Source: Candidatus Latescibacterota bacterium
GTDB taxonomy: Bacteria; Latescibacterota; UBA2968
Assembly: GCA_965207885.1 (NCBI GenBank)
Contig: OZ242311.1
Span: 1,856,001 to 1,920,000 of the forward strand
DNA length: 64,000 nucleotides
Direction of reading: 5' to 3'
In this document: positions 1 through 64,000 of the stretch, in pieces
How positions within the stretch are numbered: the first letter of the stretch is position 1
Layout of the letters: every line of letters starts with the position of its first letter
Program-made: the position numbers and the translations under genes
The notes under the pieces: model-generated
Told to the model about the DNA's origin: nothing
The model's input: the letters and a program-made list of their open reading frames with translations, nothing else
The model's database searches: none

Positions 1-647
1 AGCCTTTTACAAAAGATGAAATACGTAAACTTCGGCACGCTTATTACGCAAACGTAACACTCATAGATGAAAAAATCGGCGCAATCGTCCAGGCATTAAA
101 AAATAGCGGCACCTATGACAACACCCTCATATTCTTCACCAGCGACCACGGCGATTTCATGGGCGACTTCCAGCTCATGGCAAAAGGACAAAACATAATG
201 GAAGTGCTCATGCGCATACCCTTTATAATCAAACCCCCCAAAGGCGGCGTACGCGGAAAACAGGAAACATCTCTCATCTCGGCAATTGATATTGCAGCCA
301 CATGTCTGACCGCCGCAGGCGCAGAAGTGCCCGAACACATGGCATCACGCGACCTGTCTCATTATTGGTCCCACGCGGAAGACCTGGATGACCGGGACGA
401 ATTGTACATGGAAGCATCGGGCATTCGGTGTTTGCGCACCCGGCGCTGGAAAATAGGGTACTATTGGAACAAACCCTATGGTGAACTCTACGACCTGAAA
501 AACGACCCGTGGGAAAAAGAAAACCTGTGGGACCGCCAGGAATTAACAGCGTTAAAATCCAAATTACAAAAACGCTTACTGGACAAACTGATTGAATTAA
601 GCCCGCGGTCTTATATCGCGTGGAATCACGGCGCACCTGAGTTATAA
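1..647 (+). CDS. Sulfatase family protein, C-terminal part (5' end outside window)
   Basis: Frame open from the window edge; FTSDHGDFMGD motif, 'RIPFII', 'ELYDLKNDPWEKENL' sulfatase C-terminus. Confidence 0.85.
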   Translation, partial: PFTKDEIRKLRHAYYANVTLIDEKIGAIVQALKNSGTYDNTLIFFTSDHGDFMGDFQLMAKGQNIMEVLMRIPFIIKPPKGGVRGKQETSLISAIDIAATCLTAAGAEVPEHMASRDLSHYWSHAEDLDDRDELYMEASGIRCLRTRRWKIGYYWNKPYGELYDLKNDPWEKENLWDRQELTALKSKLQKRLLDKLIELSPRSYIAWNHGAPEL

Positions 648-659
648 GGAACCTCGTAT

Positions 660-1679
660 ATGAACGGATATCGGATTGGAATTGTAGGATGCGGTGGGAT
701 AGCACATCGGCACATTGCGGGATATCGGAAAGTCGCGCACGACCTGGGAGAAGTCGTCGCAGGATGTGACATAGACAAAGAGCAACTAAATAGATATTGC
801 GACCAATACGACATACCCAACCGCTTCACAAATGCGGCAGACATGATCGCATCGGGAGAAGTCGATATCATCAGCCTGTTAACACCCCCTGCTGTGCGCC
901 ATGACGTAATCTTCCCCGCAATTGAAAAAGGTATCCATCTCCTCGTCGAAAAACCATTCGGCGAAACATTGTGCGATGCAGTCTCCTTTGTCGAAGCCGC
1001 GGAAAAAGCAGGCGTAACCCTGGCGGTCAACCACCAACTGGGATTCATGGAAGACGTCGTCGCAATGCGCGACATCATCAACTCGGGTGATATTGGCGAC
1101 ATACGTTATATATCGCACGACGAATTAAAAAACAGGACCCGGGTACGCGGGTGGCGAAGCCGGGAACAGCGCCTGGAAATCAGTATCTTCAGCATACACC
1201 TCATCGACCGCATCCGCACACTGGCAGATAGACCGCCCCAAAGCGTATCAGCCGTAACCCGCCATTGGAATCCAGACGTCAAAGGCGAAACCTTTACCAG
1301 CTTGACAGTACAATTTGAAAATGGCATCGTCGGCACCATGATCTCCAACTGGCATGGCTTAACCCTATCGGAATGTCGATTGCGCATAGACGCCACAAAA
1401 GGCTCTGTACTATCAGTCAAAAAAGTCGTACTTGACGACACAGCCACATTGCACATCCATCCCCTGAATAAAAAAAAGGAAACACGCGAATTCAATCGCG
1501 AAGGGGCATTCACGCACGCAATGGGTGAAAGCATGAATCACCTGATGGACTCGGCGCGGCGCGGCGCAGAACCCATGCACAGTGGGCGAGGGAATTTACA
1601 CACCATGCAAATTGTCGATGCGGCCTATTTATCGGCACAACGCGGCGGACAAATGGTAGAAGTAGCGGAAATAAAATAA
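660..1679 (+). CDS. Gfo/Idh/MocA family oxidoreductase
   Basis: IGIVGCGGIA Rossmann motif, LLVEKP motif, IHLID. Confidence 0.9.
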   Translation: MNGYRIGIVGCGGIAHRHIAGYRKVAHDLGEVVAGCDIDKEQLNRYCDQYDIPNRFTNAADMIASGEVDIISLLTPPAVRHDVIFPAIEKGIHLLVEKPFGETLCDAVSFVEAAEKAGVTLAVNHQLGFMEDVVAMRDIINSGDIGDIRYISHDELKNRTRVRGWRSREQRLEISIFSIHLIDRIRTLADRPPQSVSAVTRHWNPDVKGETFTSLTVQFENGIVGTMISNWHGLTLSECRLRIDATKGSVLSVKKVVLDDTATLHIHPLNKKKETREFNREGAFTHAMGESMNHLMDSARRGAEPMHSGRGNLHTMQIVDAAYLSAQRGGQMVEVAEIK

Positions 1680-1695
1680 TACTGGAGGAACGGAA

Positions 1696-2496
1696 ATGAC
1701 CACAGATTGCCCCACAACCCCTGAAGATATCGCGCAATATCAAAAAAAGGGCTTCATCAGCTATCCCAACTTCTTCACGCCCGAAGACCTCTGGGAACTC
1801 GCAGACGCGCTCGACCACGCCGTAGCAATCAACCGCGCCAGAATCAAAGGCGCAGAAAACGCGGGACGAGGCAGACCCGAATACGAACTCGTATTTAACC
1901 AAATGGTCAACCTCTGGACCGACTATGCAGGCGCGCGAAAAATCGCCCTGAACAAACGCCTCGCAGAATCCGCCCGCCGACTATCACAAGCCAAACAAAT
2001 CCGCATCTATCACGACCACGCACTCATAAAACCACCCGGCGTCAAAAGCCGGGAAACCAACTGGCACCAGGACTTCCCGTACTGGTCTGGCATGGACCGT
2101 CCGGGCGCACTCTCCGCCTGGATCGCAATCGATGATGTCTATATCGAAAACGGCTGCATGCACTTCGTCCCCGGAAGCCACAAATTCGGCAAACAAGAAA
2201 GCGTGAGCCTGACCACTCAGGGCGCAAGCATCGTCCAAAAAATGAAAGAACGCGGACACAAAGTCGCCGAACCGGAAACCATAGAACTGCCAGCCGGCGG
2301 CGTCACCTTCCACCACGGATGCAACTTCCACTATGCGGGACCAAACCTCAGCGACAAACCCCGCCGCGCATTTGCCATCATCTACATTCCCGACTACGTC
2401 CTCTTCACCGGCAAAAATGACGCAGCGGGCGCGCAAGACGAAATGGAAATCGGCAAACCCTGGGATCACCCCCTGCATCCCGTAATCGCCGGATAG
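1696..2496 (+). CDS. Phytanoyl-CoA dioxygenase (PhyH) family Fe(II)/2OG dioxygenase
   Basis: WHQD facial-triad motif, NGCMHFVPGSH, FHH..H.AGPN..RRA; GGAGG RBS. Confidence 0.9.
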   Translation: MTTDCPTTPEDIAQYQKKGFISYPNFFTPEDLWELADALDHAVAINRARIKGAENAGRGRPEYELVFNQMVNLWTDYAGARKIALNKRLAESARRLSQAKQIRIYHDHALIKPPGVKSRETNWHQDFPYWSGMDRPGALSAWIAIDDVYIENGCMHFVPGSHKFGKQESVSLTTQGASIVQKMKERGHKVAEPETIELPAGGVTFHHGCNFHYAGPNLSDKPRRAFAIIYIPDYVLFTGKNDAAGAQDEMEIGKPWDHPLHPVIAG

Positions 2497-2508
2497 AGGA
2501 GGCTCAAA

Positions 2509-3471
2509 ATGTTGACCCGTGAACAATGTGAATCATACCAGCGCGACGGCTATCTCTTAGTCCCCGACCTCTTCTCAAAAGAGCAACTGGCACCCGCGCT
2601 CGAAGTCGCAGAACAAAATGCCTACGGCAAATCTCACGAAGAATTCAACGCCGAAATAGATGCCCATCCCGAAATCGCAGAAACACTCATCAGACCAAAA
2701 GGCCGCCGCAGCTTTGGCGGACCCCGTGCGGAGTTTCACGACATCCCAACGGGAATTGACGCCATTGACCGCACCCTTGAACACGAACCCTTTTTAGACG
2801 CCCTCTCCCAACTCTTAGACACACCCGACATGCACTACCACCACGGCTTTGTCTATGCCCGCAGCGGCCGCCTGGACCGGGGAACCCCTAAAGAACCCTG
2901 GCAGGGCTTCCACATCGACTGGGCAAAACCCCTGCTACCCCCGCACCCGGAATGGCAACGCTACGGCCATATCCAGGCCTGGGTTTATTTAACCGACAAC
3001 GACGCAGACTGCGCCCCGGTCCGCGTATTGCCCGGTGCACACAGCAAAATGAACAAACTCATCCGCGACCCACTCGGAACAGAACACGCATCTTATCGCT
3101 TTGACGACATCCGCAAACTCCCCTTCAAATTCGAACCTGTCACCGCCACGGGAAAAACCGGAACCGTACTCTTTTACAGCTCACACACGCCCCATTCAGC
3201 ACAGGCATTCACCAACCCCAGAAAACAACGCGCAGTCCTCTTCTACGCAGTGGGCCGCAGAGACACCAGCACCTGGACACTCACGGAAAAACGAGACATA
3301 CAAGAACGCGGACGCCTGCGTCCCTTCCTGACAAAAACCACCGCAAGAGCACGCAGCCTCTTTGGCTGGCCCAATCCCGGCGACGACTTCTATACACCAG
3401 AAACGCTTAACCTCATCAAAAACGCCTATCCAGAAATGGACCTCAGTCCATATAAGGAATCTCGCCTATGA
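2509..3471 (+). CDS. PhyH family dioxygenase
   Basis: 'YQRDGYL' N-terminus, FHID, WVYLTD, LPGAH, distal His and Arg. Confidence 0.85.
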
Positions 3472-5237
3472 CAGAACGCCCCAATGTAATCCTGATCTTA
3501 ACCGACGATCAGGGATATGGGGACTTGAGTTGCACGGGCAATCCCGTATTGCAAACGCCACACCTGGATCAATTATACGACCAGAGCGTGCGCCTGACCG
3601 ACTATCACGTAGATGCCATGTGTTCGCCCACAAGAGCCGCGCTCATGACCGGGCGATATGCCGCGCGCACCGGCGTATGGAGCACCCTGCGGGGCCGGTA
3701 TATCATGCGCCGGGACGAAATCACCATCGCCGACGCATTTGCGGACTCGGGCTATCGAACCGGCATCTTTGGCAAATGGCATCTGGGCGACAACTATCCC
3801 TATCGCCCTTTTGACCGGGGATTTCGGGAAACCCTGAGCTTTGGCGGCGGCGTAGTTGGAGAAATCCCGGACTACTGGGACAACGACAACTTTACCGCAA
3901 CATACCTCCGAAACGGCGCACCCGAACCGCACTCCTGTTATTGCACAGACGTATGGTTCAACGAAGCCATGCAATTTATGGAAACAGATCCGGAGGCCCC
4001 ATTCTTCTGCTACATCTCCACCAACGCCCCCCATGGCCCGTTCAACGTACACGAAAAATACAGCGCACCTTATTTGCAACAGGGAATACCAAAACAGCGC
4101 GCGCGATTTTACGGCATGATCGCAAACATCGACGAAAACATCGGACGCCTCCGCCAGTGGCTCGCGGACAAGGAACTGGCAGAAAACACCATACTGATCT
4201 TCATGGGAGACAACGGCACATCCATGGGAACGGGAATAACCGCAGAAGGATATCCAACAGATGGATATAACGCGGGCATGCGCGGCAAAAAAACGTGGGT
4301 CTATGACGGCGGCCATCGCAACGCGTGCTTCATACACTGGCCCGCCGGAAAACTGACAGGCGGTCGCGATGTCGGACATCTAACCGCACACATCGACATA
4401 TTACCCACATTAATCGACCTCTGCAAACTCTCACCACCGGACGCAAAACTCGACGGCACCAGCCTCACACCCCTGTTGAACAACGCCTCTAACGACTGGT
4501 CCACACGCACCCTATTCGTACACCAGCAGCAAATTGATCACCCCAAAAAATACAAAGACTTCGCCGCCATGACCGACCGCTGGCGGCTCGTACACACGGG
4601 AACATGGCGCGCCCCACAATATGAACTATTCGACCACAAACGCGACCCCGAGCAAAAGCGCGACATAGCAGAACACCATCCCGATATCGTAAAAACACTG
4701 TGCGAAGACTATGAAAATTGGTGGGCTGACATCTCCCGGCGATTTGGCGAATACAGCGAAATCACAATCGGATCAAATCGCGAAAACCCCACAACACTAA
4801 CCGCGCACAGTTGGCACGGAAAAGAAGGAATTTACAGCCAGCGGCATGTGCGCCAAAAAGAGCGAGACAACGGATACTGGGCCATCGACATTGAACAAGA
4901 CGGAGAATACGAATTCGAACTACGCCGTTGGCCCATTGAAATCGACACATCGATCTGCGCAGCACTACCCGGCAGAACAGGCGTCCCTTATGTAGATGAT
5001 CTATTGCCGGGAGAAGCACTCCCCATCAAAACAGCAAAATTGCAAGTAGGCGACATCGTCCAACAAAAAGCAGTCAGCGAAAAAGACAAATACATCACCT
5101 TTCATCTATCACTCAAAAAAGGCTCAACCCGCGTACAGACCTGGTTTGACGATGGCATTGACGCACCACCCGGAGCCTACTATGTTTATGTGAAAAAAAT
5201 TACTAACATATTATCTGATAGACTGGATTGCGGCTAA
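3468..5237 (+). CDS. Arylsulfatase (formylglycine-dependent)
   Basis: [17 protein letters not shown] signature, GKWHLG. Confidence 0.93.
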
Positions 5238-5295
5238 AACCCTGCCGCAATGACAACCCCCGTTCGTCACGCCTGCATGTTTTAAGCAGGCGTCC
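5225..5295. repeat. Palindromic REP-like repeat (ATGAC/GTCA-type); related copy at about 31138-31196
   Basis: GTCACGCCTGCATGTTTTAAGCAGGCGTCC (5266-5295) closely matches GTCACGCCTATATGCCTGAAGCAGGCGTCC (31167-31196); each is preceded by a half-element ending ATGACA. Confidence 0.6.
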
Positions 5296-5352
5296 AGTGG
5301 ATTCAGCCAAGAAACTTAACAGGCGACTATCTGAACAATAAGGAGTCTATCA

Positions 5353-6618
5353 ATGGCATCACGCGTAACGGGTGTTCCCCGACCGGTTGGTATATCTGTT
5401 TACGATCCCGAGCGTAGCTGGAATGGCTATACGGTCTATGCTGGCGGTGAAATAATTGATATGAACGGCAATCTGGTAAAGCATTTTGATTTATCACAAC
5501 TGGGCAAAATAATGCCTGGGGGGTATATACTCGGTGACCGGCGTTACAACGGCCCCCGCATGGAACGGGGGCGCGAACTCGTTCAGTTGGATTGGGATGG
5601 GAATGAAGTCTGGCACTACAATAAAACTGAGCAAATCGAGATTGATAAGAAAAAAATCTGGTCCGCCAAGCAACACCACGACTTTGAGCGCGAGGGCAGT
5701 CCAACCGGGTATTATGCGCCGGGTTTAGATCCCATTATAGAAGGCGGAAATACAATAGTGCTCGCAGCAAAAGAAGTGGAAAGGCCACATATCGCACCTG
5801 GCGTGCTGCATGGCGATTGTATTTTGGAAGTAAATTGGAACGGCGACACCGTGTGGGAATGGCAAAGCGTGGATCACTTTGATGAAATGGATTTCAGCGA
5901 AGAAGCAAAAAATGCGATTTACCGGGGAGGGCGCGTCGGAGCAGATCCCTATGACTGGGTACACTCCAACAGTGTATCCTATTTGGGACCAAACAAATGG
6001 TATGATGCTGGCGACGAGCGATTTCATCCAGATAATTTTATCTGGGATGGACGACATACCAACACAATCGCAATAATCAGCAAAGAGACTGGTAAAATCG
6101 CCTGGAAGGTCGGGCCAGATTATTCACTGACATCCGAACTGCGGGCATTGGGCTGGATCATTGGACTACATCACGCGCATATGATACCAAAAGGCTTGCC
6201 CGGTGAAGGAAACATCCTGGTATTCGACAATGGCGGTGCTGCTGGATATGGCGCACCGAATCCAGGTGCTCCCAACGGGAGGATGAACGCAGTACGAGAT
6301 TATTCTCGTGTGGTAGAATTCGATCCAATAACACTGGAACTCGTGTGGGAGTATTCCGCGCTCAAGGCGGATGGCGACCGGATCCGCGCCTGCCGTTTTT
6401 ATAGCCGACCGTGGAGTTCTGCACAGCGCTTGCCCAATGGCAATACACTGATTTGCGAAGGGGCAGGAGGTCGGCTTTTTGAAGTCACTCCCGAACTCGA
6501 AATTGTGTGGGAATTTATCAGCCCTCACGAAACGTGCTATCGCGCTTATCGCGTGCCATACGAGTGGATCCCACAACTGGACAAACCAGAGGAAATAGCT
6601 ATCACAATTAAAAACTGA
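5353..6618 (+). CDS. Aryl-sulfate sulfotransferase (ASST)-like beta-propeller protein
   Basis: QHHDF, DWVHSNS, HHAH, ILVFDNG, SAQRLPNGNTLICEG, YRAYR motifs; AAGGAG RBS. Confidence 0.8.
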   Translation: MASRVTGVPRPVGISVYDPERSWNGYTVYAGGEIIDMNGNLVKHFDLSQLGKIMPGGYILGDRRYNGPRMERGRELVQLDWDGNEVWHYNKTEQIEIDKKKIWSAKQHHDFEREGSPTGYYAPGLDPIIEGGNTIVLAAKEVERPHIAPGVLHGDCILEVNWNGDTVWEWQSVDHFDEMDFSEEAKNAIYRGGRVGADPYDWVHSNSVSYLGPNKWYDAGDERFHPDNFIWDGRHTNTIAIISKETGKIAWKVGPDYSLTSELRALGWIIGLHHAHMIPKGLPGEGNILVFDNGGAAGYGAPNPGAPNGRMNAVRDYSRVVEFDPITLELVWEYSALKADGDRIRACRFYSRPWSSAQRLPNGNTLICEGAGGRLFEVTPELEIVWEFISPHETCYRAYRVPYEWIPQLDKPEEIAITIKN

Positions 6619-6620
6619 CG

Positions 6621-6720
6621 TTTGTCATTTTGAGCGGAGCGCAGCGGAGTCGAAAAATCTACGACCAACGCAGGTGGAAGGGATGCTTCGGCTCCGTTTC
6701 ACTCCGCTCAGCATGACAAA
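6621..6720. repeat. 100-bp palindromic MITE/REP-like element
   Basis: TTTGTCATTTTGAGCGGAG...CTCCGCTCAGCATGACAAA terminal inverted repeat. Confidence 0.75.
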
Positions 6721-6765
6721 GTCCCCAAACCTGTGTAACATCAGTTAAATAGTAAAGGAGCATAA

Positions 6766-7902
6766 ATGAAAATCACTGATCTACACGTAATGCGCATGGG
6801 CACACCGGGACAGGGTGGAACAAACTGGACATTTGTAAAAATCGAAACCGACGCCGGCATATACGGATTGGGCGAAGCCAGTCTGCAATACAAGGACGAA
6901 GGATTAATAGCGGAATTTGGCGCATTCAAGCGATATTTAATCGGCAAAAACCCCTTTGAAATCGAACGACTATGGACATCCCTATATCGGCGCGTCACCT
7001 GGTCTGGCGGACCCGTAACCACCAGTGCCATCAGTGCCATTGACCTCGCCCTATGGGACATCAAAGGCAAAGCACTCGGCGTACCCGTATATGAATTACT
7101 CGGCGGCAAATCCCACGACAAAATACGCATGTACGCCAACGGCTGGCCCAGAAAAGGAAACACCCCCGAAGGCATCTTCGAAGGCGTAAAACAAGTCGTA
7201 GGTCAAGGCTATACAGCGTTAAAATTCTATCCCTTTGCCGGAGAACAAGTCGCAAAAATCGACCGAATAGAACACGGTGTCGCGCTCGTAGAAGCCGCGC
7301 GAGAAGCCGCCGGACCGCAAGTCGAAATCGGCATTGACATACGCGCACGGTTAAACATCTGGAGTGCGCGCCGGGTCGCACAAGCACTCGAACCATACAA
7401 CATCGCCTGGATGGAAGAACCCATCTTGTGGGACAACCCCGAAGCCCTCGCGCAATTTGCCCATGAAGTGCGCGTACCCATTGCAACGGGCGAACAACTG
7501 TACACCCGATGGGGATTCCGCTCACTATTAGAACTGAATGCCGTAGGCATCATCCAGCCGGACATCTGCCACGCGGGCGGCATCACCGAACTGAAAAAAA
7601 TCGCGGCAATGGCCGAAACATATTACGTAACCGTAGCACCGCACAACTCCAACGGACCAATCTCCACCATCGCCAGCCTGCACCTGGACCTCTGCATACA
7701 CAACAGTTTAATGCAGGAAATATTCCTATCCTCCATCGACCTCTACAACGAAGTCCTCACACAACCCATCGAAGTAATCGATGGCTATTGCATCCCACCT
7801 GAAGGACCTGGCTGGGGCGTGGATTTAAAAGAGGATATCCTGGCAAAATACCCCCCCAAACCATTTACACCCATAGAATCAGAGCCTTATGTAGAATTTT
7901 GA
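6766..7902 (+). CDS. Mandelate racemase/muconate lactonizing (enolase superfamily) enzyme, galactonate dehydratase-like
   Basis: AIDLALWDIKGKALGVPVYELLGG, WMEEP, ATGE, IIQPD, APHN. Confidence 0.88.
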   Translation: MKITDLHVMRMGTPGQGGTNWTFVKIETDAGIYGLGEASLQYKDEGLIAEFGAFKRYLIGKNPFEIERLWTSLYRRVTWSGGPVTTSAISAIDLALWDIKGKALGVPVYELLGGKSHDKIRMYANGWPRKGNTPEGIFEGVKQVVGQGYTALKFYPFAGEQVAKIDRIEHGVALVEAAREAAGPQVEIGIDIRARLNIWSARRVAQALEPYNIAWMEEPILWDNPEALAQFAHEVRVPIATGEQLYTRWGFRSLLELNAVGIIQPDICHAGGITELKKIAAMAETYYVTVAPHNSNGPISTIASLHLDLCIHNSLMQEIFLSSIDLYNEVLTQPIEVIDGYCIPPEGPGWGVDLKEDILAKYPPKPFTPIESEPYVEF

Positions 7903-7907
7903 AAGGC

Positions 7908-7975
7908 GGGCGACCACGGGGGGGCGCCCCTACAAACCACAACATCATCGTAGGGGACGGCCCCTGTGCCGTCCC
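7908..7975. repeat. GTAG-family REP doublet
   Basis: GGGCGACCACGGGGGGGCGCCCCTAC (7908-7933, reverse) and GTAGGGGACGGCCCCTGTGCCGTCCC (7950-7975). Confidence 0.75.
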
Positions 7976-7997
7976 ACCAATTTACACAGGAGAAACC

Positions 7998-9413
7998 ATG
8001 GCAATACAACTACCCGAAGGACCTTTTAAACCAAACTGGGAATCACTCTCAAATTATCGCGTTCCCGACTGGTATCAGAACGACAAATTTGGCATCTTCA
8101 TCCACTGGGGCGTATATTCTGTCCCCGCTTATGGAAGTGAATGGTACCCCCGCAACATGTATCAACAAGGCGCCAGAGAATTCGCGCATCACAAAGCGAC
8201 CTATGGCGAACACAGCAAATTTGGATACAAAGACTTCATCCCCATGTTCAAAGCGGAAAAATACGACCCCGACCACTGGGCGGACTTATTCCGCAAAGCT
8301 GGCGCCCGCTTTGTCGTCCCCGTAGCCGAGCATCACGATGGATTTGCCATGTACGACACCGCTCTATCGGACTGGTGCGCGAGCAAAATGGGGCCCAAAC
8401 GCGACCTCATTGGCGAACTCGCCGAAGCCGTACGCAAACAATGGCTGATATTTGGCCTATCGACACACCGCGCAGAACACTGGTGGTTCATGGATGGCGG
8501 GATGCAATTTGACTCCGACGTACAGGACGGACAATACGCGGGCTTATACGGACCCGCGCAGCCGAGAGACAGCCAGCCCAACGAAGAATTCTTAGACGAC
8601 TGGCTCGCGCGCACCTGCGAACTGGTCGATAAATACCACCCGCAAATCGTGTGGTTTGACTGGCGGATACAAGAACCCGCTTTCGCGTCTTACGTACAGC
8701 GTTTTGCAGCCTATTATTACAACCGCGGAGCCGAATGGGATCGCGGTGTCGCGATCAATTACAAACACGATACCTTTCCCCCAGAGGTCGCAGTTTACGA
8801 CATTGAGCGTGGACAATTAGACGACATCAACCCGCACTTCTGGCAAACCGACACCTGTGTGGCGAGAAAATCCTGGGGATATATCGAAGAAGAACGGGGA
8901 TACAAAAGCGCCTCGCAACTAATCGGCGACCTCGTGGATATCGTAAGCAAAAACGGCGCGCTCTTGCTCAACGTGGGACCGCGCGCAGATGGCACAATCC
9001 CCGAAGAAGAAGAGGCCCTATTGCTCGCAATCGGCAAATGGCTCACCGTAAACGGCGAAGCGATCTACGACTCGCGCCCCTGGAAAGTATTTGGCGAAGG
9101 TCCCACAGAAGTCACAACAGGTTCATTCACCGACACAAAGCGACAGATGTTTGGCGAACGCGACATCCGCTTCACCACGCGAGGGGATATCCTCTACGCA
9201 ACCGTATTGGCAATACCCGAAAAAGATGAAGTGACGATCCAATCGCTCGGCTCCTCCCTGCGTCTGCTAACCAAACAAATCGACAAAGTCGAACTGTTGG
9301 GAGCAGGAACGTTAAAATGGTCGCAAACAATGCGCGGACTAAAAGTCCAACTCCCCGCAGAAAAACCATGCGACCACGCGCTCGTCTTAAAAATCACGCC
9401 AGTGTCTGATTGA
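7998..9413 (+). CDS. Alpha-L-fucosidase (GH29)
   Basis: KFGIFIHWG, AEHHDGF, WFD, DIVSKNGALLLN. Start moved to the ATG at 7998 behind AGGAG; the ORF-track extension runs through the REP. Confidence 0.93.
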   Translation: MAIQLPEGPFKPNWESLSNYRVPDWYQNDKFGIFIHWGVYSVPAYGSEWYPRNMYQQGAREFAHHKATYGEHSKFGYKDFIPMFKAEKYDPDHWADLFRKAGARFVVPVAEHHDGFAMYDTALSDWCASKMGPKRDLIGELAEAVRKQWLIFGLSTHRAEHWWFMDGGMQFDSDVQDGQYAGLYGPAQPRDSQPNEEFLDDWLARTCELVDKYHPQIVWFDWRIQEPAFASYVQRFAAYYYNRGAEWDRGVAINYKHDTFPPEVAVYDIERGQLDDINPHFWQTDTCVARKSWGYIEEERGYKSASQLIGDLVDIVSKNGALLLNVGPRADGTIPEEEEALLLAIGKWLTVNGEAIYDSRPWKVFGEGPTEVTTGSFTDTKRQMFGERDIRFTTRGDILYATVLAIPEKDEVTIQSLGSSLRLLTKQIDKVELLGAGTLKWSQTMRGLKVQLPAEKPCDHALVLKITPVSD

Positions 9414-9421
9414 GGCATCCA

Positions 9422-10204
9422 ATGACATCCGATCACATACACTGGTCATTTCAGTACGATGGCAGAAGTCAGACTCCGCATTTTGGCAAGCTATTGATCG
9501 AAATACTAAATAGAGACACTACGCCAGCATCTCAAAAAAAATACACCGTCCTCCCGAACTACTGGAAAGGATACAAAGGGCGTGGCGGTGGAGAACCCAT
9601 GCGCGACCTGACAATTGGCGAAGTAGTAATCAACCGGAAGCGCGAACCATCGAAAAACTGGCATTACGACATCCAATTTCTCAACACCACAAGCGGCGAA
9701 AATCTGCACCTCGACTTCTATTGTGCGGACGACGACCTCTGCACCCTGCGAGACACCTGGCGCGTAATAGCGACCAATGGTGCAGGAGATAAATATCGCC
9801 AATTCACCTGTGAAGGACGCATCACATCACAGGGAATCACACTCGTCGTCAACAACACAACCCTACCCATCGGTCATCTCGAAAACACCCACCCCATCAC
9901 CTGCAACTGGACGCTATTCGACGTCATCCCAAAACTCGCACACCAGTTAAAATCTTCCGGCGAAAAAATCTCCCTCACAATCCTGGAAGACCTCGAAAAA
10001 GTCCGCACACCCGCACACATCGGCTACATGGAAGACTGCACTCTACCACTCGGCGACAGAACCCTGAAACTCTCCGGCTTCTTCGTCTATGGCACGGGCA
10101 TGCTACCCTCGTACTGGTGGATGGATCAACAAAGACAGGTCATCATCGCATCAACCACATTCCAAACCTTTGTGTTAGAAGGCCAGGTACATGACCAACA
10201 ATAG
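9422..10204 (+). CDS. Hypothetical protein
   Basis: 260-aa ORF in operon context with host-like codon use; no motif recognised. Confidence 0.7.
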   Translation: MTSDHIHWSFQYDGRSQTPHFGKLLIEILNRDTTPASQKKYTVLPNYWKGYKGRGGGEPMRDLTIGEVVINRKREPSKNWHYDIQFLNTTSGENLHLDFYCADDDLCTLRDTWRVIATNGAGDKYRQFTCEGRITSQGITLVVNNTTLPIGHLENTHPITCNWTLFDVIPKLAHQLKSSGEKISLTILEDLEKVRTPAHIGYMEDCTLPLGDRTLKLSGFFVYGTGMLPSYWWMDQQRQVIIASTTFQTFVLEGQVHDQQ

Positions 10205-10311
10205 AACGGATAGAGAGACTACGTATATAGGTAGATGAACTACTACAATCTGTCTAAGCACGATGTATTCGTTGATTCGTCTATTCGTTGATTCGCTTCA
10301 GGAGACGCGGC

Positions 10312-11763
10312 ATGAGCGACCGACCCAATATCCTGTTCATCAACACCGACCAGCACACCTGGGACGTCATATCAGCCTACGGCAACACACATGTAAAAAC
10401 GCCGCACATCGACCGCCTGCACAACAACGGCATCTCATTTATGCGGTCTTATAGCAGCGACCCCGTCTGCGCCCCTGCGCGAGCGAGCTGGATGACCGGG
10501 CGATACACCTCAGAAGCCGGCACCCCGTTCAACGGCGGCCATCTGCACGAAAACATACCCGACCTCGGCCAGATATTACAACAAAGCGACCACCGCGCAA
10601 TCCACTGCGGCAAATGGCACGTAGATGGCCGAAACGTATATGATAGCTTCGACGTCCTCTACTACGGCCAACAGCGAATCGGGGCAGGCGGCGGCGAATA
10701 CTACGACGCGGCAATGACCCATGCCGTCGTAGATTTTTTAACCACTTGTGACAAAACCGACCCATTTTATCTGCAAGTCTGGTACGTCAACTCCCACGAC
10801 ATCTGCGAATACGGCCACAACTTTGAAACAAAAGAAATGCCCGACGCCATAACCCGGGGCATGCTCACCGAAAAGGACTTACCCCCTCTCCCTGACAATT
10901 TCAATTACGACACGCGCGAAACCGTCTTACACCGCGTATGCAGGCGCATAGACGAATGCCTGATACACTGGCCCATCTTGCGCGCCATGAAAACATGGGA
11001 CGAACGCCAATGGCGAACATTTATATGGCATCACCACCGCTTTGTAGAAAAAGTAGATGGTGAAATCGGCCTGATCTTAACCACCCTTGAGCAAAGCGGC
11101 CTCGCGGACAACACCGTAATCATCTTCAGCGTAGATCACGGCGAAGCCTTTGGACAACACCAGATGTTCCAGAAATTCTCCCTCTACGAAGCCAGCATTC
11201 GCGTACCCTTTATCGTCTCATCACTCGGACACAACCTGAACATCCCCAAAGGCGCATTTGATCACAAACACTTTGTCTCCGGCGTCGATCTCCTCCCCAC
11301 CGTATGCGACTACGCCGGAATCGACCCACCCGAGCATGCGCGGGGAATGAGCGTGCGCCCCCTCGTCGAAGGCCGGGACGTGCCCTGGCGCGACTTTGGC
11401 TTTGTCGAAAGCAACTACTGGGGACGCGCCCTGCTTTTTGATCAATACAAATACGTCTGTGAGTATATTCCCTACGGCGATGAAAAAGACCTGCTCCCAC
11501 CCGGACCCGACCCCGAACGTATCGGCCTCGAACAAATTTTTGACCTCAAGAACGACCCGGGAGAAACGCAAAACCTCGCCTATGACGAAAACAAACGCGC
11601 ATTATTGATGCAATGCCGCCAGGCACTACTGAAATTTGAAGCGGGATTGGAACGGCGGCAAATCACACACGAGCGACCCACCCGTCAAATCGGCAACTGG
11701 GGACAGCGGATTCGGGCGCACTGGGACGCGCATCCCGAATTGGAAGCCATGAGAATTCCCTAA
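10312..11763 (+). CDS. Sulfatase
   Basis: PNILFINTDQH, CAPAR, GKWH, DHG; AGGAG before ATG 10312. Confidence 0.92.
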   Translation: MSDRPNILFINTDQHTWDVISAYGNTHVKTPHIDRLHNNGISFMRSYSSDPVCAPARASWMTGRYTSEAGTPFNGGHLHENIPDLGQILQQSDHRAIHCGKWHVDGRNVYDSFDVLYYGQQRIGAGGGEYYDAAMTHAVVDFLTTCDKTDPFYLQVWYVNSHDICEYGHNFETKEMPDAITRGMLTEKDLPPLPDNFNYDTRETVLHRVCRRIDECLIHWPILRAMKTWDERQWRTFIWHHHRFVEKVDGEIGLILTTLEQSGLADNTVIIFSVDHGEAFGQHQMFQKFSLYEASIRVPFIVSSLGHNLNIPKGAFDHKHFVSGVDLLPTVCDYAGIDPPEHARGMSVRPLVEGRDVPWRDFGFVESNYWGRALLFDQYKYVCEYIPYGDEKDLLPPGPDPERIGLEQIFDLKNDPGETQNLAYDENKRALLMQCRQALLKFEAGLERRQITHERPTRQIGNWGQRIRAHWDAHPELEAMRIP

Positions 11764-11783
11764 AACAGAAAGGACAAAGCACC

Positions 11784-13337
11784 ATGAGCGACACACCAGA
11801 TTACACATCACTCGTACCGCACTACACATTTCCAAACACACTCGAAGAACAACGCGAAGCCCTCGCCACAAATCCGCTATTGCAACGGATGAACGAAGCG
11901 CGAAAAGGTTATGAAGGCGACCCCCACAGACCCATCTACCACTACGTAAACCCAGAACACACACTCAACGACCCCAATGGCATTTGCTTCTGGCAGGGGC
12001 GATGGCATCTGTTTTACCAGGCATATCCCCCCGAAGACCCGCGCCAGCACTGGGGACACGCCATCAGCGACGACTTAATCCACTGGGAAGACTTGCCCTA
12101 TGCGATCTATCCCAATCCCGAACGCTGCTGTTTTTCCGGCTCAACATTCGTAGAAGACGACCGCGTCATCGCCATGTATCACGGCACCATGGTAGGCAAC
12201 ATGGTCGCCGTATCCAGCGACCCCCTGCTCTTGAACTGGGAAAAAGTAACCGGACAAGCCGTGATCCCCATGCAAAATCCCGATGGCTCCACCCCGCCCT
12301 ATCGGGTATTTGATCCGTGCATCTGGAAAAAGGGCGACTTTTACTACTCCCTCTCGGGCGGCACCCTGCCCGGACCGGGCGGCAAACCCAAGCGCGCAAA
12401 CTTCTTGCTCCGCTCACCCGACCTGGCGAACTGGACGTATTTGCATCCATTTGTCGAAGACGACCTCTTCACAATCGTTGGCGACGACGGCGCCTGCCCC
12501 TACTTCTGGCCCATTGGCGATCGCCATATCTTGCTCTTTTACAGCCACATAAGCGGGGGGCAATATCTCCTGGGCGACTACGACAAAGAACGCGACAAAT
12601 TTGTGGTAACAGCGCATGACAAATGCAATTTCGGACCCTCCGCTCCCTGTGGCGTACACGCGCCTTCGGCAACCCCGGATGGAAATGGCAATATCATCGT
12701 CATCTTCAACATGAACCCGGGCAAGCCAACAGAGAACTGGAACCAGATCATGACCTTGCCCCGCAAAATGACCCTCATCGGCGAAGAAGATATACGCATA
12801 GAACCAGCGGGCGACATAGAATCCCTGCGCCGCGATCACCAGCACGTAGAACGCATGACACTCGCTGCCAATAGCGAGATCGTCCTCGACAATATTCAGG
12901 GCAATGCAATGGAGATTGTCGCTGAAATCGACACCAAAAACGCGCCCATGGTCGAAATGGACGTATTGCGGTCACCCAACAAAGAAGAAGTCACGCGCAT
13001 CATGTTCTTCAAAGATCGCGGGCTCAGAAATCGGGCACTCAACACACAGAAAAGCCTGATCACAATCGACTCATCGTGCTCCTCCATCCTACCCGACGTG
13101 CGCACCCGCGCGCCAGAAACCGGTTCGGTCCATATCGAACCGGACGAAACCTTAAAATTGCGCGTATTTGTCGATAAAAGCGTCGTAGAAGTATTTGTAA
13201 ACGGCAAACAATGCGTGGCATTGCGCGTCTATCCCGGACGCGAAGACAGCACTGGCGTCTCCCTGCGATCACAGGGGCAGGACAGCGAACTCCTATCACT
13301 CGACGCCTATCAGATGGAGAATATCTACACATCATAG
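11784..13337 (+). CDS. Glycoside hydrolase family 32
   Basis: LNDPNG, WHLFYQ, WGHA, FSGS, FDP, CP, C-terminal 'VDKSVVEVF'. Confidence 0.88.
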   Translation: MSDTPDYTSLVPHYTFPNTLEEQREALATNPLLQRMNEARKGYEGDPHRPIYHYVNPEHTLNDPNGICFWQGRWHLFYQAYPPEDPRQHWGHAISDDLIHWEDLPYAIYPNPERCCFSGSTFVEDDRVIAMYHGTMVGNMVAVSSDPLLLNWEKVTGQAVIPMQNPDGSTPPYRVFDPCIWKKGDFYYSLSGGTLPGPGGKPKRANFLLRSPDLANWTYLHPFVEDDLFTIVGDDGACPYFWPIGDRHILLFYSHISGGQYLLGDYDKERDKFVVTAHDKCNFGPSAPCGVHAPSATPDGNGNIIVIFNMNPGKPTENWNQIMTLPRKMTLIGEEDIRIEPAGDIESLRRDHQHVERMTLAANSEIVLDNIQGNAMEIVAEIDTKNAPMVEMDVLRSPNKEEVTRIMFFKDRGLRNRALNTQKSLITIDSSCSSILPDVRTRAPETGSVHIEPDETLKLRVFVDKSVVEVFVNGKQCVALRVYPGREDSTGVSLRSQGQDSELLSLDAYQMENIYTS

Positions 13338-13353
13338 ACAACCCCACCCACAA

Positions 13354-13392
13354 AAAAATCCCCCGACGCCACAATAGCACCGGGGGATTTTT
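13354..13392. terminator. Bidirectional intrinsic terminator between convergent genes
   Basis: AAAATCCCCCG...CGGGGGATTTT stem with A/T tails on both sides. Confidence 0.7.
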
Positions 13393-13405
13393 GTTGTACG
13401 CTCTA

Positions 13406-14677
13406 CTATTCATTCTCATATCGCGCGGCGTAAATCGTGAGTTTGGTCGCCTCTCCGATTTGTTCGAGCTCTGGGCGGCGTCCAGATAGACGCAGGCTAT
13501 CTCTCACCAGGTTCAAGAACCCTTCTCCTCTCGCTTCCATAAAGCTGCTGCCGGTCAGCATGCTCTTGTAATCGCGCATAAAACCCGCCAGAAGTTGATT
13601 GCGGCGAACGGGCTGACAGCCCGCGTATAAATTCTCAATAGTCAGCGTGTTGTAGAGCGCACCCGGATTCTGAAACTCAATTCGGTCGGGAAACATGCGA
13701 ATGATAATCTGCGAACCCGCAATTTCGTAATCCCGATGCACAACCGCGTTCACAACAGCTTCCTGAAGTGCTGTGAGTGCGTAACTCGGATAATCCCTTC
13801 GGCCATCTCTATCCTTCCTGGAAACCGTCGGAACCAGAGGAGAAACCCGTAAATAGGACACCACTTGGGCGATCTGTTCAGGCACTGGTCCGACGAATCG
13901 GTTGCTATCCACAGTATTGCCATCGGGCGTATCGTGGGTATATACGGCCAAATCGATATAAGCACCGTATATATATCGCTCGGGCTGTTCTGCAAATAGC
14001 AACACCCCGAGGTATGTCGGCGTCACACCCGAGTCGAGCACTGCGGCGAGTTTGTGGGCCACGAGAGTGGAGCCCCAGTCATCTGGCTCGGACCAATCCG
14101 AGAAGCGATCACGGAAGTATTTTTCCAGCCGAATCTCGCTCAGATCATCCAGACTACTGCCCAACAGCGGTCGTTCCTCAATCGGACTGGTCAGACGACG
14201 CGCACTCAACAGACGGGCAAGTCGCTCCGGAGGAATGGATTGCCGGTGGCTACCCAACCGTTGAAGATAGCGTCCATCGCTCGTTTGATGTACATCGAAC
14301 CTCGACATGGGGATCTCAACAATCAAACAGAGTTTTGGGACATCCTCTTCTCCGGGCAGATATTCCCAATCCAACGCCGGGACAATCATCGGCTTACAGT
14401 TATTCAGCGCCACATTGACTACAAATTGCTCCAGAAGATCGCGCTTTTCGGGCTCGATACCGACTGGCATGCGATCGCTATTGCGCACACCTATCACAAC
14501 CACGCCACCCTTCGTATTCGCCATGCTGACAAATACCTTGGCAAGTCTGGATGTGGCGCGCCCTTCTTCCCTCGCAAAGGAAATTCTGTCTCCCCGAAAC
14601 ACAATCTCCTTTAATTCGAGTTCAGTATCTTCTCCGGCCCGAATAGAAGCCAAGCGTTCTTGTTTATTCATCTTCAC
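13406..14677 (-). CDS. Schlafen/AlbA_2 domain + HATPase_c_4 protein
   Basis: GE..ELELK, SMANTKGGVVVIGV, ALQEAVVNAVVHRDY, DRIEFQNPG, RN.LLA, EARGEG. Confidence 0.85.
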   Translation of the reverse strand: MKMNKQERLASIRAGEDTELELKEIVFRGDRISFAREEGRATSRLAKVFVSMANTKGGVVVIGVRNSDRMPVGIEPEKRDLLEQFVVNVALNNCKPMIVPALDWEYLPGEEDVPKLCLIVEIPMSRFDVHQTSDGRYLQRLGSHRQSIPPERLARLLSARRLTSPIEERPLLGSSLDDLSEIRLEKYFRDRFSDWSEPDDWGSTLVAHKLAAVLDSGVTPTYLGVLLFAEQPERYIYGAYIDLAVYTHDTPDGNTVDSNRFVGPVPEQIAQVVSYLRVSPLVPTVSRKDRDGRRDYPSYALTALQEAVVNAVVHRDYEIAGSQIIIRMFPDRIEFQNPGALYNTLTIENLYAGCQPVRRNQLLAGFMRDYKSMLTGSSFMEARGEGFLNLVRDSLRLSGRRPELEQIGEATKLTIYAARYENE

Positions 14678-14689
14678 TTCGTTCCGTAT

Positions 14690-15856
14690 TTACGACACAG
14701 TCTGGAAACGCTCCCACGCCTCGCCAGCCGCTGCCGCTTGCCGCTCCAGTTCACCGCGCCAACCGATCACCTCGCCAGCTTTGACGCGCTTGATATCAAA
14801 TCCCGGATACCGGTCCTCGAGCGTATCCCCGAGCTTCGTTCTCTCGGCCCAGCGATCCCACGCCGTCTTCATCCACTCGTGTGGCAGTGCTTCTCGCACA
14901 GCGGGATCGAGCTGCCATGCATGCCGCACATCGCTCACAGAGGGCTCCTCTTCAGATGGTCCCGACCACTTCGACCAACCAATTGACAACGTATTGCGCT
15001 CGCGACCGGGAACCGTGTGCCCCGTATGGATCGTTGCCCCATTTCGGATAAGCGCTTCCCCAGCCTTAAGCCGGATCGCCACCTGTCCCGGCAATGGATC
15101 TTCGCCATTCCAACTCGGCGTATGCGGCACCCCCTGCTCCTTCACCGCCTTCGGCAAAAGCACATCGTGCTCAAACGGCGTACGCCACCGATTGTGACTC
15201 CCCGGCACAAGCTCGTGACACTCATCATCCGCCAATGCCAAAAACATACTCACGCCATTCCGCTCTTTAAGAGACTTCGCATTATTTGCGCGGATCTCTT
15301 CCCAGCGCTTCCTCTCAACCTCCTCGGAATACGCCTCTGGATCACTACCCCGCTCATCCCGCTGTGCAAAATAGCGCTCCCCCGTGCCCCACCACGTCAC
15401 ATCCCGGTGCCAGCTCAGCTTATTCTCTTTCTGTCGGGGATTGCACCACAGCAACAAACCACCCAGCACCATATCTTCTGGCTCCAGCCCGTCACACCAC
15501 GAATGAACGAAATTCAGAAAATCTGGCGAACCGTGGAACTCGGCAAAACACGGCTCTCCAAAAGCCGGATGGATAAGCCCCCGAATCGCCCACGGCTCAT
15601 CATTGCCCGTGCGGTGTACATAGCCCTTCGAGCAATCGATCTCGTCGTACCCCTTCTCTGGCGCGCACGCCTCGGTAACGCGGCGACCCGCCTCACGGAG
15701 AACGGGAATCCAGGGATTATCGACAAAATCGTTAATAATGACAAACCCATGCTCCTCCAGATGCGCCAATCGCTCTGGCGTAGCCCCGGGCGCCGAAAGC
15801 TCAGGCTTGAAATCGGCAAAAGCCGCAGCGCGATAAACTGATTGAGAACTGGACAT
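14690..15856 (-). CDS. PhyH family dioxygenase
   Basis: 'LEEHGFVII', WHRD, LVPGSH, IHTG. Start placed at MSSSQ (15856). Confidence 0.8.
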   Translation of the reverse strand: MSSSQSVYRAAAFADFKPELSAPGATPERLAHLEEHGFVIINDFVDNPWIPVLREAGRRVTEACAPEKGYDEIDCSKGYVHRTGNDEPWAIRGLIHPAFGEPCFAEFHGSPDFLNFVHSWCDGLEPEDMVLGGLLLWCNPRQKENKLSWHRDVTWWGTGERYFAQRDERGSDPEAYSEEVERKRWEEIRANNAKSLKERNGVSMFLALADDECHELVPGSHNRWRTPFEHDVLLPKAVKEQGVPHTPSWNGEDPLPGQVAIRLKAGEALIRNGATIHTGHTVPGRERNTLSIGWSKWSGPSEEEPSVSDVRHAWQLDPAVREALPHEWMKTAWDRWAERTKLGDTLEDRYPGFDIKRVKAGEVIGWRGELERQAAAAGEAWERFQTVS

Positions 15857-16071
15857 CTTCAATCCTTTCGCCCCAGGCCATATTATCTCAGCACTGAGGT
15901 CATCGTAAGGGTGATAAATCTGCCTTCCTCCGCTCCCCGTGAAATTATGGCATGAAACAAAAAAATTATCAAGCGTTTTGCTATTCGCAAGAAGTAAAAA
16001 TGTTGCTTTTTTTAAAAACTGGTATAATTTTGGACGAGATAAAATTGAAACGCGAACCTGAGGAGAACGCA

Positions 16072-16818
16072 ATGGAACTAACCAAAAGCCAAAAGCGCTT
16101 CTTTTACGAAGAAGGCTATCTCAAAGTCTCGGGCGCTGTGCCCCGCGCGATGGTAGATGCGGCGCGGCAGGCCATCAATGCCGAAATAGGCAAAGGAAAT
16201 ACCAACCCATTTCCCGAAATTAACGCCACACCAGTCATTACAGACCTGTTCAACGAAACACCCGCTTTCTCTCTCCTCGAATCCGCATTGGGAGAAGGCA
16301 ATCTGCAGCGCAGTCAGGTAGGAAGTATCAAACTCAATTTCCCGCGCCCACCGGGTAGCCTTCCAAAAGATACTTTAACGGAAAAAATTGGATGGGGCCG
16401 AAGTGGCGGTCATCTGGACGGCATTAAAGCCGTAGGCGCCCGGTTGCGAGGATTGCGCGAAGACGGAACTTATAACCGGAATTTTACATCTTTTGCCGTA
16501 GTATATCTCGACGATGTCCCCGTTCCCAATGGCGGCAATTTTACCGTATGGCCCAAATCGCATCACTTCTTTGAAAACTACTTCAAAGAACACGGGCATC
16601 AGATCCTGGACGACCACATGCCCCACGTCGAACTACCCGAAGGTCCGACATTTGTAACTGGGGAAGCAGGTGACGTAATCTTTGCCCATCACGCCATGGT
16701 ACACACCGGCTGCCCCAACACCTCACCAGACATTCGATACGCCGTAATCTTCAGGACCAAACACACACAAATCGACGAAATTGGAGTAGATGCCTTCACC
16801 GATATATGGCGCGAATAG
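16072..16818 (+). CDS. PhyH family dioxygenase (possibly C-terminally truncated by TAG)
   Basis: FYEEGYL, HLD, VYLDD, VWPKSH, H..CPN..DIR; GAGGAG RBS before 16072. Confidence 0.85.
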
Positions 16819-16870
16819 GATGGTGTACGCGAGGCCGTTGACGCAGTATAATCACAGAAAGGAACCTATT

Positions 16871-17758
16871 ATGAAATCCGCAACTGACTTTGATCAAGAA
16901 CTTCTCGACCTCTACGATGAATATGTCCACGGACAAACAGATCGGCGGGGCTTCTTAAACCGCGCTGCAAAATTCGCAGTCGGCGGCGTAACCGCTGCCG
17001 CTCTGTTAGACAGTCTAAAGCCCAATTACGCGCTTGCGCAACAAATCGCCACAGACGACGAGCGCATCACCGCCGAATACATAGAATACCCGTCACCAGA
17101 AGGACACGAAAAAACCCGCGGATACCTCGTCGCCCCAGCACAGGCAGAAGGCAAAGTACCCGGCGTCGTTGTCATCCACGAAAATCGCGGCTTAAATCCC
17201 TACGTAGAAGACGTAGCCCGGCGCGTGGCAACGGCAGGCTTTCTGGCTCTTGCCCCCGACGCACTCGCGCCCCTCGGCGGATATCCCGGCACAGATGACG
17301 AAGGGCGACTCATGCAACGCGAGATAGATCGCAATAAAATGACAGAAGATTTTATCGCCTCTGCGCGTTATTTACACACACACGAAAAATGCACCGGAAA
17401 AGTCGGCGTCGTAGGCTTCTGCTTTGGCGGTGGCATGTCAAACACCCTTGCCGTGCGCATCCCCGACATCATCTCCGCCGCAGTTCCCTTTTACGGCCGC
17501 CAACCCGCTGTCGAAGATGTGCCAAAAATAAAAGGCGCCTTGCTCATCCACTATGCCGAACTGGACAGACGTATCAACCGGGGCTGGCCCGCTTATGAAG
17601 CCGCGCTCAAAGAAGCAGGCGTGAGTTACACGGCTCATATATACGAAAACGCCAACCACGGATTTCACAATGACACAACGCCGCGCTATGACGAAGCGGC
17701 TGCAAAGCTCGCCTGGCAACGCACAATTGACTTTTTTAATGAAACGTTGAAGGAATAG
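16871..17758 (+). CDS. yghX: Dienelactone hydrolase family, YghX-like
   Basis: YDEYVHG..DRRGFL N-terminus, [24 protein letters not shown]. Confidence 0.85.
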
Positions 17759-17778
17759 CTTCTTAACAAGGAATCTTC

Positions 17779-19410
17779 ATGAACGGCATTGAATATATCG
17801 CTCGCATATTGAAGCAAGAAGGCGTCGAATGGATCTCCTGTTATCCCAGCAATCCCCTGATCGAGGCCGCAGCCCAAGAAAGCATTCGTCCAATCGCATT
17901 TCGGCATGAACGCGGGGCAGTCATGGCCGCAGACGGCTTTAGCCGCACCAGCAACCGACAGCGATTTGGCGTCGTAGCAATACAGGCACAAGCAGGTGCC
18001 GAAAACGCAATGGGTGGCATCGCCCAGGCTTATGCCGACAACGTCCCAATTCTGGTCCTCCCAGGCGGCGTAAGACTGAATCAAATCGCAGTCCGTCCCA
18101 ATTTTTCCGCAACCCACACCTATCGCGGATGGGTCAAACGCGTTGAAGCGATCTATCGACCAGAAGATGTCGGCACCGTAATGCGGCGCGCATTCCACGC
18201 GCTTCGCAATGGTATTTCGGGTCCAGTCGTAGTCGAAATGACCTCCGACGTCTGCGCAGAGGAAATACCCGCCGACGCGCAAAATTATCACTCGCCAAAA
18301 CGCGCACAACAGGTGCCCTCGTCCGGAGACATCAAAGATGCCGTCACAGCACTACTCGCCGCAAAAAACCCCGTAATCTGGGCGGGACACGGGGTCGTAT
18401 TTGCCGGTGCAACAGATGAAATAGAAGAACTGGCCGACCTGACCGCCACACCCGTATTCTGCACCATGCCCGGCAAATCGGCCTTTGACGAACGCCATCC
18501 ACTCGCCCTCGGCGCTGGCAGCGGCGCAACCACGGGACCTGTACACCACTGGCTCAAAAATTGCGACGTACTCCTCGCACTCGGATCCAGTTTAACCCGC
18601 ACCTCTTATGCCCAATCCGTCCCCCCCGCCAAAGTACTCATCCAAAACACCGATAACCCAGATGACATCAACAAAGACGAAGCCGTAGATATCGGATTGA
18701 TCGGCGATGTCAAACTCACCCTGCAAGCGATCATAGACGAAGTAAAAGCGCAAATCGGCGAACCCAGAAATTCTGATCAGATCGCCGCCGAAATCGCACA
18801 TGCCAAAAAGCAATGGCTCGACACCTGGACACCCTTGCTAACCTCAAATGAAGAACCCCTCAACCCCTATCGCGTCATCAACGAAATCAACAACACACTC
18901 GACCGCGAAAACAGCATTGTCACACACGACGCCGGTGCCCCCCGCGACTCAATCGTGCCATTTTACACCGCAACCACGCCCCACAGCTACATCGGCTGGG
19001 GCAAAACAACCCACCTCGGTTTCGGCATCCCACTGATGATCGGCGCCAAACTCGCCCACCCCGACAAATTCTGTCTCAACATGATGGGAGATGGCGCCTT
19101 CGGCATGTCCGGCCTGGACATCGAAACATCTGCCCGTGCAGGCATTCCCATTACAACCGTACTTTTGAACAACGGGGGCATGGCGACCTATCCCGGTGGC
19201 TTTCCCACGGCACGCGAACGCTATGGCGTCTCCAATATGCAGGGCAACTACGCCCAAATTGCCGAAGGCATGGGTGCTGTGGGCATCACCGTCAAAAAAG
19301 TGGGCGAAATGCGCCCCGCATTACAAGAAGCACAGTGCTTAAACGCCGATGGCAAAACCGTGCTTATCGATGTGCATACCAGCATGGAGAGCAAACAATC
19401 GCGGTTTTGA
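17779..19410 (+). CDS. Thiamine pyrophosphate-dependent enzyme (acetolactate synthase-like family)
   Basis: RHE..AVMAADG, GDGAFG-X-LNN TPP-binding motif. Confidence 0.9.
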   Translation: MNGIEYIARILKQEGVEWISCYPSNPLIEAAAQESIRPIAFRHERGAVMAADGFSRTSNRQRFGVVAIQAQAGAENAMGGIAQAYADNVPILVLPGGVRLNQIAVRPNFSATHTYRGWVKRVEAIYRPEDVGTVMRRAFHALRNGISGPVVVEMTSDVCAEEIPADAQNYHSPKRAQQVPSSGDIKDAVTALLAAKNPVIWAGHGVVFAGATDEIEELADLTATPVFCTMPGKSAFDERHPLALGAGSGATTGPVHHWLKNCDVLLALGSSLTRTSYAQSVPPAKVLIQNTDNPDDINKDEAVDIGLIGDVKLTLQAIIDEVKAQIGEPRNSDQIAAEIAHAKKQWLDTWTPLLTSNEEPLNPYRVINEINNTLDRENSIVTHDAGAPRDSIVPFYTATTPHSYIGWGKTTHLGFGIPLMIGAKLAHPDKFCLNMMGDGAFGMSGLDIETSARAGIPITTVLLNNGGMATYPGGFPTARERYGVSNMQGNYAQIAEGMGAVGITVKKVGEMRPALQEAQCLNADGKTVLIDVHTSMESKQSRF

Positions 19411-19471
19411 TCACTGGCGAAACATTTAGCAGTATAAACCAAAAAACCACGCCCAAAGGACGTGGTTTTTT
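19292..19471 (+). repeat. Copy 1 (native) of TPP-gene 3' end plus terminator
   Basis: Direct repeats at 20422-20584 and 24668-24860; hairpin alone at 39252-39281. Confidence 0.9.
19441..19471. terminator. Bidirectional intrinsic terminator
   Basis: AAAAAACCACG-CCCAAAGGA-CGTGGTTTTTT. Confidence 0.8.
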
Positions 19472-19640
19472 AGTTAGTAGAAGATGCAATTTTAGAGATG
19501 AGGAATCAAGCCCAAGCGACTGAGCTTTTAGGTATCTCAAGAATGATGCGAAATAGGTTTGCTATTCCCGCTTCGTCCTCAAGGTGCATGCGAATAAAAT
19601 TGAATCCGCTTTCCCGCTTCAGGATAGATAGGCGGTCTTC

Positions 19641-19910
19641 TCAGATATCCAATTGGTCCCAATCTGGAGGCGTTTGGCTGGGAATTTGTTTGCTCATAAC
19701 AGCGTCAAACGCCTCCAGAATTTCTCGTTTATCTTTACCGGCATATTGGTTTTGAAAAAAGGCTGTGGTTTCAAGCTCGGCAATTTCGCGCGCAAAAGCA
19801 TAAATCGCAAACTGATTCATAGACACGCCCTGTTTTTCCGCTGTCTTTTCTATTCTCTCTTTGAGGTCCTTCGGCACGCGAATGGTCAGTACGTGACTCT
19901 TTTTATGCAT
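19641..19910 (-). CDS. RHH (HicB-like) antitoxin
   Basis: LTIRVPKDLKERIEKTAEKQGVSMNQF; overlaps the toxin stop. Confidence 0.8.
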   Translation of the reverse strand: MHKKSHVLTIRVPKDLKERIEKTAEKQGVSMNQFAIYAFAREIAELETTAFFQNQYAGKDKREILEAFDAVMSKQIPSQTPPDWDQLDI

Positions 19911-20340
19911 AACGTTGTCTCCAATATCGAGCAAATTGAGCTGGCGTAATGATGTCGAACTGGTCAAATATCAATTCCGTTCCTTTTGTAAAATCATTGA
20001 CATTTTGAGTAATGATATATCGCGCATTGCTTGCGAAAGCCAGATCAATGAACATATTATCGTTCTCATCGCGAAGATTTGGTCGCATAAGAAAGTGGAT
20101 GGGGATAGGCTTGCCAATATACGCGATAAATCGAAGAACCGATTCTATCTCCTCGCGCGTTCGTTTGAGGTCCCGAAGTGTGTTTGGGCGCAACAGAACA
20201 TCTGAATATTCTAAAAAGACAGGGATTGATAGGGGCAAATCGAGGCGATAAGCGCGAATGAGTTGTAAAATATAATTTGATGCTCCTGCGATATTTCGCA
20301 GTGCCTGATAGAGTACATTGGTATCCATTACAATTCTCAT
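19903..20340 (-). CDS. PIN-domain toxin
   Basis: IVMDTNV, EY..VL, RDENDN, ITQNVNDF acidic PIN residues. Confidence 0.88.
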   Translation of the reverse strand: MRIVMDTNVLYQALRNIAGASNYILQLIRAYRLDLPLSIPVFLEYSDVLLRPNTLRDLKRTREEIESVLRFIAYIGKPIPIHFLMRPNLRDENDNMFIDLAFASNARYIITQNVNDFTKGTELIFDQFDIITPAQFARYWRQRYA

Positions 20341-20346
20341 GCTAAA

Positions 20347-20375
20347 ATGATAGTATATATGCTATCAAGTGTCAA
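20347..20375 (-). promoter_or_regulatory. sigma70 promoter with overlapping operator, likely leaderless
   Basis: TTGACA-N17-TATCAT ending 6 nt before ATG; palindrome TGATAG-N8-CTATCA in the spacer. Confidence 0.7.
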
Positions 20376-20421
20376 GAATATATTGTGATGGACAGATATA
20401 CGCGGATGGACCTACTTTGCC

Positions 20422-20584
20422 AATGCGCCCTGCATTACAAGAAGCACAGCACTTAAATGCCGATGGCAAAACCGTGCTGATTGATGTGCATACCAGTATG
20501 GAGAGCAAACAATCGCGGTTTTGATCCCCATCGAAAACATTAGCATCATAAATAAAAAACCACGCCCAAAGGACGTGGTTTTTT
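20422..20584 (+). repeat. Copy 2 of TPP-gene 3' end plus terminator
   Basis: Encodes MRPALQEAQHLNADGKTVLIDVHTSMESKQSRF*, followed by the same hairpin. Confidence 0.9.
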
Positions 20585-20586
20585 GG

Positions 20587-23064
20587 TTAAGGAACTGATG
20601 GTGCCACTACATTGAACACAGCCCGTCGCCTCACACGTTGTCCTGAATTTAAATCATCAATGGCTACTTCCACCATCTTGAGACCAGGCTTTAGAGAACC
20701 GGTCTCCAATGCGAAGAAAACAGGTTCTTCTGTCGCATTCACATTCCGTTCATAGCTAATAGTATATTCCGGTTCTTGCGCGCCAGCAAACAACCGTCTC
20801 AATCCACCGATTACCACACTTGCTACCGTCGAGCTTCCTGCCACATTGGGGTGAATGGTATAGGTCACCCGATATTTCGCCTGACCAAACGCATCCAACT
20901 TCAGGTTGTACACTTCGTAGTACAAGTTTGCATCTTTATGTAGATTAAAACTCCTTGTAGGAGAGGGTATCACCACAAGCTCACCTTTTACAAACTTTGA
21001 GGTCTGTGAGGTCTGTGAGGTATCAGATATATTATAGGCCATTTCGATTTCACTGACGGCCAATGAATCTTCAAATGATGGGATTTCCACCTCCTGGCGA
21101 TACATACCCCACCGGCCAGATACGCGATCTGCTAACTTTACACCCAGGGTATAATGGCCAGGCGGAACATCCAGAGAGGCCAATTCTACGAATAATCCCC
21201 TGTCTTGATTCTTTGCCACCTCACCTTCAAAGACAAGCTCATCCCTTTTGCGATAGATTGAGTCTCCTTCAGCATCAGCCAGAACAAGGGTTCTTTCTAT
21301 CGTCATACGAACAACCTGATCATCTACATTTTCTAAACGAATTTGCTCTGGCGGAATACCAAAATAAACTTCCAGTAAAGATCGTTCATTTTCTCCGCGA
21401 AAGCTCACTGTATCATAATAAAATTCTAATAACTTAACACCTGGCGGAACATCAAAATACTCAGGCAACTCCGAAACAGTTTGCATGAGTTGGTATGAAG
21501 GAGAATTCAAAGAGGCATGCATTCCCAAAGACGCATGCCAAATCGTATTTGGTTGAAGCGGAAAATCCCAACTGCCACTCATATATCGATCAGTAAATAC
21601 AAACTCCAATCCATCACCGATATTCAGATAGACCCAGGATTCCCAGGGCACCATAGTTGCCCCTTCAGGAGAACGATCAATCGGAACAACAGGCTCGATA
21701 CCTCGATATAGTCCTGGAGGAATATTGAGGTGAACTGTTCCATAGACCCCTTTAACTTCCCATAACCACTCGCTCAGAGGTATTTGATCTAAGCCAACTT
21801 CAATTTCAACTCCCTTATCCTCATAAGCAATCCGTGTCCGTGCGCTTAACTTACGTGGATCTTTTACAGAAACTCCGAACATTGATGGCGTTCCAGGTGT
21901 CCACGATTGACCCGGCATCACCCGGGGCAATAAATATCGACTCTGTTCTTGTGCTTTATATTGGAAAGAGCGACCAAACAATTCATCTATCTTTCGCATC
22001 TTAAAATTCTGAACCGCCACACCTGGTATCGGATTTTCTCTCCCAGACCTGGACCTGTAATCAGGCTCTCCATACCGAATATAGACCTCACCGCGTCTAT
22101 CCCACGGCTGATCCTTGCGACCAAAGAATGTACGCGCATACCACACACGACGATAATGTTCCATCTGCCGGGCATCTCCGCCCAACATCAAAGCACCCTC
22201 CCGACTTTCCCAAAAGCGGGTTAAAAAATCTTCGCGCTCATCCTCTGATATGGATTTCAGTGCCTCCAGTTCAGCATTCGTAGCGATAAGCGATAGATCA
22301 TGGTAATAGGCACGCTCATCCTCAGAAACACCTTGCAAATATTCTTCAAATATGATCAAGCTACGCTCTGCATCACCTCGCGAAGCGTACCCCTGCGCTA
22401 TCAATGGCATCCATCTCATATCATCTGAAAAACGCGCTTTTACTTCAGCACTTATCTTCAGGACTTCATCGTAGCGATGGTTTTCAAGATGCGATAAAGT
22501 CAGGTGATAATATCCCATCGGATCGTTTGGAAAGCGGGCGATGTATTGTGTGCAGACGTCTATTAGCTCCTGTTCATAATTTAGCTGCGCTTGCTCATAC
22601 CATAAAATTAATTCGCGATACGCCGGGGCATAGTTTGGATCCATTTCGATAACTCGGCACAATGCTTTCTCTGCATCCATGTTACGGGATCTTACGTGCA
22701 ATAGTGCAATCTGCATTTGGGCTTCGAGATATGCAGGATCTACGCCTAAAGCTTGACGAAAAGCGACAAATGCCTTTTGAGCCCTTTTTTCCATAAGTGC
22801 ATAAGCTTTTCCTAAACCGGTATATGCCTCAGCGGACTTTGTATATCGCACACCTTTTTCGAAAGCGTTCTGAGCATCTGTTAATCGCTCTTCACTCAGA
22901 TATAGGTAACCGAGCTTTATCCATGCATCGCCATTTTTGGGTTCTTGTTTTACCACACGCTCCATGACATGCAAAGAATCGATTTCACTCGCATGCGTTC
23001 TTATCCCAAAAATCAATATCCAGGACAAACACAGCACACAACGAATATAGCTATGATTAGACAT
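20587..23064 (-). CDS. Exported TPR + GWxTD-like domain protein
   Basis: Signal peptide, N-terminal TPRs, 'FW...EHYRRVWYARTFF...WDRRGEVYIRYGEPD', 'WESWVY...FTD', beta-rich C-terminus. Confidence 0.8.
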   Translation of the reverse strand: MSNHSYIRCVLCLSWILIFGIRTHASEIDSLHVMERVVKQEPKNGDAWIKLGYLYLSEERLTDAQNAFEKGVRYTKSAEAYTGLGKAYALMEKRAQKAFVAFRQALGVDPAYLEAQMQIALLHVRSRNMDAEKALCRVIEMDPNYAPAYRELILWYEQAQLNYEQELIDVCTQYIARFPNDPMGYYHLTLSHLENHRYDEVLKISAEVKARFSDDMRWMPLIAQGYASRGDAERSLIIFEEYLQGVSEDERAYYHDLSLIATNAELEALKSISEDEREDFLTRFWESREGALMLGGDARQMEHYRRVWYARTFFGRKDQPWDRRGEVYIRYGEPDYRSRSGRENPIPGVAVQNFKMRKIDELFGRSFQYKAQEQSRYLLPRVMPGQSWTPGTPSMFGVSVKDPRKLSARTRIAYEDKGVEIEVGLDQIPLSEWLWEVKGVYGTVHLNIPPGLYRGIEPVVPIDRSPEGATMVPWESWVYLNIGDGLEFVFTDRYMSGSWDFPLQPNTIWHASLGMHASLNSPSYQLMQTVSELPEYFDVPPGVKLLEFYYDTVSFRGENERSLLEVYFGIPPEQIRLENVDDQVVRMTIERTLVLADAEGDSIYRKRDELVFEGEVAKNQDRGLFVELASLDVPPGHYTLGVKLADRVSGRWGMYRQEVEIPSFEDSLAVSEIEMAYNISDTSQTSQTSKFVKGELVVIPSPTRSFNLHKDANLYYEVYNLKLDAFGQAKYRVTYTIHPNVAGSSTVASVVIGGLRRLFAGAQEPEYTISYERNVNATEEPVFFALETGSLKPGLKMVEVAIDDLNSGQRVRRRAVFNVVAPSVP

Positions 23065-23300
23065 GACATATCACCTCGGGTAGTGTCGGCACTTGATCAA
23101 GGTGGTCTTGACGTATATAAATCAAAGAGGTCCGCTTGCCAAACGTTAGAGATACATTTTAATAGAAAATAACGACCCGGATTTAGATTTAAAGGGAATG
23201 AAATCACGGATCTTCATCTTCTGAATTGAAACCAGAGTGAAAGACTCTTAAATTTCAATTGGAGTTACCCCGCTTTGGTGGAGAGTTTAGGGCTTGTGTA

Positions 23301-24026
23301 TCAAGCCTGTGATTGATGCAGTTTTTCATAAGCTATCGGTGCATGGTAAGCAATGGAAGAGTGCCTGCGATGCGGATTATACCACCCTTCAATGTAGGAG
23401 AAGATAGCCAACCGAGCCTCTTTATGCGTACGGAAGGATCGGCGATTGATCAGTTCACACTCCAAGGTGGCGAAAAAGCTCTCGCACAGTGCGTTGTCAT
23501 AGCAGTCGCCAGCAGCTCCCATTGAGGGACGTACGCCAGCCTCCTGACAACGCTTTCCAAATGCTATGGAGGTATATTGCGCCCCCTGGTCAGAGTGATG
23601 GATCACGTCTTCGGGTCGGCGCTGGTAAAGTGCCATATTTAAAGCCGATAAGACCAACTCACTTTGCAAGTGGCTCGCCATTGCCCAGCCCACAACGCGG
23701 CGGGAGAAGGCATCTACGACAACAGAGAGATACAAAAATCCAGACCAAGTGGGTACATAGGTGATGTCGGCCACCCAGAGTTTATTGACCGTTGCCACAG
23801 TGAAGTCGCGCTTTATCAGATCGGGAGCCTTGACAGCCTGATGCGTTTTACGGGTCGTTGTGGTGCTCTTTCTGCGGCTGATGCCACAAATGGTCATCTC
23901 TCGCATGAGACGCGCCACACGCTTCTTGCCTACTCGGATACCCATATCCATCAGGTCTTTCCAGATGCGAGGGGCACCATAAGTGCTATCTGATCGGGTG
24001 TGAAAGGCTTTGATATGTTCCTTCAA
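23301..24026 (-). CDS. IS3 transposase OrfB (DDE); frame stays open upstream into the orfA overlap
   Basis: YGAPRI, WVADITY, HHSDQGAQY, DNALCESFF, YN..RRHS. Confidence 0.92.
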   Translation of the reverse strand: MKEHIKAFHTRSDSTYGAPRIWKDLMDMGIRVGKKRVARLMREMTICGISRRKSTTTTRKTHQAVKAPDLIKRDFTVATVNKLWVADITYVPTWSGFLYLSVVVDAFSRRVVGWAMASHLQSELVLSALNMALYQRRPEDVIHHSDQGAQYTSIAFGKRCQEAGVRPSMGAAGDCYDNALCESFFATLECELINRRSFRTHKEARLAIFSYIEGWYNPHRRHSSIAYHAPIAYEKLHQSQA

Positions 24027-24145
24027 CTGTGTATCAACCTTTGCGCGTTTAGAGGGTGGACGTGTTCGCCAGGCATAATACCCGCTGAGGGAAACACCCA
24101 GGACTCGGCATTGCGTGGCGATTGGCCAAAGTGCCTGGTACGCTT

Positions 24146-24460
24146 TTACGAACGCGAAGATTTTCTGGGGTTCGCGTCGGTCTCCGCTGCGAACCAGGCC
24201 GCTGCTTTTGACAATATCTCGCGCTCGATGCGCAACTGCTTGTTCTCACGTCGAAGACGACGCAACTCTTCTCGCTCAGAACTGGTCAGACCATCTTCTC
24301 GAAGGCCCTCATCTCGATCAGCCTGACGTATCCAGTTTTGGATGGTCTGAGCGGTCGGCTCAAACTCTCTGGCCAATTCTGCAGGACTGCGACCAGCGCG
24401 CACAAGCTCGATGATTTGGCGCTTCAACTCGGCTGGATAAGGTGGACGTGTCGGTGGCAT
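24146..24460 (-). CDS. IS3 transposase OrfA
   Basis: HTH plus 'ELRRLRRENKQLRIEREILSKAAAWFA' zipper. Confidence 0.92.
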   Translation of the reverse strand: MPPTRPPYPAELKRQIIELVRAGRSPAELAREFEPTAQTIQNWIRQADRDEGLREDGLTSSEREELRRLRRENKQLRIEREILSKAAAWFAAETDANPRKSSRS

Positions 24461-24667
24461 AGTGGGTCTCCTTTCTAACTACTCATAAGGTACCCACCGA
24501 AACGGGTCAAGTCCATCCTCATATATCACATTACTTTAGCAATCATTATATTATGATGAATTTAAATTTAACAATCGTTATACTTTACTATAATGCGTAC
24601 GATCCAAGATTTTTTCAACCTTTTTTTACCCGTAGCACATTCTGTTCAGTCGTATTTTTCAGACTTA

Positions 24668-24860
24668 TCAAAAAAGTGGGCGAAATGCGCCCCACACTAC
24701 AAGAAGCACAGCGACTAAACGCCGATGGCAAAACCGTGCTGATCGATGTGCATACCAGTATGGAGAGCAAACAATCTCGGTTTTAAGCCCCGTCGAAAAC
24801 ATTAGCTGTATAAACCAAAAAACCACGCCCGAAGGACGTGGTTTTTTTTGGTAGAAGATG
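24668..24860 (+). repeat. Copy 3 of TPP-gene 3' end plus terminator
   Basis: Encodes KKVGEMRPTLQEAQRLNADGKTVLIDVHTSMESKQSRF*, then the hairpin and GTAGAAGATG as in copy 1. Confidence 0.9.
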
Positions 24861-24876
24861 ACCGGGAGTTGACCAA

Positions 24877-26412
24877 TCATTCAGGCTGCTTTTTTTGATA
24901 TTTATTCAATCTTGTGTTTAGAGTATCTATAGTCACCTTGTCCTTAAGTTCGGATTTCATTGCATAGTCCCTCAATCTTGTGTTTAGAGTATCTATAGTC
25001 ACCTTGTCCTTAAGTTCGGATTTCATTGCATAGTCCCTCAATCTTGTGTTTAGAGTATCTATAGTCACCTTGTCCTTAAGTTTTTCATTAACTTCATCCA
25101 TCTTTGCATAGTAATTCAATGTATCTGTAACTGCTTTAGCGATGTATTTTTTGTGCTCTTCTATTTTGCTTTTAAGAATAGAATCGATCTGAGTTGAGAA
25201 AACAGTTACTTTCTCATTAGTGAGCTTTTCTACATCTTCGTTCCAGTTCACCAGCATATTCATGGCCATTTCGTACCCACTAACAATATTCTGTGTTTTA
25301 CTATCCATTTCTTCTTTCATTTCCCTTGCTTTGATATCCACTTCTTTCTCCATTGCCCCTACTTTGCTATCCATCTCCTTTACTTTACTATCCATTTCTT
25401 TCTCCATTGCTCTTACTTTGCTATCTACCTCCTTTACTTTACCATCCATTTCTTTGTCTATTTCCTCTGCTTTAATACGCATTTGATCTACGTTATTTGC
25501 GGTGTCTTCAATATTCAATAGGGATATGTAGCCAAATAGGCCGACTAAGCCACCAAAGAGCGCAAGCGTAGTTGTGAAAACAGTTATTCGTTGTTGTATT
25601 CGATCCATCATTCTACGCTCGAGTTTCAGTTCTTTTAGAGCGTCAAGAGAAGAATTTTTTGTTGGTTGTAGCTCTTGTTCAGCACTACTTTCATCACCCT
25701 TTTTATTTACCTTTATTGATTCTTGCTCAGATCTGTTAAAAAAATTATAACGTATGATAATTATTGCCAAGAGTGCTGCAGCTCCAAGTGCTGTAACCCA
25801 GTCTTGTAGAGACCGTTTTGCTTCTACTAACCCCAAAATTCCAATTAAAATCAAAAAAACAGCGGCAAAAGCTGGAAAACCATCCTTGAGTGATGGCCAT
25901 TTTCTATTCAATAAAGATATATAAACTATCGCAATTCCCACTCCCATACATAGTATAGATATCAAGAAAGGAATCAACATAATTATTAGATCGTTGAATT
26001 TTTTTACTGCACTTGAGTCTATATGGTTCCTTAAAGAATCTTCCACAGTATCCAGTTGTTTTGAAAATCCGTCTGTTGATGTTTCAATACGAGTTGGTGT
26101 GGATGTTAATTTACCACTTTCCACTTCTTCACCATTTACGATAGTTACGCCAGAAAGCATTACCAGAGGAATCAAAAAAAGACCTATTACCATATACAAC
26201 TTCGCGGTCTTTGCTTTTTTATTAAAGATAAGATTTCTTGAGGAGTCTCGAAAATTGATGTTAGAAAATATGATAAATGCAATAAAAAGCAGACCAAATA
26301 GCACGGCTTGCATAATTCCAATATTGTTCTTGACAATACTGTAATCATAAATAAGCCATGCTATTATAAGGCATATTGTTCCAAGAATTAAAAGTGTGGA
26401 TATTTTATTCAT
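24877..26412 (-). CDS. Multi-pass membrane protein with coiled-coil and tandem-repeat C-terminus
   Basis: About 7 hydrophobic segments, KEMDSKV heptad repeats, 22-aa repeat; AT-rich. Confidence 0.75.
   Translation of the reverse strand: MNKISTLLILGTICLIIAWLIYDYSIVKNNIGIMQAVLFGLLFIAFIIFSNINFRDSSRNLIFNKKAKTAKLYMVIGLFLIPLVMLSGVTIVNGEEVESGKLTSTPTRIETSTDGFSKQLDTVEDSLRNHIDSSAVKKFNDLIIMLIPFLISILCMGVGIAIVYISLLNRKWPSLKDGFPAFAAVFLILIGILGLVEAKRSLQDWVTALGAAALLAIIIIRYNFFNRSEQESIKVNKKGDESSAEQELQPTKNSSLDALKELKLERRMMDRIQQRITVFTTTLALFGGLVGLFGYISLLNIEDTANNVDQMRIKAEEIDKEMDGKVKEVDSKVRAMEKEMDSKVKEMDSKVGAMEKEVDIKAREMKEEMDSKTQNIVSGYEMAMNMLVNWNEDVEKLTNEKVTVFSTQIDSILKSKIEEHKKYIAKAVTDTLNYYAKMDEVNEKLKDKVTIDTLNTRLRDYAMKSELKDKVTIDTLNTRLRDYAMKSELKDKVTIDTLNTRLNKYQKKQPE
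24906..25082. repeat. Perfect 66-bp intragenic tandem repeat (about 2.7 copies)
   Basis: Units start at 24906, 24972 and 25038; encode LKDKVTIDTLNTRLRDYAMKSE. Confidence 0.92.
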
Positions 26413-26497
26413 AACATTCTACTTTCTGTAGGGCGAGATATTTGGACTTGACCCGTTTTAGTGGACAACTTATCTCTTTCAGAGAAAGGAGTCCGCA

Positions 26498-26809
26498 ATG
26501 GGAAGAAAAAGATCATATCCATCAGCATTTCGCCAGCAAATGGTCGCGCTGGTCAGATCAGGCCGTAGTGCCAGCGATTTGGCCAAAGAGTTTGAGCCGA
26601 CCGCTCAGACGATCAGTGCCTGGGTGCGTCAAGCAGACCGCGATGAAGGCCGTCGGGACGATGGGTTGACCAGTCGTGAGCGAGAAGAACTTCAGCGGCT
26701 TCGCAAAGAAAATAAACGCTTGCGTCAAGAGCGTGAGATCCTTGCAAAAGCCGCGGCCTGGTTCGCAGCGGAGACCGATGCGATACCCCCAAAATCTTCA
26801 GATACATAA
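26498..26809 (+). CDS. IS3 transposase OrfA
   Basis: Homologous to 24146-24460; AAGGAG RBS. Confidence 0.92.
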   Translation: MGRKRSYPSAFRQQMVALVRSGRSASDLAKEFEPTAQTISAWVRQADRDEGRRDDGLTSREREELQRLRKENKRLRQEREILAKAAAWFAAETDAIPPKSSDT

Positions 26810-26838
26810 AGGCGCATCAGGCCATCCATCCGATCACC

Positions 26839-27690
26839 ATGCTATGCCGCGTGCTGGGTGTCTCCACCAGTGGGTATTATGCCTGGTGTAATAGACCTTT
26901 ATCTAAACGGGCAAAGGACGATGAAAAGTTAACAGAACAAATAAGCACCTTTCATCAGCGTTCTAATGGAACCTATGGCGCACCGCGTATCTTTCAGGAT
27001 CTGCGCGAAGTAGGTGTCCACATCAGCAAGAAACGGGTCGCAAGACTGATGCGACAAGCCAATATATGTGGTGTGAGCCGAAGAAAAGGTATCCTGACTA
27101 CATACCGGTCTATCACAGACGAGAAAGCCCCTGATCTGGTTAAGCGAGACTTTAGGGTTGATAAGCCCAACAAGCTGTGGGTCGCTGATATTACCTACAT
27201 AAAAACCTGGTCTGGCTTTTTGTATCTCTCTGTTGTTCTCGACGCCTTCTCCAGACGCGTAGTTGGTTGGGCAATGGCCTCGCATCTGAAGACCCAACTG
27301 GTCTTAGATGCCTTGGATATGGCACTTTGGAACCGACGACCAGATGGGGTCATCCATCATTCAGATCAAGGCGCTCAATATACCTCTTATGCCTTTGGTC
27401 AACGCTGTGCAAGAATGGGGGTCAAACCCTCTGTCGGATCGGTTGGCGATTGCTTTGACAATGCCTTGTGTGAAAGCTTCTTTGCTACCCTTGAATGCGA
27501 GTTGATAGACCGGCATAGCTTCCCCAATCATAATCAGGCCAAACTGTCTATCTTCGAGTATATTGAAGGGTGGTATAACCCACACCGCAGACACTCTGCG
27601 ATCAGGTACCAATCGCCCATCACCTATGAAAAACTGATGGCAAAAGGTGACGGGGTTGAAAGTTCTACACTATCCACTAAAACGGGGTAA
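26839..27690 (+). CDS. IS3 transposase OrfB (DDE)
   Basis: LCRVLGVSTSGYY, WVADITY, HHSDQG, DNALCESFF. Confidence 0.92.
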   Translation: MLCRVLGVSTSGYYAWCNRPLSKRAKDDEKLTEQISTFHQRSNGTYGAPRIFQDLREVGVHISKKRVARLMRQANICGVSRRKGILTTYRSITDEKAPDLVKRDFRVDKPNKLWVADITYIKTWSGFLYLSVVLDAFSRRVVGWAMASHLKTQLVLDALDMALWNRRPDGVIHHSDQGAQYTSYAFGQRCARMGVKPSVGSVGDCFDNALCESFFATLECELIDRHSFPNHNQAKLSIFEYIEGWYNPHRRHSAIRYQSPITYEKLMAKGDGVESSTLSTKTG

Positions 27691-28105
27691 CTCCAATTGT
27701 CAAATGTTGTGGATGGGTAGGAGCGCATCCGTGATGATTATTATGCAGCCAACTTGAGTTCTCTGTCTTCGAATTTCATGCCTTCAATCTCTAGGGAAAT
27801 GAGCCTGTAACTACGTAACCTCAGCCAGCTTTTTTCAGCTTCAATCGCCAGTTTATACACCATCGCCACCGTATAAAATCATTACGGTGCAGGCTATCGC
27901 CGCCTCGACCGACCCTCGGCCTTTGGTCTGCCGCGTGCGATGCTGTACGGTGGCAAAGGTCTATGGACTACTATGCAGTTGTACACCTCTGCAAAATTTT
28001 GGAATACATCTCGCACAGATAAACTCGTTGTCAAAGAGATGATTAGTTCTCCTTTATCAACGAATTAGATGGGGAGACCTAAGAGAATAGAAGGTTAGTA
28101 TTTGG

Positions 28106-29596
28106 TTAGTTGATCACAATTATTTGATCACGCCACTTAGAATTCTCATAGTTTTCCAGACATTCGGTAATCAATGCTGCTTCTGGATAATTGATGAGTA
28201 TTTCGAGAGTCTTTTCTATATCCTGTGAAAAAAAAGGTCGTTTAGCTTCGGAGTTTTTTAGCTTTATATGCAAAAAATTTATCAGTTCGTCTTTCTTCTC
28301 ATGTTTTGAAAGAATGCGCATTATCTTATCAAGCCGTTCAATTTTGAGACGAAACTTGTAATCATCATCCAAAAAGCATTCCAATAACGCACCTCTCAAC
28401 ATGTCGTCAGGCCAAGCATCAGGTTCTGCAATCCACCAGTCAAGAAACCTAATAGCGTAGTTTGAGTCTCCATTAGCTGCCTGCAAAATATTACGACCAA
28501 GTATTTCGGCTTGATCAGCCTCCAAGTTTCCTAAGTTATTCTCTCCATTTTGCATTATTAGTTGCATCGCTGGATTTTGGGTGTACCAATCACGAGATTT
28601 CAAATCTTCTATAATCTTGTCAAAGCATGTCGATATTTGCAAACCCGACGCCATCAATGTTTCGATTCTAGTTTTCCCAATAGCCTCTTGAAATCTGTCT
28701 TTCTGTCTATCGTTAAGTGCATCCGCATCGTACAGACACTCCAAATCACTTAGGCCAGATGGTATATTTGAGCTACCTATTAGGCGTGCGACGATACTAT
28801 CTTGTGCTCTCTGCCCAATTTCTTTGAATAACTCCGGGCGATTTGCAAGTATCAAGCACAAAATTTGCGGATGTTTTATAACGAGATTATGCCACTGCTC
28901 TACATTGAAAATTCCACAACCTACGAGTTCTAAAAATCTGCGAAGAAACCAAGTGGCCCTATTCGTAAGTAATTCGAGACTCACGTCGGTGGCGACAGGC
29001 TCAATTTCCTTCATGTACTTTTCTACAAAATAACCATAAACATCTTTATCGAGCTTTGGTGTAATGCTTTCTACGTATCTGCTGACAGTAGGTTCGTGAT
29101 TGTCGAGATAGGAGCTTTTCATTAGATTCTCAATCAACGAAGATACATAGCCCTCTTTTAAAGTGGTAGGTTTAGATAGCACATTCTCGACTACTGTGCA
29201 GGCAGCATGTCCGACTTCTTCCTCAGAGGGAGCTTCTTCATAAGGATGCCCGAAGATACAACGCATTTCGTATATATGTTCTAATTTTTGGTGCGCAATA
29301 TCAGATACAAAACCATAGTCTCGAGCTTTAACGAGAATGAATTTATCGATACTCTGGTGTTTTTTTTCTTGTTCTTCGAATTCACTAACAATTTTTGCGG
29401 CAATGTGATCTCTGAGGGCAGCTTCTCGAAATTTACGTTTAAGAGATTCCAAACACGAAAGCCATAATAGAATGTAGGCCCCTCTGAGTGCTCCAACTCG
29501 TGCAGATTCAACAGCCTCATCAAAGAGTGGTTTGTCATTATCCGCAAGTACTCTGTTTTGATATTCAGATAAATCTGTCCTGTTCTCGTTATTCAT
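28106..29596 (-). CDS. Hypothetical protein with N-terminal HEPN (DUF4145-like) motif
   Basis: 'FDEAV...GALRGAYILLW...LESL' helix and Rx4H motif RCIFGH; helical C-terminus; GGAGAGGAG RBS. Confidence 0.65.
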   Translation of the reverse strand: MNNENRTDLSEYQNRVLADNDKPLFDEAVESARVGALRGAYILLWLSCLESLKRKFREAALRDHIAAKIVSEFEEQEKKHQSIDKFILVKARDYGFVSDIAHQKLEHIYEMRCIFGHPYEEAPSEEEVGHAACTVVENVLSKPTTLKEGYVSSLIENLMKSSYLDNHEPTVSRYVESITPKLDKDVYGYFVEKYMKEIEPVATDVSLELLTNRATWFLRRFLELVGCGIFNVEQWHNLVIKHPQILCLILANRPELFKEIGQRAQDSIVARLIGSSNIPSGLSDLECLYDADALNDRQKDRFQEAIGKTRIETLMASGLQISTCFDKIIEDLKSRDWYTQNPAMQLIMQNGENNLGNLEADQAEILGRNILQAANGDSNYAIRFLDWWIAEPDAWPDDMLRGALLECFLDDDYKFRLKIERLDKIMRILSKHEKKDELINFLHIKLKNSEAKRPFFSQDIEKTLEILINYPEAALITECLENYENSKWRDQIIVIN

Positions 29597-29769
29597 TTGG
29601 CTCCTCTCCTGGCGGACATCCCTCTTCGGCGTTTTATTTTTTTACCAGCTATTGGTAATTAAAATTAAATAGACTGCGGGATGGGAGGACCGGTCCCTGA
29701 GTCTTCTGGAAGAATCCAGAAGAACATCCCGCAGCCGTTGGACTTTTCCTCAGGTTGTATCCATTACAT

Positions 29770-30126
29770 CTAAAGCGGAATAATCCCAAACGCTTTTTTC
29801 CGAAATGTAGTTGGAGTATCGCCATACTTCTCTTTGAAAATCTTGCTAAATGTCGATAAAGATGTAAACCCACACATATAAGCAATTTCTGTAATAGAAT
29901 ATGGTGTGTTCTTCATCGCTTCTCTGGCCTTTGCCAGGCGTACATTCTGAAGGCACGTCCCGAATGGTGCGCCCAGGTGTTTTTTGAACAATGCGTAACC
30001 ATGCGATTTAGAAAATCGAAAATAGCGCATGACGTCTTCAAATTTTAGATCTGGATTGCTGTAATGATTCTCCAAAAACGATTCCAATGCGATCTTACAT
30101 ATATCTTGCATCTGCTTGTCCATCAA
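29770..30126 (-). CDS. Stand-alone AraC/XylS DNA-binding domain protein
   Basis: 'RLAKAREAM...SITEIAYMCGFTSLSTFSKIFKEKYGDTPTTFR' AraC signature; no effector domain. Confidence 0.85.
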   Translation of the reverse strand: MMDKQMQDICKIALESFLENHYSNPDLKFEDVMRYFRFSKSHGYALFKKHLGAPFGTCLQNVRLAKAREAMKNTPYSITEIAYMCGFTSLSTFSKIFKEKYGDTPTTFRKKAFGIIPL

Positions 30127-30191
30127 TTCTCTCGCAGAAATGGTTTTAGATCAAAGAGAAAGTCTTGATTCAAATAGTCTAAATGTTATCC

Positions 30192-31100
30192 TTAATGTGA
30201 AAACTGAGCGTCTCGAAAAAACGTATTGACGATTGTCATATAACAGGCATTCTGTTTTCTTTTTTTCTTTTCTGGTGAGAGTGCGGAATTCCGATCCCTG
30301 AACTCTTGGATGCGCTCAGGCGTAACCCCATAGATATTCCGAATGGTATTGAACAGACCAATCAGATCTGTCTCACAGCAACTATTCGCTTTAGCCAGCG
30401 CGCTCAAATACACATCATCAACATGGGATAATGCCTTTGTAATACGGGAGCGCGTTTCGCTGACAGACTGAACATCCGAAAGTCTGGCAGGCGCATTCCA
30501 ACACGGTGTCACGGATCTGACCTTACGCAGCACTGCCAGATGGTGGTCCTCGCGGATAACCTCCACTGCAAAATTACCGGGATAGACGGATAGCCAGTTC
30601 TCGACAATTTGCTTCTCAAATCGCCTTCTGAAATCGTCCAGAATGACCAGACCACCAATCTTAATCTGATCATAAACCTGATAAAGGCATGCCTCTCGAC
30701 CTCGCAAGGTATAGACCGGCGGACCATCAATAATCACGCAATCTATCTCTTCCTCCCAAAATATCCCATCTTCATAAGTCAAAAATTCCGCATTTCCATA
30801 AGATTCAAGAGTAATCGGACGATATCTGATCGACAGATTGCGCTTATCCCAGAATGTTTGCATCAAACTCGTGGTCTCTGCAAAATTCCGCCAATCGCCT
30901 TCCATAGACAGAACCTCGGCTTCCGAAAACGCCATCGCCAGACGGATAGAACTCGGACCACTTCCAAACTCGAGAATTCTTTCTACTGGGGACATCTGAA
31001 GAAGCGTGGTTGTAATTCTCTTAAACGCCGTCTCACCAATGCTCCAGCCCGCGTCCAGATTAAGCCGATCCGGTATTTTGAGGTCTGAAATTTTATGCAT
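30192..31100 (-). CDS. Class I SAM-dependent methyltransferase
   Basis: ILEFGSGPS, VLSMEG, VIIDGP, GGLVILDD. Confidence 0.82.
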   Translation of the reverse strand: MHKISDLKIPDRLNLDAGWSIGETAFKRITTTLLQMSPVERILEFGSGPSSIRLAMAFSEAEVLSMEGDWRNFAETTSLMQTFWDKRNLSIRYRPITLESYGNAEFLTYEDGIFWEEEIDCVIIDGPPVYTLRGREACLYQVYDQIKIGGLVILDDFRRRFEKQIVENWLSVYPGNFAVEVIREDHHLAVLRKVRSVTPCWNAPARLSDVQSVSETRSRITKALSHVDDVYLSALAKANSCCETDLIGLFNTIRNIYGVTPERIQEFRDRNSALSPEKKKRKQNACYMTIVNTFFRDAQFSH

Positions 31101-31248
31101 TTCTCACTTATCTCGGATTACTTTGGCATGCGCGTGGCGGCTTTAAGCATACAGGCATGACAAGGTGTCACGCCTATATGCCTGAAGCAGGCGTCCCGGG
31201 TCGGAGGGAATATCAGGAGGCCTGTTCTGATCCTGCTCCGCCAGTGGT

Positions 31249-32679
31249 TTATGAAGCCACTTCCAGATCATATCGCCGCTGCAACAAAGACGCATCGACT
31301 TCTGCAATCTCCATACACATCTCCATCGCCAGTTCATAGCGATAGCGCGTCTGTTCGCAAGCAACAGGGTTGGGATACATCGGGTCACCCGTTGTCGTTC
31401 GCGCCTCCCAAAGACATCCGCCACCACACAAGTTGCGCGCCCAGCACGTCTTGCACTCAGGACGATTATTCACATTGAACTGCGCGTCAAAATACTGCTG
31501 CTTTTCGCGATCAATACCCGCAAACACATCACCCATCTTAAACTCGGGCGCATCGGCCAAACTCGAACAAAAATAAATCGACCCATCTGCTGCAATCGCC
31601 AAATACTGCTTGCCACCGAGACATCCATGACAGGATTTTTGGCGCGTCAACAGTTTTTGAATCCGCGGATCAAACTCCTCATGCTCTTCACCGCTTAAAA
31701 TAGCTTTGAGCGCACGCCTACTCCGCCTGTAAATTTGTTCCTTCAACGCGGGTATGTGTTCTTCCCCAATCGCATAGGGCGCATCCGGTGAAACAACAGC
31801 CGGACCAACAAGCGCGTTATCGGTACCCAGAGAACGCAACGCATCGGCAATCTGATCCTCGTCCATATCATAAGCTGTCATAACAGCCTGCAAATACACC
31901 CTCTCGGGAACCTCAGCAGTCAGTTTCTGTACATTCTGTGCCACAACATCATAAGTGCCAGAACCATTGTGAAACTTGCGAATGCGATCCTGTGTTTTAC
32001 GCCCGCCATCCAGACTGACCTTAATTTGAAACTTTTCATCAACCAAAAACTGCTTCATCTCGTCGGTCAACAGCGTGCCATTGGTCACAATGCCAAAACC
32101 AACCTGCACCCCCAGCCGCGCGCCCTGGGATTTGGCAAATGGGACAAGCTCCTGCATCAATGGAAAATTCAGAAGCGGCTCTCCGCCAAAAAAATCGATC
32201 TGGCACCGCTCAAACACCTGAGCCTCGGCGATGATCCAGCGTATCGCTTGCTCGGCAACGTCCGGTTGCATCAGCATTGCCTTACCGCCATAATCCCCGC
32301 CATGGGCAAAGCAATACGCGCATTGGATATTGCACGTATGGGAAACGTGCAAAGACACCTGCAAACGATCTATCTGCGAAACCCCACAGGCTGCCACCCC
32401 TTCTGTCGTCGGTACATCGGATACCACAGGTAGAGCACCATCCGAAATCAAACCCACCTGAGCCAATTCTTCGATAGCCTCGGTAATTTCCTCTGCCTCG
32501 TATTGATCAGCCAGAACCTGAACAACCCGATCAACAGACAAGCCCTCACAGCACGCTAAAATTGACTGGAACAGGGTATCCAATTCAAAAAACAGACCTG
32601 TCTCAACCTGATAGACAATCGGCTGTTTGCGCTCTTCAGTTTGAAAAAGATGCATGTCGCATTTTTTAATGCACAGCAT
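31249..32679 (-). CDS. Radical SAM/SPASM peptide maturase with N-terminal RRE (CteB/QhpD-like)
   Basis: CNIQCAYC, FFGGEPLL, TNGTLL, VSLDG; SPASM CX2C-X17-C and CX2CX5CX3CX18C; about 90-aa PqqD-like N-terminus; GAGGAG before ATG 32679 (alternative GTG 32706 overlaps the peptide stop). Confidence 0.9.
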   Translation of the reverse strand: MLCIKKCDMHLFQTEERKQPIVYQVETGLFFELDTLFQSILACCEGLSVDRVVQVLADQYEAEEITEAIEELAQVGLISDGALPVVSDVPTTEGVAACGVSQIDRLQVSLHVSHTCNIQCAYCFAHGGDYGGKAMLMQPDVAEQAIRWIIAEAQVFERCQIDFFGGEPLLNFPLMQELVPFAKSQGARLGVQVGFGIVTNGTLLTDEMKQFLVDEKFQIKVSLDGGRKTQDRIRKFHNGSGTYDVVAQNVQKLTAEVPERVYLQAVMTAYDMDEDQIADALRSLGTDNALVGPAVVSPDAPYAIGEEHIPALKEQIYRRSRRALKAILSGEEHEEFDPRIQKLLTRQKSCHGCLGGKQYLAIAADGSIYFCSSLADAPEFKMGDVFAGIDREKQQYFDAQFNVNNRPECKTCWARNLCGGGCLWEARTTTGDPMYPNPVACEQTRYRYELAMEMCMEIAEVDASLLQRRYDLEVAS

Positions 32680-32702
32680 AGACGCACTCCTCAGAACCGA
32701 AA

Positions 32703-32888
32703 TCACTTATCCCGATCATCAGCCTGATCAAAATCGTCCCAATCGTCATCGTCATTGGGAAAGGGGAGGGGAGGAACAGCTGTCCAAGATGGACATCCAA
32801 TTTCTAAACTCGTAGTTCGATATGTCCGAATATCCCCCTCTGTATCTATAGTTCCATTGACCAGGGTCAACTTGCGTCGCGTTGCCAT
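32703..32888 (-). CDS. Putative RiPP precursor peptide (61 aa)
   Basis: AAGGAGG RBS; first gene behind a sigma54 promoter; directly upstream of the rSAM gene; leader RKLTLVNG. Confidence 0.8.
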   Translation of the reverse strand: MATRRKLTLVNGTIDTEGDIRTYRTTSLEIGCPSWTAVPPLPFPNDDDDWDDFDQADDRDK

Positions 32889-32930
32889 GTTATCCTCCTT
32901 GTAAGAATCTAAATACCATCTGCCCTATAC

Positions 32931-32947
32931 TGCAAAATGTGTGCCAA
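32931..32947 (-). promoter_or_regulatory. sigma54 (-24/-12) promoter
   Basis: Minus strand TTGGCAC-ACATT-TTGCA matches TGGCAC-N5-TTGC(A/T) exactly, 42 nt upstream of the peptide ATG. Confidence 0.88.
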
Positions 32948-33052
32948 AAATCGTTCTAAAACAAAAAAGCACTTGAAAAATTCTCAAGTGCTTAAAAAAA
33001 CAAGGAAATAAAATTTAAGAATTACGTGTGTTGCAAATACGACATTCAGGCA

Positions 33053-33173
33053 TAAGTGTATATAACAGGATACACTTACAAACGTTTATTTAACTAAAAT
33101 ACTCATAACTATCTGATTTATATAAATATTTCTAACTGTAAATAATTAGATACACTGTATATATCAGGATACA
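33053..33173. promoter_or_regulatory. Three candidate enhancer (UAS) boxes TGTA-N10-TACA
   Basis: TGTATATAACAGGATACA (33057-33074), TGTAAATAATTAGATACA (33137-33154), TGTATATATCAGGATACA (33156-33173). Confidence 0.75.
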
Positions 33174-33184
33174 TATATTCAAGT

Positions 33185-36100
33185 CTATCTCAACCCCAGA
33201 CGATTAATCTTTTTATGCAGACCAACGCGCGTCATCCCCAATTCTCTGGCAGTATGCGTAATATTGTCCTCGCATTTCGCGAGCGCGTCTCGAATCAACC
33301 GTCTCTCATACTCCTGGACATGGTCTTGTAAACGCCCCTGGAATTCGACAGAGACATCTGGTACTGTATGCCCGATGGATTCTGAAAACAAATCGGGCGT
33401 AATATCACCCTCTTCTTCTGCCAATGCAACCGCACGCCGAATCTCATTCTCCAGCTCGCGCACATTGCCCGGCCAATTGTAATTTGTGAGTGCCCTGATA
33501 GCCCCCACTGTCAGCCCCCCAACCGACTTGTTGGCATCTTCTTTCGCCCGGGTGAGCAAATGTTTGGCCAATAACGGCACATCTTCAATATATTCCCGCA
33601 AAGGCGGCATATCGATCTGAATCACACGCAACCGGTAATACAAATCTTCGCGGAACGAGCCGTTTTCAACTTCTTTTTTTAAGTCTCGATTGGTCGCTGC
33701 AATAATGCGTACATCCACTGTGCGATCCACTGTTTCTCCAACACGCCGAATCTCCCCTTCCTGCAACACCCGCAACAAACTCCTTTGCAATTGCGGTGGG
33801 GCATCGGCGATTTCATCCAAAAAAACCGTCCCTCCATTGGCAGCCTCAAAAATCCCCTTATGATCTTCAGTCGCGCCAGTAAACGCCCCTTTTTTATGCC
33901 CAAACAACTCACTCTGCAACAACTCTGGTGAGAGTGTAGCACAATTTTGCGACAAAAACCGCTGGTCTTTGCGCGTACTATTGTAGTGTATGGCACGCGC
34001 AGCCAATTCTTTGCCCGTACCTGTTTCGCCTTGCACAAGCACGGAAACATCGCTCTTTGCAGCGCGTTCTATAAGTTGATAGATCGCCTGCATCGCATCG
34101 CTTTGTCCGAACATATCGCCAAGTTGATGCCGCCTTTCGACCTCTTGCTGCAAATATTGTGCTTTCTCTTCCAATTGTTCGTACATCCTCGCATTGACCA
34201 GCGCCATCCCCACCAGATTCGCAAATGCCTGCAAAAACGTCTGATCTGCTTCAGAAAATGCATTGCCAATGCCGCGATGATCCACATACAGAGCACCCAT
34301 CACACCCTCGTTCAGATGGAATACGGGCACAGACAATACAGATCGAATGTGGTAGTCTATCACGCTCTGGTAGCGATTGAGCCTTTCATCTATTTGGGCG
34401 TCCATACTCAAAACGGGTTCATTTGTTTCAATAACCCGACGAATAATACCCCGACTCAGTGCTTCTGCATCATCTGCTTCTACATTGTAGTAGCGCACGG
34501 CATCGACTGCAAAGCCTCGCGGAGTCTCATTTTTAATTGCAACAAGCACGCGCTCTGCTGAATAAACAGCCAACAAATTACCCAAAGTCCGGTCCAATAA
34601 TACTTTGACATCGCGTTCTGTGGTCAACTCCCGGCTCACATCGTAGAGCAAGCGCCAGCGATCAACAGATAAACTTTCAGAACTGGATGCGGCATTCTCG
34701 CCGCGAGAAGATTCACGCAATTGATTTAATAACACCCGTGTTTTCTCCAGAAAATAAGACATTTCCATTTCTTTAAACGCCTGTTTTGCCGCTTCGAGAT
34801 GTGCTTGCGCTTTTGGTACATCACCGCGCTGGAGATAAAACTCTCCAGCCATCAGCAATGCACGCGCCCAGTGATCGCCTTTGGACTCTCTTCGGCATTC
34901 AATCGCCTGCTCAAAAGCCTCTTCAGCCTCAGCTATCCGTCCTGCCTGAGCGAAAGCCGCACCAACACCGCAATACACCAGGGGCAATATGCCCGTGTAC
35001 ATACCCGATGTTTGCTGCGTACCTTCGCTGGCTCTTTCTGCCCATTCAAGTGCTTCTTCTGTATCTCCCATTCTCACAGCAGCCGTTGCTGCAATCGCAT
35101 AAGCGCGATAAATATAATCTTTGCGCGGTGTTTCCAAGAATCGCTCTGCTGAGGTCTCGACATATTCCAATGCCCCGGCAAAATCACCGCATTCCAGTGC
35201 CATTTCTCCCAGCCATAAAAAATTTACTGCCTCCCAGTACACAAACCCTCGCTTCTGCCACTCACCAATGACTTCATGGCAAACGGCTTCCGCACGATCA
35301 CGTTCACCCAGATAAAAATAAACTCTTTGAAGTAAATTGAGTACCCAAGTGCGCTGGTGCTCAAGTCCCTGTTGCTGAGATGTTTTTACAGTAGCTTCCA
35401 TACGTGCTTTGGCTGTCTTAAATTGAAATCCTATTAATGCAACCAAACCTTCTCGCCCCTGTATAAAAGCGTCCTTTTGTGGATCTTCCAGCACACGACG
35501 TTTCTCTATTTCCCGGCGCATATACGCAATCGCTTCCTCGTGCCGCCCAGACACATCGCACAAATAAGCCAAACTGCTTAATGCTTGAATTTCTCCGTCG
35601 AAATCACCGAGTTCCCGATAAAGCCGCAATGCCTCCAGCATATATTTTTCTGCTATTTCCCCATGTTGAAGTACGCTGTGAATACTACCTTCAGTCCACA
35701 AAATACGTGCCTTTAAATCATACCGATCATCGGGCAATAACGCCTTTGCCTCGTCTAAAAGTTTTAGTGCCCTATTGTGCTGACCACAATTGCGCAGCGC
35801 ATCTGCATAATCGCACAAAAATTCGACCGCATCTGCCTGTGATTTAAAAGCGTCATCCATCTGTTGCACAACTTCAAACCGTCTCAATGCCTGGCGATAA
35901 GCGTGTTTTGCCAATGCTTTTTTGCCCGATAGGCGCATATAATTCACAGCCTTATTTTGTTCTCCCGCCGCTACAAAATGATCTGCCAATGCTTCTGTCA
36001 ATTCTTCTGCATCTTCCGACTCTTCCAGAGCATTGCCAATTTCTCGATGTAACAGACGCCGCCGCACATCTTGCATGCGATCATAAATTGCCCGTCGATA

Positions 36101-37984
36101 CAAACCCTGTGAAAAACGATATCGCTCTTCATCGCCATAAGTAATTAACAGCCCTTCTGCAATCAGGTCTTCGAGCACATCCAACAACTCCAACTCATCA
36201 CCGAGCCAGATAGAAGCCAATAATTCCAAAGAAAAATCATTTAAAAAAACACACGCGTATTCCATTACCTGACGTTGCACCGCAGGAAGGGCAGTTATGC
36301 GCCTGTACAAAACCTCTGAAATATCATCGGACAACAAAGTTTCGGGAAATTCTCCCCACTGCCAATCGCCGTACACATTCTGCCAAACCACATCGGCATG
36401 CACCAGTGTCCTCACGGCCTCCACGACAAACAGGGGTTGCCCACCCGTTTCCCTGAACAGGGTTTGCAAGGCATCCGGCGGAATGGATCGCTCCCCCAAC
36501 ATCGACGCCGATAGATACCCCACCTCTTCTCGCGGTAGATCTTTCAACTGAATCCGGATCGCTTCAGAAAATTCATTGCTGTGTATAAAATTCTCAATTT
36601 CCTTTGGAATAGATTCCCTATTGGACCCTTGACAGGTCAGGCATAACAAAAATGGACACGGGTCTGGATCGCGCAACACATACTGCAAAAATTCCAGGGT
36701 CAATTCATCAAGCCATTGAATATCTTCCAAACACAACACAATGGGCTGTTTCTGCCGCAGGCGTTTTAATGACTGCAACCAGCGATCCATAACAGAAAAC
36801 TTGTCCGTCTCTAATGAATCGGGCACTCTCCCCACCAAATCCGTCGTCTTTACCCGCTGAAAAGCATCGATCAACGCACCGTATATTTGTCCACCCTCTT
36901 CCCGCCCTGCCCCTTTCAAACAAAGAAAATCGTGGATCAAAGCGTCACCCAATAATTCTTCAGCCAGTCTCGATTTGCCCACCCCTGCCTCACCCGAGAT
37001 CAAAACCACGCGCTGCTCGCCAGCTTGTACATCCCGCAACATCGCACGCAACGTCTTCATCTCGGATTCGCGCCCGACAAATTGCGGCCGCATCACTTTT
37101 CTATGCACATCGCGCTGCTCGTCATCCGGTAGCACAAACCCCGATGATGCCACACCATTTAACGCCTGCACCAGTTCTTCTGCCGACTGATAACGATCAA
37201 CAGGCTCCTTTGCCAGCAACTTCAGCACAATTTGTTGCGTCTGGGCCGGAACCTCGACATGGGCTTCAGCCATTGATGGCGGTGACTCTCGAATATGCTT
37301 CAAAATAACGGACACCGGGTTTTGTCCAGAAAAGGGCGGTGCGCCCGTGAGCATCTCATATAAAATCACGCCCAATGAATACAAATCTGACCGATGATCC
37401 ACCCATAACCCCTTACCCTGCTCTGGCGACATATACTCGGCGGTACCAATCGTCGCGCCCGTATGCGTAATGGAGGCACTATGCAGATGTCTAAATTTAG
37501 CCAACCCCAGATCCAGAATGGTAGTATCAATTCCCTCTTCAGTTTCCAAAACCATAATATTGGATGGCTTGAGATCGCGATGCACCGCACCCTGCGCGTG
37601 GACATAAGCCACCCCCTCGGCAATTTGTTGCATCAGAGCAAAAAAGGACGAAGCTCGGAATTGTCCCAACAATACGCGATCGGCTATTATTTTTTCCAAC
37701 GTCTTTCCGGGCAAATATTCCATCGTAAAATAGGGACGCTCCTCGGCAAAGCCCCAGGTGTATGTGCGCACCAGGCGCGGGTGCTCAAATCTGTTCAACA
37801 CCTGAAACTCTCTGTGAAAACGTCGATGCACAGACTTCTGATCCACCATCGTATTCAAAATTTTGAGCGCGCACTCCCGGTCTTGCTCCAGGTCTAACAC
37901 CCGATAAACTTCTCCCATGCCCCCGGTTCCCAGGTGCGCCTGGATTTGATACCTTTTGTCGAGAATGGTGTCGATTTTAAACAT
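33185..37984 (-). CDS. Ser/Thr kinase - AAA/STAND ATPase - TPR - GAF - sigma54 activator - Fis HTH fusion
   Basis: GTGGMGEVY, ALK, HRDLKPSN, DLG, YMSPEQ; GEAGVGKS and LCLED; TPR-like helices; GAF; GETGTGKE, GAFTGA, FLDEI, REDLYYRL, WPGNVREL; C-terminal HTH. Confidence 0.92.
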   Translation of the reverse strand: MFKIDTILDKRYQIQAHLGTGGMGEVYRVLDLEQDRECALKILNTMVDQKSVHRRFHREFQVLNRFEHPRLVRTYTWGFAEERPYFTMEYLPGKTLEKIIADRVLLGQFRASSFFALMQQIAEGVAYVHAQGAVHRDLKPSNIMVLETEEGIDTTILDLGLAKFRHLHSASITHTGATIGTAEYMSPEQGKGLWVDHRSDLYSLGVILYEMLTGAPPFSGQNPVSVILKHIRESPPSMAEAHVEVPAQTQQIVLKLLAKEPVDRYQSAEELVQALNGVASSGFVLPDDEQRDVHRKVMRPQFVGRESEMKTLRAMLRDVQAGEQRVVLISGEAGVGKSRLAEELLGDALIHDFLCLKGAGREEGGQIYGALIDAFQRVKTTDLVGRVPDSLETDKFSVMDRWLQSLKRLRQKQPIVLCLEDIQWLDELTLEFLQYVLRDPDPCPFLLCLTCQGSNRESIPKEIENFIHSNEFSEAIRIQLKDLPREEVGYLSASMLGERSIPPDALQTLFRETGGQPLFVVEAVRTLVHADVVWQNVYGDWQWGEFPETLLSDDISEVLYRRITALPAVQRQVMEYACVFLNDFSLELLASIWLGDELELLDVLEDLIAEGLLITYGDEERYRFSQGLYRRAIYDRMQDVRRRLLHREIGNALEESEDAEELTEALADHFVAAGEQNKAVNYMRLSGKKALAKHAYRQALRRFEVVQQMDDAFKSQADAVEFLCDYADALRNCGQHNRALKLLDEAKALLPDDRYDLKARILWTEGSIHSVLQHGEIAEKYMLEALRLYRELGDFDGEIQALSSLAYLCDVSGRHEEAIAYMRREIEKRRVLEDPQKDAFIQGREGLVALIGFQFKTAKARMEATVKTSQQQGLEHQRTWVLNLLQRVYFYLGERDRAEAVCHEVIGEWQKRGFVYWEAVNFLWLGEMALECGDFAGALEYVETSAERFLETPRKDYIYRAYAIAATAAVRMGDTEEALEWAERASEGTQQTSGMYTGILPLVYCGVGAAFAQAGRIAEAEEAFEQAIECRRESKGDHWARALLMAGEFYLQRGDVPKAQAHLEAAKQAFKEMEMSYFLEKTRVLLNQLRESSRGENAASSSESLSVDRWRLLYDVSRELTTERDVKVLLDRTLGNLLAVYSAERVLVAIKNETPRGFAVDAVRYYNVEADDAEALSRGIIRRVIETNEPVLSMDAQIDERLNRYQSVIDYHIRSVLSVPVFHLNEGVMGALYVDHRGIGNAFSEADQTFLQAFANLVGMALVNARMYEQLEEKAQYLQQEVERRHQLGDMFGQSDAMQAIYQLIERAAKSDVSVLVQGETGTGKELAARAIHYNSTRKDQRFLSQNCATLSPELLQSELFGHKKGAFTGATEDHKGIFEAANGGTVFLDEIADAPPQLQRSLLRVLQEGEIRRVGETVDRTVDVRIIAATNRDLKKEVENGSFREDLYYRLRVIQIDMPPLREYIEDVPLLAKHLLTRAKEDANKSVGGLTVGAIRALTNYNWPGNVRELENEIRRAVALAEEEGDITPDLFSESIGHTVPDVSVEFQGRLQDHVQEYERRLIRDALAKCEDNITHTARELGMTRVGLHKKINRLGLR

Positions 37985-38221
37985 GACCTCTTCTACTTTC
38001 TTCAGATCAACAGGTTCGACGATGTAACTACGGGGCAGTCATTCGCAACCCCGTTTCCAAAGTGATATTCGAATGGGCATAATATCAATTACTTAATTAA
38101 CAGTATATTATAATAAGAGCGATATATCGTCCTAATATACAATATATCGCCCTTATTAGAGAGAACAAGTCTATTTTTAATTAAAATAGCCGAACCGGTT
38201 ATCCAGCAATCATTATATTTT

Positions 38222-39226
38222 TCAATGCATCAAATTCATGATTTTTCCAACCTTTTTTGCGACACGGGGCGCAGTTAGCTCTGTTGTATTTTTCAGACCC
38301 ATCAAAAAACGGCGGGCAGAGTCATCAAACGACAGGCGATGCTGCGCAACATGTGTTTCCAGCATATCCAGATCGCGCAACACCTCGTCCTGTAGCGCAG
38401 GAAGGGGCATCATCCACAAACGCCTCAACAGCGTCTTCATAATCAAAATCGGGTCATGCGGATCTTGAGCCAAACGACTGTAAAAAGCCTCCAGGGGCAA
38501 TTCCCAATACAACTTCTGCACAATAAGCCCCAGATATTCCCGGTTCTTCCTGGCAATATCGCTCGCAGAAAAGCGATCAGACGCCGAACCTCTATCACCC
38601 TCATGCATGCGACATCGAAGCGTGGGTTGTTTGATAATCCCTATCTTAAACCCGGCGCGTATCATGCGAATCCACATATCGTAATCTTGCCCGCGAATCA
38701 AACGCTCGTCAAAACAGCCGACCCTGTCATAACACGACCGATGGGCAACCACAGTTGGACTACACAATTCAAACCGCCCGAACAAATACATCACCATATC
38801 GCCTATAGGCGGCATCCTCGCTTCAAAAGACCGCACGGGCACATCGCTTCTCTCTCCCTCTATAAATTCATAACCCGTATAGACAAACTTCAAATCCGGA
38901 TCTTCTGCAAACTGCGCCGCGTGCAACTCGAGCTTATTCGGCAACCCGATATCATCATCGTCCAAAATCCAAACATACTCCCCCGTCAAGTATTTCAGAC
39001 CCATATTCACAGCAGACGCCTTCCCACCATTTGCCTTTTCCATATAGCGAATCCGATCTCCAAACCGCCTGATCACCTCTGCCGTATCATCCGTAGAACC
39101 ATCGTTCACCACAATGAGTTCAAAACCCTGATACGTCTGTTTCAAAACGCTCTCAACAGCCTCCGCAACATAATTTGCGCGATTATATGTTGGGATAATC
39201 ACCGAAAATTTTGGATTTTGTGTCAA
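38222..39226 (-). CDS. Glycosyltransferase family 2
   Basis: SVIIPTYNR, VVNDGSTD, ILDDDD, QDYDMW; likely TTG start at 39226 behind GAGGTG. Confidence 0.9.
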   Translation of the reverse strand: MTQNPKFSVIIPTYNRANYVAEAVESVLKQTYQGFELIVVNDGSTDDTAEVIRRFGDRIRYMEKANGGKASAVNMGLKYLTGEYVWILDDDDIGLPNKLELHAAQFAEDPDLKFVYTGYEFIEGERSDVPVRSFEARMPPIGDMVMYLFGRFELCSPTVVAHRSCYDRVGCFDERLIRGQDYDMWIRMIRAGFKIGIIKQPTLRCRMHEGDRGSASDRFSASDIARKNREYLGLIVQKLYWELPLEAFYSRLAQDPHDPILIMKTLLRRLWMMPLPALQDEVLRDLDMLETHVAQHRLSFDDSARRFLMGLKNTTELTAPRVAKKVGKIMNLMH

Positions 39227-39251
39227 ACTACACCTCTTGAGAAAATAGAAC

Positions 39252-39281
39252 AAAAAACCACGCCTGAAGGACGTGGTTTTT
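39252..39281. terminator. Fourth copy of the terminator hairpin (right boundary of the accessory region)
   Basis: AAAAAACCACG-CCTGAAGGA-CGTGGTTTTT, just downstream of the E1-beta stop. Confidence 0.8.
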
Positions 39282-39314
39282 ATTTCGTCTAAATATGATC
39301 TTTGGAGTTACTTC

Positions 39315-40274
39315 CTAACCGGCATCCATCACTTCCCTAACACCTGCAATAATATTATCTCGGTCAGGAAAAACGTGATCTTCTAATTGAGGCGTGTACG
39401 GGATGGGCACATGGAGAGCGCAGACGCGTTTGACAGACGCTTTCATCTTTGCAAAAGTCTCTGCATCTTCGGTCGCCACGGCGGCTATCTCGGCGGAGGC
39501 ACCCGCTGTGGGACCCGCCTCATCGGCAATGACCAGCCGCCCGGTCTTTTGCACAGACGCGCGAATAGCATCGCAATCGAGCGGAACCAATGTGCGTGGA
39601 TCCAGCACCTCGACGGAAACACCCTCTTTGTCCAGCACCTCCGCAGCCGCCAGCGCTTCGTGTACCAGCCAGGCCAGCGCGACAATCGTGACATCTGCAC
39701 CCTCGCGTTTAATATCCGCTTTGCCCAGAGGCAGGGCATAAGGCTCTTCGGGAACCTCGCCTGCAAAATCCATCAGGCGATTGGACTCAAAAGAAATAAC
39801 GGGATTATCATCCCGAATAACGGTCTTGAGAAGCCCCTTCATATCATAAGGCGTCGAAGGCAAAATCATCTTCAATCCCGCCAGATTCATAAACATCGAA
39901 TACGGACTCTGCGAGTGCTGCGCCGCAACCCTCCTGCCGCCACCGACCGACGTGCGGAAAGTAATCGGAAATTTCACCTGCCCCCCGAACATATAGTGAA
40001 TCTTGGCTGCCTGATTCACAATCTGGTCCATCGCCACAAAAGAAAACGTAACCATACTCCAGTTGATAATCGGACGGAAACCAGACCCCGCAGCGCCAAC
40101 AGCGATACCTGTAAGCGCACCTTCGGCAATGGGCGTAGCGCGCACGCGCTCAGACCCAAACTCTTTGACGAGCGCATCGGGCGCATCGGTTGACAGATGA
40201 AACGTCGTTGGATCGCGCCTCATTTCTTCTACAAGGGCTTCCATCCCGGCCTGTGCATAAGAGATTTTTCTCAT
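39315..40274 (-). CDS. 2-oxoacid/acetoin dehydrogenase E1 beta subunit
   Basis: TPIAE, AMDQIVNQAAK..YMFGGQ, AAQHSQ, DPRTLVPLD. Confidence 0.92.
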   Translation of the reverse strand: MRKISYAQAGMEALVEEMRRDPTTFHLSTDAPDALVKEFGSERVRATPIAEGALTGIAVGAAGSGFRPIINWSMVTFSFVAMDQIVNQAAKIHYMFGGQVKFPITFRTSVGGGRRVAAQHSQSPYSMFMNLAGLKMILPSTPYDMKGLLKTVIRDDNPVISFESNRLMDFAGEVPEEPYALPLGKADIKREGADVTIVALAWLVHEALAAAEVLDKEGVSVEVLDPRTLVPLDCDAIRASVQKTGRLVIADEAGPTAGASAEIAAVATEDAETFAKMKASVKRVCALHVPIPYTPQLEDHVFPDRDNIIAGVREVMDAG

Positions 40275-40289
40275 CGTATTATCCTCGAC

Positions 40290-41255
40290 TCACTCGGCAA
40301 AAACATCTTCGACAGCAGCTTCTAAATCTGGAAATGGACTCTCTTTGGAAAATTGGACCGCCTCCTCAATCTCCGCGAGAATTTCACCATCCATCTCTTG
40401 CCACGCCTCCTGGGTAATACAGTTCTGATCCATCAGACCCGCGACAAATCGCTCAATCGGATCTCTATTCTTCCATGCGCGGAGCTCGCTCTGCGGTCTT
40501 GGATCAGCTGCGCCAACCCTCTCCGTATGCCCCCGCCAGCGATAAGTCTTACACTCGATCAGCGAAGGACCCTCGCCCTTGCGCGCGCGGGCAACAGCCT
40601 CCTGAGCCGCGTCATAAACCGCCATCACATCATTCCCATCGACAACCACCCCCGGGATATCGTATCCCGCGGCACGCGCAGCAACATCGCTATGCGCCAG
40701 CGTACTCGCCGCCGGGGTGCTCGCCGCGTAAAGATTGTTCTCGCAAACATAGATCATAGGCAACTTCCACGCCGCAGCGATATTGATCGACTCGTGAAAC
40801 GGACCTGCATTTGACGCTCCATCGCCAAAAAACGAAACCGCAACGCGACCCTTGCCCTCGAGTTGCGCGGCCAGGCCAGCACCCGTAACAATCGGTATGC
40901 CACCTGCGACAATGCCATTAGCACCAAGCATCCCAATGCTAAAATCGGCAATATGCATCGACCCCCCTTTGCCCTTGCAATACCCCGTCTCCCGCCCATA
41001 AAGCTCAGCCATCATACGCTTCAAATCCGCGCCCTTGGCAATACAATGCCCGTGCCCCCGATGCGTACTGATAATCTGATCATCCGGATTGAGCGCGGCA
41101 CAGACACCCGTGGCAACGGCCTCCTCGCCGATATAGCAATGGACCACGCCGTAAATATCCCCCGCGCGATAATCATCAGACGCACGCTCTTCAAAGCGCC
41201 GGATCGTTTGCATAATCCGCAGCATCTCGAGTTGTTTCTCTTGTGTAAGAGCCAT
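40290..41255 (-). CDS. 2-oxoacid/acetoin dehydrogenase E1 alpha subunit
   Basis: STHRGHGH, GKGGSMH, FFGDGA..ENN, TYRWRGH; start MALTQ at 41255. Confidence 0.92.
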   Translation of the reverse strand: MALTQEKQLEMLRIMQTIRRFEERASDDYRAGDIYGVVHCYIGEEAVATGVCAALNPDDQIISTHRGHGHCIAKGADLKRMMAELYGRETGYCKGKGGSMHIADFSIGMLGANGIVAGGIPIVTGAGLAAQLEGKGRVAVSFFGDGASNAGPFHESINIAAAWKLPMIYVCENNLYAASTPAASTLAHSDVAARAAGYDIPGVVVDGNDVMAVYDAAQEAVARARKGEGPSLIECKTYRWRGHTERVGAADPRPQSELRAWKNRDPIERFVAGLMDQNCITQEAWQEMDGEILAEIEEAVQFSKESPFPDLEAAVEDVFAE

Positions 41256-41268
41256 AAGATAATCTCCA

Positions 41269-42999
41269 CTATGCTGGCCTATCACCCTTTTTAACCGGCG
41301 CTGTTCGGCTATCAACGCCCGGCAACATTTTTGACGGATCTCTCGTAACAATAACATCGATAATCGTAGGCATATCGCGATTGGCAATACCCTCGGCAAA
41401 AGCACCTTGCAATGCCCCGGGATCATCCACGCGAATACCCTGACAGCCAAGCGCACGGGCCGTATCGGCATAATCCGTCTCGCTCAAATCACTCGACTGA
41501 TAGCGCCCCGCATACATATTGTGCTGAAGCGCTTTGACATAACCCGAAGCCGCATTGTTCACAATCGCGAGCGTAAACCCAAGCTCAAGACGCCGGGCTG
41601 TCTCCAATTCACCGAGCACCATATTAAACCCCGCATCTCCCGTCAGACCAACAACGGGAGAATCACCCGCTGCGAGTTGCGCGCCCATTGTACCCGGCAA
41701 CCCATAACCGATAGAAGCAAATCCGCGGTTGGCAATATACGTGCGCCCAGACCGGGTCGAATCGTAAAGCAAACCAGTCCAATGCGCGGCAAAACCACCA
41801 TCCACAACCAGAATCCCGTCTTCGGGCATCGCGTTTTGCAACTCGCGCACCACCCGCGCCATATTGACGGGGCTCTCGTCAGAAGCATAACGCGGCTCCG
41901 CCTCGGCGCGCCAGACAGCCATCCGCTCTGAGACCTCGGCCAAATAGCCCACGCGCATCTCCTGTATCCCCACCCGGTCAGAGGACAAACACGCCTGAAG
42001 ATCGCGCAAACCCTCCGCCGCATCGCCCCAGAGTGAAACGGTAGCAGGCGTCGTGCGCCCGATTTCCTCAGCCACAATATCGAGATGAATAAAAGGCACA
42101 TCGCGCGGAATCAAATCATAGCGTTTCGTGGCAATCTCGCCCATCTTGCATCCAACAGACAGAATACAATCTGCAGACGCAATCAAATCATTGGCAATCC
42201 GCGACCAGCGCCCGAACAGCCCCACGCTGAGCGGATGAATACAGGGAATCGCACCCTTGCCACTCAGCGTTTGCGCAACTGGAATACTAAACGCCTCGGC
42301 AAAGCTCTGCAACTCGCAATACGCCCCGGAAAGATGGACACCGCCGCCAGCGAGAATAATCGGCCGCCGGGCATCGCGCAAACACGCCGCCGCGCGCGCA
42401 ACCGCATCTCGCCCCGGGCGTGAACGCTGTGCGGGAATACTCAGCGTTTCTGGATCCACAAAAAAATCCGCTCTGGGATAATCATACTCCCCATGGGCAA
42501 TATCCTCGGGAACATCCAGCACAACAGGTCCCGGCCGCCCGGACGTGGCAACAGCGTACGCGCGCCGCACAAGCTCGGGAATGCGATAGCCGCTCTCAAT
42601 CCGAATAAGCGCTTTAGCCGCTGGCGCCAGAATCTCCGTCTGACGCGCCTCCTGCGTCATATTCTTCCACGAATGCTCGCGATTGCTATTGCCCACAACA
42701 ACAATGAGCGGAACACCGGCATTCAGAGACTCCACCAGCCCCGTAACCAGATTCGTCGCCCCGGGACCCAGCGTACCATCGCATATACCGGGACGCCCAG
42801 TCACGCGCGCCCAGGCATCGGCGGCAAAAATACCACACCGCTCATCATTGATCAACGTATGCGAAAGCCCCAGTTCGCGCACCGCATCGTAAAAAGGTAG
42901 AAGCTGAAACCCCCCCATACCGAACATAGGCGCAGGATTGTGGAGGCGAAACATCTCGGCAAGAGCCTGCCCGCCATTCATGTGTACAACTGAAGACAT
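41269..42999 (-). CDS. Thiamine pyrophosphate-binding protein (acetolactate synthase-like)
   Basis: TLGPGATN, GRPGPVVLDVPED, GDAGF-X-VNN. Confidence 0.9.
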   Translation of the reverse strand: MSSVVHMNGGQALAEMFRLHNPAPMFGMGGFQLLPFYDAVRELGLSHTLINDERCGIFAADAWARVTGRPGICDGTLGPGATNLVTGLVESLNAGVPLIVVVGNSNREHSWKNMTQEARQTEILAPAAKALIRIESGYRIPELVRRAYAVATSGRPGPVVLDVPEDIAHGEYDYPRADFFVDPETLSIPAQRSRPGRDAVARAAACLRDARRPIILAGGGVHLSGAYCELQSFAEAFSIPVAQTLSGKGAIPCIHPLSVGLFGRWSRIANDLIASADCILSVGCKMGEIATKRYDLIPRDVPFIHLDIVAEEIGRTTPATVSLWGDAAEGLRDLQACLSSDRVGIQEMRVGYLAEVSERMAVWRAEAEPRYASDESPVNMARVVRELQNAMPEDGILVVDGGFAAHWTGLLYDSTRSGRTYIANRGFASIGYGLPGTMGAQLAAGDSPVVGLTGDAGFNMVLGELETARRLELGFTLAIVNNAASGYVKALQHNMYAGRYQSSDLSETDYADTARALGCQGIRVDDPGALQGAFAEGIANRDMPTIIDVIVTRDPSKMLPGVDSRTAPVKKGDRPA

Positions 43000-43025
43000 A
43001 AAAACTCCGTATCCAAATACATAAT

Positions 43026-43080
43026 GTAGGGGCGGTGCCCCCGTATAAAGGCACTACGGGGCAAGCTCCTGTGCCCGCCC
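43026..43080. repeat. GTAG-family REP interrupted by a nested hairpin
   Basis: GTAGGGGCGG-[TGCCCCCGTA..TACGGGGCA]-AGCTCCTGTGCCCGCCC. Confidence 0.6.
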
Positions 43081-43096
43081 GTTGGGTGGCGGGGTT

Positions 43097-43885
43097 TTAT
43101 ACCAGCCTCTCCCCAAACTCCGGAACCGTCATCCCCGCTTTAACACCGCATCTTTCCGCCTGTAAATTAACATGCGACAGAACACCGCTCTCCCATGCAG
43201 AAACCGCATCGCCAATACAAGCGGTCATAGCATCCACTGTCCCCGCGGGAATACCTGCGCGATCCAGAACCTCAAGACGCTGAACACCCGCCCGATCAAC
43301 ACCGACCCCCGCATCATTAAACACCGCGCCTCTCGCCTCTGCTGCAATACCATAATCGGGTCTGCCCGCAATCACTCCACCGTGCGATCCCGTAATAATA
43401 AACGCACCTGCATCCTCAGGCGTAACGAGCGATGCAGAATCACATGCAATCGTAAGCACAGGCACCTCTTGCAATACAGAGCGCGATTCCTCATAGTCCG
43501 GAACATCCCCTTCAAAGGGTATGCCATTACACAAAACTTCAGCCGCCTCTCGACAAGCCTGCCCCTCTTCACAGCCCAGCGCACGGGCTATCTCATTGCA
43601 AAAACTAATGCGCCCGCGCTTGAGCATATCTGCCCCATCTCCAATGCGCGCAGACGTATGTGCAATCGCAGCAGCCGCGAGTCCGAGACCTTGCAAATAA
43701 TCGAGCGACCCAATCCCCGCATTATCTTTCCCAACGCCTGCATCGTTAAAAATAACGCCCCGAAGACCTGCCAATGCTGCGAGATACCCACAATACCGCC
43801 CTCCATGGGAAGCGGCAACGAGAACCGTCCCCCGCAACTGCGAGCCGAGCTTTGTAATACTATCGGCAACCTGAACCGCGTCCAT
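43097..43885 (-). CDS. Conserved-looking hypothetical protein with internal duplication
   Basis: Two halves each with DS..., SHGG, FNDAGVG.D.AG, A.IGD, N..A...G...G; start at MDAVQ. Confidence 0.75.
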   Translation of the reverse strand: MDAVQVADSITKLGSQLRGTVLVAASHGGRYCGYLAALAGLRGVIFNDAGVGKDNAGIGSLDYLQGLGLAAAAIAHTSARIGDGADMLKRGRISFCNEIARALGCEEGQACREAAEVLCNGIPFEGDVPDYEESRSVLQEVPVLTIACDSASLVTPEDAGAFIITGSHGGVIAGRPDYGIAAEARGAVFNDAGVGVDRAGVQRLEVLDRAGIPAGTVDAMTACIGDAVSAWESGVLSHVNLQAERCGVKAGMTVPEFGERLV

Positions 43886-43956
43886 AATAGCCTCTGAGAG
43901 AATCAGATCAACGCCGTGCAATTTATGGACAGTTATCTGCAGAAACAAGGAAATTT

Positions 43957-45420
43957 CTATCTCGGTGGAGAATACGTCTTTGCCGGGATCGCCCGATAAA
44001 TCTCGAGCTTCTCTCGATCTAATCGTTCTCTAATTCCACTCAAGTGCGTCTCGATCAAATCTCGCCGCACAGATTCCAGATCGGGATCCTCAAACACATT
44101 ATTCAGTTCATAGGGATCATTTTGACAATCGTACATCTCAACCGGCTTCTCAGACACAGATTCAACCACCAGCTTGTATCGCCCATCAAAAACCATCGTA
44201 AACCCATCGACCTCACTAAACACAGCGTCTTTGCCCTTTTGCGCGCCATCGGCATCCGGACCTGCCAACACCTGAGACACAAACGAAACCCCATCGCTAT
44301 TCTCCAAAGACTCTGCCCCTGCAACATCTAAAATCGTAGCCGTGATATTCAGGCAATCCGTCAGTCCTTCAGACGTCCACCCCGCCTGTCCCCCCGCAGG
44401 ACGCACAACCAGAGGCACCCGTACAGCCATATCGTAAAACACGCCTTTGTGGCTCAATCGATGATCCCCAGCCATCTCACCGTGATCCGAACTGTAAATA
44501 ATCCAGGTATTGTCCAACATGCCCTTTGCCTCAAGAGCTTCGATAATACCCCCAATCGCATTGTCGATCAACGTAATCTTTGCATAATAATTGATAACCA
44601 GTTGTTTCTTTTCCTCTTCGGTCATCGTTTTGGCATCGCCAGCGCGAAAGAGCGACCGCACAATATATTTGGGATACGGTTCTCTGGGCAAATCCATAAT
44701 ACCCACAGGAATATCATCCATACTGTACATATCCCGATATTCCTGTGGCGAATCAAAGGGATTGTGCGGCCCTGGAAACAGCACCTGCAGATAGAACGGC
44801 TTGTCCCCATCGTAATCGCGCACCCATTCTGCGGCCGTACGCCCGGTATAACTGTCCAGATGGCTTTCAGAAGGCAATGGACAGGGCGGATCCTCCCACG
44901 CCCGTGCCCTGCCCTCTTCCAGGCGCGTCTTTGACCTGACCACATAATCTCGATGCGTCTCCCACAAACCCAATTCTTCGAGATAATCCGAATACTGCGA
45001 TTTGTTTACCCCCGATGCGTGTGGACCGTGCATCTCTTGAATATCTACAAACCCCCAATTTTCCAATATTGCCGTCTTTTCCTGACTTTTTGTTCCACCC
45101 GTGTGCGTATATAAGTGAGTCTTGCCCACCAGGGCAGTATGATAGCCCGCATCGCGCACATTTCGCACATGACTGGGACCGTGCTGATCGGCCTCAACAA
45201 CATTCTGCCAGACACCGTGTTCCCGCACGTACTGCCCCGTCATCATCGTCGCGCGCGCAGGCATACAAATCGGCCCATTGGTATAACACTGGCTAAACAC
45301 CACCCCCTCGGACCCCAGGCGATCCAGATGTGGTGTTTTGATCACTGGATGCCCGGCGCACCCCACCGCATCACCGCGATGCTGATCCGAATATATGAAA
45401 ACAATATTGGGTTTTGACAT
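43957..45420 (-). CDS. Sulfatase
   Basis: PNIVFIYSDQHR, CMPAR, GKTH, SDHGE. Confidence 0.92.
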   Translation of the reverse strand: MSKPNIVFIYSDQHRGDAVGCAGHPVIKTPHLDRLGSEGVVFSQCYTNGPICMPARATMMTGQYVREHGVWQNVVEADQHGPSHVRNVRDAGYHTALVGKTHLYTHTGGTKSQEKTAILENWGFVDIQEMHGPHASGVNKSQYSDYLEELGLWETHRDYVVRSKTRLEEGRARAWEDPPCPLPSESHLDSYTGRTAAEWVRDYDGDKPFYLQVLFPGPHNPFDSPQEYRDMYSMDDIPVGIMDLPREPYPKYIVRSLFRAGDAKTMTEEEKKQLVINYYAKITLIDNAIGGIIEALEAKGMLDNTWIIYSSDHGEMAGDHRLSHKGVFYDMAVRVPLVVRPAGGQAGWTSEGLTDCLNITATILDVAGAESLENSDGVSFVSQVLAGPDADGAQKGKDAVFSEVDGFTMVFDGRYKLVVESVSEKPVEMYDCQNDPYELNNVFEDPDLESVRRDLIETHLSGIRERLDREKLEIYRAIPAKTYSPPR

Positions 45421-45513
45421 ACACACCTCCAGTAAAGAACCCGGACAACTCTATCTTGCAATACTTCAATTTGTTCCTGTTGCTCTAAGGAAGATAATAC
45501 GCTATATTTTTCT

Positions 45514-45783
45514 ATGAAATTTTTAAATTGGAATCTTAATAAGAACAAGCAACTTCAAAAAGAACGCGGCATATCTTTTGAAGAAATAGCTCTTCTTATT
45601 GAAGCGGGCCACATTTTAGGTATTGAAACAAATCCAGGATATCCAAATCAGAAGATATATATACTCGAAATTAATCACTATGCAATTATAGTCCCATACG
45701 TTGAAACAGAAACAGAAATTTTTTTAAAAACAGCTTTTCCAAGTCGAAAATTTACCAAAAAATATGGACTAAAGGGGTCATAA
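45514..45783 (+). CDS. BrnT-like toxin
   Basis: WN..KN..L.KERGISFEEI, IFLKTAFPSRK. Confidence 0.8.
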   Translation: MKFLNWNLNKNKQLQKERGISFEEIALLIEAGHILGIETNPGYPNQKIYILEINHYAIIVPYVETETEIFLKTAFPSRKFTKKYGLKGS

Positions 45784-46073
45784 TGGACAAACAAAACAAA
45801 TTTCAACCATTAGATGATGAAGAAAAAGAACTCATGGCTTCAATTGAGTCCGACACATGGGAACCGGTTTCAAATTTTGACGAAGAAAAACAAAAAGCCA
45901 TTGAAGCAGCACGTCGTACATTAGAGAAAGACAAACACATTAACTTGCGTCTTTCTGAAAAAGATTATCACCAGATACAAATACGTGCTATGCAAGAAGG
46001 CGTGTCGTATCAAACACTTATCTCAAGCATCGTTCACAAATATCTCAATGGAACGCTTGTTCCCGAAAAATAA
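45783..46073 (+). CDS. CopG/RHH antitoxin
   Basis: INLRLSEKDY..IQ.RA..EGVSYQTLISS; coupled to the toxin. Confidence 0.82.
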   Translation: MDKQNKFQPLDDEEKELMASIESDTWEPVSNFDEEKQKAIEAARRTLEKDKHINLRLSEKDYHQIQIRAMQEGVSYQTLISSIVHKYLNGTLVPEK

Positions 46074-46090
46074 ATAATCAGAAAATTCGC

Positions 46091-46119
46091 TTGACAACAT
46101 TTTTGTATCCATATAGTTT
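46091..46119 (+). promoter_or_regulatory. sigma70 promoter for tRNA
   Basis: TTGACA-N17-TAGTTT. Confidence 0.55.
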
Positions 46120-46155
46120 CTGCTCATACCAAGCCGTGTGTTCTTTCAAATTTGT

Positions 46156-46232
46156 GGGCGATTAGCTCAGGTGGTTAGAGTGCTTGCTTGACATGCAAGA
46201 GGTCACTGGTTCAAGTCCAGTATCGCCCACCA
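46156..46232 (+). tRNA. trnV: tRNA-Val(GAC)
   Basis: GGGCGAT/ATCGCCC acceptor stem, TAGCTCAG D-arm, CTTGC-ttGACat-GCAAG anticodon arm, GGTTCAAGTCC, encoded CCA. Confidence 0.96.
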
Positions 46233-46235
46233 TTA

Positions 46236-46278
46236 AAAACAATGGGTTACGCAAATTTATGCGCAACCCATTGTTCTT
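46236..46278. terminator. Terminator after tRNA
   Basis: AACAATGGGTT.CGCA...TGCG.AACCCATTGTT. Confidence 0.65.
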
Positions 46279-46318
46279 TGGTGCCCATCTGAATGCAGTC
46301 TTTTGTGGTTGTAATGTG

Positions 46319-46888
46319 CTATAAAGAGTTCCTCGATTGTTGCCAATCTACATTTAAAAACGAAAACACCTCAACATCGAAAAACTCACCGGCTCTGAAA
46401 GTATGCTGCCTCAGTGTACCTTCTTTTGAAAAACCGACTTTTTCAAGGACACGCGTGGAACCATAATTCCTGGAAATCGACCTTGCTTCGATTCGATTCA
46501 ATTTGAGGTGTTCAAAACCGTATTCTATAATTGCAGCAACAGCATTTGTCATAATTCCGCAGCCCCAGTACTCTTTTGCGAGGTAGTAACCAATCTCGGC
46601 TCTTGAATGGATAGCGTCGAGATAAATATAGTGACATCGGCCAATGGCATGGTTATCCTCGGTTATAACCCAATAGATCGATTGTTTCTTTTCAAACTGT
46701 TCCATCATAAGTTCAATCCATGAGTGGACCTCTTCAAGCGTTTCTGCATGTAAGCTTGTAAATTGGGTTACCTCTTTATCAGACATAAAATGGTAGAGAG
46801 AGCGTGCGTCTTCGGGTTTTATTCCGCGCAGGTTATAAGATCCAATTGGGAAGGATGGGACTTTCGATGGAAATCGGTCTGTTTTCAT
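46319..46888 (-). CDS. GNAT acetyltransferase, RimJ/RimL family
   Basis: AEIGYYL..EYWGCGIM, LNRIEA, N.GS.RVLEKVGF..EG.LR. Confidence 0.9.
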   Translation of the reverse strand: MKTDRFPSKVPSFPIGSYNLRGIKPEDARSLYHFMSDKEVTQFTSLHAETLEEVHSWIELMMEQFEKKQSIYWVITEDNHAIGRCHYIYLDAIHSRAEIGYYLAKEYWGCGIMTNAVAAIIEYGFEHLKLNRIEARSISRNYGSTRVLEKVGFSKEGTLRQHTFRAGEFFDVEVFSFLNVDWQQSRNSL

Positions 46889-46958
46889 ATTCGAAGATGG
46901 TTTCGGTGATTGGCAGCACGCATAAATTCAGTAACAACAGGCAGATTGGGATCTGAAC

Positions 46959-47594
46959 ATGAAACGAATCGGTATTCTCGCCTACGGCTCTCTAATAGAC
47001 AATCCGGGTCCAGAACTTGGACCGAACACGGTTGCAAAAATCAAAGATGTCAATACGCCATTTATGGTTGAATTCGCCCGGAAAAGCCGAAGCCGCAATT
47101 ATGCACCCACTTTAGTTCCGGTCGCTGAGGGTGGTGCTTCTGTTAAAGGCGTTATCCTAATATTAAGAAACGGCATATCTGAAACTGAAGCTAAAAATAT
47201 GCTCTGGCGCCGGGAAACAAACTGTTTTGACACTCGAAAAATCTACCAACCCCATGCAAATCCCGGTGATAATAAGGTGTATGCAGAACCGCTGGAACAT
47301 TTCAAGGGCATCAATGTGGTTTATTACACCCGAATTGCCGCTAATATCCAGCCCTTGACACCAGCACACCTGGCAAAGCTGGCTATTCAAAGCGTCAGCT
47401 TAAAAAAGAAAGACCAGGAGCGAGATGGCATTAGCTACCTGATCAATGCAAAAGCAAACGGTATTCAAACGCCCCTCATGCCCGCATACGAACAGGAGAT
47501 TCTAAAGCGGATGAACGCAAAAAATCTCGAAGAAGCCCTGTCCTTGCAAATCAACCTGTTAAAAGAAAATGCTGCATCATCGAGAGCCAAATGA
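46959..47594 (+). CDS. Gamma-glutamylcyclotransferase/ChaC-like protein
   Basis: ILAYGSLI, APTLVP, LWRRE, GISYL. Confidence 0.6.
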   Translation: MKRIGILAYGSLIDNPGPELGPNTVAKIKDVNTPFMVEFARKSRSRNYAPTLVPVAEGGASVKGVILILRNGISETEAKNMLWRRETNCFDTRKIYQPHANPGDNKVYAEPLEHFKGINVVYYTRIAANIQPLTPAHLAKLAIQSVSLKKKDQERDGISYLINAKANGIQTPLMPAYEQEILKRMNAKNLEEALSLQINLLKENAASSRAK

Positions 47595-47663
47595 GAGCAC
47601 GAGGAAGATCAGTGTTTAAAAACATCGCACTTACCTTCTAAGATGATAAGGAAAAAAGACAAC

Positions 47664-47942
47664 ATGCGCGACGATAAAAAAATTCCAAAATTCGACAGCT
47701 ACGAAGAAATGGCAGCGTTTTGGGATACACATAGTCTTGCCGACTATTGGGAACAGACGGAGCCTGTTGATTTCGATTTCGCGCCAGAAGCACGGCGGCA
47801 ATACCTGATAAGGGTTGACCGTGAGGTATTAGCGCGTGTGCAACGTCTTGCTCGAACACGGGGTGTAAGTATTGAGAGCCTGGTTAATTTGCTCCTTGAA
47901 CAACGCCTCCTGGAGATTGAGAACTCAACCTCAAACGTGTAA
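47664..47942 (+). CDS. Orphan CopG/BrnA-type antitoxin
   Basis: IPKFDSYEEMAAFWDTHSLADY, RHH C-terminus; only a toxin-tail remnant (DDKEKRQHARR*) upstream. Confidence 0.8.
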   Translation: MRDDKKIPKFDSYEEMAAFWDTHSLADYWEQTEPVDFDFAPEARRQYLIRVDREVLARVQRLARTRGVSIESLVNLLLEQRLLEIENSTSNV

Positions 47943-47994
47943 CATATATCAAACACCTCAAGAAGCCACTCCTAAAATTCGGAGCGGCTTTTTT

Positions 47995-48105
47995 GTCTTG
48001 TAGTCATTGGTTCACAAAGCTACATTTATTTGGATTTCTCAACCGTTCTATACGTTCGCTTGTTGTTCGGCTTAAAATGAAGATAACAGGAGCATCACAT
48101 ATGGC
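47995..48105 (+). repeat. 111-bp promoter/leader/RBS module, copy 1
   Basis: Near-identical to 51183-51293; TTGTAG-N17-TACATT, AGGAG, ATGGC. Confidence 0.88.
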
Positions 48106-49498
48106 GAAACCGAATATTCTGCTCTTGATGACGGATCAACAGCGTGCAGATGCGATGGGCTGCACTGGTGGCTGGGTTGAAACGCCGAATATGGATCGGA
48201 TCGCAAATGAAGGCGTGAGGTTTTCTAATTGCGTTACGAATTCGCCTATCTGTGTACCTGCAAGGCTGAGCCTGGCTACGGGACACTACCCTCACAATAC
48301 GGGTGTGTGGAATCATCAGGACCATACCCTGGCGACCGACGCGAAAACGTGGACCCAGGTTGTCAGGTCCTGTGGGTATCGAACCAGCCTGTTCGGCAAG
48401 ACACACCTACATCCTACGTCAGGTGACTTGCGCAGCCGAGAGCACCTGCTGCACGCCTATGGGCTGGATGATGTGAATGAAATTGGGGGCCCACGGGCGT
48501 GCGCAAACTGCGTTTCTCATATGACTTCGATGTGGGAAAAAAAGGGTCTGTGGAAAAAGTACAAAGCGGACCTCGCTGAGCGTTCCAGAACCAAACGGTA
48601 CCTGGTGCGGCCCTCGGCAGTGGGGCTGGAGGACTATTACGATATATATGTAGGCCAGCAGGCCAAAGGCTATATAGAAAGCTATGTGCGCTCCGAGCCG
48701 TGGTTTTGCTGGGTGAGTTTTGGCGGACCACATATGCCTTATGACACACCTGAACCGTACGCGAGCAAGTACCACCCCGACGCCATGCCCAGTCCGGTTC
48801 CTTATCCCGGAGATGAGCGCAAGCGACCTCGGGGAACCCTGGATGATATCCTGGACAACAGGCCCACATTCGACCCTGGAGAAGAAAAGATACTACGAGC
48901 GGATTACGCCGGTAACGTGACTCTGATTGACGACCAAATCGGAGAGATCCTATTGGCGATCGAAGCACGTGGTGAGCTTGACGATACGGTGATTCTTCTG
49001 GTCTCTGATCACGGCGAAATGAACGGTGATTGTGGGATTCTGGCGAAAAGCAATTTTATGAATGGCGCCGTTCGCGTACCCCTGGTGATTCGGACCCCTG
49101 ACACCGTCGGTCGTTCGGCTGCTGGAAAGACATGCGCAAGCCATACGGAGTGGTTTGATGCGGGGCCGACACTAGCTGAACTAGCGGGAGGGGAAAACGA
49201 GTATCCCCAGTTTGCGAAATCCCTCTGCCCGATGCTTGCAGACCCCTCGATCGAACACCGGAGCGAAGCGATTTCGGAATATGGCGGAGATGTCATGCTG
49301 TTGAATCATGATTGGAAGATTGCACTCAACAAAGAAGGAGAGGCCTACCTGCTGTTTGACGTGAAGAACGACCCGAGTGAGGTGAATAACCTGGCCGGAA
49401 GAGCCGATATGGCTGACGTGGAGAATTCTCTGAAGCTGAGGATCCTGGAACGAATGATGGAGAGTCAAGTTTATACAGGGGCCAGGTTCGCGGGTTGA
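48101..49498 (+). CDS. Sulfatase
   Basis: PNILLLMTDQQR, CVPAR, GKTH, SDHGE. Confidence 0.92.
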   Translation: MAKPNILLLMTDQQRADAMGCTGGWVETPNMDRIANEGVRFSNCVTNSPICVPARLSLATGHYPHNTGVWNHQDHTLATDAKTWTQVVRSCGYRTSLFGKTHLHPTSGDLRSREHLLHAYGLDDVNEIGGPRACANCVSHMTSMWEKKGLWKKYKADLAERSRTKRYLVRPSAVGLEDYYDIYVGQQAKGYIESYVRSEPWFCWVSFGGPHMPYDTPEPYASKYHPDAMPSPVPYPGDERKRPRGTLDDILDNRPTFDPGEEKILRADYAGNVTLIDDQIGEILLAIEARGELDDTVILLVSDHGEMNGDCGILAKSNFMNGAVRVPLVIRTPDTVGRSAAGKTCASHTEWFDAGPTLAELAGGENEYPQFAKSLCPMLADPSIEHRSEAISEYGGDVMLLNHDWKIALNKEGEAYLLFDVKNDPSEVNNLAGRADMADVENSLKLRILERMMESQVYTGARFAG

Positions 49499-49544
49499 TT
49501 TTCAGGGATCACGGACCAAGGCGAAAACGAACTAATTCGTAAGA

Positions 49545-49769
49545 TCAAAATGATTCTTGGACAGGATCGCGCTTACCTTCTACAAGCGCGTCGTATTCCT
49601 CCAATTGCATACGGAGTTCATCACATTGGCTTCGCAATGCATCCTGATGAGCTTTCTGAAGTAGAGGGTGAATATTCTCATCTTTGTTTTGAGCCAACTC
49701 CGCCAAAGCGCCCTCAAACTTCCTCATCTGAGCCTTGGTGATCCGATATTGTCTCTCATTTTTGATCAT
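49545..49769 (-). pseudogene. N-terminal fragment of an XRE/HigA-like antitoxin lacking its HTH
   Basis: MIKNERQYRITK...SQ.DEL..QLEEYDAL is typically followed by an HTH domain; here the ORF stops shortly after. Confidence 0.55.
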
Positions 49770-49864
49770 ATCTGCCACCCTCTTAGTTCTATCGATAATC
49801 CCATAACACAACAATGCAGTTGTATTGAGGCGCAACCCATTTTTTTGGGGAAAATAACCTCAGG

Positions 49865-50683
49865 TTAATCTCCTTCAGAAAGTATCTCGGCAATTTTATC
49901 CAGATATGCTTTCAGGGACAAACCGTGACTTCTCGCCAGAATCCCCAGTGTATCCACCTTTGTCCGTCCTCCCTTTTCGATTCTGCGCACATGGCGTTCC
50001 GAAAGGCCTTGAATATCGGCTTGCTTAAGCCCGCACTGTTTTCGAAATGCGGCAACCGCCTCTCCGAACCGAATGTCATACATAAGCCTTTCCTGATCCT
50101 TTTTCTCCCGCCACTCATCATCTTTCAGGTAGCGAACAGCATCCAGGTCGATATGTACATCAGCCTCAGGCCAGTGAATATAACTGCCTTCGCTGGAGAG
50201 AGTAAATGAAGAACGCTGTTCTTCTGGAATACGCTTGAGTGCGGGCATTTCTTCAAAGCCAACTCTGAACAGGGTATGGTCACAGGCCACGACAAAAAGC
50301 TCATCATCAATAACCTGTGCAGTGGCAATCAGCTGATTCGGACATCCAAGACTCCAAGCCGTGAGCACGCGCTTTGGCACATCCTTATCCGAATGCACAA
50401 GAATGTTTCGGGTCATTCTCAGTTTTGCCGCATAAAGCATCTGCGGTAAAAACTGAGCATTGTCGTCTTCCCTGACAAAAAGAGTTCGAAGATGGTTTCG
50501 ATGATTGGCAGCACGCACAAATTCAGTGACAACAGGTAGATCGGGAACAGAAGTGAGCACAAAAATATCCCGAGATTTTATCCTTCCCAAGTCCGGCTTC
50601 CGAAAAACCCTGAAAGAACGCGGAATGATGTCATCGCTGAACGGGTCTTGAGCCCAGACAGTCATATCAGCAGTCTTTGACAT
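49865..50683 (-). CDS. DUF2442 + XRE-HTH protein with extra N-terminal domain
   Basis: 'F.LS.EGSYIHWPEADVHIDL' DUF2442-like; 'RKQCGLKQADI..LSERHVRRIEKG' HTH; AAGGAG before 50683. Confidence 0.75.
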   Translation of the reverse strand: MSKTADMTVWAQDPFSDDIIPRSFRVFRKPDLGRIKSRDIFVLTSVPDLPVVTEFVRAANHRNHLRTLFVREDDNAQFLPQMLYAAKLRMTRNILVHSDKDVPKRVLTAWSLGCPNQLIATAQVIDDELFVVACDHTLFRVGFEEMPALKRIPEEQRSSFTLSSEGSYIHWPEADVHIDLDAVRYLKDDEWREKKDQERLMYDIRFGEAVAAFRKQCGLKQADIQGLSERHVRRIEKGGRTKVDTLGILARSHGLSLKAYLDKIAEILSEGD

Positions 50684-50685
50684 GC

Positions 50686-50964
50686 TTAGCTCCTTGTATC
50701 TACTTTGACTTCCCACTCGGCATAAAGTGCGTCTCGATGTTGAAGCACCAGAGTCAAAAGCTCCCGACGCTCTTTGCCCGAAGGACCCAATCCGGTGGGA
50801 GGAAACTTCATATTGAAGACAAAATTGCTGCGTTTACATGCACGAAAAAAGACGCGGATCTCCCATTTGTCCGGTTTGCGGGCGTGAAAATGAGGGGGTT
50901 CGTGATCCGAGGAATTGAACCATAGATCCACACCTGCCATTTGAAAACAATCCAATTTGCCCAA
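50686..50964 (-). CDS. DUF4160 family protein
   Basis: 'F.S.DHEPPHFHA' motif and 'L..EWE' end; TTG start behind AGGAG. Confidence 0.78.
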   Translation of the reverse strand: MGKLDCFQMAGVDLWFNSSDHEPPHFHARKPDKWEIRVFFRACKRSNFVFNMKFPPTGLGPSGKERRELLTLVLQHRDALYAEWEVKVDTRS

Positions 50965-51182
50965 AAGGCCACTCCTTTTCCTGTACCAAAGAAGATACCC
51001 AATACCGGACAATATAACAATATTATAAATACAAAAAATGTCCGATTAGATCTGGTCGTGCGATTTAATCGGCCACAATAACATTCCAGCCAACACACTT
51101 AGTCAGAACAATATATAATCCCTTTGTCCCATACCTGTTCCACCTTTTTAAGCATATACCAAGCCTGTAGTTGTGGAAATTC

Positions 51183-51293
51183 GTCTTGCAGCCATCGGTT
51201 CACAAAGCTACATTTATTTAGATTTTTCAACCGTTCTATACGTTCGCTTGTTGTTCGGCTTGAATTGAAGATAACAGGAGCATCAAATATGGC
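51183..51293 (+). repeat. 111-bp promoter/leader/RBS module, copy 2
   Basis: Matches 47995-48105. Confidence 0.88.
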
Positions 51294-52101
51294 AGATAAT
51301 ATACCAATCGAACACCGGTTCCATTTTGACTTGAGCGGCTTTCTGATCCTTCGCAATATATTGACACCCGAAGAATGTGAAGCCACTCTGAATGTCCTAT
51401 CTGATTTAGAAAGCAGGATATACAAAGATGAATGGATGGCATCTGCACCCACTTTTGGCAGACCAAAACCACTACCAACCTGTGATAAGAGTCGAGAGTT
51501 TCAGGTCCGTTTGAATGGTCTCTTACGGCTTGATCCCGTTTTTGATCTGATGATCGCACATCCGAAAGTCGTACCTTATCTGAAGGCATTTATGGGTGAA
51601 CCACAACTCATCAACACCTGGTCGATTTCTAAATTCAAGGGAGCGCAACAGGGAGGGTGGCATCGCGGCGTGCCAACGACGGATTACAGTTATCGAAACG
51701 GCGATATTCGCTCTCGGATGCTCAATACCGTGTATTTTTTAACAGATAATGGACCCGACGACGGATGCGTGGTGGCTGTACCGGGTTCACACAAAAGCAA
51801 TTTTGATTTGAGCTGGCAGGCGTATCAGGGACTGGATCTTCCGGGTGCCGTCGCAGTAACGGGCAAGGCAGGCGATGTCTTACTCTTTTCCGAGACCGTC
51901 ATCCACAATGGACTGCCCAAGACCACAGAGCCAGTGCGATCCAATCTGTATTTCAACTACACACACGCACACTATAATGTGATGATGCGCGAGCCGCCAA
52001 ATGGATACCACAGATGTCTTCCGCCAAAGATCCGCGAACGGTTTAATGAAGCACAAAAAGAGATGACGCAGTGGATGGAATTGGCAAGATGGGATATGTA
52101 G
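51289..52101 (+). CDS. PhyH family dioxygenase
   Basis: FDLSGFLILRNILT, WHRG, FLTD, VPGSHK, IHNG. Confidence 0.87.
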   Translation: MADNIPIEHRFHFDLSGFLILRNILTPEECEATLNVLSDLESRIYKDEWMASAPTFGRPKPLPTCDKSREFQVRLNGLLRLDPVFDLMIAHPKVVPYLKAFMGEPQLINTWSISKFKGAQQGGWHRGVPTTDYSYRNGDIRSRMLNTVYFLTDNGPDDGCVVAVPGSHKSNFDLSWQAYQGLDLPGAVAVTGKAGDVLLFSETVIHNGLPKTTEPVRSNLYFNYTHAHYNVMMREPPNGYHRCLPPKIRERFNEAQKEMTQWMELARWDM

Positions 52102-52155
52102 CACTGCGTTGGATAACGCTGCATCATTGAGAGCCAAATGAGCGCGCGAGGAAGA

Positions 52156-52929
52156 TCAGTTCATTTCGAGAATGCCCAATCGATCTTCACGCAAATGATT
52201 TCTCAACTCGCGATAATATCGTTCGCGAACTTCTATGCTTTTCATGTTAGCATCAATGGTATATCCTGCGGGCTTAAACACAATAAACATCACCTTCCGA
52301 GGAAGCGTGTCAATATTGATAGATGCGCCGTGGACCAGGGCCGTCGTGCAAACCGTCATCTGTCCCGCCTTTGCAAGCAAAGGAACCGGATCTGCAAAAG
52401 GCAACTCGGGAAGTTCTCGAAATGGGACTGGATTCTGAATATAAGTCCCATGCTTTTCCACATCCTCTGCAATCAAACGGTGGCTGCCGGGTCGGTACAT
52501 GAGAGGTGCCCGTTTTTCCGTCACATCGCTCAACCAGAGCAGACAACTGCAAAGCATCTGTTTGGGTGTGGCATCCAGGTCTGACAGGCTATATTTAATA
52601 TCCACATGTTCGGAAAAACTGAATATTGCGCCGGGCTGTGGATAGGAAGTGACAACAAACGCATTAAAAAAATGCACGGCATCGGCCCCCAACGTCTTTT
52701 TCGCCACAGCTTCCAAAAACGGATCCTGGATCAGATCCAGCAATTCAGACTCGATAAAATACCGTTGCCCCACACGATACTGGGGAGGTTTCCCATCTTC
52801 CGGGCCTTCAAACGGCAGCATCCGATCAAAAACCCTCGAAATGCGATCCAGCCGCGCTTTACTAAAAGGCGTATCGATAGTTACCGCCCCGACCTCTTCA
52901 AATTGTGCAATTTCAGATTCGCCAATCAC
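52156..52929 (-). CDS. PhyH family dioxygenase
   Basis: EHVD, WLSDV, RPGSH, VHGA..N...PR; GTG start behind GGAGG. Confidence 0.82.
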   Translation of the reverse strand: MIGESEIAQFEEVGAVTIDTPFSKARLDRISRVFDRMLPFEGPEDGKPPQYRVGQRYFIESELLDLIQDPFLEAVAKKTLGADAVHFFNAFVVTSYPQPGAIFSFSEHVDIKYSLSDLDATPKQMLCSCLLWLSDVTEKRAPLMYRPGSHRLIAEDVEKHGTYIQNPVPFRELPELPFADPVPLLAKAGQMTVCTTALVHGASINIDTLPRKVMFIVFKPAGYTIDANMKSIEVRERYYRELRNHLREDRLGILEMN

Positions 52930-52949
52930 AGCATACCTCCTATATCCTT

Positions 52950-54179
52950 CTAAGCACCCAGCCACGCATCCTCAAACACCCGACATCCGACGCCCTCCTG
53001 CCCCATGGAACTGCAGGCATAGAGTGTGATGTACTGAGATTCATTGAGAGGACCAACGGTACTGTAAGAGAAAGTCTCTGGCTCAATGACCTTATGGTGC
53101 CATGTCTGACCTTCGTCGTCACTAAAATAGATCGCACCGCGCTGGCGCTCTGTGGCGTGCTGCCGCTCGGATTCGGGCAGACCGGAGCCATTGGGAATAG
53201 AAAAGAGCAGACGCCTCCCGCCCCGGGCAAGTGTGCCGTGGCAGAGCACCCCACTGATATCGACGAGAAAGGGCCGGGACCACGTCTTGCCACAATCCGT
53301 CGATGTATGGGCAATGCGCTGCACAGGACCGGGACGCACATCCGAGAATGGAACGTGGGCTTCAAGCATACCGCGCGAATTCAGCCTGCGAACGAGCAAC
53401 AATTCCTCACCGCGGTTAATCGACACAGCAGAGGCTTCGTTGGCAAGATAATCCGTGATAAAGCCATCCACGCGCCAGGTCTCACCCTGATCATCGCTAT
53501 AAATAACGGCAGAACCAGACTGAGGATGGTTGCGAAAATAATTGGTAACGGCCTCTCCTTCGGGCACCACAGTAACAGGTCCCCCCAGAACGTACCGCCC
53601 CCGATACGGGCCTTCAGAAATCGCGTGAACCTGCCCCACCGCATTGAACATAATCAGCGTACCATCGGAATACCGGTGATTCAGAGGCGACCGGTCCCCG
53701 AGCAACGTCTCCATAGTCCAGGTATCGCCATCGTCATCCGAATCAAACCGGCAAAGAACCATGGGCGTATCGCGCCCCACGGCATCGATATCGATACCGG
53801 ACTGCTCCTGCATCTCGCCGTAATCCTTGTCGTAAATATTCTCCGTACCCCGCAAATCAACCATAGACAGAACGGACACGCGCTCACGTCCATCTCGATC
53901 AGAGAGATACGCAGACACCGCGTAGTGGGTGATCCGACCCGAAACGGCCCTCGCTGGCGACCACGTCGCGCCCCAATCGCTACTTTTGCTCGTCAGAATC
54001 ACCTTCGGATCGTCGTCGCGGCCGCCGCGCAACCTGCCCTGACAAAAGGCGATCAACACGCCATCGCGCGTGACGACATACGACGGCTGAAACGTGCGAC
54101 ACACCACCTCACCGTGCACCTCAAAACCAGGCTCAAAAGCCAGCGTCCGTTCACTCAATCCATTTTCAAGTTGCCTCAT
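52950..54179 (-). CDS. Sialidase-like (BNR/Asp-box) protein
   Basis: Five Asp boxes: SSDWGATW, SDDDGDTW, SDDQGETW, STDCGKTW, SDDEGQTW. Confidence 0.85.
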   Translation of the reverse strand: MRQLENGLSERTLAFEPGFEVHGEVVCRTFQPSYVVTRDGVLIAFCQGRLRGGRDDDPKVILTSKSSDWGATWSPARAVSGRITHYAVSAYLSDRDGRERVSVLSMVDLRGTENIYDKDYGEMQEQSGIDIDAVGRDTPMVLCRFDSDDDGDTWTMETLLGDRSPLNHRYSDGTLIMFNAVGQVHAISEGPYRGRYVLGGPVTVVPEGEAVTNYFRNHPQSGSAVIYSDDQGETWRVDGFITDYLANEASAVSINRGEELLLVRRLNSRGMLEAHVPFSDVRPGPVQRIAHTSTDCGKTWSRPFLVDISGVLCHGTLARGGRRLLFSIPNGSGLPESERQHATERQRGAIYFSDDEGQTWHHKVIEPETFSYSTVGPLNESQYITLYACSSMGQEGVGCRVFEDAWLGA

Positions 54180-54209
54180 ACGGGCCTCCCATAAAAAATA
54201 GCCACCGGA

Positions 54210-56411
54210 TCACGCGATCCCCGCAAGCCAGTTCACAATAGAAGCGACCTCTTCCCCTTCGGACGCCTGTGTTTCGATCAAAAAACCCTTCTCCGCTTTC
54301 AGATTGGCATAGGTCTCAGAAGCCAGTGCGTAGTCGGCCTCAATTTTTGCGCTCTCGCAAACGTCAAGCCGTTCATCTACCGCATTGACAAGGGCCACGG
54401 GACGCGGTGCCAGAGCAGCGGATAGATGGGGCAAATCGTAGGCCGTCGTCACATTCGGCACCATATCGTAGAACCGGACGTGATAAACAGAACCTCGAAC
54501 CACATCCATATAAGAGGAAAGCCCGCGCCAGGTGCAGACAGCTATAACAGTATCGCTCAGAACCGCTGCGTGTAATGCCTGAATGCCACAGCCCCCCCGA
54601 CCTATGAGCACAACTTCCCGGCTGAGTCCGAGATGGGGCAGGGCGCGAATAGTCTGAAGCAAATCGAAAATACGCATCCCAATAAGCGTATGCCCGGTGT
54701 GTCTGGCACCGTACCCATATCCCATGCTCTCCACGCCCAGAAGCTGTGCGACAAAGCCGCCCCGCCGGTCCCGGTTGCTCCAATTCGTCGTCTGCGTCTC
54801 GCCATAACCCCGCAAATCTACCGCAACAGTCGGATGCCCTGCCTCGACCAGCAGATGGAACAGCCCACCTTCGCTGCAATTTGCAACCTTACCCCGATCA
54901 TCGGCCAGAATCACCGGCAACCGTTCTGGCACTGAGATCAGGCTCTGTCCAATGAGCATCGGCAGAAAAACCTCGGCTTCGCTCTCGATAATAGCCTGTC
55001 GGATCTGCATATTGCCGTGCATCTCAGACGCGACAACCTCGATGGACACATCCCCGTCGGGTCGTTTTATTCCCGTGCGATTCAGGACACACTCGACAAG
55101 CGTATCGCGAAACGCGCTCGCCTCGGCCACACTTTGCGCCGCCCGTTGCTTTGGCAGGGTCTCCTCTGCGCGACGAACGCAGAGATCAGTGACCCGATCC
55201 GAGTAATAACTCGTGAGGACCTGACCAGTTGGCGACACCTGAAGATCTTCATCGGAGAAAATTTCCAATTCGGGTTCACGCCAGTCCGCCTGGGGATCTC
55301 CCAGCCAGCGATTCATCCATTCCATCATCGGTTCCCGCATCTCCCGAAAATAGCCATGTTCCCGGATCGTCTCCACAAAATCCATCTTCTCGCCCTGACC
55401 AAGGGTCTCATAGACCCACCTAACTTTGTGAAAAGACATGCGCGTGTTCACAAAAACACCATCGCGCGTCTCTTTAATCAACCGATACGGCCGCGGATAC
55501 GCCAAACACATCATCGCCGCATGAGACAGGCCAGTGAGCATATCATTCGGCATGTTCTGCTCGGAATCGCCCCCGCCCCAGGTACCCACCGTCCCGACCG
55601 GAACCGCGACCTTGATGCGGGGTTCCAAAGGCGTGTACCAAAGCGTCACCGTGCCACCCCCCGAATTTCCGGTAATCCCGAGCCGCTCCGCATCGACCTC
55701 GGCGCGGCTTTCCAGATAATCCAGCATCCGGATCGCATCCCAGATACGGATAGCCATCAAATGGAGCCCGGTCAGAAGACAGATATTGCCGCATTTCATA
55801 TGTTCGGATGTGGGAGCCAGAGAAAGAGATGCCCCGGTTTTAGGATCTTCGAGATACTGGAGACGCTCACCTTGCCCAACCGGATCAAAACACAGAGCCA
55901 CATAGCCCCTCAAAGCCAGAAACTGCGCGGCACTCTGGTAAGTCTCCACAGCCTTGCCATTGGCCGTATGACCACAGGGAATCAGCACACCGGGCATTGG
56001 CGTCGGGCGATTTTTGGGCACAAACAGATTCGCAGTCACATAAAAATTGGGGCGGCTCTGACAGACGATTTTCTCAATCCTGAACTTCTCCCGTTCGATT
56101 ATACCCGTAATCTCCGGATTCAGCGGCGTTTTCTCTTCGGGCATAGGTCCCAGCGTCTCGCGATACGCTTTGAGCAACCGGGCGCGGAAGACTTCAAAAT
56201 CCTCCACAGTCTTGATCCCGGCCAGATCCACATCGTGCTGCCAGCCGTATTTGCTCTGAATGCGATCCAGATACTTATCGATCATAATGCCGGCATCGCA
56301 GTATTCCGGCATGCCGCTCAGGACACTGACGGCGAGATGATCCAGCGTGGGTTTCTCTGAAGCAGAATAGTCTTTTGAAGCCATTTTCATTCTCTGGTTT
56401 TTAGTGTCCAT
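54210..56411 (-). CDS. Double alpha/beta-hydrolase (acetylxylan esterase-like)
   Basis: PCGH..NGK, DPVGQGER, GNSGGG nucleophile elbow; second degenerate domain with DLRGYGE. Confidence 0.82.
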   Translation of the reverse strand: MDTKNQRMKMASKDYSASEKPTLDHLAVSVLSGMPEYCDAGIMIDKYLDRIQSKYGWQHDVDLAGIKTVEDFEVFRARLLKAYRETLGPMPEEKTPLNPEITGIIEREKFRIEKIVCQSRPNFYVTANLFVPKNRPTPMPGVLIPCGHTANGKAVETYQSAAQFLALRGYVALCFDPVGQGERLQYLEDPKTGASLSLAPTSEHMKCGNICLLTGLHLMAIRIWDAIRMLDYLESRAEVDAERLGITGNSGGGTVTLWYTPLEPRIKVAVPVGTVGTWGGGDSEQNMPNDMLTGLSHAAMMCLAYPRPYRLIKETRDGVFVNTRMSFHKVRWVYETLGQGEKMDFVETIREHGYFREMREPMMEWMNRWLGDPQADWREPELEIFSDEDLQVSPTGQVLTSYYSDRVTDLCVRRAEETLPKQRAAQSVAEASAFRDTLVECVLNRTGIKRPDGDVSIEVVASEMHGNMQIRQAIIESEAEVFLPMLIGQSLISVPERLPVILADDRGKVANCSEGGLFHLLVEAGHPTVAVDLRGYGETQTTNWSNRDRRGGFVAQLLGVESMGYGYGARHTGHTLIGMRIFDLLQTIRALPHLGLSREVVLIGRGGCGIQALHAAVLSDTVIAVCTWRGLSSYMDVVRGSVYHVRFYDMVPNVTTAYDLPHLSAALAPRPVALVNAVDERLDVCESAKIEADYALASETYANLKAEKGFLIETQASEGEEVASIVNWLAGIA

Positions 56412-56427
56412 CTCGACCTCATTGCAT

Positions 56428-57450
56428 TCAAACCGTGAAGAGGTATAGATCGTCGGTCGCCTGAGCACCGGCGAAAAAGACGGGCAGACCGTCACAGATC
56501 AAATCGGTCTTGCACACATCGTGGATCGTCGGGGCCCTGGGATATCCATCGCCAAAATCTCCGTAGGGAAACGCAAGCCTGTCGGTTTCGTGCAAAAGGT
56601 CGCCATCGATGTCAAAGCGGCGCACAATATTCCCGGATCCGACGATCAAGCACTCACGGTCCCGGTCGAGATAAAGTCCCGTGCAGGTCGCAGAACCAGT
56701 ACAGGGGTAATTGCCCAGGAACTCCGGGGCATCAGGATGCTCCACATTGAGAACTGTGACCGATGGATCCAGCAACCATTCCTTCCTGGGATCCTGGATC
56801 CTTGAAATACCAGTTGCTACATAGGCGCGCTTCCGGTACAGGATAATGCGGTTCGAAATGTTCATATACCACCTCGAAGGCTCACCTCCGTTGGCAAGCG
56901 TCCAGCCGCCTGGATCGGTGAAGCGTCCATCCTCAGCGTCCGGAAAAAGGCCAAGAGAGGTTTCTACCTTGCCATCTCCTCTGAATCCCGTCACGCCAAC
57001 CAGGGATCCTTCATGGCTTGCCCCATGGCAGCGGGCGAGCACATCTTCGCGCACGCCGATATCAGTCAGCTGGCCATCGTCCTCAACGCGTACAACTTTG
57101 ATGACGTTTCGCTTGCTGACGGCGAGCACCGTGTCGGCAGCCACTTCGAAATCGTTGACTTCTGGGGCAAATGCGCTGCAGTCGATGGGGACGAGATCCG
57201 CCTTCGAGAAGTGCATGCTTTCGATTCCGCGATCACTTCCCACCATCAGATATCCGTTGCAGAAGGCGACTGACTGGCAATCGGGGCGGTCCGGTAAGTC
57301 CGCAACCAGTTCAGGGCGTTCGATGTCACTCACATTCCAGAACGTGATGCGATTGCCGTATTTTGACGGTGCGGCCACCAAACCGTCTCCGAGATACGCC
57401 GCCGCATGCGGCCCACACCCCGGGTACCGCCAGTAGTTTTGTATGCGCAT
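56428..57450 (-). CDS. Hypothetical protein, likely beta-propeller
   Basis: LVIVD-like strands (WNVSDIERP, LNVEHPDAP); start 57450 or 57480. Confidence 0.6.
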   Translation of the reverse strand: MRIQNYWRYPGCGPHAAAYLGDGLVAAPSKYGNRITFWNVSDIERPELVADLPDRPDCQSVAFCNGYLMVGSDRGIESMHFSKADLVPIDCSAFAPEVNDFEVAADTVLAVSKRNVIKVVRVEDDGQLTDIGVREDVLARCHGASHEGSLVGVTGFRGDGKVETSLGLFPDAEDGRFTDPGGWTLANGGEPSRWYMNISNRIILYRKRAYVATGISRIQDPRKEWLLDPSVTVLNVEHPDAPEFLGNYPCTGSATCTGLYLDRDRECLIVGSGNIVRRFDIDGDLLHETDRLAFPYGDFGDGYPRAPTIHDVCKTDLICDGLPVFFAGAQATDDLYLFTV

Positions 57451-57534
57451 AGAACCCCCAGTAAAGCGCGATCGTCTCATCCAAACCTGCCACAGAAAAA
57501 GCGATCACAGTGAACGCGAAAGAAGACGCCAGCA

Positions 57535-59091
57535 TCAACGCGGCAAGTCTCTGAAGCCCGACGCCCCGGGTGCGCCGCCACCCAGATATCCCCCACTGGA
57601 CCCCAACCGGTCAGAGGTGACCCAGAAAGCGTAAAGACTGCCATTGCTAAGGCGAAACTGGAAACGCACCTCCCGGTTCGAAATCGCCGACAGATCAGTC
57701 GCTCTTCCCCAGGACACCGCCTGGCAGGTGCCATCCTCCCGAAGGGGCGTGCAGTTCTCGAAAGTGAATGGCGCGATGATTTTTCCACTTTTGTCCAGAA
57801 CCTGCACCCGGAGTTCTCCGACATCCACAACGGCATTTACAAACAGGAATTTGCCGTCAAACCGCACCGGCCTTGTCGTGAGTTCCCCAGTATCACTGTC
57901 CGCTTCCATAGCGGCAAATCCATCTCGCCGCATCATCGCCAGACCCATAGACATCGTTTCCAGCCGCGTCTCACCCTCTCCGTAGTTTCGCCCACTTACG
58001 TAAAAATAGAGCTGATCTCCCACAACGAGACAACAACCACCCGCCGACTGCACATTTCCCCAGTTCCAATTTGTTTTTCCATCTGAAATGCCCATCATCG
58101 CCTCGCGGCAGGGGCGATCCCAATGGAACCCATCCCGGCTGAATCCAAACAGCACCTCATTGATTTTGGGGCGATCCGCAGGCTGGTAACGCCAGATGCT
58201 GAACAGACCGAGCATAATGCTCTCATAGGCCACCGCATCCAGATTGTACAATTCGGGCTGAATATCGGGTGCCAACTCGTGGTGCCCGTCCAACCGGTCC
58301 GCACCGATCCACCAGGTAGGCTCCCCATTGCGCCAGGCCGCCCCCGCAACAAAATCGGAATGCTCCCGGTATCTGCGCGACCTTCTCAGAGGATTCTCCG
58401 GATACGAGGACCGGCCAGACCCCCTGATATGGTCCCGAATGCTGTAAACCCACACCTTTCGGAACGGATTGTAAAACATCGTACTGCGATCACCAGTTGT
58501 TCCAGTCCATGCTTTGAAGTCCCATTTCAGCCCATCCGGGGACAGGTAAACAGAAGCTCGCCACGGATCCCGGTGGAAAACGAACATCTTGTAGCGGGCA
58601 TCCGCACCCTCACAGTCCGGATCGGGCCAGACCGTAGATGAATCGCGGCTACCAGACAGACAAATGATATTCGTCCCCGGCATAAAATCCAGTTCCGGGC
58701 GCTCCCAGTGCATCCCATCCTCGGAAATGGCGATGCACGTCGTATTTCCCGCCCTGTACCACATCCGAAATATCTCCTCCTCGGCATCGTAGAAAATACC
58801 ATCGCTGAAAGCCATAGCAGTGGGACGACGAGAGGTAAATTCCCATCGCTTCTCGGGTTTGAGAATCGGATTTCCCGCCCAGTATTGCGGCCGGTGGAAA
58901 GTGCGCCGAAGCGTTGTGTTCTCGATCAGGAAGTCGTCGATGAATAACTGCCGTCCCAGGTCAATCGGTATCACCTCGGGAGGATTTTCCAGATAGGGCA
59001 CACGCATAGGTTCGAAAGCGAGAAGATCCTCTCGCGTGCGCCTCGGCGGCCAATCTTCAGAAAGCACAATACCATTATAGAGCGAACGCAT
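57535..59091 (-). CDS. Five-bladed beta-propeller glycoside hydrolase-like protein
   Basis: RQLFIDDFL, NPIL.PE..WE, FRMWY, SEDGMHW, SRDGFHW, RRDGF. Confidence 0.75.
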   Translation of the reverse strand: MRSLYNGIVLSEDWPPRRTREDLLAFEPMRVPYLENPPEVIPIDLGRQLFIDDFLIENTTLRRTFHRPQYWAGNPILKPEKRWEFTSRRPTAMAFSDGIFYDAEEEIFRMWYRAGNTTCIAISEDGMHWERPELDFMPGTNIICLSGSRDSSTVWPDPDCEGADARYKMFVFHRDPWRASVYLSPDGLKWDFKAWTGTTGDRSTMFYNPFRKVWVYSIRDHIRGSGRSSYPENPLRRSRRYREHSDFVAGAAWRNGEPTWWIGADRLDGHHELAPDIQPELYNLDAVAYESIMLGLFSIWRYQPADRPKINEVLFGFSRDGFHWDRPCREAMMGISDGKTNWNWGNVQSAGGCCLVVGDQLYFYVSGRNYGEGETRLETMSMGLAMMRRDGFAAMEADSDTGELTTRPVRFDGKFLFVNAVVDVGELRVQVLDKSGKIIAPFTFENCTPLREDGTCQAVSWGRATDLSAISNREVRFQFRLSNGSLYAFWVTSDRLGSSGGYLGGGAPGASGFRDLPR

Positions 59092-59139
59092 AAAGCGGTC
59101 TCCTTTTGTAGTTGCGACGCAGGGAAAACCCAACCGATC

Positions 59140-59895
59140 CTATTGCCAGTGGCTCAAATCTCTTCCCGTGATCTCCTGCAACGCCTCAATATCCTCCTGA
59201 AAAATTTTTCGCAGTGAGTCCCGCACCTCTTCTGAGATACCCTCAGCAATAATCTGATCTTCCGGCTGCGGTGCCTCCGGCGTGGGATAGTGCGTCACCT
59301 TATTCACCCGCTGATGCAAAATGGACGGCTGGAAATCCGAATCCACTTCCAGATACTCGAAAAGCCCACGCAAAAAGCCCGCTGGATCTGCTACGAGGTC
59401 CTCATAGAACATAATTCGCAGCCGTTCGCGCGAGGCGTATTGGAACAGACGCTTGAAATGCAGACTGTAGAGACTCGGCATCACCCACAGCCCAAACAAA
59501 CCATGTCCATGAGGATCCAGCACCCGCTCGAACTCCATCCGCTGGTCCGGCTGAAACCGGCGCTTATTCATATGTACCCAGCTCAAAAACGCGCGATCAA
59601 TCGGGTTGCGCACCGTTGCGGTCAACTTCACGCCGGGAAGATCCCGGACAATCCGCGCAATTGCAGGCTCGAATACCATATAGGAATTGCTCATCTCTCC
59701 CACTGCCTTCTCCCCGCACCAATCGTCGAAATAGGCCTCCTGATACCAATCCAGACCTTTGTGGTAATCAGCCACAAAAAAGTTCACATTATCCAGATGT
59801 AATGGCACATAGACATCTGGATGCTCTTGATAGACTCTCCACAACCACGACGAAGCGCACTTGGCAGCACCGACATGTATGAAATTGGGCAACAT
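59140..59895 (-). CDS. PAPS-dependent sulfotransferase
   Basis: PNFIHVGAAKCASSWL (5'-PSB loop), RNPIDRAFLS (3'-PB), YEDL. Confidence 0.88.
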   Translation of the reverse strand: MLPNFIHVGAAKCASSWLWRVYQEHPDVYVPLHLDNVNFFVADYHKGLDWYQEAYFDDWCGEKAVGEMSNSYMVFEPAIARIVRDLPGVKLTATVRNPIDRAFLSWVHMNKRRFQPDQRMEFERVLDPHGHGLFGLWVMPSLYSLHFKRLFQYASRERLRIMFYEDLVADPAGFLRGLFEYLEVDSDFQPSILHQRVNKVTHYPTPEAPQPEDQIIAEGISEEVRDSLRKIFQEDIEALQEITGRDLSHWQ

Positions 59896-59948
59896 ATTCT
59901 CCTCCCTGTATTTCAACTGCACACACGCACATTATAACCTGAATAATC

Positions 59949-61448
59949 TTATCCAGATCCTCCATCGCGAAACCGCAGCGAATAGAGACCCACATTCTTG
60001 AGGTAGAAGCGGAGGAACACAGGCATGCCCACGAGTTCGGCCATATCCTGCTTGTTTTTCCACGTCACTTTGTGCTCGACAAGGTCAACAGCCTGTGTGG
60101 TGCAGTCGGCAAGAGTGAACCCGGGCACGGGACTCGGGGCACTGCTCTCACCGAAACGCAGCACTTCGACAGCGAATTCGGGCGGAACAATCGCCGTGGT
60201 CGGATCGCTGTTATAACCGTCGGCCACGGTCGTATTGACGATCAGTTCCGGTGCAGCAACAACCATTTCGCGGGTAAGCAGAAAGCCTCCCGTGTGCGCA
60301 CCCATCTGCGCGACGAATCGATCCTGGAGGAATTGCGCCCGGCCGATGCCCGAGACATTGTTCCTGTTGCCCTGTGCTTGGCCGTGGCGGGATCCGCGAT
60401 AGTAGATAAAATCCGTATTTCCCATGCGCACAATGCCTCCGGCCCCCGAGGTAGAACCCGAGTCAAAGGCGTCGGATCCGCCATGGGGAAGATATACAGA
60501 CCGGTCGGGCAGCATATTCCAGTGCAGGCCATCGCTGCTAAACGCCAGATGCAGATGGAAGGCCATGTGCGGCGGAGGCCCCATCATTCCGACAAAACCG
60601 ATAAAATGGCTGCCTACCCGAGAAACCACCATGTGGTCGATATCCGGATCATCTACTTCTTCCGGCCACATCACCACCCGGGGCTGGCCAAAATCATACG
60701 GCGTCTCCCCGACCATCACCGCTGTCCGGCGCTTGAAGTTGTGTTCCGTCGGTCCACCCGGCACATCCCCAACGCCAGCGGTACACACGGGCCGCCCGAA
60801 CATCAGCCAGCGCTCCCGAACAGGGTCGAACACCATGTTTTGCCATGTATCCCGCAGACCGATGAAAGCCGGGTTCGACGGGTCCTCCCGCCAGTGAATC
60901 CCATCATCCGAATAAGCCAGACACAGACATCCATAGCCCTCGGCCAGATTGTCCTTGTAAGTCATCAGAAAACGGCTCTGCTGCACGCCACCGAGGGGGT
61001 TCCACATCACGCGCACCCCCTGGGCCTTTTGCTGTCCCGTAACCACCACATTGGTCCTCTCATATTGTCCGTACGGCTTGCCCTCCAGCATCGGCTTGTC
61101 CCAGTGCACCCCGTCCAGGCTCTCGGCATAGCAGACAAAATAGGGATACCCATCCCGCTCCGCCTGCCAGTCTTTGAAGCGGAACTGGTGCATCCACGCG
61201 TTCCAATCGGTCCCGGCGTACCACATGCGGAACACGCCAGCTTCGTCGTCGTAAATCACATTTTGCTGACCCACCGAATCTTCCCACGGCCTGTCGGGCA
61301 TGAGCACGGGGTTGTGCGGATCCTTAATCGGCACATTCAGCACACGACTTACCCCCCAGAGGTCTTCCACCGTGGCATTGTCGATCAGCAATACGGTTTC
61401 CGTACCAACCTCAAGTGGCTCTCCTGCGCAGTAGGATTCCAGATTCAT
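59949..61448 (-). CDS. Five-bladed beta-propeller glycoside hydrolase-like protein (paralog of 57535-59091)
   Basis: NPVL.PD.PWE, FRMWY, SLDGVHW, SDDGIHW, SSDGLHW. Confidence 0.75.
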   Translation of the reverse strand: MNLESYCAGEPLEVGTETVLLIDNATVEDLWGVSRVLNVPIKDPHNPVLMPDRPWEDSVGQQNVIYDDEAGVFRMWYAGTDWNAWMHQFRFKDWQAERDGYPYFVCYAESLDGVHWDKPMLEGKPYGQYERTNVVVTGQQKAQGVRVMWNPLGGVQQSRFLMTYKDNLAEGYGCLCLAYSDDGIHWREDPSNPAFIGLRDTWQNMVFDPVRERWLMFGRPVCTAGVGDVPGGPTEHNFKRRTAVMVGETPYDFGQPRVVMWPEEVDDPDIDHMVVSRVGSHFIGFVGMMGPPPHMAFHLHLAFSSDGLHWNMLPDRSVYLPHGGSDAFDSGSTSGAGGIVRMGNTDFIYYRGSRHGQAQGNRNNVSGIGRAQFLQDRFVAQMGAHTGGFLLTREMVVAAPELIVNTTVADGYNSDPTTAIVPPEFAVEVLRFGESSAPSPVPGFTLADCTTQAVDLVEHKVTWKNKQDMAELVGMPVFLRFYLKNVGLYSLRFRDGGSG

Positions 61449-61460
61449 GTCACAACTCCT

Positions 61461-62801
61461 TTAATCAAAAGGCTGCTCTGAGTGATAAATCTCCCGATCC
61501 GCCTCCAACAGAAACGTGCCATCTGGCTGTTTAATCCACTGTGAAACATCGGGATGTCCTTCTCTATTCGGCACAGACCCCATCAAAATAGGATCCTCTG
61601 TCTCCTTGAGAAACGCGGCTAATTGCCGCTCCAAATCACCGCGAACCTTTGAAAAACGCGGATCATCTGCAACATTGTTCAACTCATGCGGATCGTCTTC
61701 CAAACTGTAAAGCTCCAAATCCGGTGCCGGTTTTGAAAAAAGCGCCTGAACAACCTCTCGCCTGTTCTGGAAACGATTCACCCACCCATTATCGACATAA
61801 TTTGGCACCCGCGCAAAATTGCGAATCAGCTTGAACTGATCCGACCGAACACATCTCATCGGCGTGTAATACCAGTTCCCAGCACGCCGCCCCCAGGTCT
61901 GCTCGCTAAACACCACAGACCGACCAGCCCAACCCGCACCGGAAAACAAGCCTCGAAAACTCCGACCCAGAATACCTTCCGGCTTCTCCAGACCGCACAA
62001 ATCCATCAACGTCGGCAGCAGATCCAGGTTGCTAATCAAATCACCATACACAGTTCCAGCGGCAACCTCAGATGGGTATCTCATAAGCAGCGTCGTACGG
62101 ATACCCGCATCGTAAAGCGTGTGTTTTGCCCGCGCAGTCGCCACACCGTGTTCGGTAGTAAACACCACAACGGTCTCATCGGCCAGCCCACTATCATCAA
62201 GAGCATTCAGAATCCGCCCCACTTTTTTATCCAACGCCCCAATCTGCCGACACAATGTCGCGAGATCGTTACGTACCTCCGAACAATCGGGCAGATCCGG
62301 AGGCACAACCATTCTCTCCGCAAGGTCTGGATCGTAATCCAGGCCAAAAGGTCTATGCACCTCCGAGAAAGAGACCTGCAAAAAAAAGGAACGCTCGATA
62401 GACGGTGCTTCTTCTCGCAAAAAACGCTCTGCCAGCACTTCCACACCAGCCTTCCCCTCTATCACATGCGAAAAACCCGCCCAGGATGGATCATTCAAAA
62501 TCATCAACCGGTTGCTCAGCACCGTCTCATAGCCCGCATCCCGAAAATAACGCGCCATGCACACAGCATCATCCGCATAGGGAAATTGTCCACACACACC
62601 GATCATATGCGGCATCTGGCTGCAATACAAGCCAACGCGACTGGGAATACAAATGGGTGCCGTCGCGATAAATTGCGAAAACCGGGCACCCTGAAAAGCC
62701 AACCGATCCAAATTTGGCGTTCGCACATCGGGCCGGTCATAACAACCGAGCCAATCGCCCAAATCGTGACAGTCAATAAACACAACATTGGGTTGTTTCA
62801 T
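61461..62801 (-). CDS. Sulfatase (sulfamidase-like)
   Basis: PNVVFIDCHDLG, CIPSR, HRPF, RAKHTLYDAG. Confidence 0.9.
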   Translation of the reverse strand: MKQPNVVFIDCHDLGDWLGCYDRPDVRTPNLDRLAFQGARFSQFIATAPICIPSRVGLYCSQMPHMIGVCGQFPYADDAVCMARYFRDAGYETVLSNRLMILNDPSWAGFSHVIEGKAGVEVLAERFLREEAPSIERSFFLQVSFSEVHRPFGLDYDPDLAERMVVPPDLPDCSEVRNDLATLCRQIGALDKKVGRILNALDDSGLADETVVVFTTEHGVATARAKHTLYDAGIRTTLLMRYPSEVAAGTVYGDLISNLDLLPTLMDLCGLEKPEGILGRSFRGLFSGAGWAGRSVVFSEQTWGRRAGNWYYTPMRCVRSDQFKLIRNFARVPNYVDNGWVNRFQNRREVVQALFSKPAPDLELYSLEDDPHELNNVADDPRFSKVRGDLERQLAAFLKETEDPILMGSVPNREGHPDVSQWIKQPDGTFLLEADREIYHSEQPFD

Positions 62802-62952
62802 ATCCTGGTTCCTCTATCTCATCAAAGACCTGAAATTGCCACATCGCACATCTTGTGGAAACAAAATGTGGGCAACCAGTATCACAGTTTTCAGGTTGTC
62901 ACATTAACTCTGGTATAGACACATAATAATATAAGCCTTTTGTGTAATAATA

Positions 62953-62995
62953 TTGACAAAAAATTATAAATAGATATACTTTGACACATGTCAAA
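62953..62995 (+). promoter_or_regulatory. sigma70 promoter and operator palindrome of abiEi-like gene
   Basis: TTGACA-N16-TATACT, 7 nt to ATG; TTTGACA-CA-TGTCAAA overlaps the start codon. Confidence 0.65.
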
Positions 62996-63593
62996 AAATT
63001 CACCTGAAAATCAAGTCCTGGAACTGGCACAGCAAGGTCTCTTGAGAGTTTGCGATCTGACATCTCGGGGCCTTCATCCCGAATATCTGCGTCGGCTGTA
63101 TCAGAAAGGACTGGTGAGACGGGAAGGAAGAGGCCTGTACATTGCAGCCGATGCCGAGATTTCGGTACATTATGGGCTGGCGCGAGTAGCAAAGCGCATT
63201 CCCCACGGGGTGATCTGTCTGCTGTCAGCTTTGAGCTTCCACGAAATCGGCACACAGCTACCGCATCAGGTCTGGATGGCCATTGACCGCAGAGCAGCCA
63301 GGCCAAAGATGCAATTTCCGCCTCTAAGGGTGATGAGATTCTCCGGTGCTGCACTGACTGAAGGAGTCGAGACATATCAGATTGAAGGCGTTCCCGTTCA
63401 GATTTTTAACCCCGCCAAAACAGTTGCAGACTGCTTCAAATACCGCAACAAAATCGGCCTGGACATCGCTCTTGAAGCGTTGAAAGAATGCATCCGCGAC
63501 CGTCGCACCACAATGGACGACCTCTGGCACTTCGCAAAGGTCTGTCGAATGACCAATGTGATGCGGCCTTATATGGAAGCTATCGTGGCCTGA
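62988..63593 (+). CDS. Type IV TA antitoxin AbiEi family (orphan)
   Basis: wHTH 'L.RL..KGLVRREGRGLY', ICLLSALSFHEIGTQLP, KTVADCFKYRNKIG. Confidence 0.85.
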   Translation: MSKNSPENQVLELAQQGLLRVCDLTSRGLHPEYLRRLYQKGLVRREGRGLYIAADAEISVHYGLARVAKRIPHGVICLLSALSFHEIGTQLPHQVWMAIDRRAARPKMQFPPLRVMRFSGAALTEGVETYQIEGVPVQIFNPAKTVADCFKYRNKIGLDIALEALKECIRDRRTTMDDLWHFAKVCRMTNVMRPYMEAIVA

Positions 63594-63840
63594 AAAGAGC
63601 GCGTCCCAAAAACCAGCATAACGGGTTAGCGGTCAGTCAGCAGTTAGCAAAACAAATAACATAAGGCCTTGTGGCGATTGGGGGTGCTGATCGCTGAAAG
63701 CTGATGGCTTCCCGGCATGACAAAAACGCCAGACATGCGTAACATCGCTTACTGGCTGGTGTTACGCAGTCGTGCTAAAATAGGCTTTACAAGAGAAAAT
63801 TTTTTTGTAAGTTGACACAAACGTATGTATAAGAGGAAAC

Positions 63841-64000
63841 ATGAAACGCAAAAACTTTTACAGAGAAGGGTCGCTCGCTGTTGTGTTTCTCGCCCTGCTT
63901 CTGATGGCGGGGCCTGCCTCTGCACAAACCCCAACCGCGGCAGACACCGACTTTGACGGCAATGGCGTTGTGGATTTTGCCGACTTTTTGGCGTTTGTAG
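63841..64000 (+). CDS. Secreted protein with dockerin/EF-hand-like motif (runs off window)
   Basis: MKRKNFY...LALLLMAGPASA signal peptide, then DTDFDGNGVVDFADFLAF; GAGG RBS. Confidence 0.75.
   Translation, partial: MKRKNFYREGSLAVVFLALLLMAGPASAQTPTAADTDFDGNGVVDFADFLAFV

Follow-up and report, generated by a model that had tools for sequence, protein, structure and literature searches.

Organisation of the locus

Six genes lie in the same orientation on the minus strand of the window, by which is meant the whole 64-kb stretch of Latescibacterota DNA that was analysed, and all six open reading frames are found where an earlier note made from the letters alone had placed them and with the domains that it had named. 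Its further remark that the unit has no protease, transporter or immunity gene also stands, none being found inside the unit within the 64-kb window. In order along the forward strand the features are as follows.

29770–30126, minus strand: AraC-type gene, 118 aa, HTH_18 only (Pfam, NCBIfam)
30192–31100, minus strand: methyltransferase gene, 302 aa, fold taken from profile alignment and fold search
31249–32679, minus strand: radical SAM (rSAM) maturase gene with Radical_SAM, SPASM and a weak PqqD/RRE match, in a reading frame open from a GTG at 32706
32703–32888, minus strand: precursor peptide gene, 61 aa, without a Pfam or NCBIfam match
32931–32946, minus strand: sigma-54 promoter TGGCAC-N5-TTGCA, TGGCACacattTTGCA, a match to the -24/-12 motif
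32967–32993, minus strand: terminator-like hairpin of 12 pairs followed by a T-run, from a stem search
33057–33074, minus strand: box 3, perfect palindrome TGTATCCTGTTATATACA, from sequence and genus comparison
33137–33154, minus strand: box 2, TGTATCTAATTATTTACA, an imperfect palindrome arranged in tandem with box 1, read from sequence
33156–33173, minus strand: box 1, perfect palindrome TGTATCCTGATATATACA, from sequence and genus comparison
33185–37984, minus strand: giant enhancer-binding protein gene, 1599 aa, Pfam and NCBIfam domains
38222–39253, minus strand: GT2 glycosyltransferase gene, a recurrent neighbour upstream of the activator and outside the sigma-54 operon

Conservation of the core genes

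The reading of these genes as a single six-gene unit does not hold across the genus: among 23 loci from 10 complete genus genomes GT2 lies upstream of the activator in 8, the methyltransferase follows the rSAM gene as a full gene in 11 with 2 further broken copies, and a close orthologue of the AraC gene is present in 3. Judged from gene content, the conserved unit is instead a three-gene core of the activator, the 61-aa peptide and the RRE-rSAM-SPASM enzyme, which stand together in all 23 loci, with the methyltransferase, the glycosyltransferases and a sensor-less regulator (AraC or PspF-like) as recurrent accessories. There are three paralogous copies of the cassette in this genome. Peptide, rSAM and activator are carried by the same 16 of 21 genus genomes and the remaining five, which are 97–99% complete, lack all three; in other genera a kinase-activator lies upstream in 9/11 loci with an rSAM homologue, one of the exceptions ending at a contig edge. 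The three core genes are thus evidently inherited, duplicated and lost together. The earlier note had made its case depend on a conserved peptide upstream of the rSAM homologues and on conserved neighbours, and for the core trio both are found. Chance adjacency was considered and rejected for the trio; GT2 is conserved chiefly at a single orthologous locus, and chance may still account for its position.

The kinase-fused sigma-54 activator

The giant protein combines a Hanks-type Ser/Thr kinase (residues 1–275), a STAND/AAA_16 NTPase (~300–450) and a TPR region (~700–1090) with a C-terminal part made up of GAF (1124–1262), sigma-54 AAA+ (1292–1457) and HTH_8 (1558–1595) domains, the Pfam scores being 166.7 bits for Pkinase, 250.7 for Sigma54_activat and 34.8 for HTH_8. 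Its kinase has the motifs GTGGMG, ALK, HRDLKPSN, DLG (a DFG variant) and SPE (for APE), which assign it to the Hanks type, and its AAA+ domain has Walker A and B (GETGTGKE and VFLDE) and GAFTGA at 1366, as in enhancer-binding proteins. The context is that of an enhancer-binding protein as well, with a cognate -24/-12 promoter, upstream sites and an rpoN gene in the genome. By sequence and comparison the kinase, STAND NTPase, TPR, GAF, AAA+ and HTH of the 1599-aa activator are all intact. Full-length homologues with ~40% identity lie upstream of the rSAM homologues in other genera, and within the genus the activator is broken in 4 of the 23 loci, which indicates that some copies are decaying. 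Pkinase and Sigma54_activat are both listed in at least 4 metagenomic clusters of 57–108 members, and a search of the literature for the fused Pkinase-Sigma54_activat architecture found no paper. The locus documents a little-studied arrangement in which a Ser/Thr kinase and a STAND NTPase are fused to a sigma-54 activator.

Promoter, boxes and hairpin

The promoter TGGCACacattTTGCA is the sole zero-mismatch -24/-12 match in the 64-kb window, and one-mismatch matches are at chance level (2 observed against 1.44 expected), so that its weight rests on position and conservation rather than on the count. A match at the same offset is present in 23/23 genus loci and in 7/9 loci of other genera. The earlier note had described a perfect sigma-54 promoter with three boxes, and all of these are present, boxes 1 and 3 being perfect copies of the palindrome TGTATCC-N6-ATACA and box 2 an imperfect one. 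Genome-wide TGTAT-N8-ATACA has just 5 sites, 2 of them at this locus.

The palindromic box upstream differs from paralogue to paralogue and covaries with the DNA-recognition helix of the activator. Across the three paralogues the helix carries H, Q or Y and the boxes are of a TGTAT or a TGCAT type; the helix TRAGLQKK pairs with the box TGCATCC..ATGCA in 10/10 loci, TRVGLHKK pairs with TGTATCC..ATACA in 4/8 loci, and no perfect palindrome of the expected type is found in the other four TRVGLHKK loci or in three loci with ARxSLYRK, the whole comparison spanning only three or four lineages in which kin share labels. The cassette may in this way offer naturally orthogonal pairs of sigma-54 activator and enhancer. 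The boxes and promoter of one paralogue also precede genes for surface or secreted proteins elsewhere in the genome.

The hairpin separates the boxes from the promoter, its distance upstream of the -24 GG being 21 nt, and is presumed to be the terminator of the activator gene and to insulate the promoter. A strict stem-search script found it in 21/23 genus loci, and in other genera the stem sequences differ with the pairing kept. Over all promoter-bearing loci the script found it in 24/30, the remainder having a mismatch or bulge when judged by eye; a test based on minimum free energy was too strict, with 8/30 loci passing.

The precursor peptide and its maturase

The peptide has a leader of about residues 1–27 with invariant K6, L7, L9, N11 and G12, and a core in which Cys32 is followed by 5–6 variable residues, VPPLPFP and an acidic tail, DDDDWDDFD. 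There are 108 relatives, and this genome encodes three copies; the peptide is conserved over its full length, leader included, save for the 5–6 residues after the Cys. The loci of other genera have a diverged Cys-containing small ORF between activator and rSAM; these were missed by the genus peptide profile and were read from the DNA between the two genes. They keep one conserved Cys followed by a Pro/aromatic stretch and have no acidic stretch, and none of the possible acceptors Asp, Glu, Thr and Asn is kept as a conserved residue in every genus. No curated family in Pfam or NCBIfam matches the peptide. It adds a new precursor family, so far restricted to sponge-associated Latescibacterota.

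The rSAM frame of 485 aa opens at the GTG at 32706 and its weak PqqD match lies at 31–83; the N-termini of homologues indicate that the start is most likely the ATG at 32679, giving 476 aa. The enzyme reaches 264.7 bits against the SCIFF maturase ScfB/CteB model (TIGR03974, cut-off 425), 262.2 against QhpD (TIGR03906, cut-off 453), 256.3 against the nif11 maturase model (cut-off 518.7) and 229.7 against the PapB family (NF047865, cut-off 340). An assignment as anaerobic sulfatase maturase, which by the earlier note would have spoken against its reading, is not borne out (TIGR03942, 114.1 bits, cut-off 349). By these scores it is nearest to the CteB/SCIFF, QhpD, nif11 and PapB maturases, yet falls under every curated cut-off. 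The closest solved structure is CteB (5WGG; 207 bits over residues 30–461 of the 485-aa ORF), with which the CX3CX2C motif and the auxiliary-cluster cysteines of the SPASM domain line up. When genome contigs were scanned with a profile of the rSAM alignment SCIFF maturases were dominant, and 2 of the 80 loci listed belong to the present family.

A complex of CteB with its leader has been solved. Modelling of the peptide leader on the RRE of the present enzyme gave a score of 0.77 against 0.01 for the best control, a mark that is reached by 58/80 solved complexes and by 2/110 mismatched pairs; the runs have at least 52% of contacts in common and a partner pLDDT of at least 46. The modelled interface would bring residues 5–14 and 20–27 of the peptide against 37–46 and 77–84 of the enzyme, and the high score may stem from resemblance to the solved complex of CteB and its leader, not from this particular pair.

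Accessory genes

The methyltransferase matches Pfam Methyltransf_24 at 18.8 bits, under the cut-off of 26.3, and has by profile alignment and fold search a class I, cation-dependent O-methyltransferase-like fold with a C-terminal helical bundle at 204–299; it is absent from the loci of other genera that were read. At the end of the operon the AraC domain protein is of MarA/SoxS size and has no sensor domain. AraC proteins of 196 aa are found in 2 loci of another genus, and in 9/23 genus loci the rSAM gene is followed by a sensor-less PspF-like activator of 340 aa, with AAA+ and HTH.

Glycosyltransferases recur in different forms. In another genus 4 loci have a 41–48% identical GT2 upstream of the cassette. 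GT4 lies downstream of the cassette in L127, L138–L142 and L002, and DUF354 with a UDP-sugar dehydrogenase lies beside it in L134 and L128; the 6.2-Mb genome has in total 16 GT2 and 10 GT4 matches. The earlier proposals of AraC as an output and of sugar tailoring may draw some indirect support from these recurring glycosyltransferases and sensor-less regulators. No conserved leader peptidase or exporter is present in the loci read.

Relation to known systems

The cassette has its closest parallel in SCIFF/CteA-CteB of Clostridia, where an rSAM enzyme with an N-terminal RRE, CX3CX2C and a SPASM domain with auxiliary cysteines is likewise preceded directly by a short precursor gene, and where to our knowledge no protease or exporter is conserved, as in the present cassette. 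The two maturases are however only ~30–34% identical, and the SCIFF precursor has six Cys in ~45 residues whereas the peptide here has one conserved Cys and no likeness in sequence. The host of SCIFF is Bacillota, and in Latescibacterota the cassette comes with a dedicated kinase-fused sigma-54 activator and in two or three copies per genome.

Maturases of the QhpD/PapB/nif11 type make thioethers from Cys to Asp or Glu. Their models score nearly as high as the SCIFF model, each under its cut-off, and the Asp-rich stretch after the Cys of the genus peptides would suit Cys-Asp links; unlike those systems, the cassette has neither Qhp subunits nor a nif11 leader, and in other genera the acidic stretch is missing from the peptide.

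The activator has partial likenesses of its own. The TOMM kinase/cyclase fusion (TIGR03903) is also a giant Ser/Thr kinase-STAND-TPR protein beside RiPP genes and matches the N-terminal two thirds of the activator in 3 stretches (290.1 bits, short of the cut-off of 705.75), but its output is a cyclase whereas the activator ends in a GAF-AAA+-HTH sigma-54 module. That module, together with a -24/-12 promoter and upstream palindromes, resembles NifA and NorR with their GAF, AAA+ (GAFTGA) and Fis-type HTH domains (387.7 and 370.3 bits, both under cut-off), from which the activator differs by ~1100 extra N-terminal residues of kinase, STAND and TPR. MarA and SoxS are sensor-less AraC domains and PspF is a sensor-less sigma-54 activator. 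The operon-end regulators here, which are under the cut-off of all curated models, are in the same way output domains only (a 118-aa HTH_18 protein and a 340-aa AAA+/HTH protein), so that their activity would be set by the amount made. Genes of secondary metabolism in Myxococcus are likewise under sigma-54 promoters and enhancer-binding proteins. Those are polyketide and non-ribosomal peptide clusters whose activators are response regulators, unlike the present rSAM peptide cassette with its fused sensor (PMC7910581).

The earlier note knew of no described RiPP class with this precursor or this regulator. In agreement with this, neither the rSAM nor the peptide falls into a curated family. The enzyme class is not new, because sponge Latescibacterota MAGs already contain clusters that antiSMASH calls 'ranthipeptide' (PMC12993501). 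The locus pairs an rSAM-SPASM maturase of the SCIFF/QhpD/PapB clade with a conserved Cys-containing precursor, which is the gene arrangement of the broad ranthipeptide type, and the thioether from the Cys sulfur to a non-alpha carbon that marks this class would be predicted here too. We regard the cassette as a real new variant of that type with an unusual dedicated wiring. The literature searched contains no paper on peptides of this family, nor on an rSAM peptide gene with a kinase-fused sigma-54 activator next to it, and supplementary cluster tables of sponge MAG studies may hold such loci unnamed. This relative of the SCIFF-type and ranthipeptide products comes with a sensor of its own and a simple promoter, and its activators and boxes form matched pairs in three versions, which makes its induction logic directly testable.

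Proposed mechanism and alternative explanations

The earlier proposal of a signal-gated GAFTGA activator acting through a sigma-54 promoter on a peptide and its RRE-rSAM-SPASM maturase is upheld, in that the trio is conserved, the boxes covary with the HTH and the leader-RRE model passes its controls. The locus is probably a self-contained, sigma-54-dependent RiPP-type cassette that operates as follows. A signal would be sensed through the kinase, STAND-TPR and GAF modules, upon which the AAA+ ring would assemble on the boxes and open a promoter that the terminator otherwise keeps silent. The leader, through K6-L7-x-L9-x-N11-G12, would then bind the RRE of the rSAM, and this CteB/QhpD/PapB-like SPASM enzyme, with its two auxiliary clusters, would form a single cross-link that starts at Cys32, the only conserved Cys. 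The link is most likely a thioether to a carbon in some residue of the Pro/aromatic/acidic core; both the type of link and the acceptor are guesses from homology. At this locus the O-methyltransferase-like enzyme and possibly the glycosyltransferase would tailor the product further, and the sensor-less regulator at the end of the operon (AraC here, PspF-like at a paralogous locus) would relay the signal to other promoters. Boxes differ among the three copies and the recognition helices differ to match, so that each copy can act as a channel of its own. The final product may serve as a signal, in host interaction or as an antibiotic.

The strongest rival holds that the circuit is autoinducing: the TPR or GAF module of each activator would have as its ligand the mature peptide of its own cassette, or the conserved C-terminal portion of that peptide, either within the cell or after export and re-uptake, giving three orthogonal positive-feedback channels per genome. 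A link between ranthipeptides and quorum sensing has been reported for clostridia, and the logic is comparable to that of RRNPP-type systems, in which TPR receptors sense peptides. It is in keeping with such a ligand that the peptide is conserved beyond its leader, that regulator, boxes and peptide are always adjacent and have multiplied together, and that neither an exporter nor a protease is conserved. A regulator may however lie beside its target with no feedback between them. In a sliding comparison along the activator, paralogues were about as similar to one another as orthologues were, and the HTH was the sole region that differs more between paralogues. No sensor region specific to a paralogue was seen, which speaks against paralogue-specific ligands, with the reservation that recombination may blur the grouping into types. 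We regard autoinduction as unlikely, if worth bearing in mind. An extended form of it is equally doubtful, namely that the STAND-TPR/GAF modules of each activator sense the cross-linked peptide of their own cassette, which some loci would also methylate or glycosylate, in two or three orthogonal autoinducing channels per genome, that the AraC or PspF-like regulators switch on surface or secreted proteins of the sponge symbiont, and that the whole is a signalling device rather than an antibiotic pathway. If the peptide does prove to be a signal, it would represent a new kind of cell-to-cell or symbiont-host signalling.

Somewhat less probable is a glycosylated and methylated small molecule or cofactor made from a fragment of the peptide. 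This would follow the logic of mycofactocin, which involves the rSAM-SPASM enzyme MftC, the GT2 MftF and the methyltransferase MftM; the O-methyltransferase-like fold and the recurrence of glycosyltransferase and sugar-nucleotide genes (GT2, GT4, DUF354) by the cassette, in a genome with so few GT2 and GT4 matches, would fit. The mycofactocin models are nevertheless far under cut-off (MftC 56.1 against 265 bits, MftF 60.8 against 280), no conserved peptidase, flavoenzyme or other cofactor-pathway gene is present, the paralogous loci with the PspF-like activator have no GT gene within +/-9 kb, the nearest solved relatives of GT2 build polysaccharide (chondroitin synthase, SpsA, PglI), and the variable core after the Cys is unlike an invariant cofactor precursor.

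An anti-phage module, in which a peptide effector matured by the rSAM in the manner of HXS is controlled by a STAND-type sensor, is very improbable. Effectors matured by rSAM enzymes can defend against phage (PMC13128918), and the STAND NTPase and kinase of the activator are common in defence sensors; cassette copies are often broken and have IS elements nearby, and the downstream ORF at 28106–29596 has a weak PADLOC match to PD-T7-3 (28 bits). PADLOC 2.0 gave otherwise only generic kinase, RtcR/PspF-AAA and viperin-core matches and no system-specific one, HxsB reaches 101.8 bits against a cut-off of 370, the output of the sensor is sigma-54 transcription and not cell death, and the neighbours are not defence islands.

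Least probable of all is a QhpC-like role, with the peptide acting not as a free product but within an enzyme, as its cross-linked subunit or its chaperoned partner. The QhpD model does score as high as that of SCIFF, and the Qhp operon has an AraC-type regulator, QhpR, whose model the AraC protein here matches weakly (38.6 bits, cut-off 250). No NCBIfam model matches the peptide however, it has one conserved Cys where a QhpC-type subunit has several, and dehydrogenase subunit genes are absent from all 34 loci read.

Contigs from a sponge metatranscriptome

Assembled contigs of a sponge metatranscriptome library (X23) carry no weight in the argument above, since the library may contain DNA and matching at 85% likeness merges paralogues and strains; none of them covers 32812–33212. 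Word depth in them is 123–287 over the rSAM gene, 0–19 over the activator and 5–20 over the methyltransferase, contig depth being unable to rank genes. With the same possibility of DNA and of merged paralogues or strains, one contig from the RNA library links the rSAM gene to the methyltransferase through a 22-letter variant of the spacer.

Genes of the locus

All six co-oriented genes that the earlier note had read from the sequence alone were recovered as open reading frames, with domains in agreement (Pfam, NCBIfam).

Genes of the window locus (window coordinates)
29770-30126, minus strand: AraC-type protein, HTH only, 118 aa
30192-31100, minus strand: methyltransferase, weak Pfam match, fold from a later structure model
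31249-32706, minus strand: RRE-radical SAM-SPASM enzyme
32703-32888, minus strand: peptide, 61 aa
33185-37984, minus strand: activator, 1599 aa; Pkinase, AAA_16, TPR, GAF, Sigma54_activat, HTH_8
38222-39253, minus strand: GT2 glycosyltransferase

The radical SAM (rSAM) enzyme probably starts at the ATG at 32679, to judge from the starts of its homologues, and the peptide has no Pfam or NCBIfam match. Near-identical DNA is held by sponge and marine metagenomes.

Some 2 kb beyond the AraC gene lies an IS3-family transposase (HTH_21 and rve; 26498-27690, plus strand), made up of a 283-aa ORF (26839-27690) and a 103-aa ORF immediately upstream. At the paralogous 5.33-Mb locus an IS4/IS5-type transposase directly follows a frameshifted methyltransferase. 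Two large minus-strand ORFs, 28106-29596 (496 aa) and 24877-26412 (511 aa), have no significant Pfam match and none in NCBIfam, and neither accompanies the cassette at any of the 22 other loci; the former has a weak PADLOC match to PD-T7-3 (28 bits). Upstream of GT2, 39315-42999 (minus strand) encodes thiamine-diphosphate enzymes, namely an E1 beta-like protein (transketolase C), E1 alpha and an acetolactate-synthase-like TPP enzyme, for which no link to the cassette was seen; the orthologous locus of relatives has ORFs upstream of GT2 that match these in length.

Conservation of the core

The genome is one 6.23-Mb contig with three paralogous activator-peptide-rSAM sets, at 1.389, 1.888 (the window) and 5.336 Mb, in which the activators are 80-81% and the rSAM enzymes 91-93% identical. 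Across the phylum the peptide profile matches in 16 of 168 genomes, all of one genus (the source genome and 15 of its 20 relatives), with two to three copies each. The activator (E <= 1e-100) occurs in precisely these 16 genomes, which also hold the rSAM gene, and activator, peptide and rSAM are all missing from five genomes of the genus that are 97-99% complete. Because these genomes are close kin, this is one joint gain-and-loss pattern and not 21 independent trials.

The proposal of a six-gene unit stands for its core and not for its other members: in 23 loci from 10 complete genomes the activator, peptide and rSAM genes are in identical order throughout (19 activators intact, 4 broken), while a full methyltransferase gene follows the rSAM in 11, with broken copies in 2 further loci, GT2 is upstream in 8 and a close AraC orthologue is present in 3.

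Six other genera of the phylum have rSAM homologues (43-54% identity), and these are more telling than co-occurrence within the genus. A kinase-fused activator, ~40% identical over its full length where complete, is upstream in 9 of the 11 such loci examined; of the other two, one is truncated at the end of its contig and in the other no such gene is present. One other-genus locus is decaying, with a frameshifted peptide, an interrupted activator and no promoter match. The feature is genuine, and comparison lends its core mechanism good support.

Turnover of the cassette seems quick. Many activators of five relatives (G075, G080, G085, G086 and G089) are disrupted, through stop codons, frameshifts or deletions within the gene, next to intact peptide and rSAM genes, and a full-length activator in the relative G072 (4944521-4949302) has no peptide match alongside.

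Promoter, hairpin and activator boxes

The perfect sigma-54 promoter that had been claimed was confirmed as TGGCACacattTTGCA at 32931-32946, the sole zero-mismatch consensus match within the window, and rpoN was found in the genome. Of three boxes described upstream, two are perfect palindromes (TGTATCC-N6-ATACA), and the third copy is imperfect; TGTAT-N8-ATACA occurs at five sites in the whole 6.2-Mb genome, two of them here. Between boxes and promoter is a 12-pair hairpin with a T-run. A -24/-12 match is found at a constant offset in 23/23 loci of the genus and in 7/9 of other genera. A strict script found the hairpin and T-run 7-26 nt upstream of the -24 element in 24 of 30 promoter-bearing loci, and the remainder, judged by eye, have a hairpin with a mismatch or bulge. 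The stems vary between genera yet still pair, which fits a terminator that keeps transcription of the activator gene from running into the operon.

The boxes vary among paralogues, tracking the recognition helix of the activator. All ten loci with a TRAGLQKK helix have a TGCATCC..ATGCA box; TRVGLHKK goes with TGTATCC..ATACA in 4/8 loci (of the other four, one has TGTAAAC..TTTACA and three no perfect palindrome of the TGTATCC..ATACA type), and ARxSLYRK with TGTATCA..ATACA in 2/5. Although only three or four lineages carry it, this pairing of helix and box is the strongest evidence in the sequences for each activator acting on its adjoining promoter.

A fourth copy of the regulatory region is found outside the window at 5798400-5798875 of the source contig (about 10400-10875 of locus L145). 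It comprises three boxes of the TGCATCC..ATGCA type, the hairpin and TGGCACgcattTTGCA, and the peptide ORF behind it has decayed to MTTET and a stop. Downstream are secreted-protein genes: two ORFs lack a Pfam match, and a further one encodes a beta-helix protein of 852 aa whose C-terminal sorting domain is T9SS-like. As no activator gene adjoins this copy, the 1.388-Mb paralogue may act on it in trans.

The giant activator

The activator has intact kinase (GTGGMG, ALK, HRDLKPSN, DLG, SPE), STAND Walker A (GEAGVGKS) and AAA+ motifs. Its N-terminal part resembles the TOMM-associated kinase/cyclase fusion, at 290 bits against a cut-off of 705. The kinase plus sigma-54 architecture is not unique: in an ESM Atlas search 9 of 10 listed neighbour clusters (57-116 members) hold proteins of ~1500-2030 aa, seven of these show Sigma54_activat among their three displayed families, and four clusters list both it and Pkinase (or a kinase in the cluster name). 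A literature search found no paper on this architecture.

The peptide and its radical SAM enzyme

The precursor family is new. It has 108 relatives in the protein collection, and an alignment of 41 of these shows invariant K6, L7, L9, N11, G12, P42, F43 and P44, a nearly invariant Cys32 followed by a variable stretch of five to six residues, and an acidic tail. Other genera have a small ORF between activator and rSAM with the same type of leader (L/I-x-x-I/V-N-G/A), then a single shared Cys and a Pro/aromatic stretch, e.g. VCxWPxFPxLPPP or SCDPSFPLF, and no acidic tail.

The rSAM scores 264.7 bits with the SCIFF model, 262.2 with QhpD, 256.3 with the nif11 type and 229.7 with PapB, each below its cut-off; the sulfatase-maturase alternative fared far worse (114 against 349). 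The closest solved structure is CteB (5WGG; 207 bits, residues 30-461), with which the CX3CX2C motif and SPASM cysteines align. With near-equal scores below cut-off and CteB as its nearest structure, the enzyme forms a branch of its own among the thioether-forming ("ranthipeptide") maturases.

A complex model of rSAM and peptide, both supplied as alignments, obtained a score of 0.77, a mark reached by 58/80 solved complexes and 2/110 mismatched pairs; none of its three controls exceeded 0.01. Runs had at least 52% of contacts in common and peptide pLDDT of at least 46. The contacts predicted with confidence are those of the invariant leader motif (peptide residues 5-14 and 20-27) with the RRE (rSAM residues 37-46 and 77-84); the peptide core is placed without confidence. 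Since a similar complex, of CteB with its leader, has been solved, the modelled pass shows likeness to that binding mode, not proof of binding. The enzyme would form one cross-link from Cys32, most likely a thioether; no candidate acceptor residue is common to all genera.

In seven loci of other genera (L139-L144, L002) a second, more diverged rSAM/SPASM gene of the same superclade follows the first. For some of these copies the model matches begin only near residue 120, and the radical-SAM motif may be missing. As a rule a GT4 gene comes next, and L141 also has a heptosyltransferase-like ORF.

Relation to known systems

The cassette appears to work like the SCIFF/ranthipeptide pair and belongs to the same broad class, but falls outside each curated maturase family by score and precursor type. 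What is new here is the precursor family, the dedicated giant activator with its sigma-54 wiring, the multiplication into box-specific paralogues and the link to sugar and methyl tailoring genes. An anti-phage effector matured by an rSAM has reportedly been described already (PMC13128918). Earlier papers describe "ranthipeptide" clusters called by antiSMASH in MAGs of sponge Latescibacterota, whose function is given there as unknown (PMC12993501), abundant biosynthetic clusters in Latescibacterota (PMC9426513), and polyketide and non-ribosomal peptide genes under sigma-54 control in Myxococcus (PMC7910581).

Putative tailoring genes and operon-end regulators

The cassette is repeatedly accompanied by glycosyltransferase or sugar-nucleotide genes of unrelated kinds: four loci of another genus have a GT2 upstream (41-48% identical), GT4 is downstream in L127, L138-L142 and L002, and L134 and L128 have DUF354 with a UDP-sugar dehydrogenase. 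With only 16 GT2 and 10 GT4 matches genome-wide, this recurrence is unlikely to be chance. The nearest solved relatives of GT2 are polysaccharide-building enzymes, which means that it may work on a glycan and not on the peptide. Proteases and transporters are sporadic (M16 peptidases, CAAX proteases, an ABC exporter in L135).

The methyltransferase has 1461 relatives, with a Methyltransf_24 match in 45 of 66 aligned members. Its confident model (pLDDT 94.9) is nearest in fold to TrmR and cation-dependent caffeoyl-CoA-type O-methyltransferases (E about 1e-9 to 1e-7; TM 0.42-0.46 on query), with an extra C-terminal helical bundle. It is absent from the other-genera loci read and thus travels with the acidic-tail peptides. 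A solitary third copy (83% identical; locus L114, 218122-219015 of the source contig) is preceded by a perfect sigma-54 consensus (217738) and by genes for a PAS histidine kinase and an NtrC-type response regulator; the gene that comes after it encodes an outer-membrane beta-barrel.

Two loci of another genus encode 196-aa AraC proteins, and in 9/23 genus loci a 340-aa sigma-54 activator with no sensor domain follows the rSAM instead. Two unlike sensor-less transcription factors at one operon position suggest a second regulatory tier. Finally, AraC paralogues 66-67% identical, a response-regulator-AraC fusion and a 137-aa stand-alone AraC, are found at 4178800-4185650 of the source contig (locus L146), adjoining another sigma-54 consensus (4180815) with an EF-hand/leucine-rich-repeat protein, a T9SS-type sorting-domain protein and a dockerin-bearing metallopeptidase downstream.

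Follow-up and report, generated by a model that had tools for sequence, protein, structure and literature searches.

The 64,000-nt window from a Candidatus Latescibacterota bacterium (the whole stretch of DNA analyzed here) carries on its minus strand a short ORF directly ahead of a gene for a radical-SAM/SPASM enzyme, which raises the questions of whether the ORF is a gene, what the enzyme would make of its product, and what role a modified product might have. An earlier note had read the ORF as an unusual precursor with a ranthipeptide-like leader, a single Cys in the string GCPSW, a proline linker, and an Asp-rich tail, and had suggested that its chemistry may be atypical. The analysis described below leads us to propose that the ORF is probably the precursor gene for ribosomal peptides of a family not yet described, which a radical-SAM enzyme would modify with one thioether at Cys32. 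The features of the locus are as follows.

33185–37984, minus strand: regulator of 1599 aa with Ser/Thr kinase, AAA_16 (STAND-type) NTPase, TPR, GAF, sigma-54 activator AAA+, and Fis-type HTH domains (domain matches)
33156–33173, minus strand: 18-bp palindrome TGTATCCTGATATATACA, candidate upstream activator site 1 (palindrome search)
33057–33074, minus strand: 18-bp palindrome TGTATCCTGTTATATACA, candidate upstream activator site 2 (palindrome search)
32957–32993, minus strand: terminator-like hairpin (12 pairs and a T run) that immediately precedes the sigma-54 promoter
32932–32946, minus strand: sigma-54 (−24/−12) promoter TGGCACACATTTTGC, 43 nt before the peptide ATG
32894–32900, minus strand: ribosome-binding site AAGGAGG, 5 nt before the peptide ATG
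32703–32888, minus strand: precursor peptide gene, 61 aa (ORF translation, alignment, dN/dS), with a leader (about residues 1–31), Cys32, a variable loop (33–37), VPPLPFP (38–44), an N-D4-W-D-D-F-D-Q tail (45–55), and a variable C-terminal end
31249–32679, minus strand: radical-SAM/SPASM peptide maturase, 476 aa, with its ATG at 32679, GAGGAG upstream, and a 23-nt gap after the peptide stop
30192–31100, minus strand: probable class I SAM-dependent methyltransferase, Methyltransf_24-like, 302 aa (weak Pfam match and protein atlas)

A peptide gene under a sigma-54 promoter

The ORF is a real gene. Its translation on the minus strand is exactly the 61-aa sequence that the earlier note quoted, and the composition counted from it also agrees, with one Cys (C32), two Trp (W35 and W50), and a C-terminal stretch of 17 residues of which 10 are Asp. 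All 33 full-length copies of the peptide gene (3 from this genome and 30 from other MAG loci) lie directly upstream of a radical-SAM/SPASM enzyme gene, and a purine-rich GGAG-type stretch was read by eye at the place of the ribosome-binding site in 33/33. The pattern TGGCAC-N5-TTGC has its sole exact match in the 64-kb window at 32946–32932, on the strand of the peptide gene; when one mismatch was allowed, five matches were found, no excess over shuffled sequences (mean, 4.89). The shorter GGCAC-N5-TTGC lay 43–59 nt before the ATG in 33/33 gene copies, 19 found by regular expression and 14 by eye (GGGCAC or AGGCAC). With GG at −24, GC at −12, a fixed spacing, and an adjoining activator gene, the element has the attributes of a sigma-54-dependent promoter, and transcription of the peptide gene would start there. 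The hairpin immediately upstream probably ends the transcript of the regulator, whose sigma-54 activator domain scored 250.7 bits. The two 18-bp palindromes are situated approximately 190 and 285 nt before the peptide ATG; related palindromes occurred at the same places in other cassettes (14/33 by one pattern and 13/33 by a strict palindrome test), and their half-sites (TGTATCC, TGCATCC, and TGTAAAC) differ by lineage. They are putative binding sites of the adjacent 1599-aa activator, which, when bound to both, would probably switch the promoter on.

In each of four metatranscriptome libraries from two studies, assembled contigs 85–99% alike covered the genes of the enzyme and the methyltransferase; two of the libraries also had contigs over the peptide bin, which was not covered in X21 and X22. 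The contigs are the whole of the RNA evidence and give no start, strand, or level; since libraries of this kind may contain DNA, they are no proof of transcription. That the ORF is a chance, untranslated reading frame in a regulatory or leader region is a notion for which we found no supporting point and whose probability is practically negligible, because it is contradicted by 248 database homologues of like length, by the alignment, and by dN/dS values reflecting synonymous change with amino acid conservation, and also by the ribosome-binding site, the promoter, and the confident leader–enzyme complex model described below.

Conservation and distribution of the peptide family

The peptide had no family match in Pfam or NCBIfam, and neither the protein atlas nor a profile search of the PDB returned anything usable (best PDB E-value, 0.088). 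The same genome contains two peptide paralogues (75% and 69% identity) and two further cassettes of regulator, peptide, and enzyme. When the three peptides of this genome were used as a profile, 248 proteins were found at an E-value ≤1 among 380 candidates; among the 120 listed of these 248, the relatives are 57–87 aa long and none has a name. Conservation was counted over 121 distinct aligned peptides, and dN/dS was calculated by NG86 over the 33 gene copies.

Nine positions are invariant in the 121 peptides (M1, L7, N11, G12, C32, P39, P42, F43, and P44), and a further set is conserved in at least 90% (K6, L9, G18, I20, V38, D47–D49, W50, D51, and F53). The ranthipeptide/SCIFF-like leader is therefore upheld, with an invariant L7/N11/G12 core, and the alignment of homologues, one of the checks that the earlier note had proposed, found C32 in 121/121. 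This Cys is the only one in 104 peptides; 17 have two, the second being sporadic. The GCPSW string, on the other hand, is no motif, because W35 occurs in only 36/121 peptides and falls inside a hypervariable loop. The positions after the Cys vary with 1.5–3.0 bits of entropy per column, yet the loop is six residues long in 119/121 peptides, and the five-residue loop of the window peptide and its near twin is a one-residue deletion. The loop thus appears to have a constrained geometry, its length fixed despite a variable sequence. A Pro stands at +1 or +2 from the Cys in 114/121 peptides (at +1 in 50/121), and the Cys and the first tail Asp are consistently 14 or 15 positions apart. There is almost no variation in the acidic D4-W-D-D-F tail: of the 121 peptides, 119 have D47, 116 have D48, 118 have D49, and 118 have W50, with Arg in place of W50 in the other 3 and in 5/33 genomic copies. 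The dN/dS was lowest for VPPLPFP (0.12) and the acidic tail (0.13), intermediate for the leader (0.36), and highest for the post-Cys loop (0.95). Purifying selection is thus clear outside the loop and strong at the tail; the proline stretch and the tail are the most constrained parts, whereas the loop is free or under diversifying pressure.

A genome scan with the enzyme yielded 37 loci, 32 of them with an enzyme 87–94% identical; 31 of these 32 carry titles of Latescibacterota, Latescibacteria, or Poribacteria MAGs. Among 33 loci checked, the peptide was found upstream of the enzyme in 31/31 belonging to the window's genus and was not seen there in L039 and L040, both of which are more distant. 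When 168 genomes of the phylum were compared, the window's genus alone had the peptide, namely G000 and 15/20 other species (0/148 elsewhere), with two to three matches in each positive genome. The family has so far been confined to a single genus of uncultured Latescibacterota, where it is multi-copy.

The regulator gene precedes the peptide gene in 32/36 cassettes (35 loci and the window), or 31/34 within the genus. It is missing at L012, L021, and L036, which belong to this genus and are truncated by the ends of their contigs, and at L040. In 15/36 cassettes (14 loci and the window) the enzyme gene is followed by a methyltransferase-like gene, which is hence an accessory gene. The window's 302-aa protein gave only a weak match to Methyltransf_24 (E-value 0.0031, below the cut-off), and the protein atlas placed it among class I SAM methyltransferases (score, 0.97; 24/30 matches share the family set). 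The gene after the enzyme at L039 was considered as another methyltransferase and proved unrelated. A short sigma-54 activator gene follows in 12 of the cassettes examined, and beyond the window's methyltransferase gene lie an AraC-type HTH fragment, a 496-aa protein without assignment, and IS3 transposases.

No protease or exporter gene is common to the cassettes, and the conserved unit consists of regulator, peptide, and enzyme. The genome has two C39-peptidase transporters, one of which is found some 7 kb beyond the radical-SAM gene of the third cassette, separated from it by two M16 peptidases. Processing and export genes were rejected as a part of the cassette: among the loci whose ORFs were compared, only one more (L021) had M16 genes behind the enzyme, and the other M16 paralogues were far off. 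A defence role was likewise dropped, because the PADLOC matches were only generic ones (kinase, AAA+, and viperin-fold).

Related enzymes extend further than the peptide family itself. The L039 enzyme is 49% identical to the window enzyme and is preceded by a regulator of 42% identity, and enzymes 44–70% identical to that of L039 occur in five other genera (24/168 genomes and 6/49 genera). In a metagenome scan for this wider enzyme clade, only L074–L077 and L085 of 79 loci belonged to it, and three had a usable upstream region. The sister-genus precursors have the leader pattern and one conserved Cys, after which comes a stretch rich in proline and aromatic residues that is unlike the one here (VCxWPxFP[ILV]LPPP or ITLSC[DY]PxFP). 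The Cys is kept in 11/12 of them; one tandem copy at L085 has Ser instead, an observation that speaks against a Cys-based modification. The acidic tail is absent from the sister-genus precursors; it is therefore a genus-specific addition that the enzymes of the clade do not generally need, rather than their universal acceptor.

The maturase and its relation to known systems

The exact 476-aa sequence of the enzyme is on record in a protein collection. It matched Pfam Radical_SAM with 57.5 bits (cut-off, 29.5) and SPASM with 22.1 bits (cut-off, 21.5), and PqqD, the N-terminal recognition domain, with 18.1 bits, below the cut-off of 23.4. Its CxxxCxxC motif reads CNIQCAYC, with all three Cys invariant in 87 aligned relatives. 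Among the seven Cys of the SPASM region, C353, C371, C409, C412, C418, and C422 are invariant in these relatives, and C441 is conserved in at least 90%. In NCBIfam, the enzyme fell below the curated cut-off of every named family: 264.7 bits for the SCIFF maturase (cut-off, 425), 262.2 for QhpD (453), 256.3 for the nif11-peptide maturase (518.7), and 229.7 for PapB (340). Its best solved relative is CteB (5wgg; E-value 3.5e−60), aligned over residues 30–461, which include the N-terminal domain. The family matches and the CteB alignment thus bear out the earlier reading that the peptide stands ahead of a radical-SAM/SPASM enzyme, with a probable N-terminal recognition domain. In a large protein collection, relatives form tiers of at least 86% identity (its own group), 40–58% (the clade), and at most 34% (SCIFF- or QhpD-named enzymes). 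To judge from sequence, the enzyme is nearest the thioether-forming SCIFF, QhpD, and PapB maturases and outside the named families.

We modeled the complex of the enzyme with the peptide, three clusters, and SAM. The model scored 0.83 (runs, 0.84, 0.83, and 0.82), against 0.02 for the best control, with a partner pLDDT of 50 and at least 56% of contacts shared between runs. The score mark was reached by 116/157 solved complexes and 2/215 mismatched pairs, a calibration that holds only roughly here. The modeled interface joins peptide residues 5–14, 18, and 20–27 to enzyme residues 21, 28–37, 64–75, 341–346, and 452–476, and leaves Cys32 and everything after residue 27 unplaced. A model of the peptide with the recognition domain was another proposed check, and in its outcome leader residues 5–14 lie on enzyme residues 28–37 and 64–75. 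Because CteB has a solved peptide complex, the result may reflect likeness to CteB rather than this particular pair. According to the model, leader residues of approximately 5–14 (RKLTLVNGTI, with the invariant L7, N11, and G12) would form a strand against the probable recognition domain. For PapB, it has been suggested that an Asn conserved in the leader binds the recognition domain, as given in part of that report (PMC9413430), and the leader Asn here, N11, is present in 121/121 peptides.

At six positions in proximity to the catalytic site, numbered on CteB as F112, F152, T186, S210, H363, and Q364 in part of a published account (PMC10288494), the window enzyme reads FFVSSS, compared with FFTSHQ in SCIFF-named enzymes and YFTSHR in one QhpD-named enzyme; it does not have a CteB-like active site. 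The signature of the enzyme clade is FF[V/T/A]SS[S/A/T]. Sites 5 and 6 are Ser followed by Ser, Ala, or Thr in 53/53 clade members, in contrast to His in 32/34 and Gln in 28/34 SCIFF-like enzymes. Furthermore, an extra Cys forms a CxxC at the first SPASM cysteine in 3/3 close relatives and 30/50 clade relatives, but in 0/34 SCIFF-like enzymes. The difference at sites 5 and 6 suggests that the reaction may not be that of CteB, QhpD, or PapB. The enzyme probably acts like a ranthipeptide or sactipeptide synthase, possibly with a different reaction, and its signature keeps the earlier idea of atypical chemistry alive.

Comparison with individual systems places the family near several of them and within none. 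The CteB/CteA system (SCIFF; thermocellin) shares a radical-SAM/SPASM enzyme, which here has a probable N-terminal recognition domain, is both the best solved relative and the best NCBIfam match, and has a counterpart to the leader strand modeled here. However, CteB is about 31% identical to the window enzyme, has His-Gln at signature positions 5 and 6 instead of Ser-Ser, and differs from the window enzyme with its CxxC-forming extra Cys, and CteA has six Cys (SCIFF meaning six Cys in forty-five), whereas the precursor here has one; with the maturase score below the cut-off, this is not a SCIFF system. QhpD forms Cys-to-Asp/Glu thioethers at spacings longer than those of PapB. The QhpD/QhpC system is near in score but differs in the cut-off, the signature, and the single Cys here. 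No quinohemoprotein amine dehydrogenase subunit genes were present in the cassette, whose neighbours are the regulator, the methyltransferase-like gene, the AraC fragment, and transposases; score and neighbour genes thus place the locus outside QhpD/QhpC. PapB/PapA (freyrasin) has a related enzyme, but besides the sub-cut-off score, the peptide has no CX3D/E, as previously noted: no Asp or Glu stands four residues after the Cys, and the nearest downstream Asp is 14–15 residues away. It is therefore not a PapB-family ranthipeptide. A single Cys is not atypical in itself, contrary to the earlier suggestion, because KgrA, in the part of the source available, is a single-Cys sactipeptide precursor (PMC10288494). 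KgrC/KgrA is in this respect a precedent for a radical-SAM thioether peptide with a one-Cys precursor, although KgrC was not among the NCBIfam families reported for our enzyme and the two are likened by the description of the precursor only. The regulator resembles the TOMM system kinase/cyclase fusion (TIGR03903; 290 bits over three stretches), which owes its NCBIfam name to a system of peptide modification, in joining a large kinase to NTPase/TPR parts, but is below the cut-off of 705.75 and ends in GAF, sigma-54 activator, and HTH domains, not in a cyclase.

The predicted modification and the role of the cassette

We lean toward a product with one Cys-derived thioether macrocycle. The Cys is most likely the reactive residue, being invariant within the family, mostly the sole Cys, and kept in nearly all sister-genus precursors. 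By analogy with its nearest relatives, the enzyme would act on Cys32 and link it, by a single thioether within the peptide, to a carbon atom of some residue further downstream, and the resulting macrocycle would carry the fixed-length hypervariable loop beside the VPPLPFP and acidic D4-W-D-D-F segments. Candidate acceptors are a tail Asp, 14–15 residues away, or a residue of the loop or the proline stretch. Where the class I methyltransferase is present, it may add a further modification.

A specific version of this proposal is a long-range ranthionine, in which the sulfur of Cys32 would be joined to the beta-carbon of one Asp in D46–D49, giving a ring of approximately 15 residues that encloses the loop and VPPLPFP. 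PapB and QhpD are among the best family matches of the enzyme, D47–D49 are nearly invariant, and the distance between the Cys and the first tail Asp is fixed. PapB, which depends on the leader, joins Cys to the beta-carbon of Asp by a thioether and accepts changes in their spacing; in the part of that report available, spacings of only 0–6 residues between Cys and Asp were tested, and those of 0 and 6 gave incomplete reactions (PMC9413430), which is far short of the distance here. The sister-genus precursors lack the acidic tail altogether, the signature is unlike that of the QhpD-named enzyme, and the conservation of four to seven acidic residues together with Trp and Phe is more than a single acceptor needs. 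We therefore regard this version as possible but unlikely.

A still smaller chance attaches to oxidation of the Cys itself, for example to formylglycine, which would make the product a reactive aldehyde. Anaerobic sulfatase-maturating enzymes produce formylglycine from Cys or Ser within the target motif Cys/Ser-x-Pro-x-Arg. Their family is homologous to the window enzyme (114 bits; 4k36/4k37), most peptides have a Pro at +1 or +2, and the Ser in the paralogous L085 precursor would fit such a reaction. However, the matches to thioether-forming families are far stronger (230–265 bits), the enzyme has a probable leader-recognition domain, there is no Arg at +4, and in 50/121 peptides the Pro is at +1 and not at +2. 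We give even less credence to a C–C three-residue cyclophane at W-D-D or F-D-Q of the tail, with the Cys serving another purpose: W50, D52, F53, and Q55 are strongly conserved and cyclophane-forming radical-SAM/SPASM families gave weak matches (YhhB, 86 bits; FxsB, 72 bits), but the thioether-forming matches are three times stronger, W50 is replaced by Arg in a minority of database and genomic copies, and the tail is missing from the sister-genus precursors. The single thioether at Cys32 is thus the chemistry that we carry forward.

As for function, it is conceivable, though improbable, that the peptide is not an exported natural product but stays in the cell, where it would bind or otherwise partner the regulator of its cassette and the modified loop would confer specificity; there would then be two or three orthogonal circuits per genome. 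The conserved unit of regulator, peptide, and enzyme, with no common protease or transporter, agrees with this idea, as does the fact that every cassette comes with a separate regulator and a separate palindrome variant. Loop distance correlated best with residues 761–900 of the regulator, its most variable segment (r 0.46; partial, 0.46; 1 of 1000 permutations), and only with 0.08 with the enzyme. Because orthologous cassettes share descent, and variable segments carry more such signal, we do not count this co-variation as evidence. The regulator, moreover, has no hypervariable region, its lowest 40-residue window having an identity of 0.64 compared with 0.82 overall. A fuller form of the idea, which we hold to be just as doubtful, is that the cassette is a self-contained signaling circuit: the stapled ring would show the six-residue loop, the TPR/STAND part of its own regulator would read that loop, two to three orthogonal pherotype-like channels would operate in each cell, and VPPLPFP and the acidic tail would serve a further conserved interaction. 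There is a resemblance between proline-rich or acidic-Trp/Phe motifs and the short linear motifs of eukaryotes, and within such a circuit one possible target of the tail and proline segment is a sponge host protein.

Words of the stretch occur in sponge and marine metagenome runs, and the host bacteria are probably sponge-associated. For most members of the large class of radical-SAM thioether peptides, the biological role is not known. For sponge-associated Latescibacterota, the available parts of two articles mention "ranthipeptide" clusters at the antiSMASH level, and one calls their function unknown (PMC12993501, PMC11832590). The article texts searched, including those on thioether maturases, contained no description of this precursor family.

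On the sequence evidence, this is a new, genus-restricted, multi-copy family of radical-SAM peptide precursors. It offers a simple test case, because a single Cys is paired with a single enzyme, the variable loop keeps its length between flanks that are invariant, and many natural variants exist. Given the distinct active-site signature of its clade, the enzyme could bring to light a new regiochemistry or prove to be a useful macrocyclase for single staples. Dedicated kinase–STAND–sigma-54 regulators, multiple cassettes, and restriction to one genus together suggest that the peptides have a conditional role, possibly in signaling or symbiosis, rather than a housekeeping one.

Precursor loop and SPASM region

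In the 61-aa precursor peptide, a variable loop separates the invariant Cys32 from the VPPLPFP motif.

Window 32776–32790: loop codons of the window's precursor, encoding the five residues PSWTA

Loop length was six in 119 of 121 relatives, and the loop sequence in the orthologous cassettes was PSGW[IVP]x. The five-residue loop of the window is a one-codon deletion within a segment of otherwise fixed length.

L085 (a locus found in the enzyme scans), 219–715: tandem pair of precursors, encoded 5′ of an enzyme with 44% identity

The second of these has Ser (ITLSSE) at the Cys position, which is occupied by Cys in the first (ITISCD) and in all other relatives. At L062, the precursor 5′ of the enzyme gene is seemingly split: its leader and ITLSCYPDYPMFPWP occupy different reading frames, owing either to a frameshift or to misassembly.

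The radical-SAM/SPASM enzyme itself contains an extra cysteine.

Window 31630–31632: Cys350 codon of the enzyme (numbered from the ATG at 32679)

Cys350 forms a CxxC motif together with the first SPASM cysteine. The extra cysteine of this motif was present in 3/3 close and 30/50 distant relatives of the clade versus 0/34 SCIFF-like enzymes, and might complete the set of ligands to an auxiliary cluster.

Genes surrounding the cassettes

Beyond the methyltransferase gene, the window encodes a 496-aa protein flanked by transposase genes.

Window 28106–29596, minus strand: 496-aa protein
Window 26839–27690, plus strand, and 23301–24026, minus strand: IS3-family transposase genes
Window 29770–30126: AraC-type gene, HTH fragment only, adjoining the 496-aa protein gene

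No Pfam or NCBIfam family matched the 496-aa protein, and PADLOC returned a weak PD-T7-3 match (E-value 2.5e−7). The AraC-type fragment is matched by longer ORFs (~230 aa) at two other loci, L019 and L033.

Another gene group lies 3′ of the third cassette, with an IS4/5-type transposase in between.

L006:2–6657, minus strand, and L021:2141–8747: two M16 peptidases, a C39-peptidase ABC transporter, and proteins of ~190–200 aa

The ~190–200-aa proteins have in common only a conserved N-terminal region of ~45 aa. This group may be a separate peptide cluster with multiple precursors.

Regulators and upstream palindromes

Window 33185–37984, minus strand: 1599-aa regulator (fused Ser/Thr kinase, AAA_16 [STAND-type] NTPase, TPR, GAF, sigma-54 activator, and HTH)
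L005:12376–13398, plus strand: short sigma-54 activator (~335 aa; AAA+ and HTH domains only), also at 11 other loci
Window 33156–33173 and 33057–33074: paired 18-bp palindromes 5′ of the sigma-54 promoter, at equal offsets in other loci

Similarity to the "TOMM system kinase/cyclase fusion" family is seen in the N-terminal part of the regulator, at a score of 290 bits, below the cut-off of 705.75. Each cassette has its own regulator copy, these paralogues being ~80% identical to one another, and a 42% identical version is present in a sister genus (L039). The short activator, encoded 3′ of the enzyme in 12 cassettes, shares ~40% identity with the regulator C-terminus. In the 6/12 loci where the sequence covered extended far enough, it lies at most ~200 nt from the enzyme without an intervening methyltransferase-like gene; one locus, L018, has both genes. 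The palindrome half-sites vary by cassette lineage (TGTATCC, TGCATCC, and TGTAAAC), suggesting that the pairs are candidate activator sites, each specific to its paralogue.
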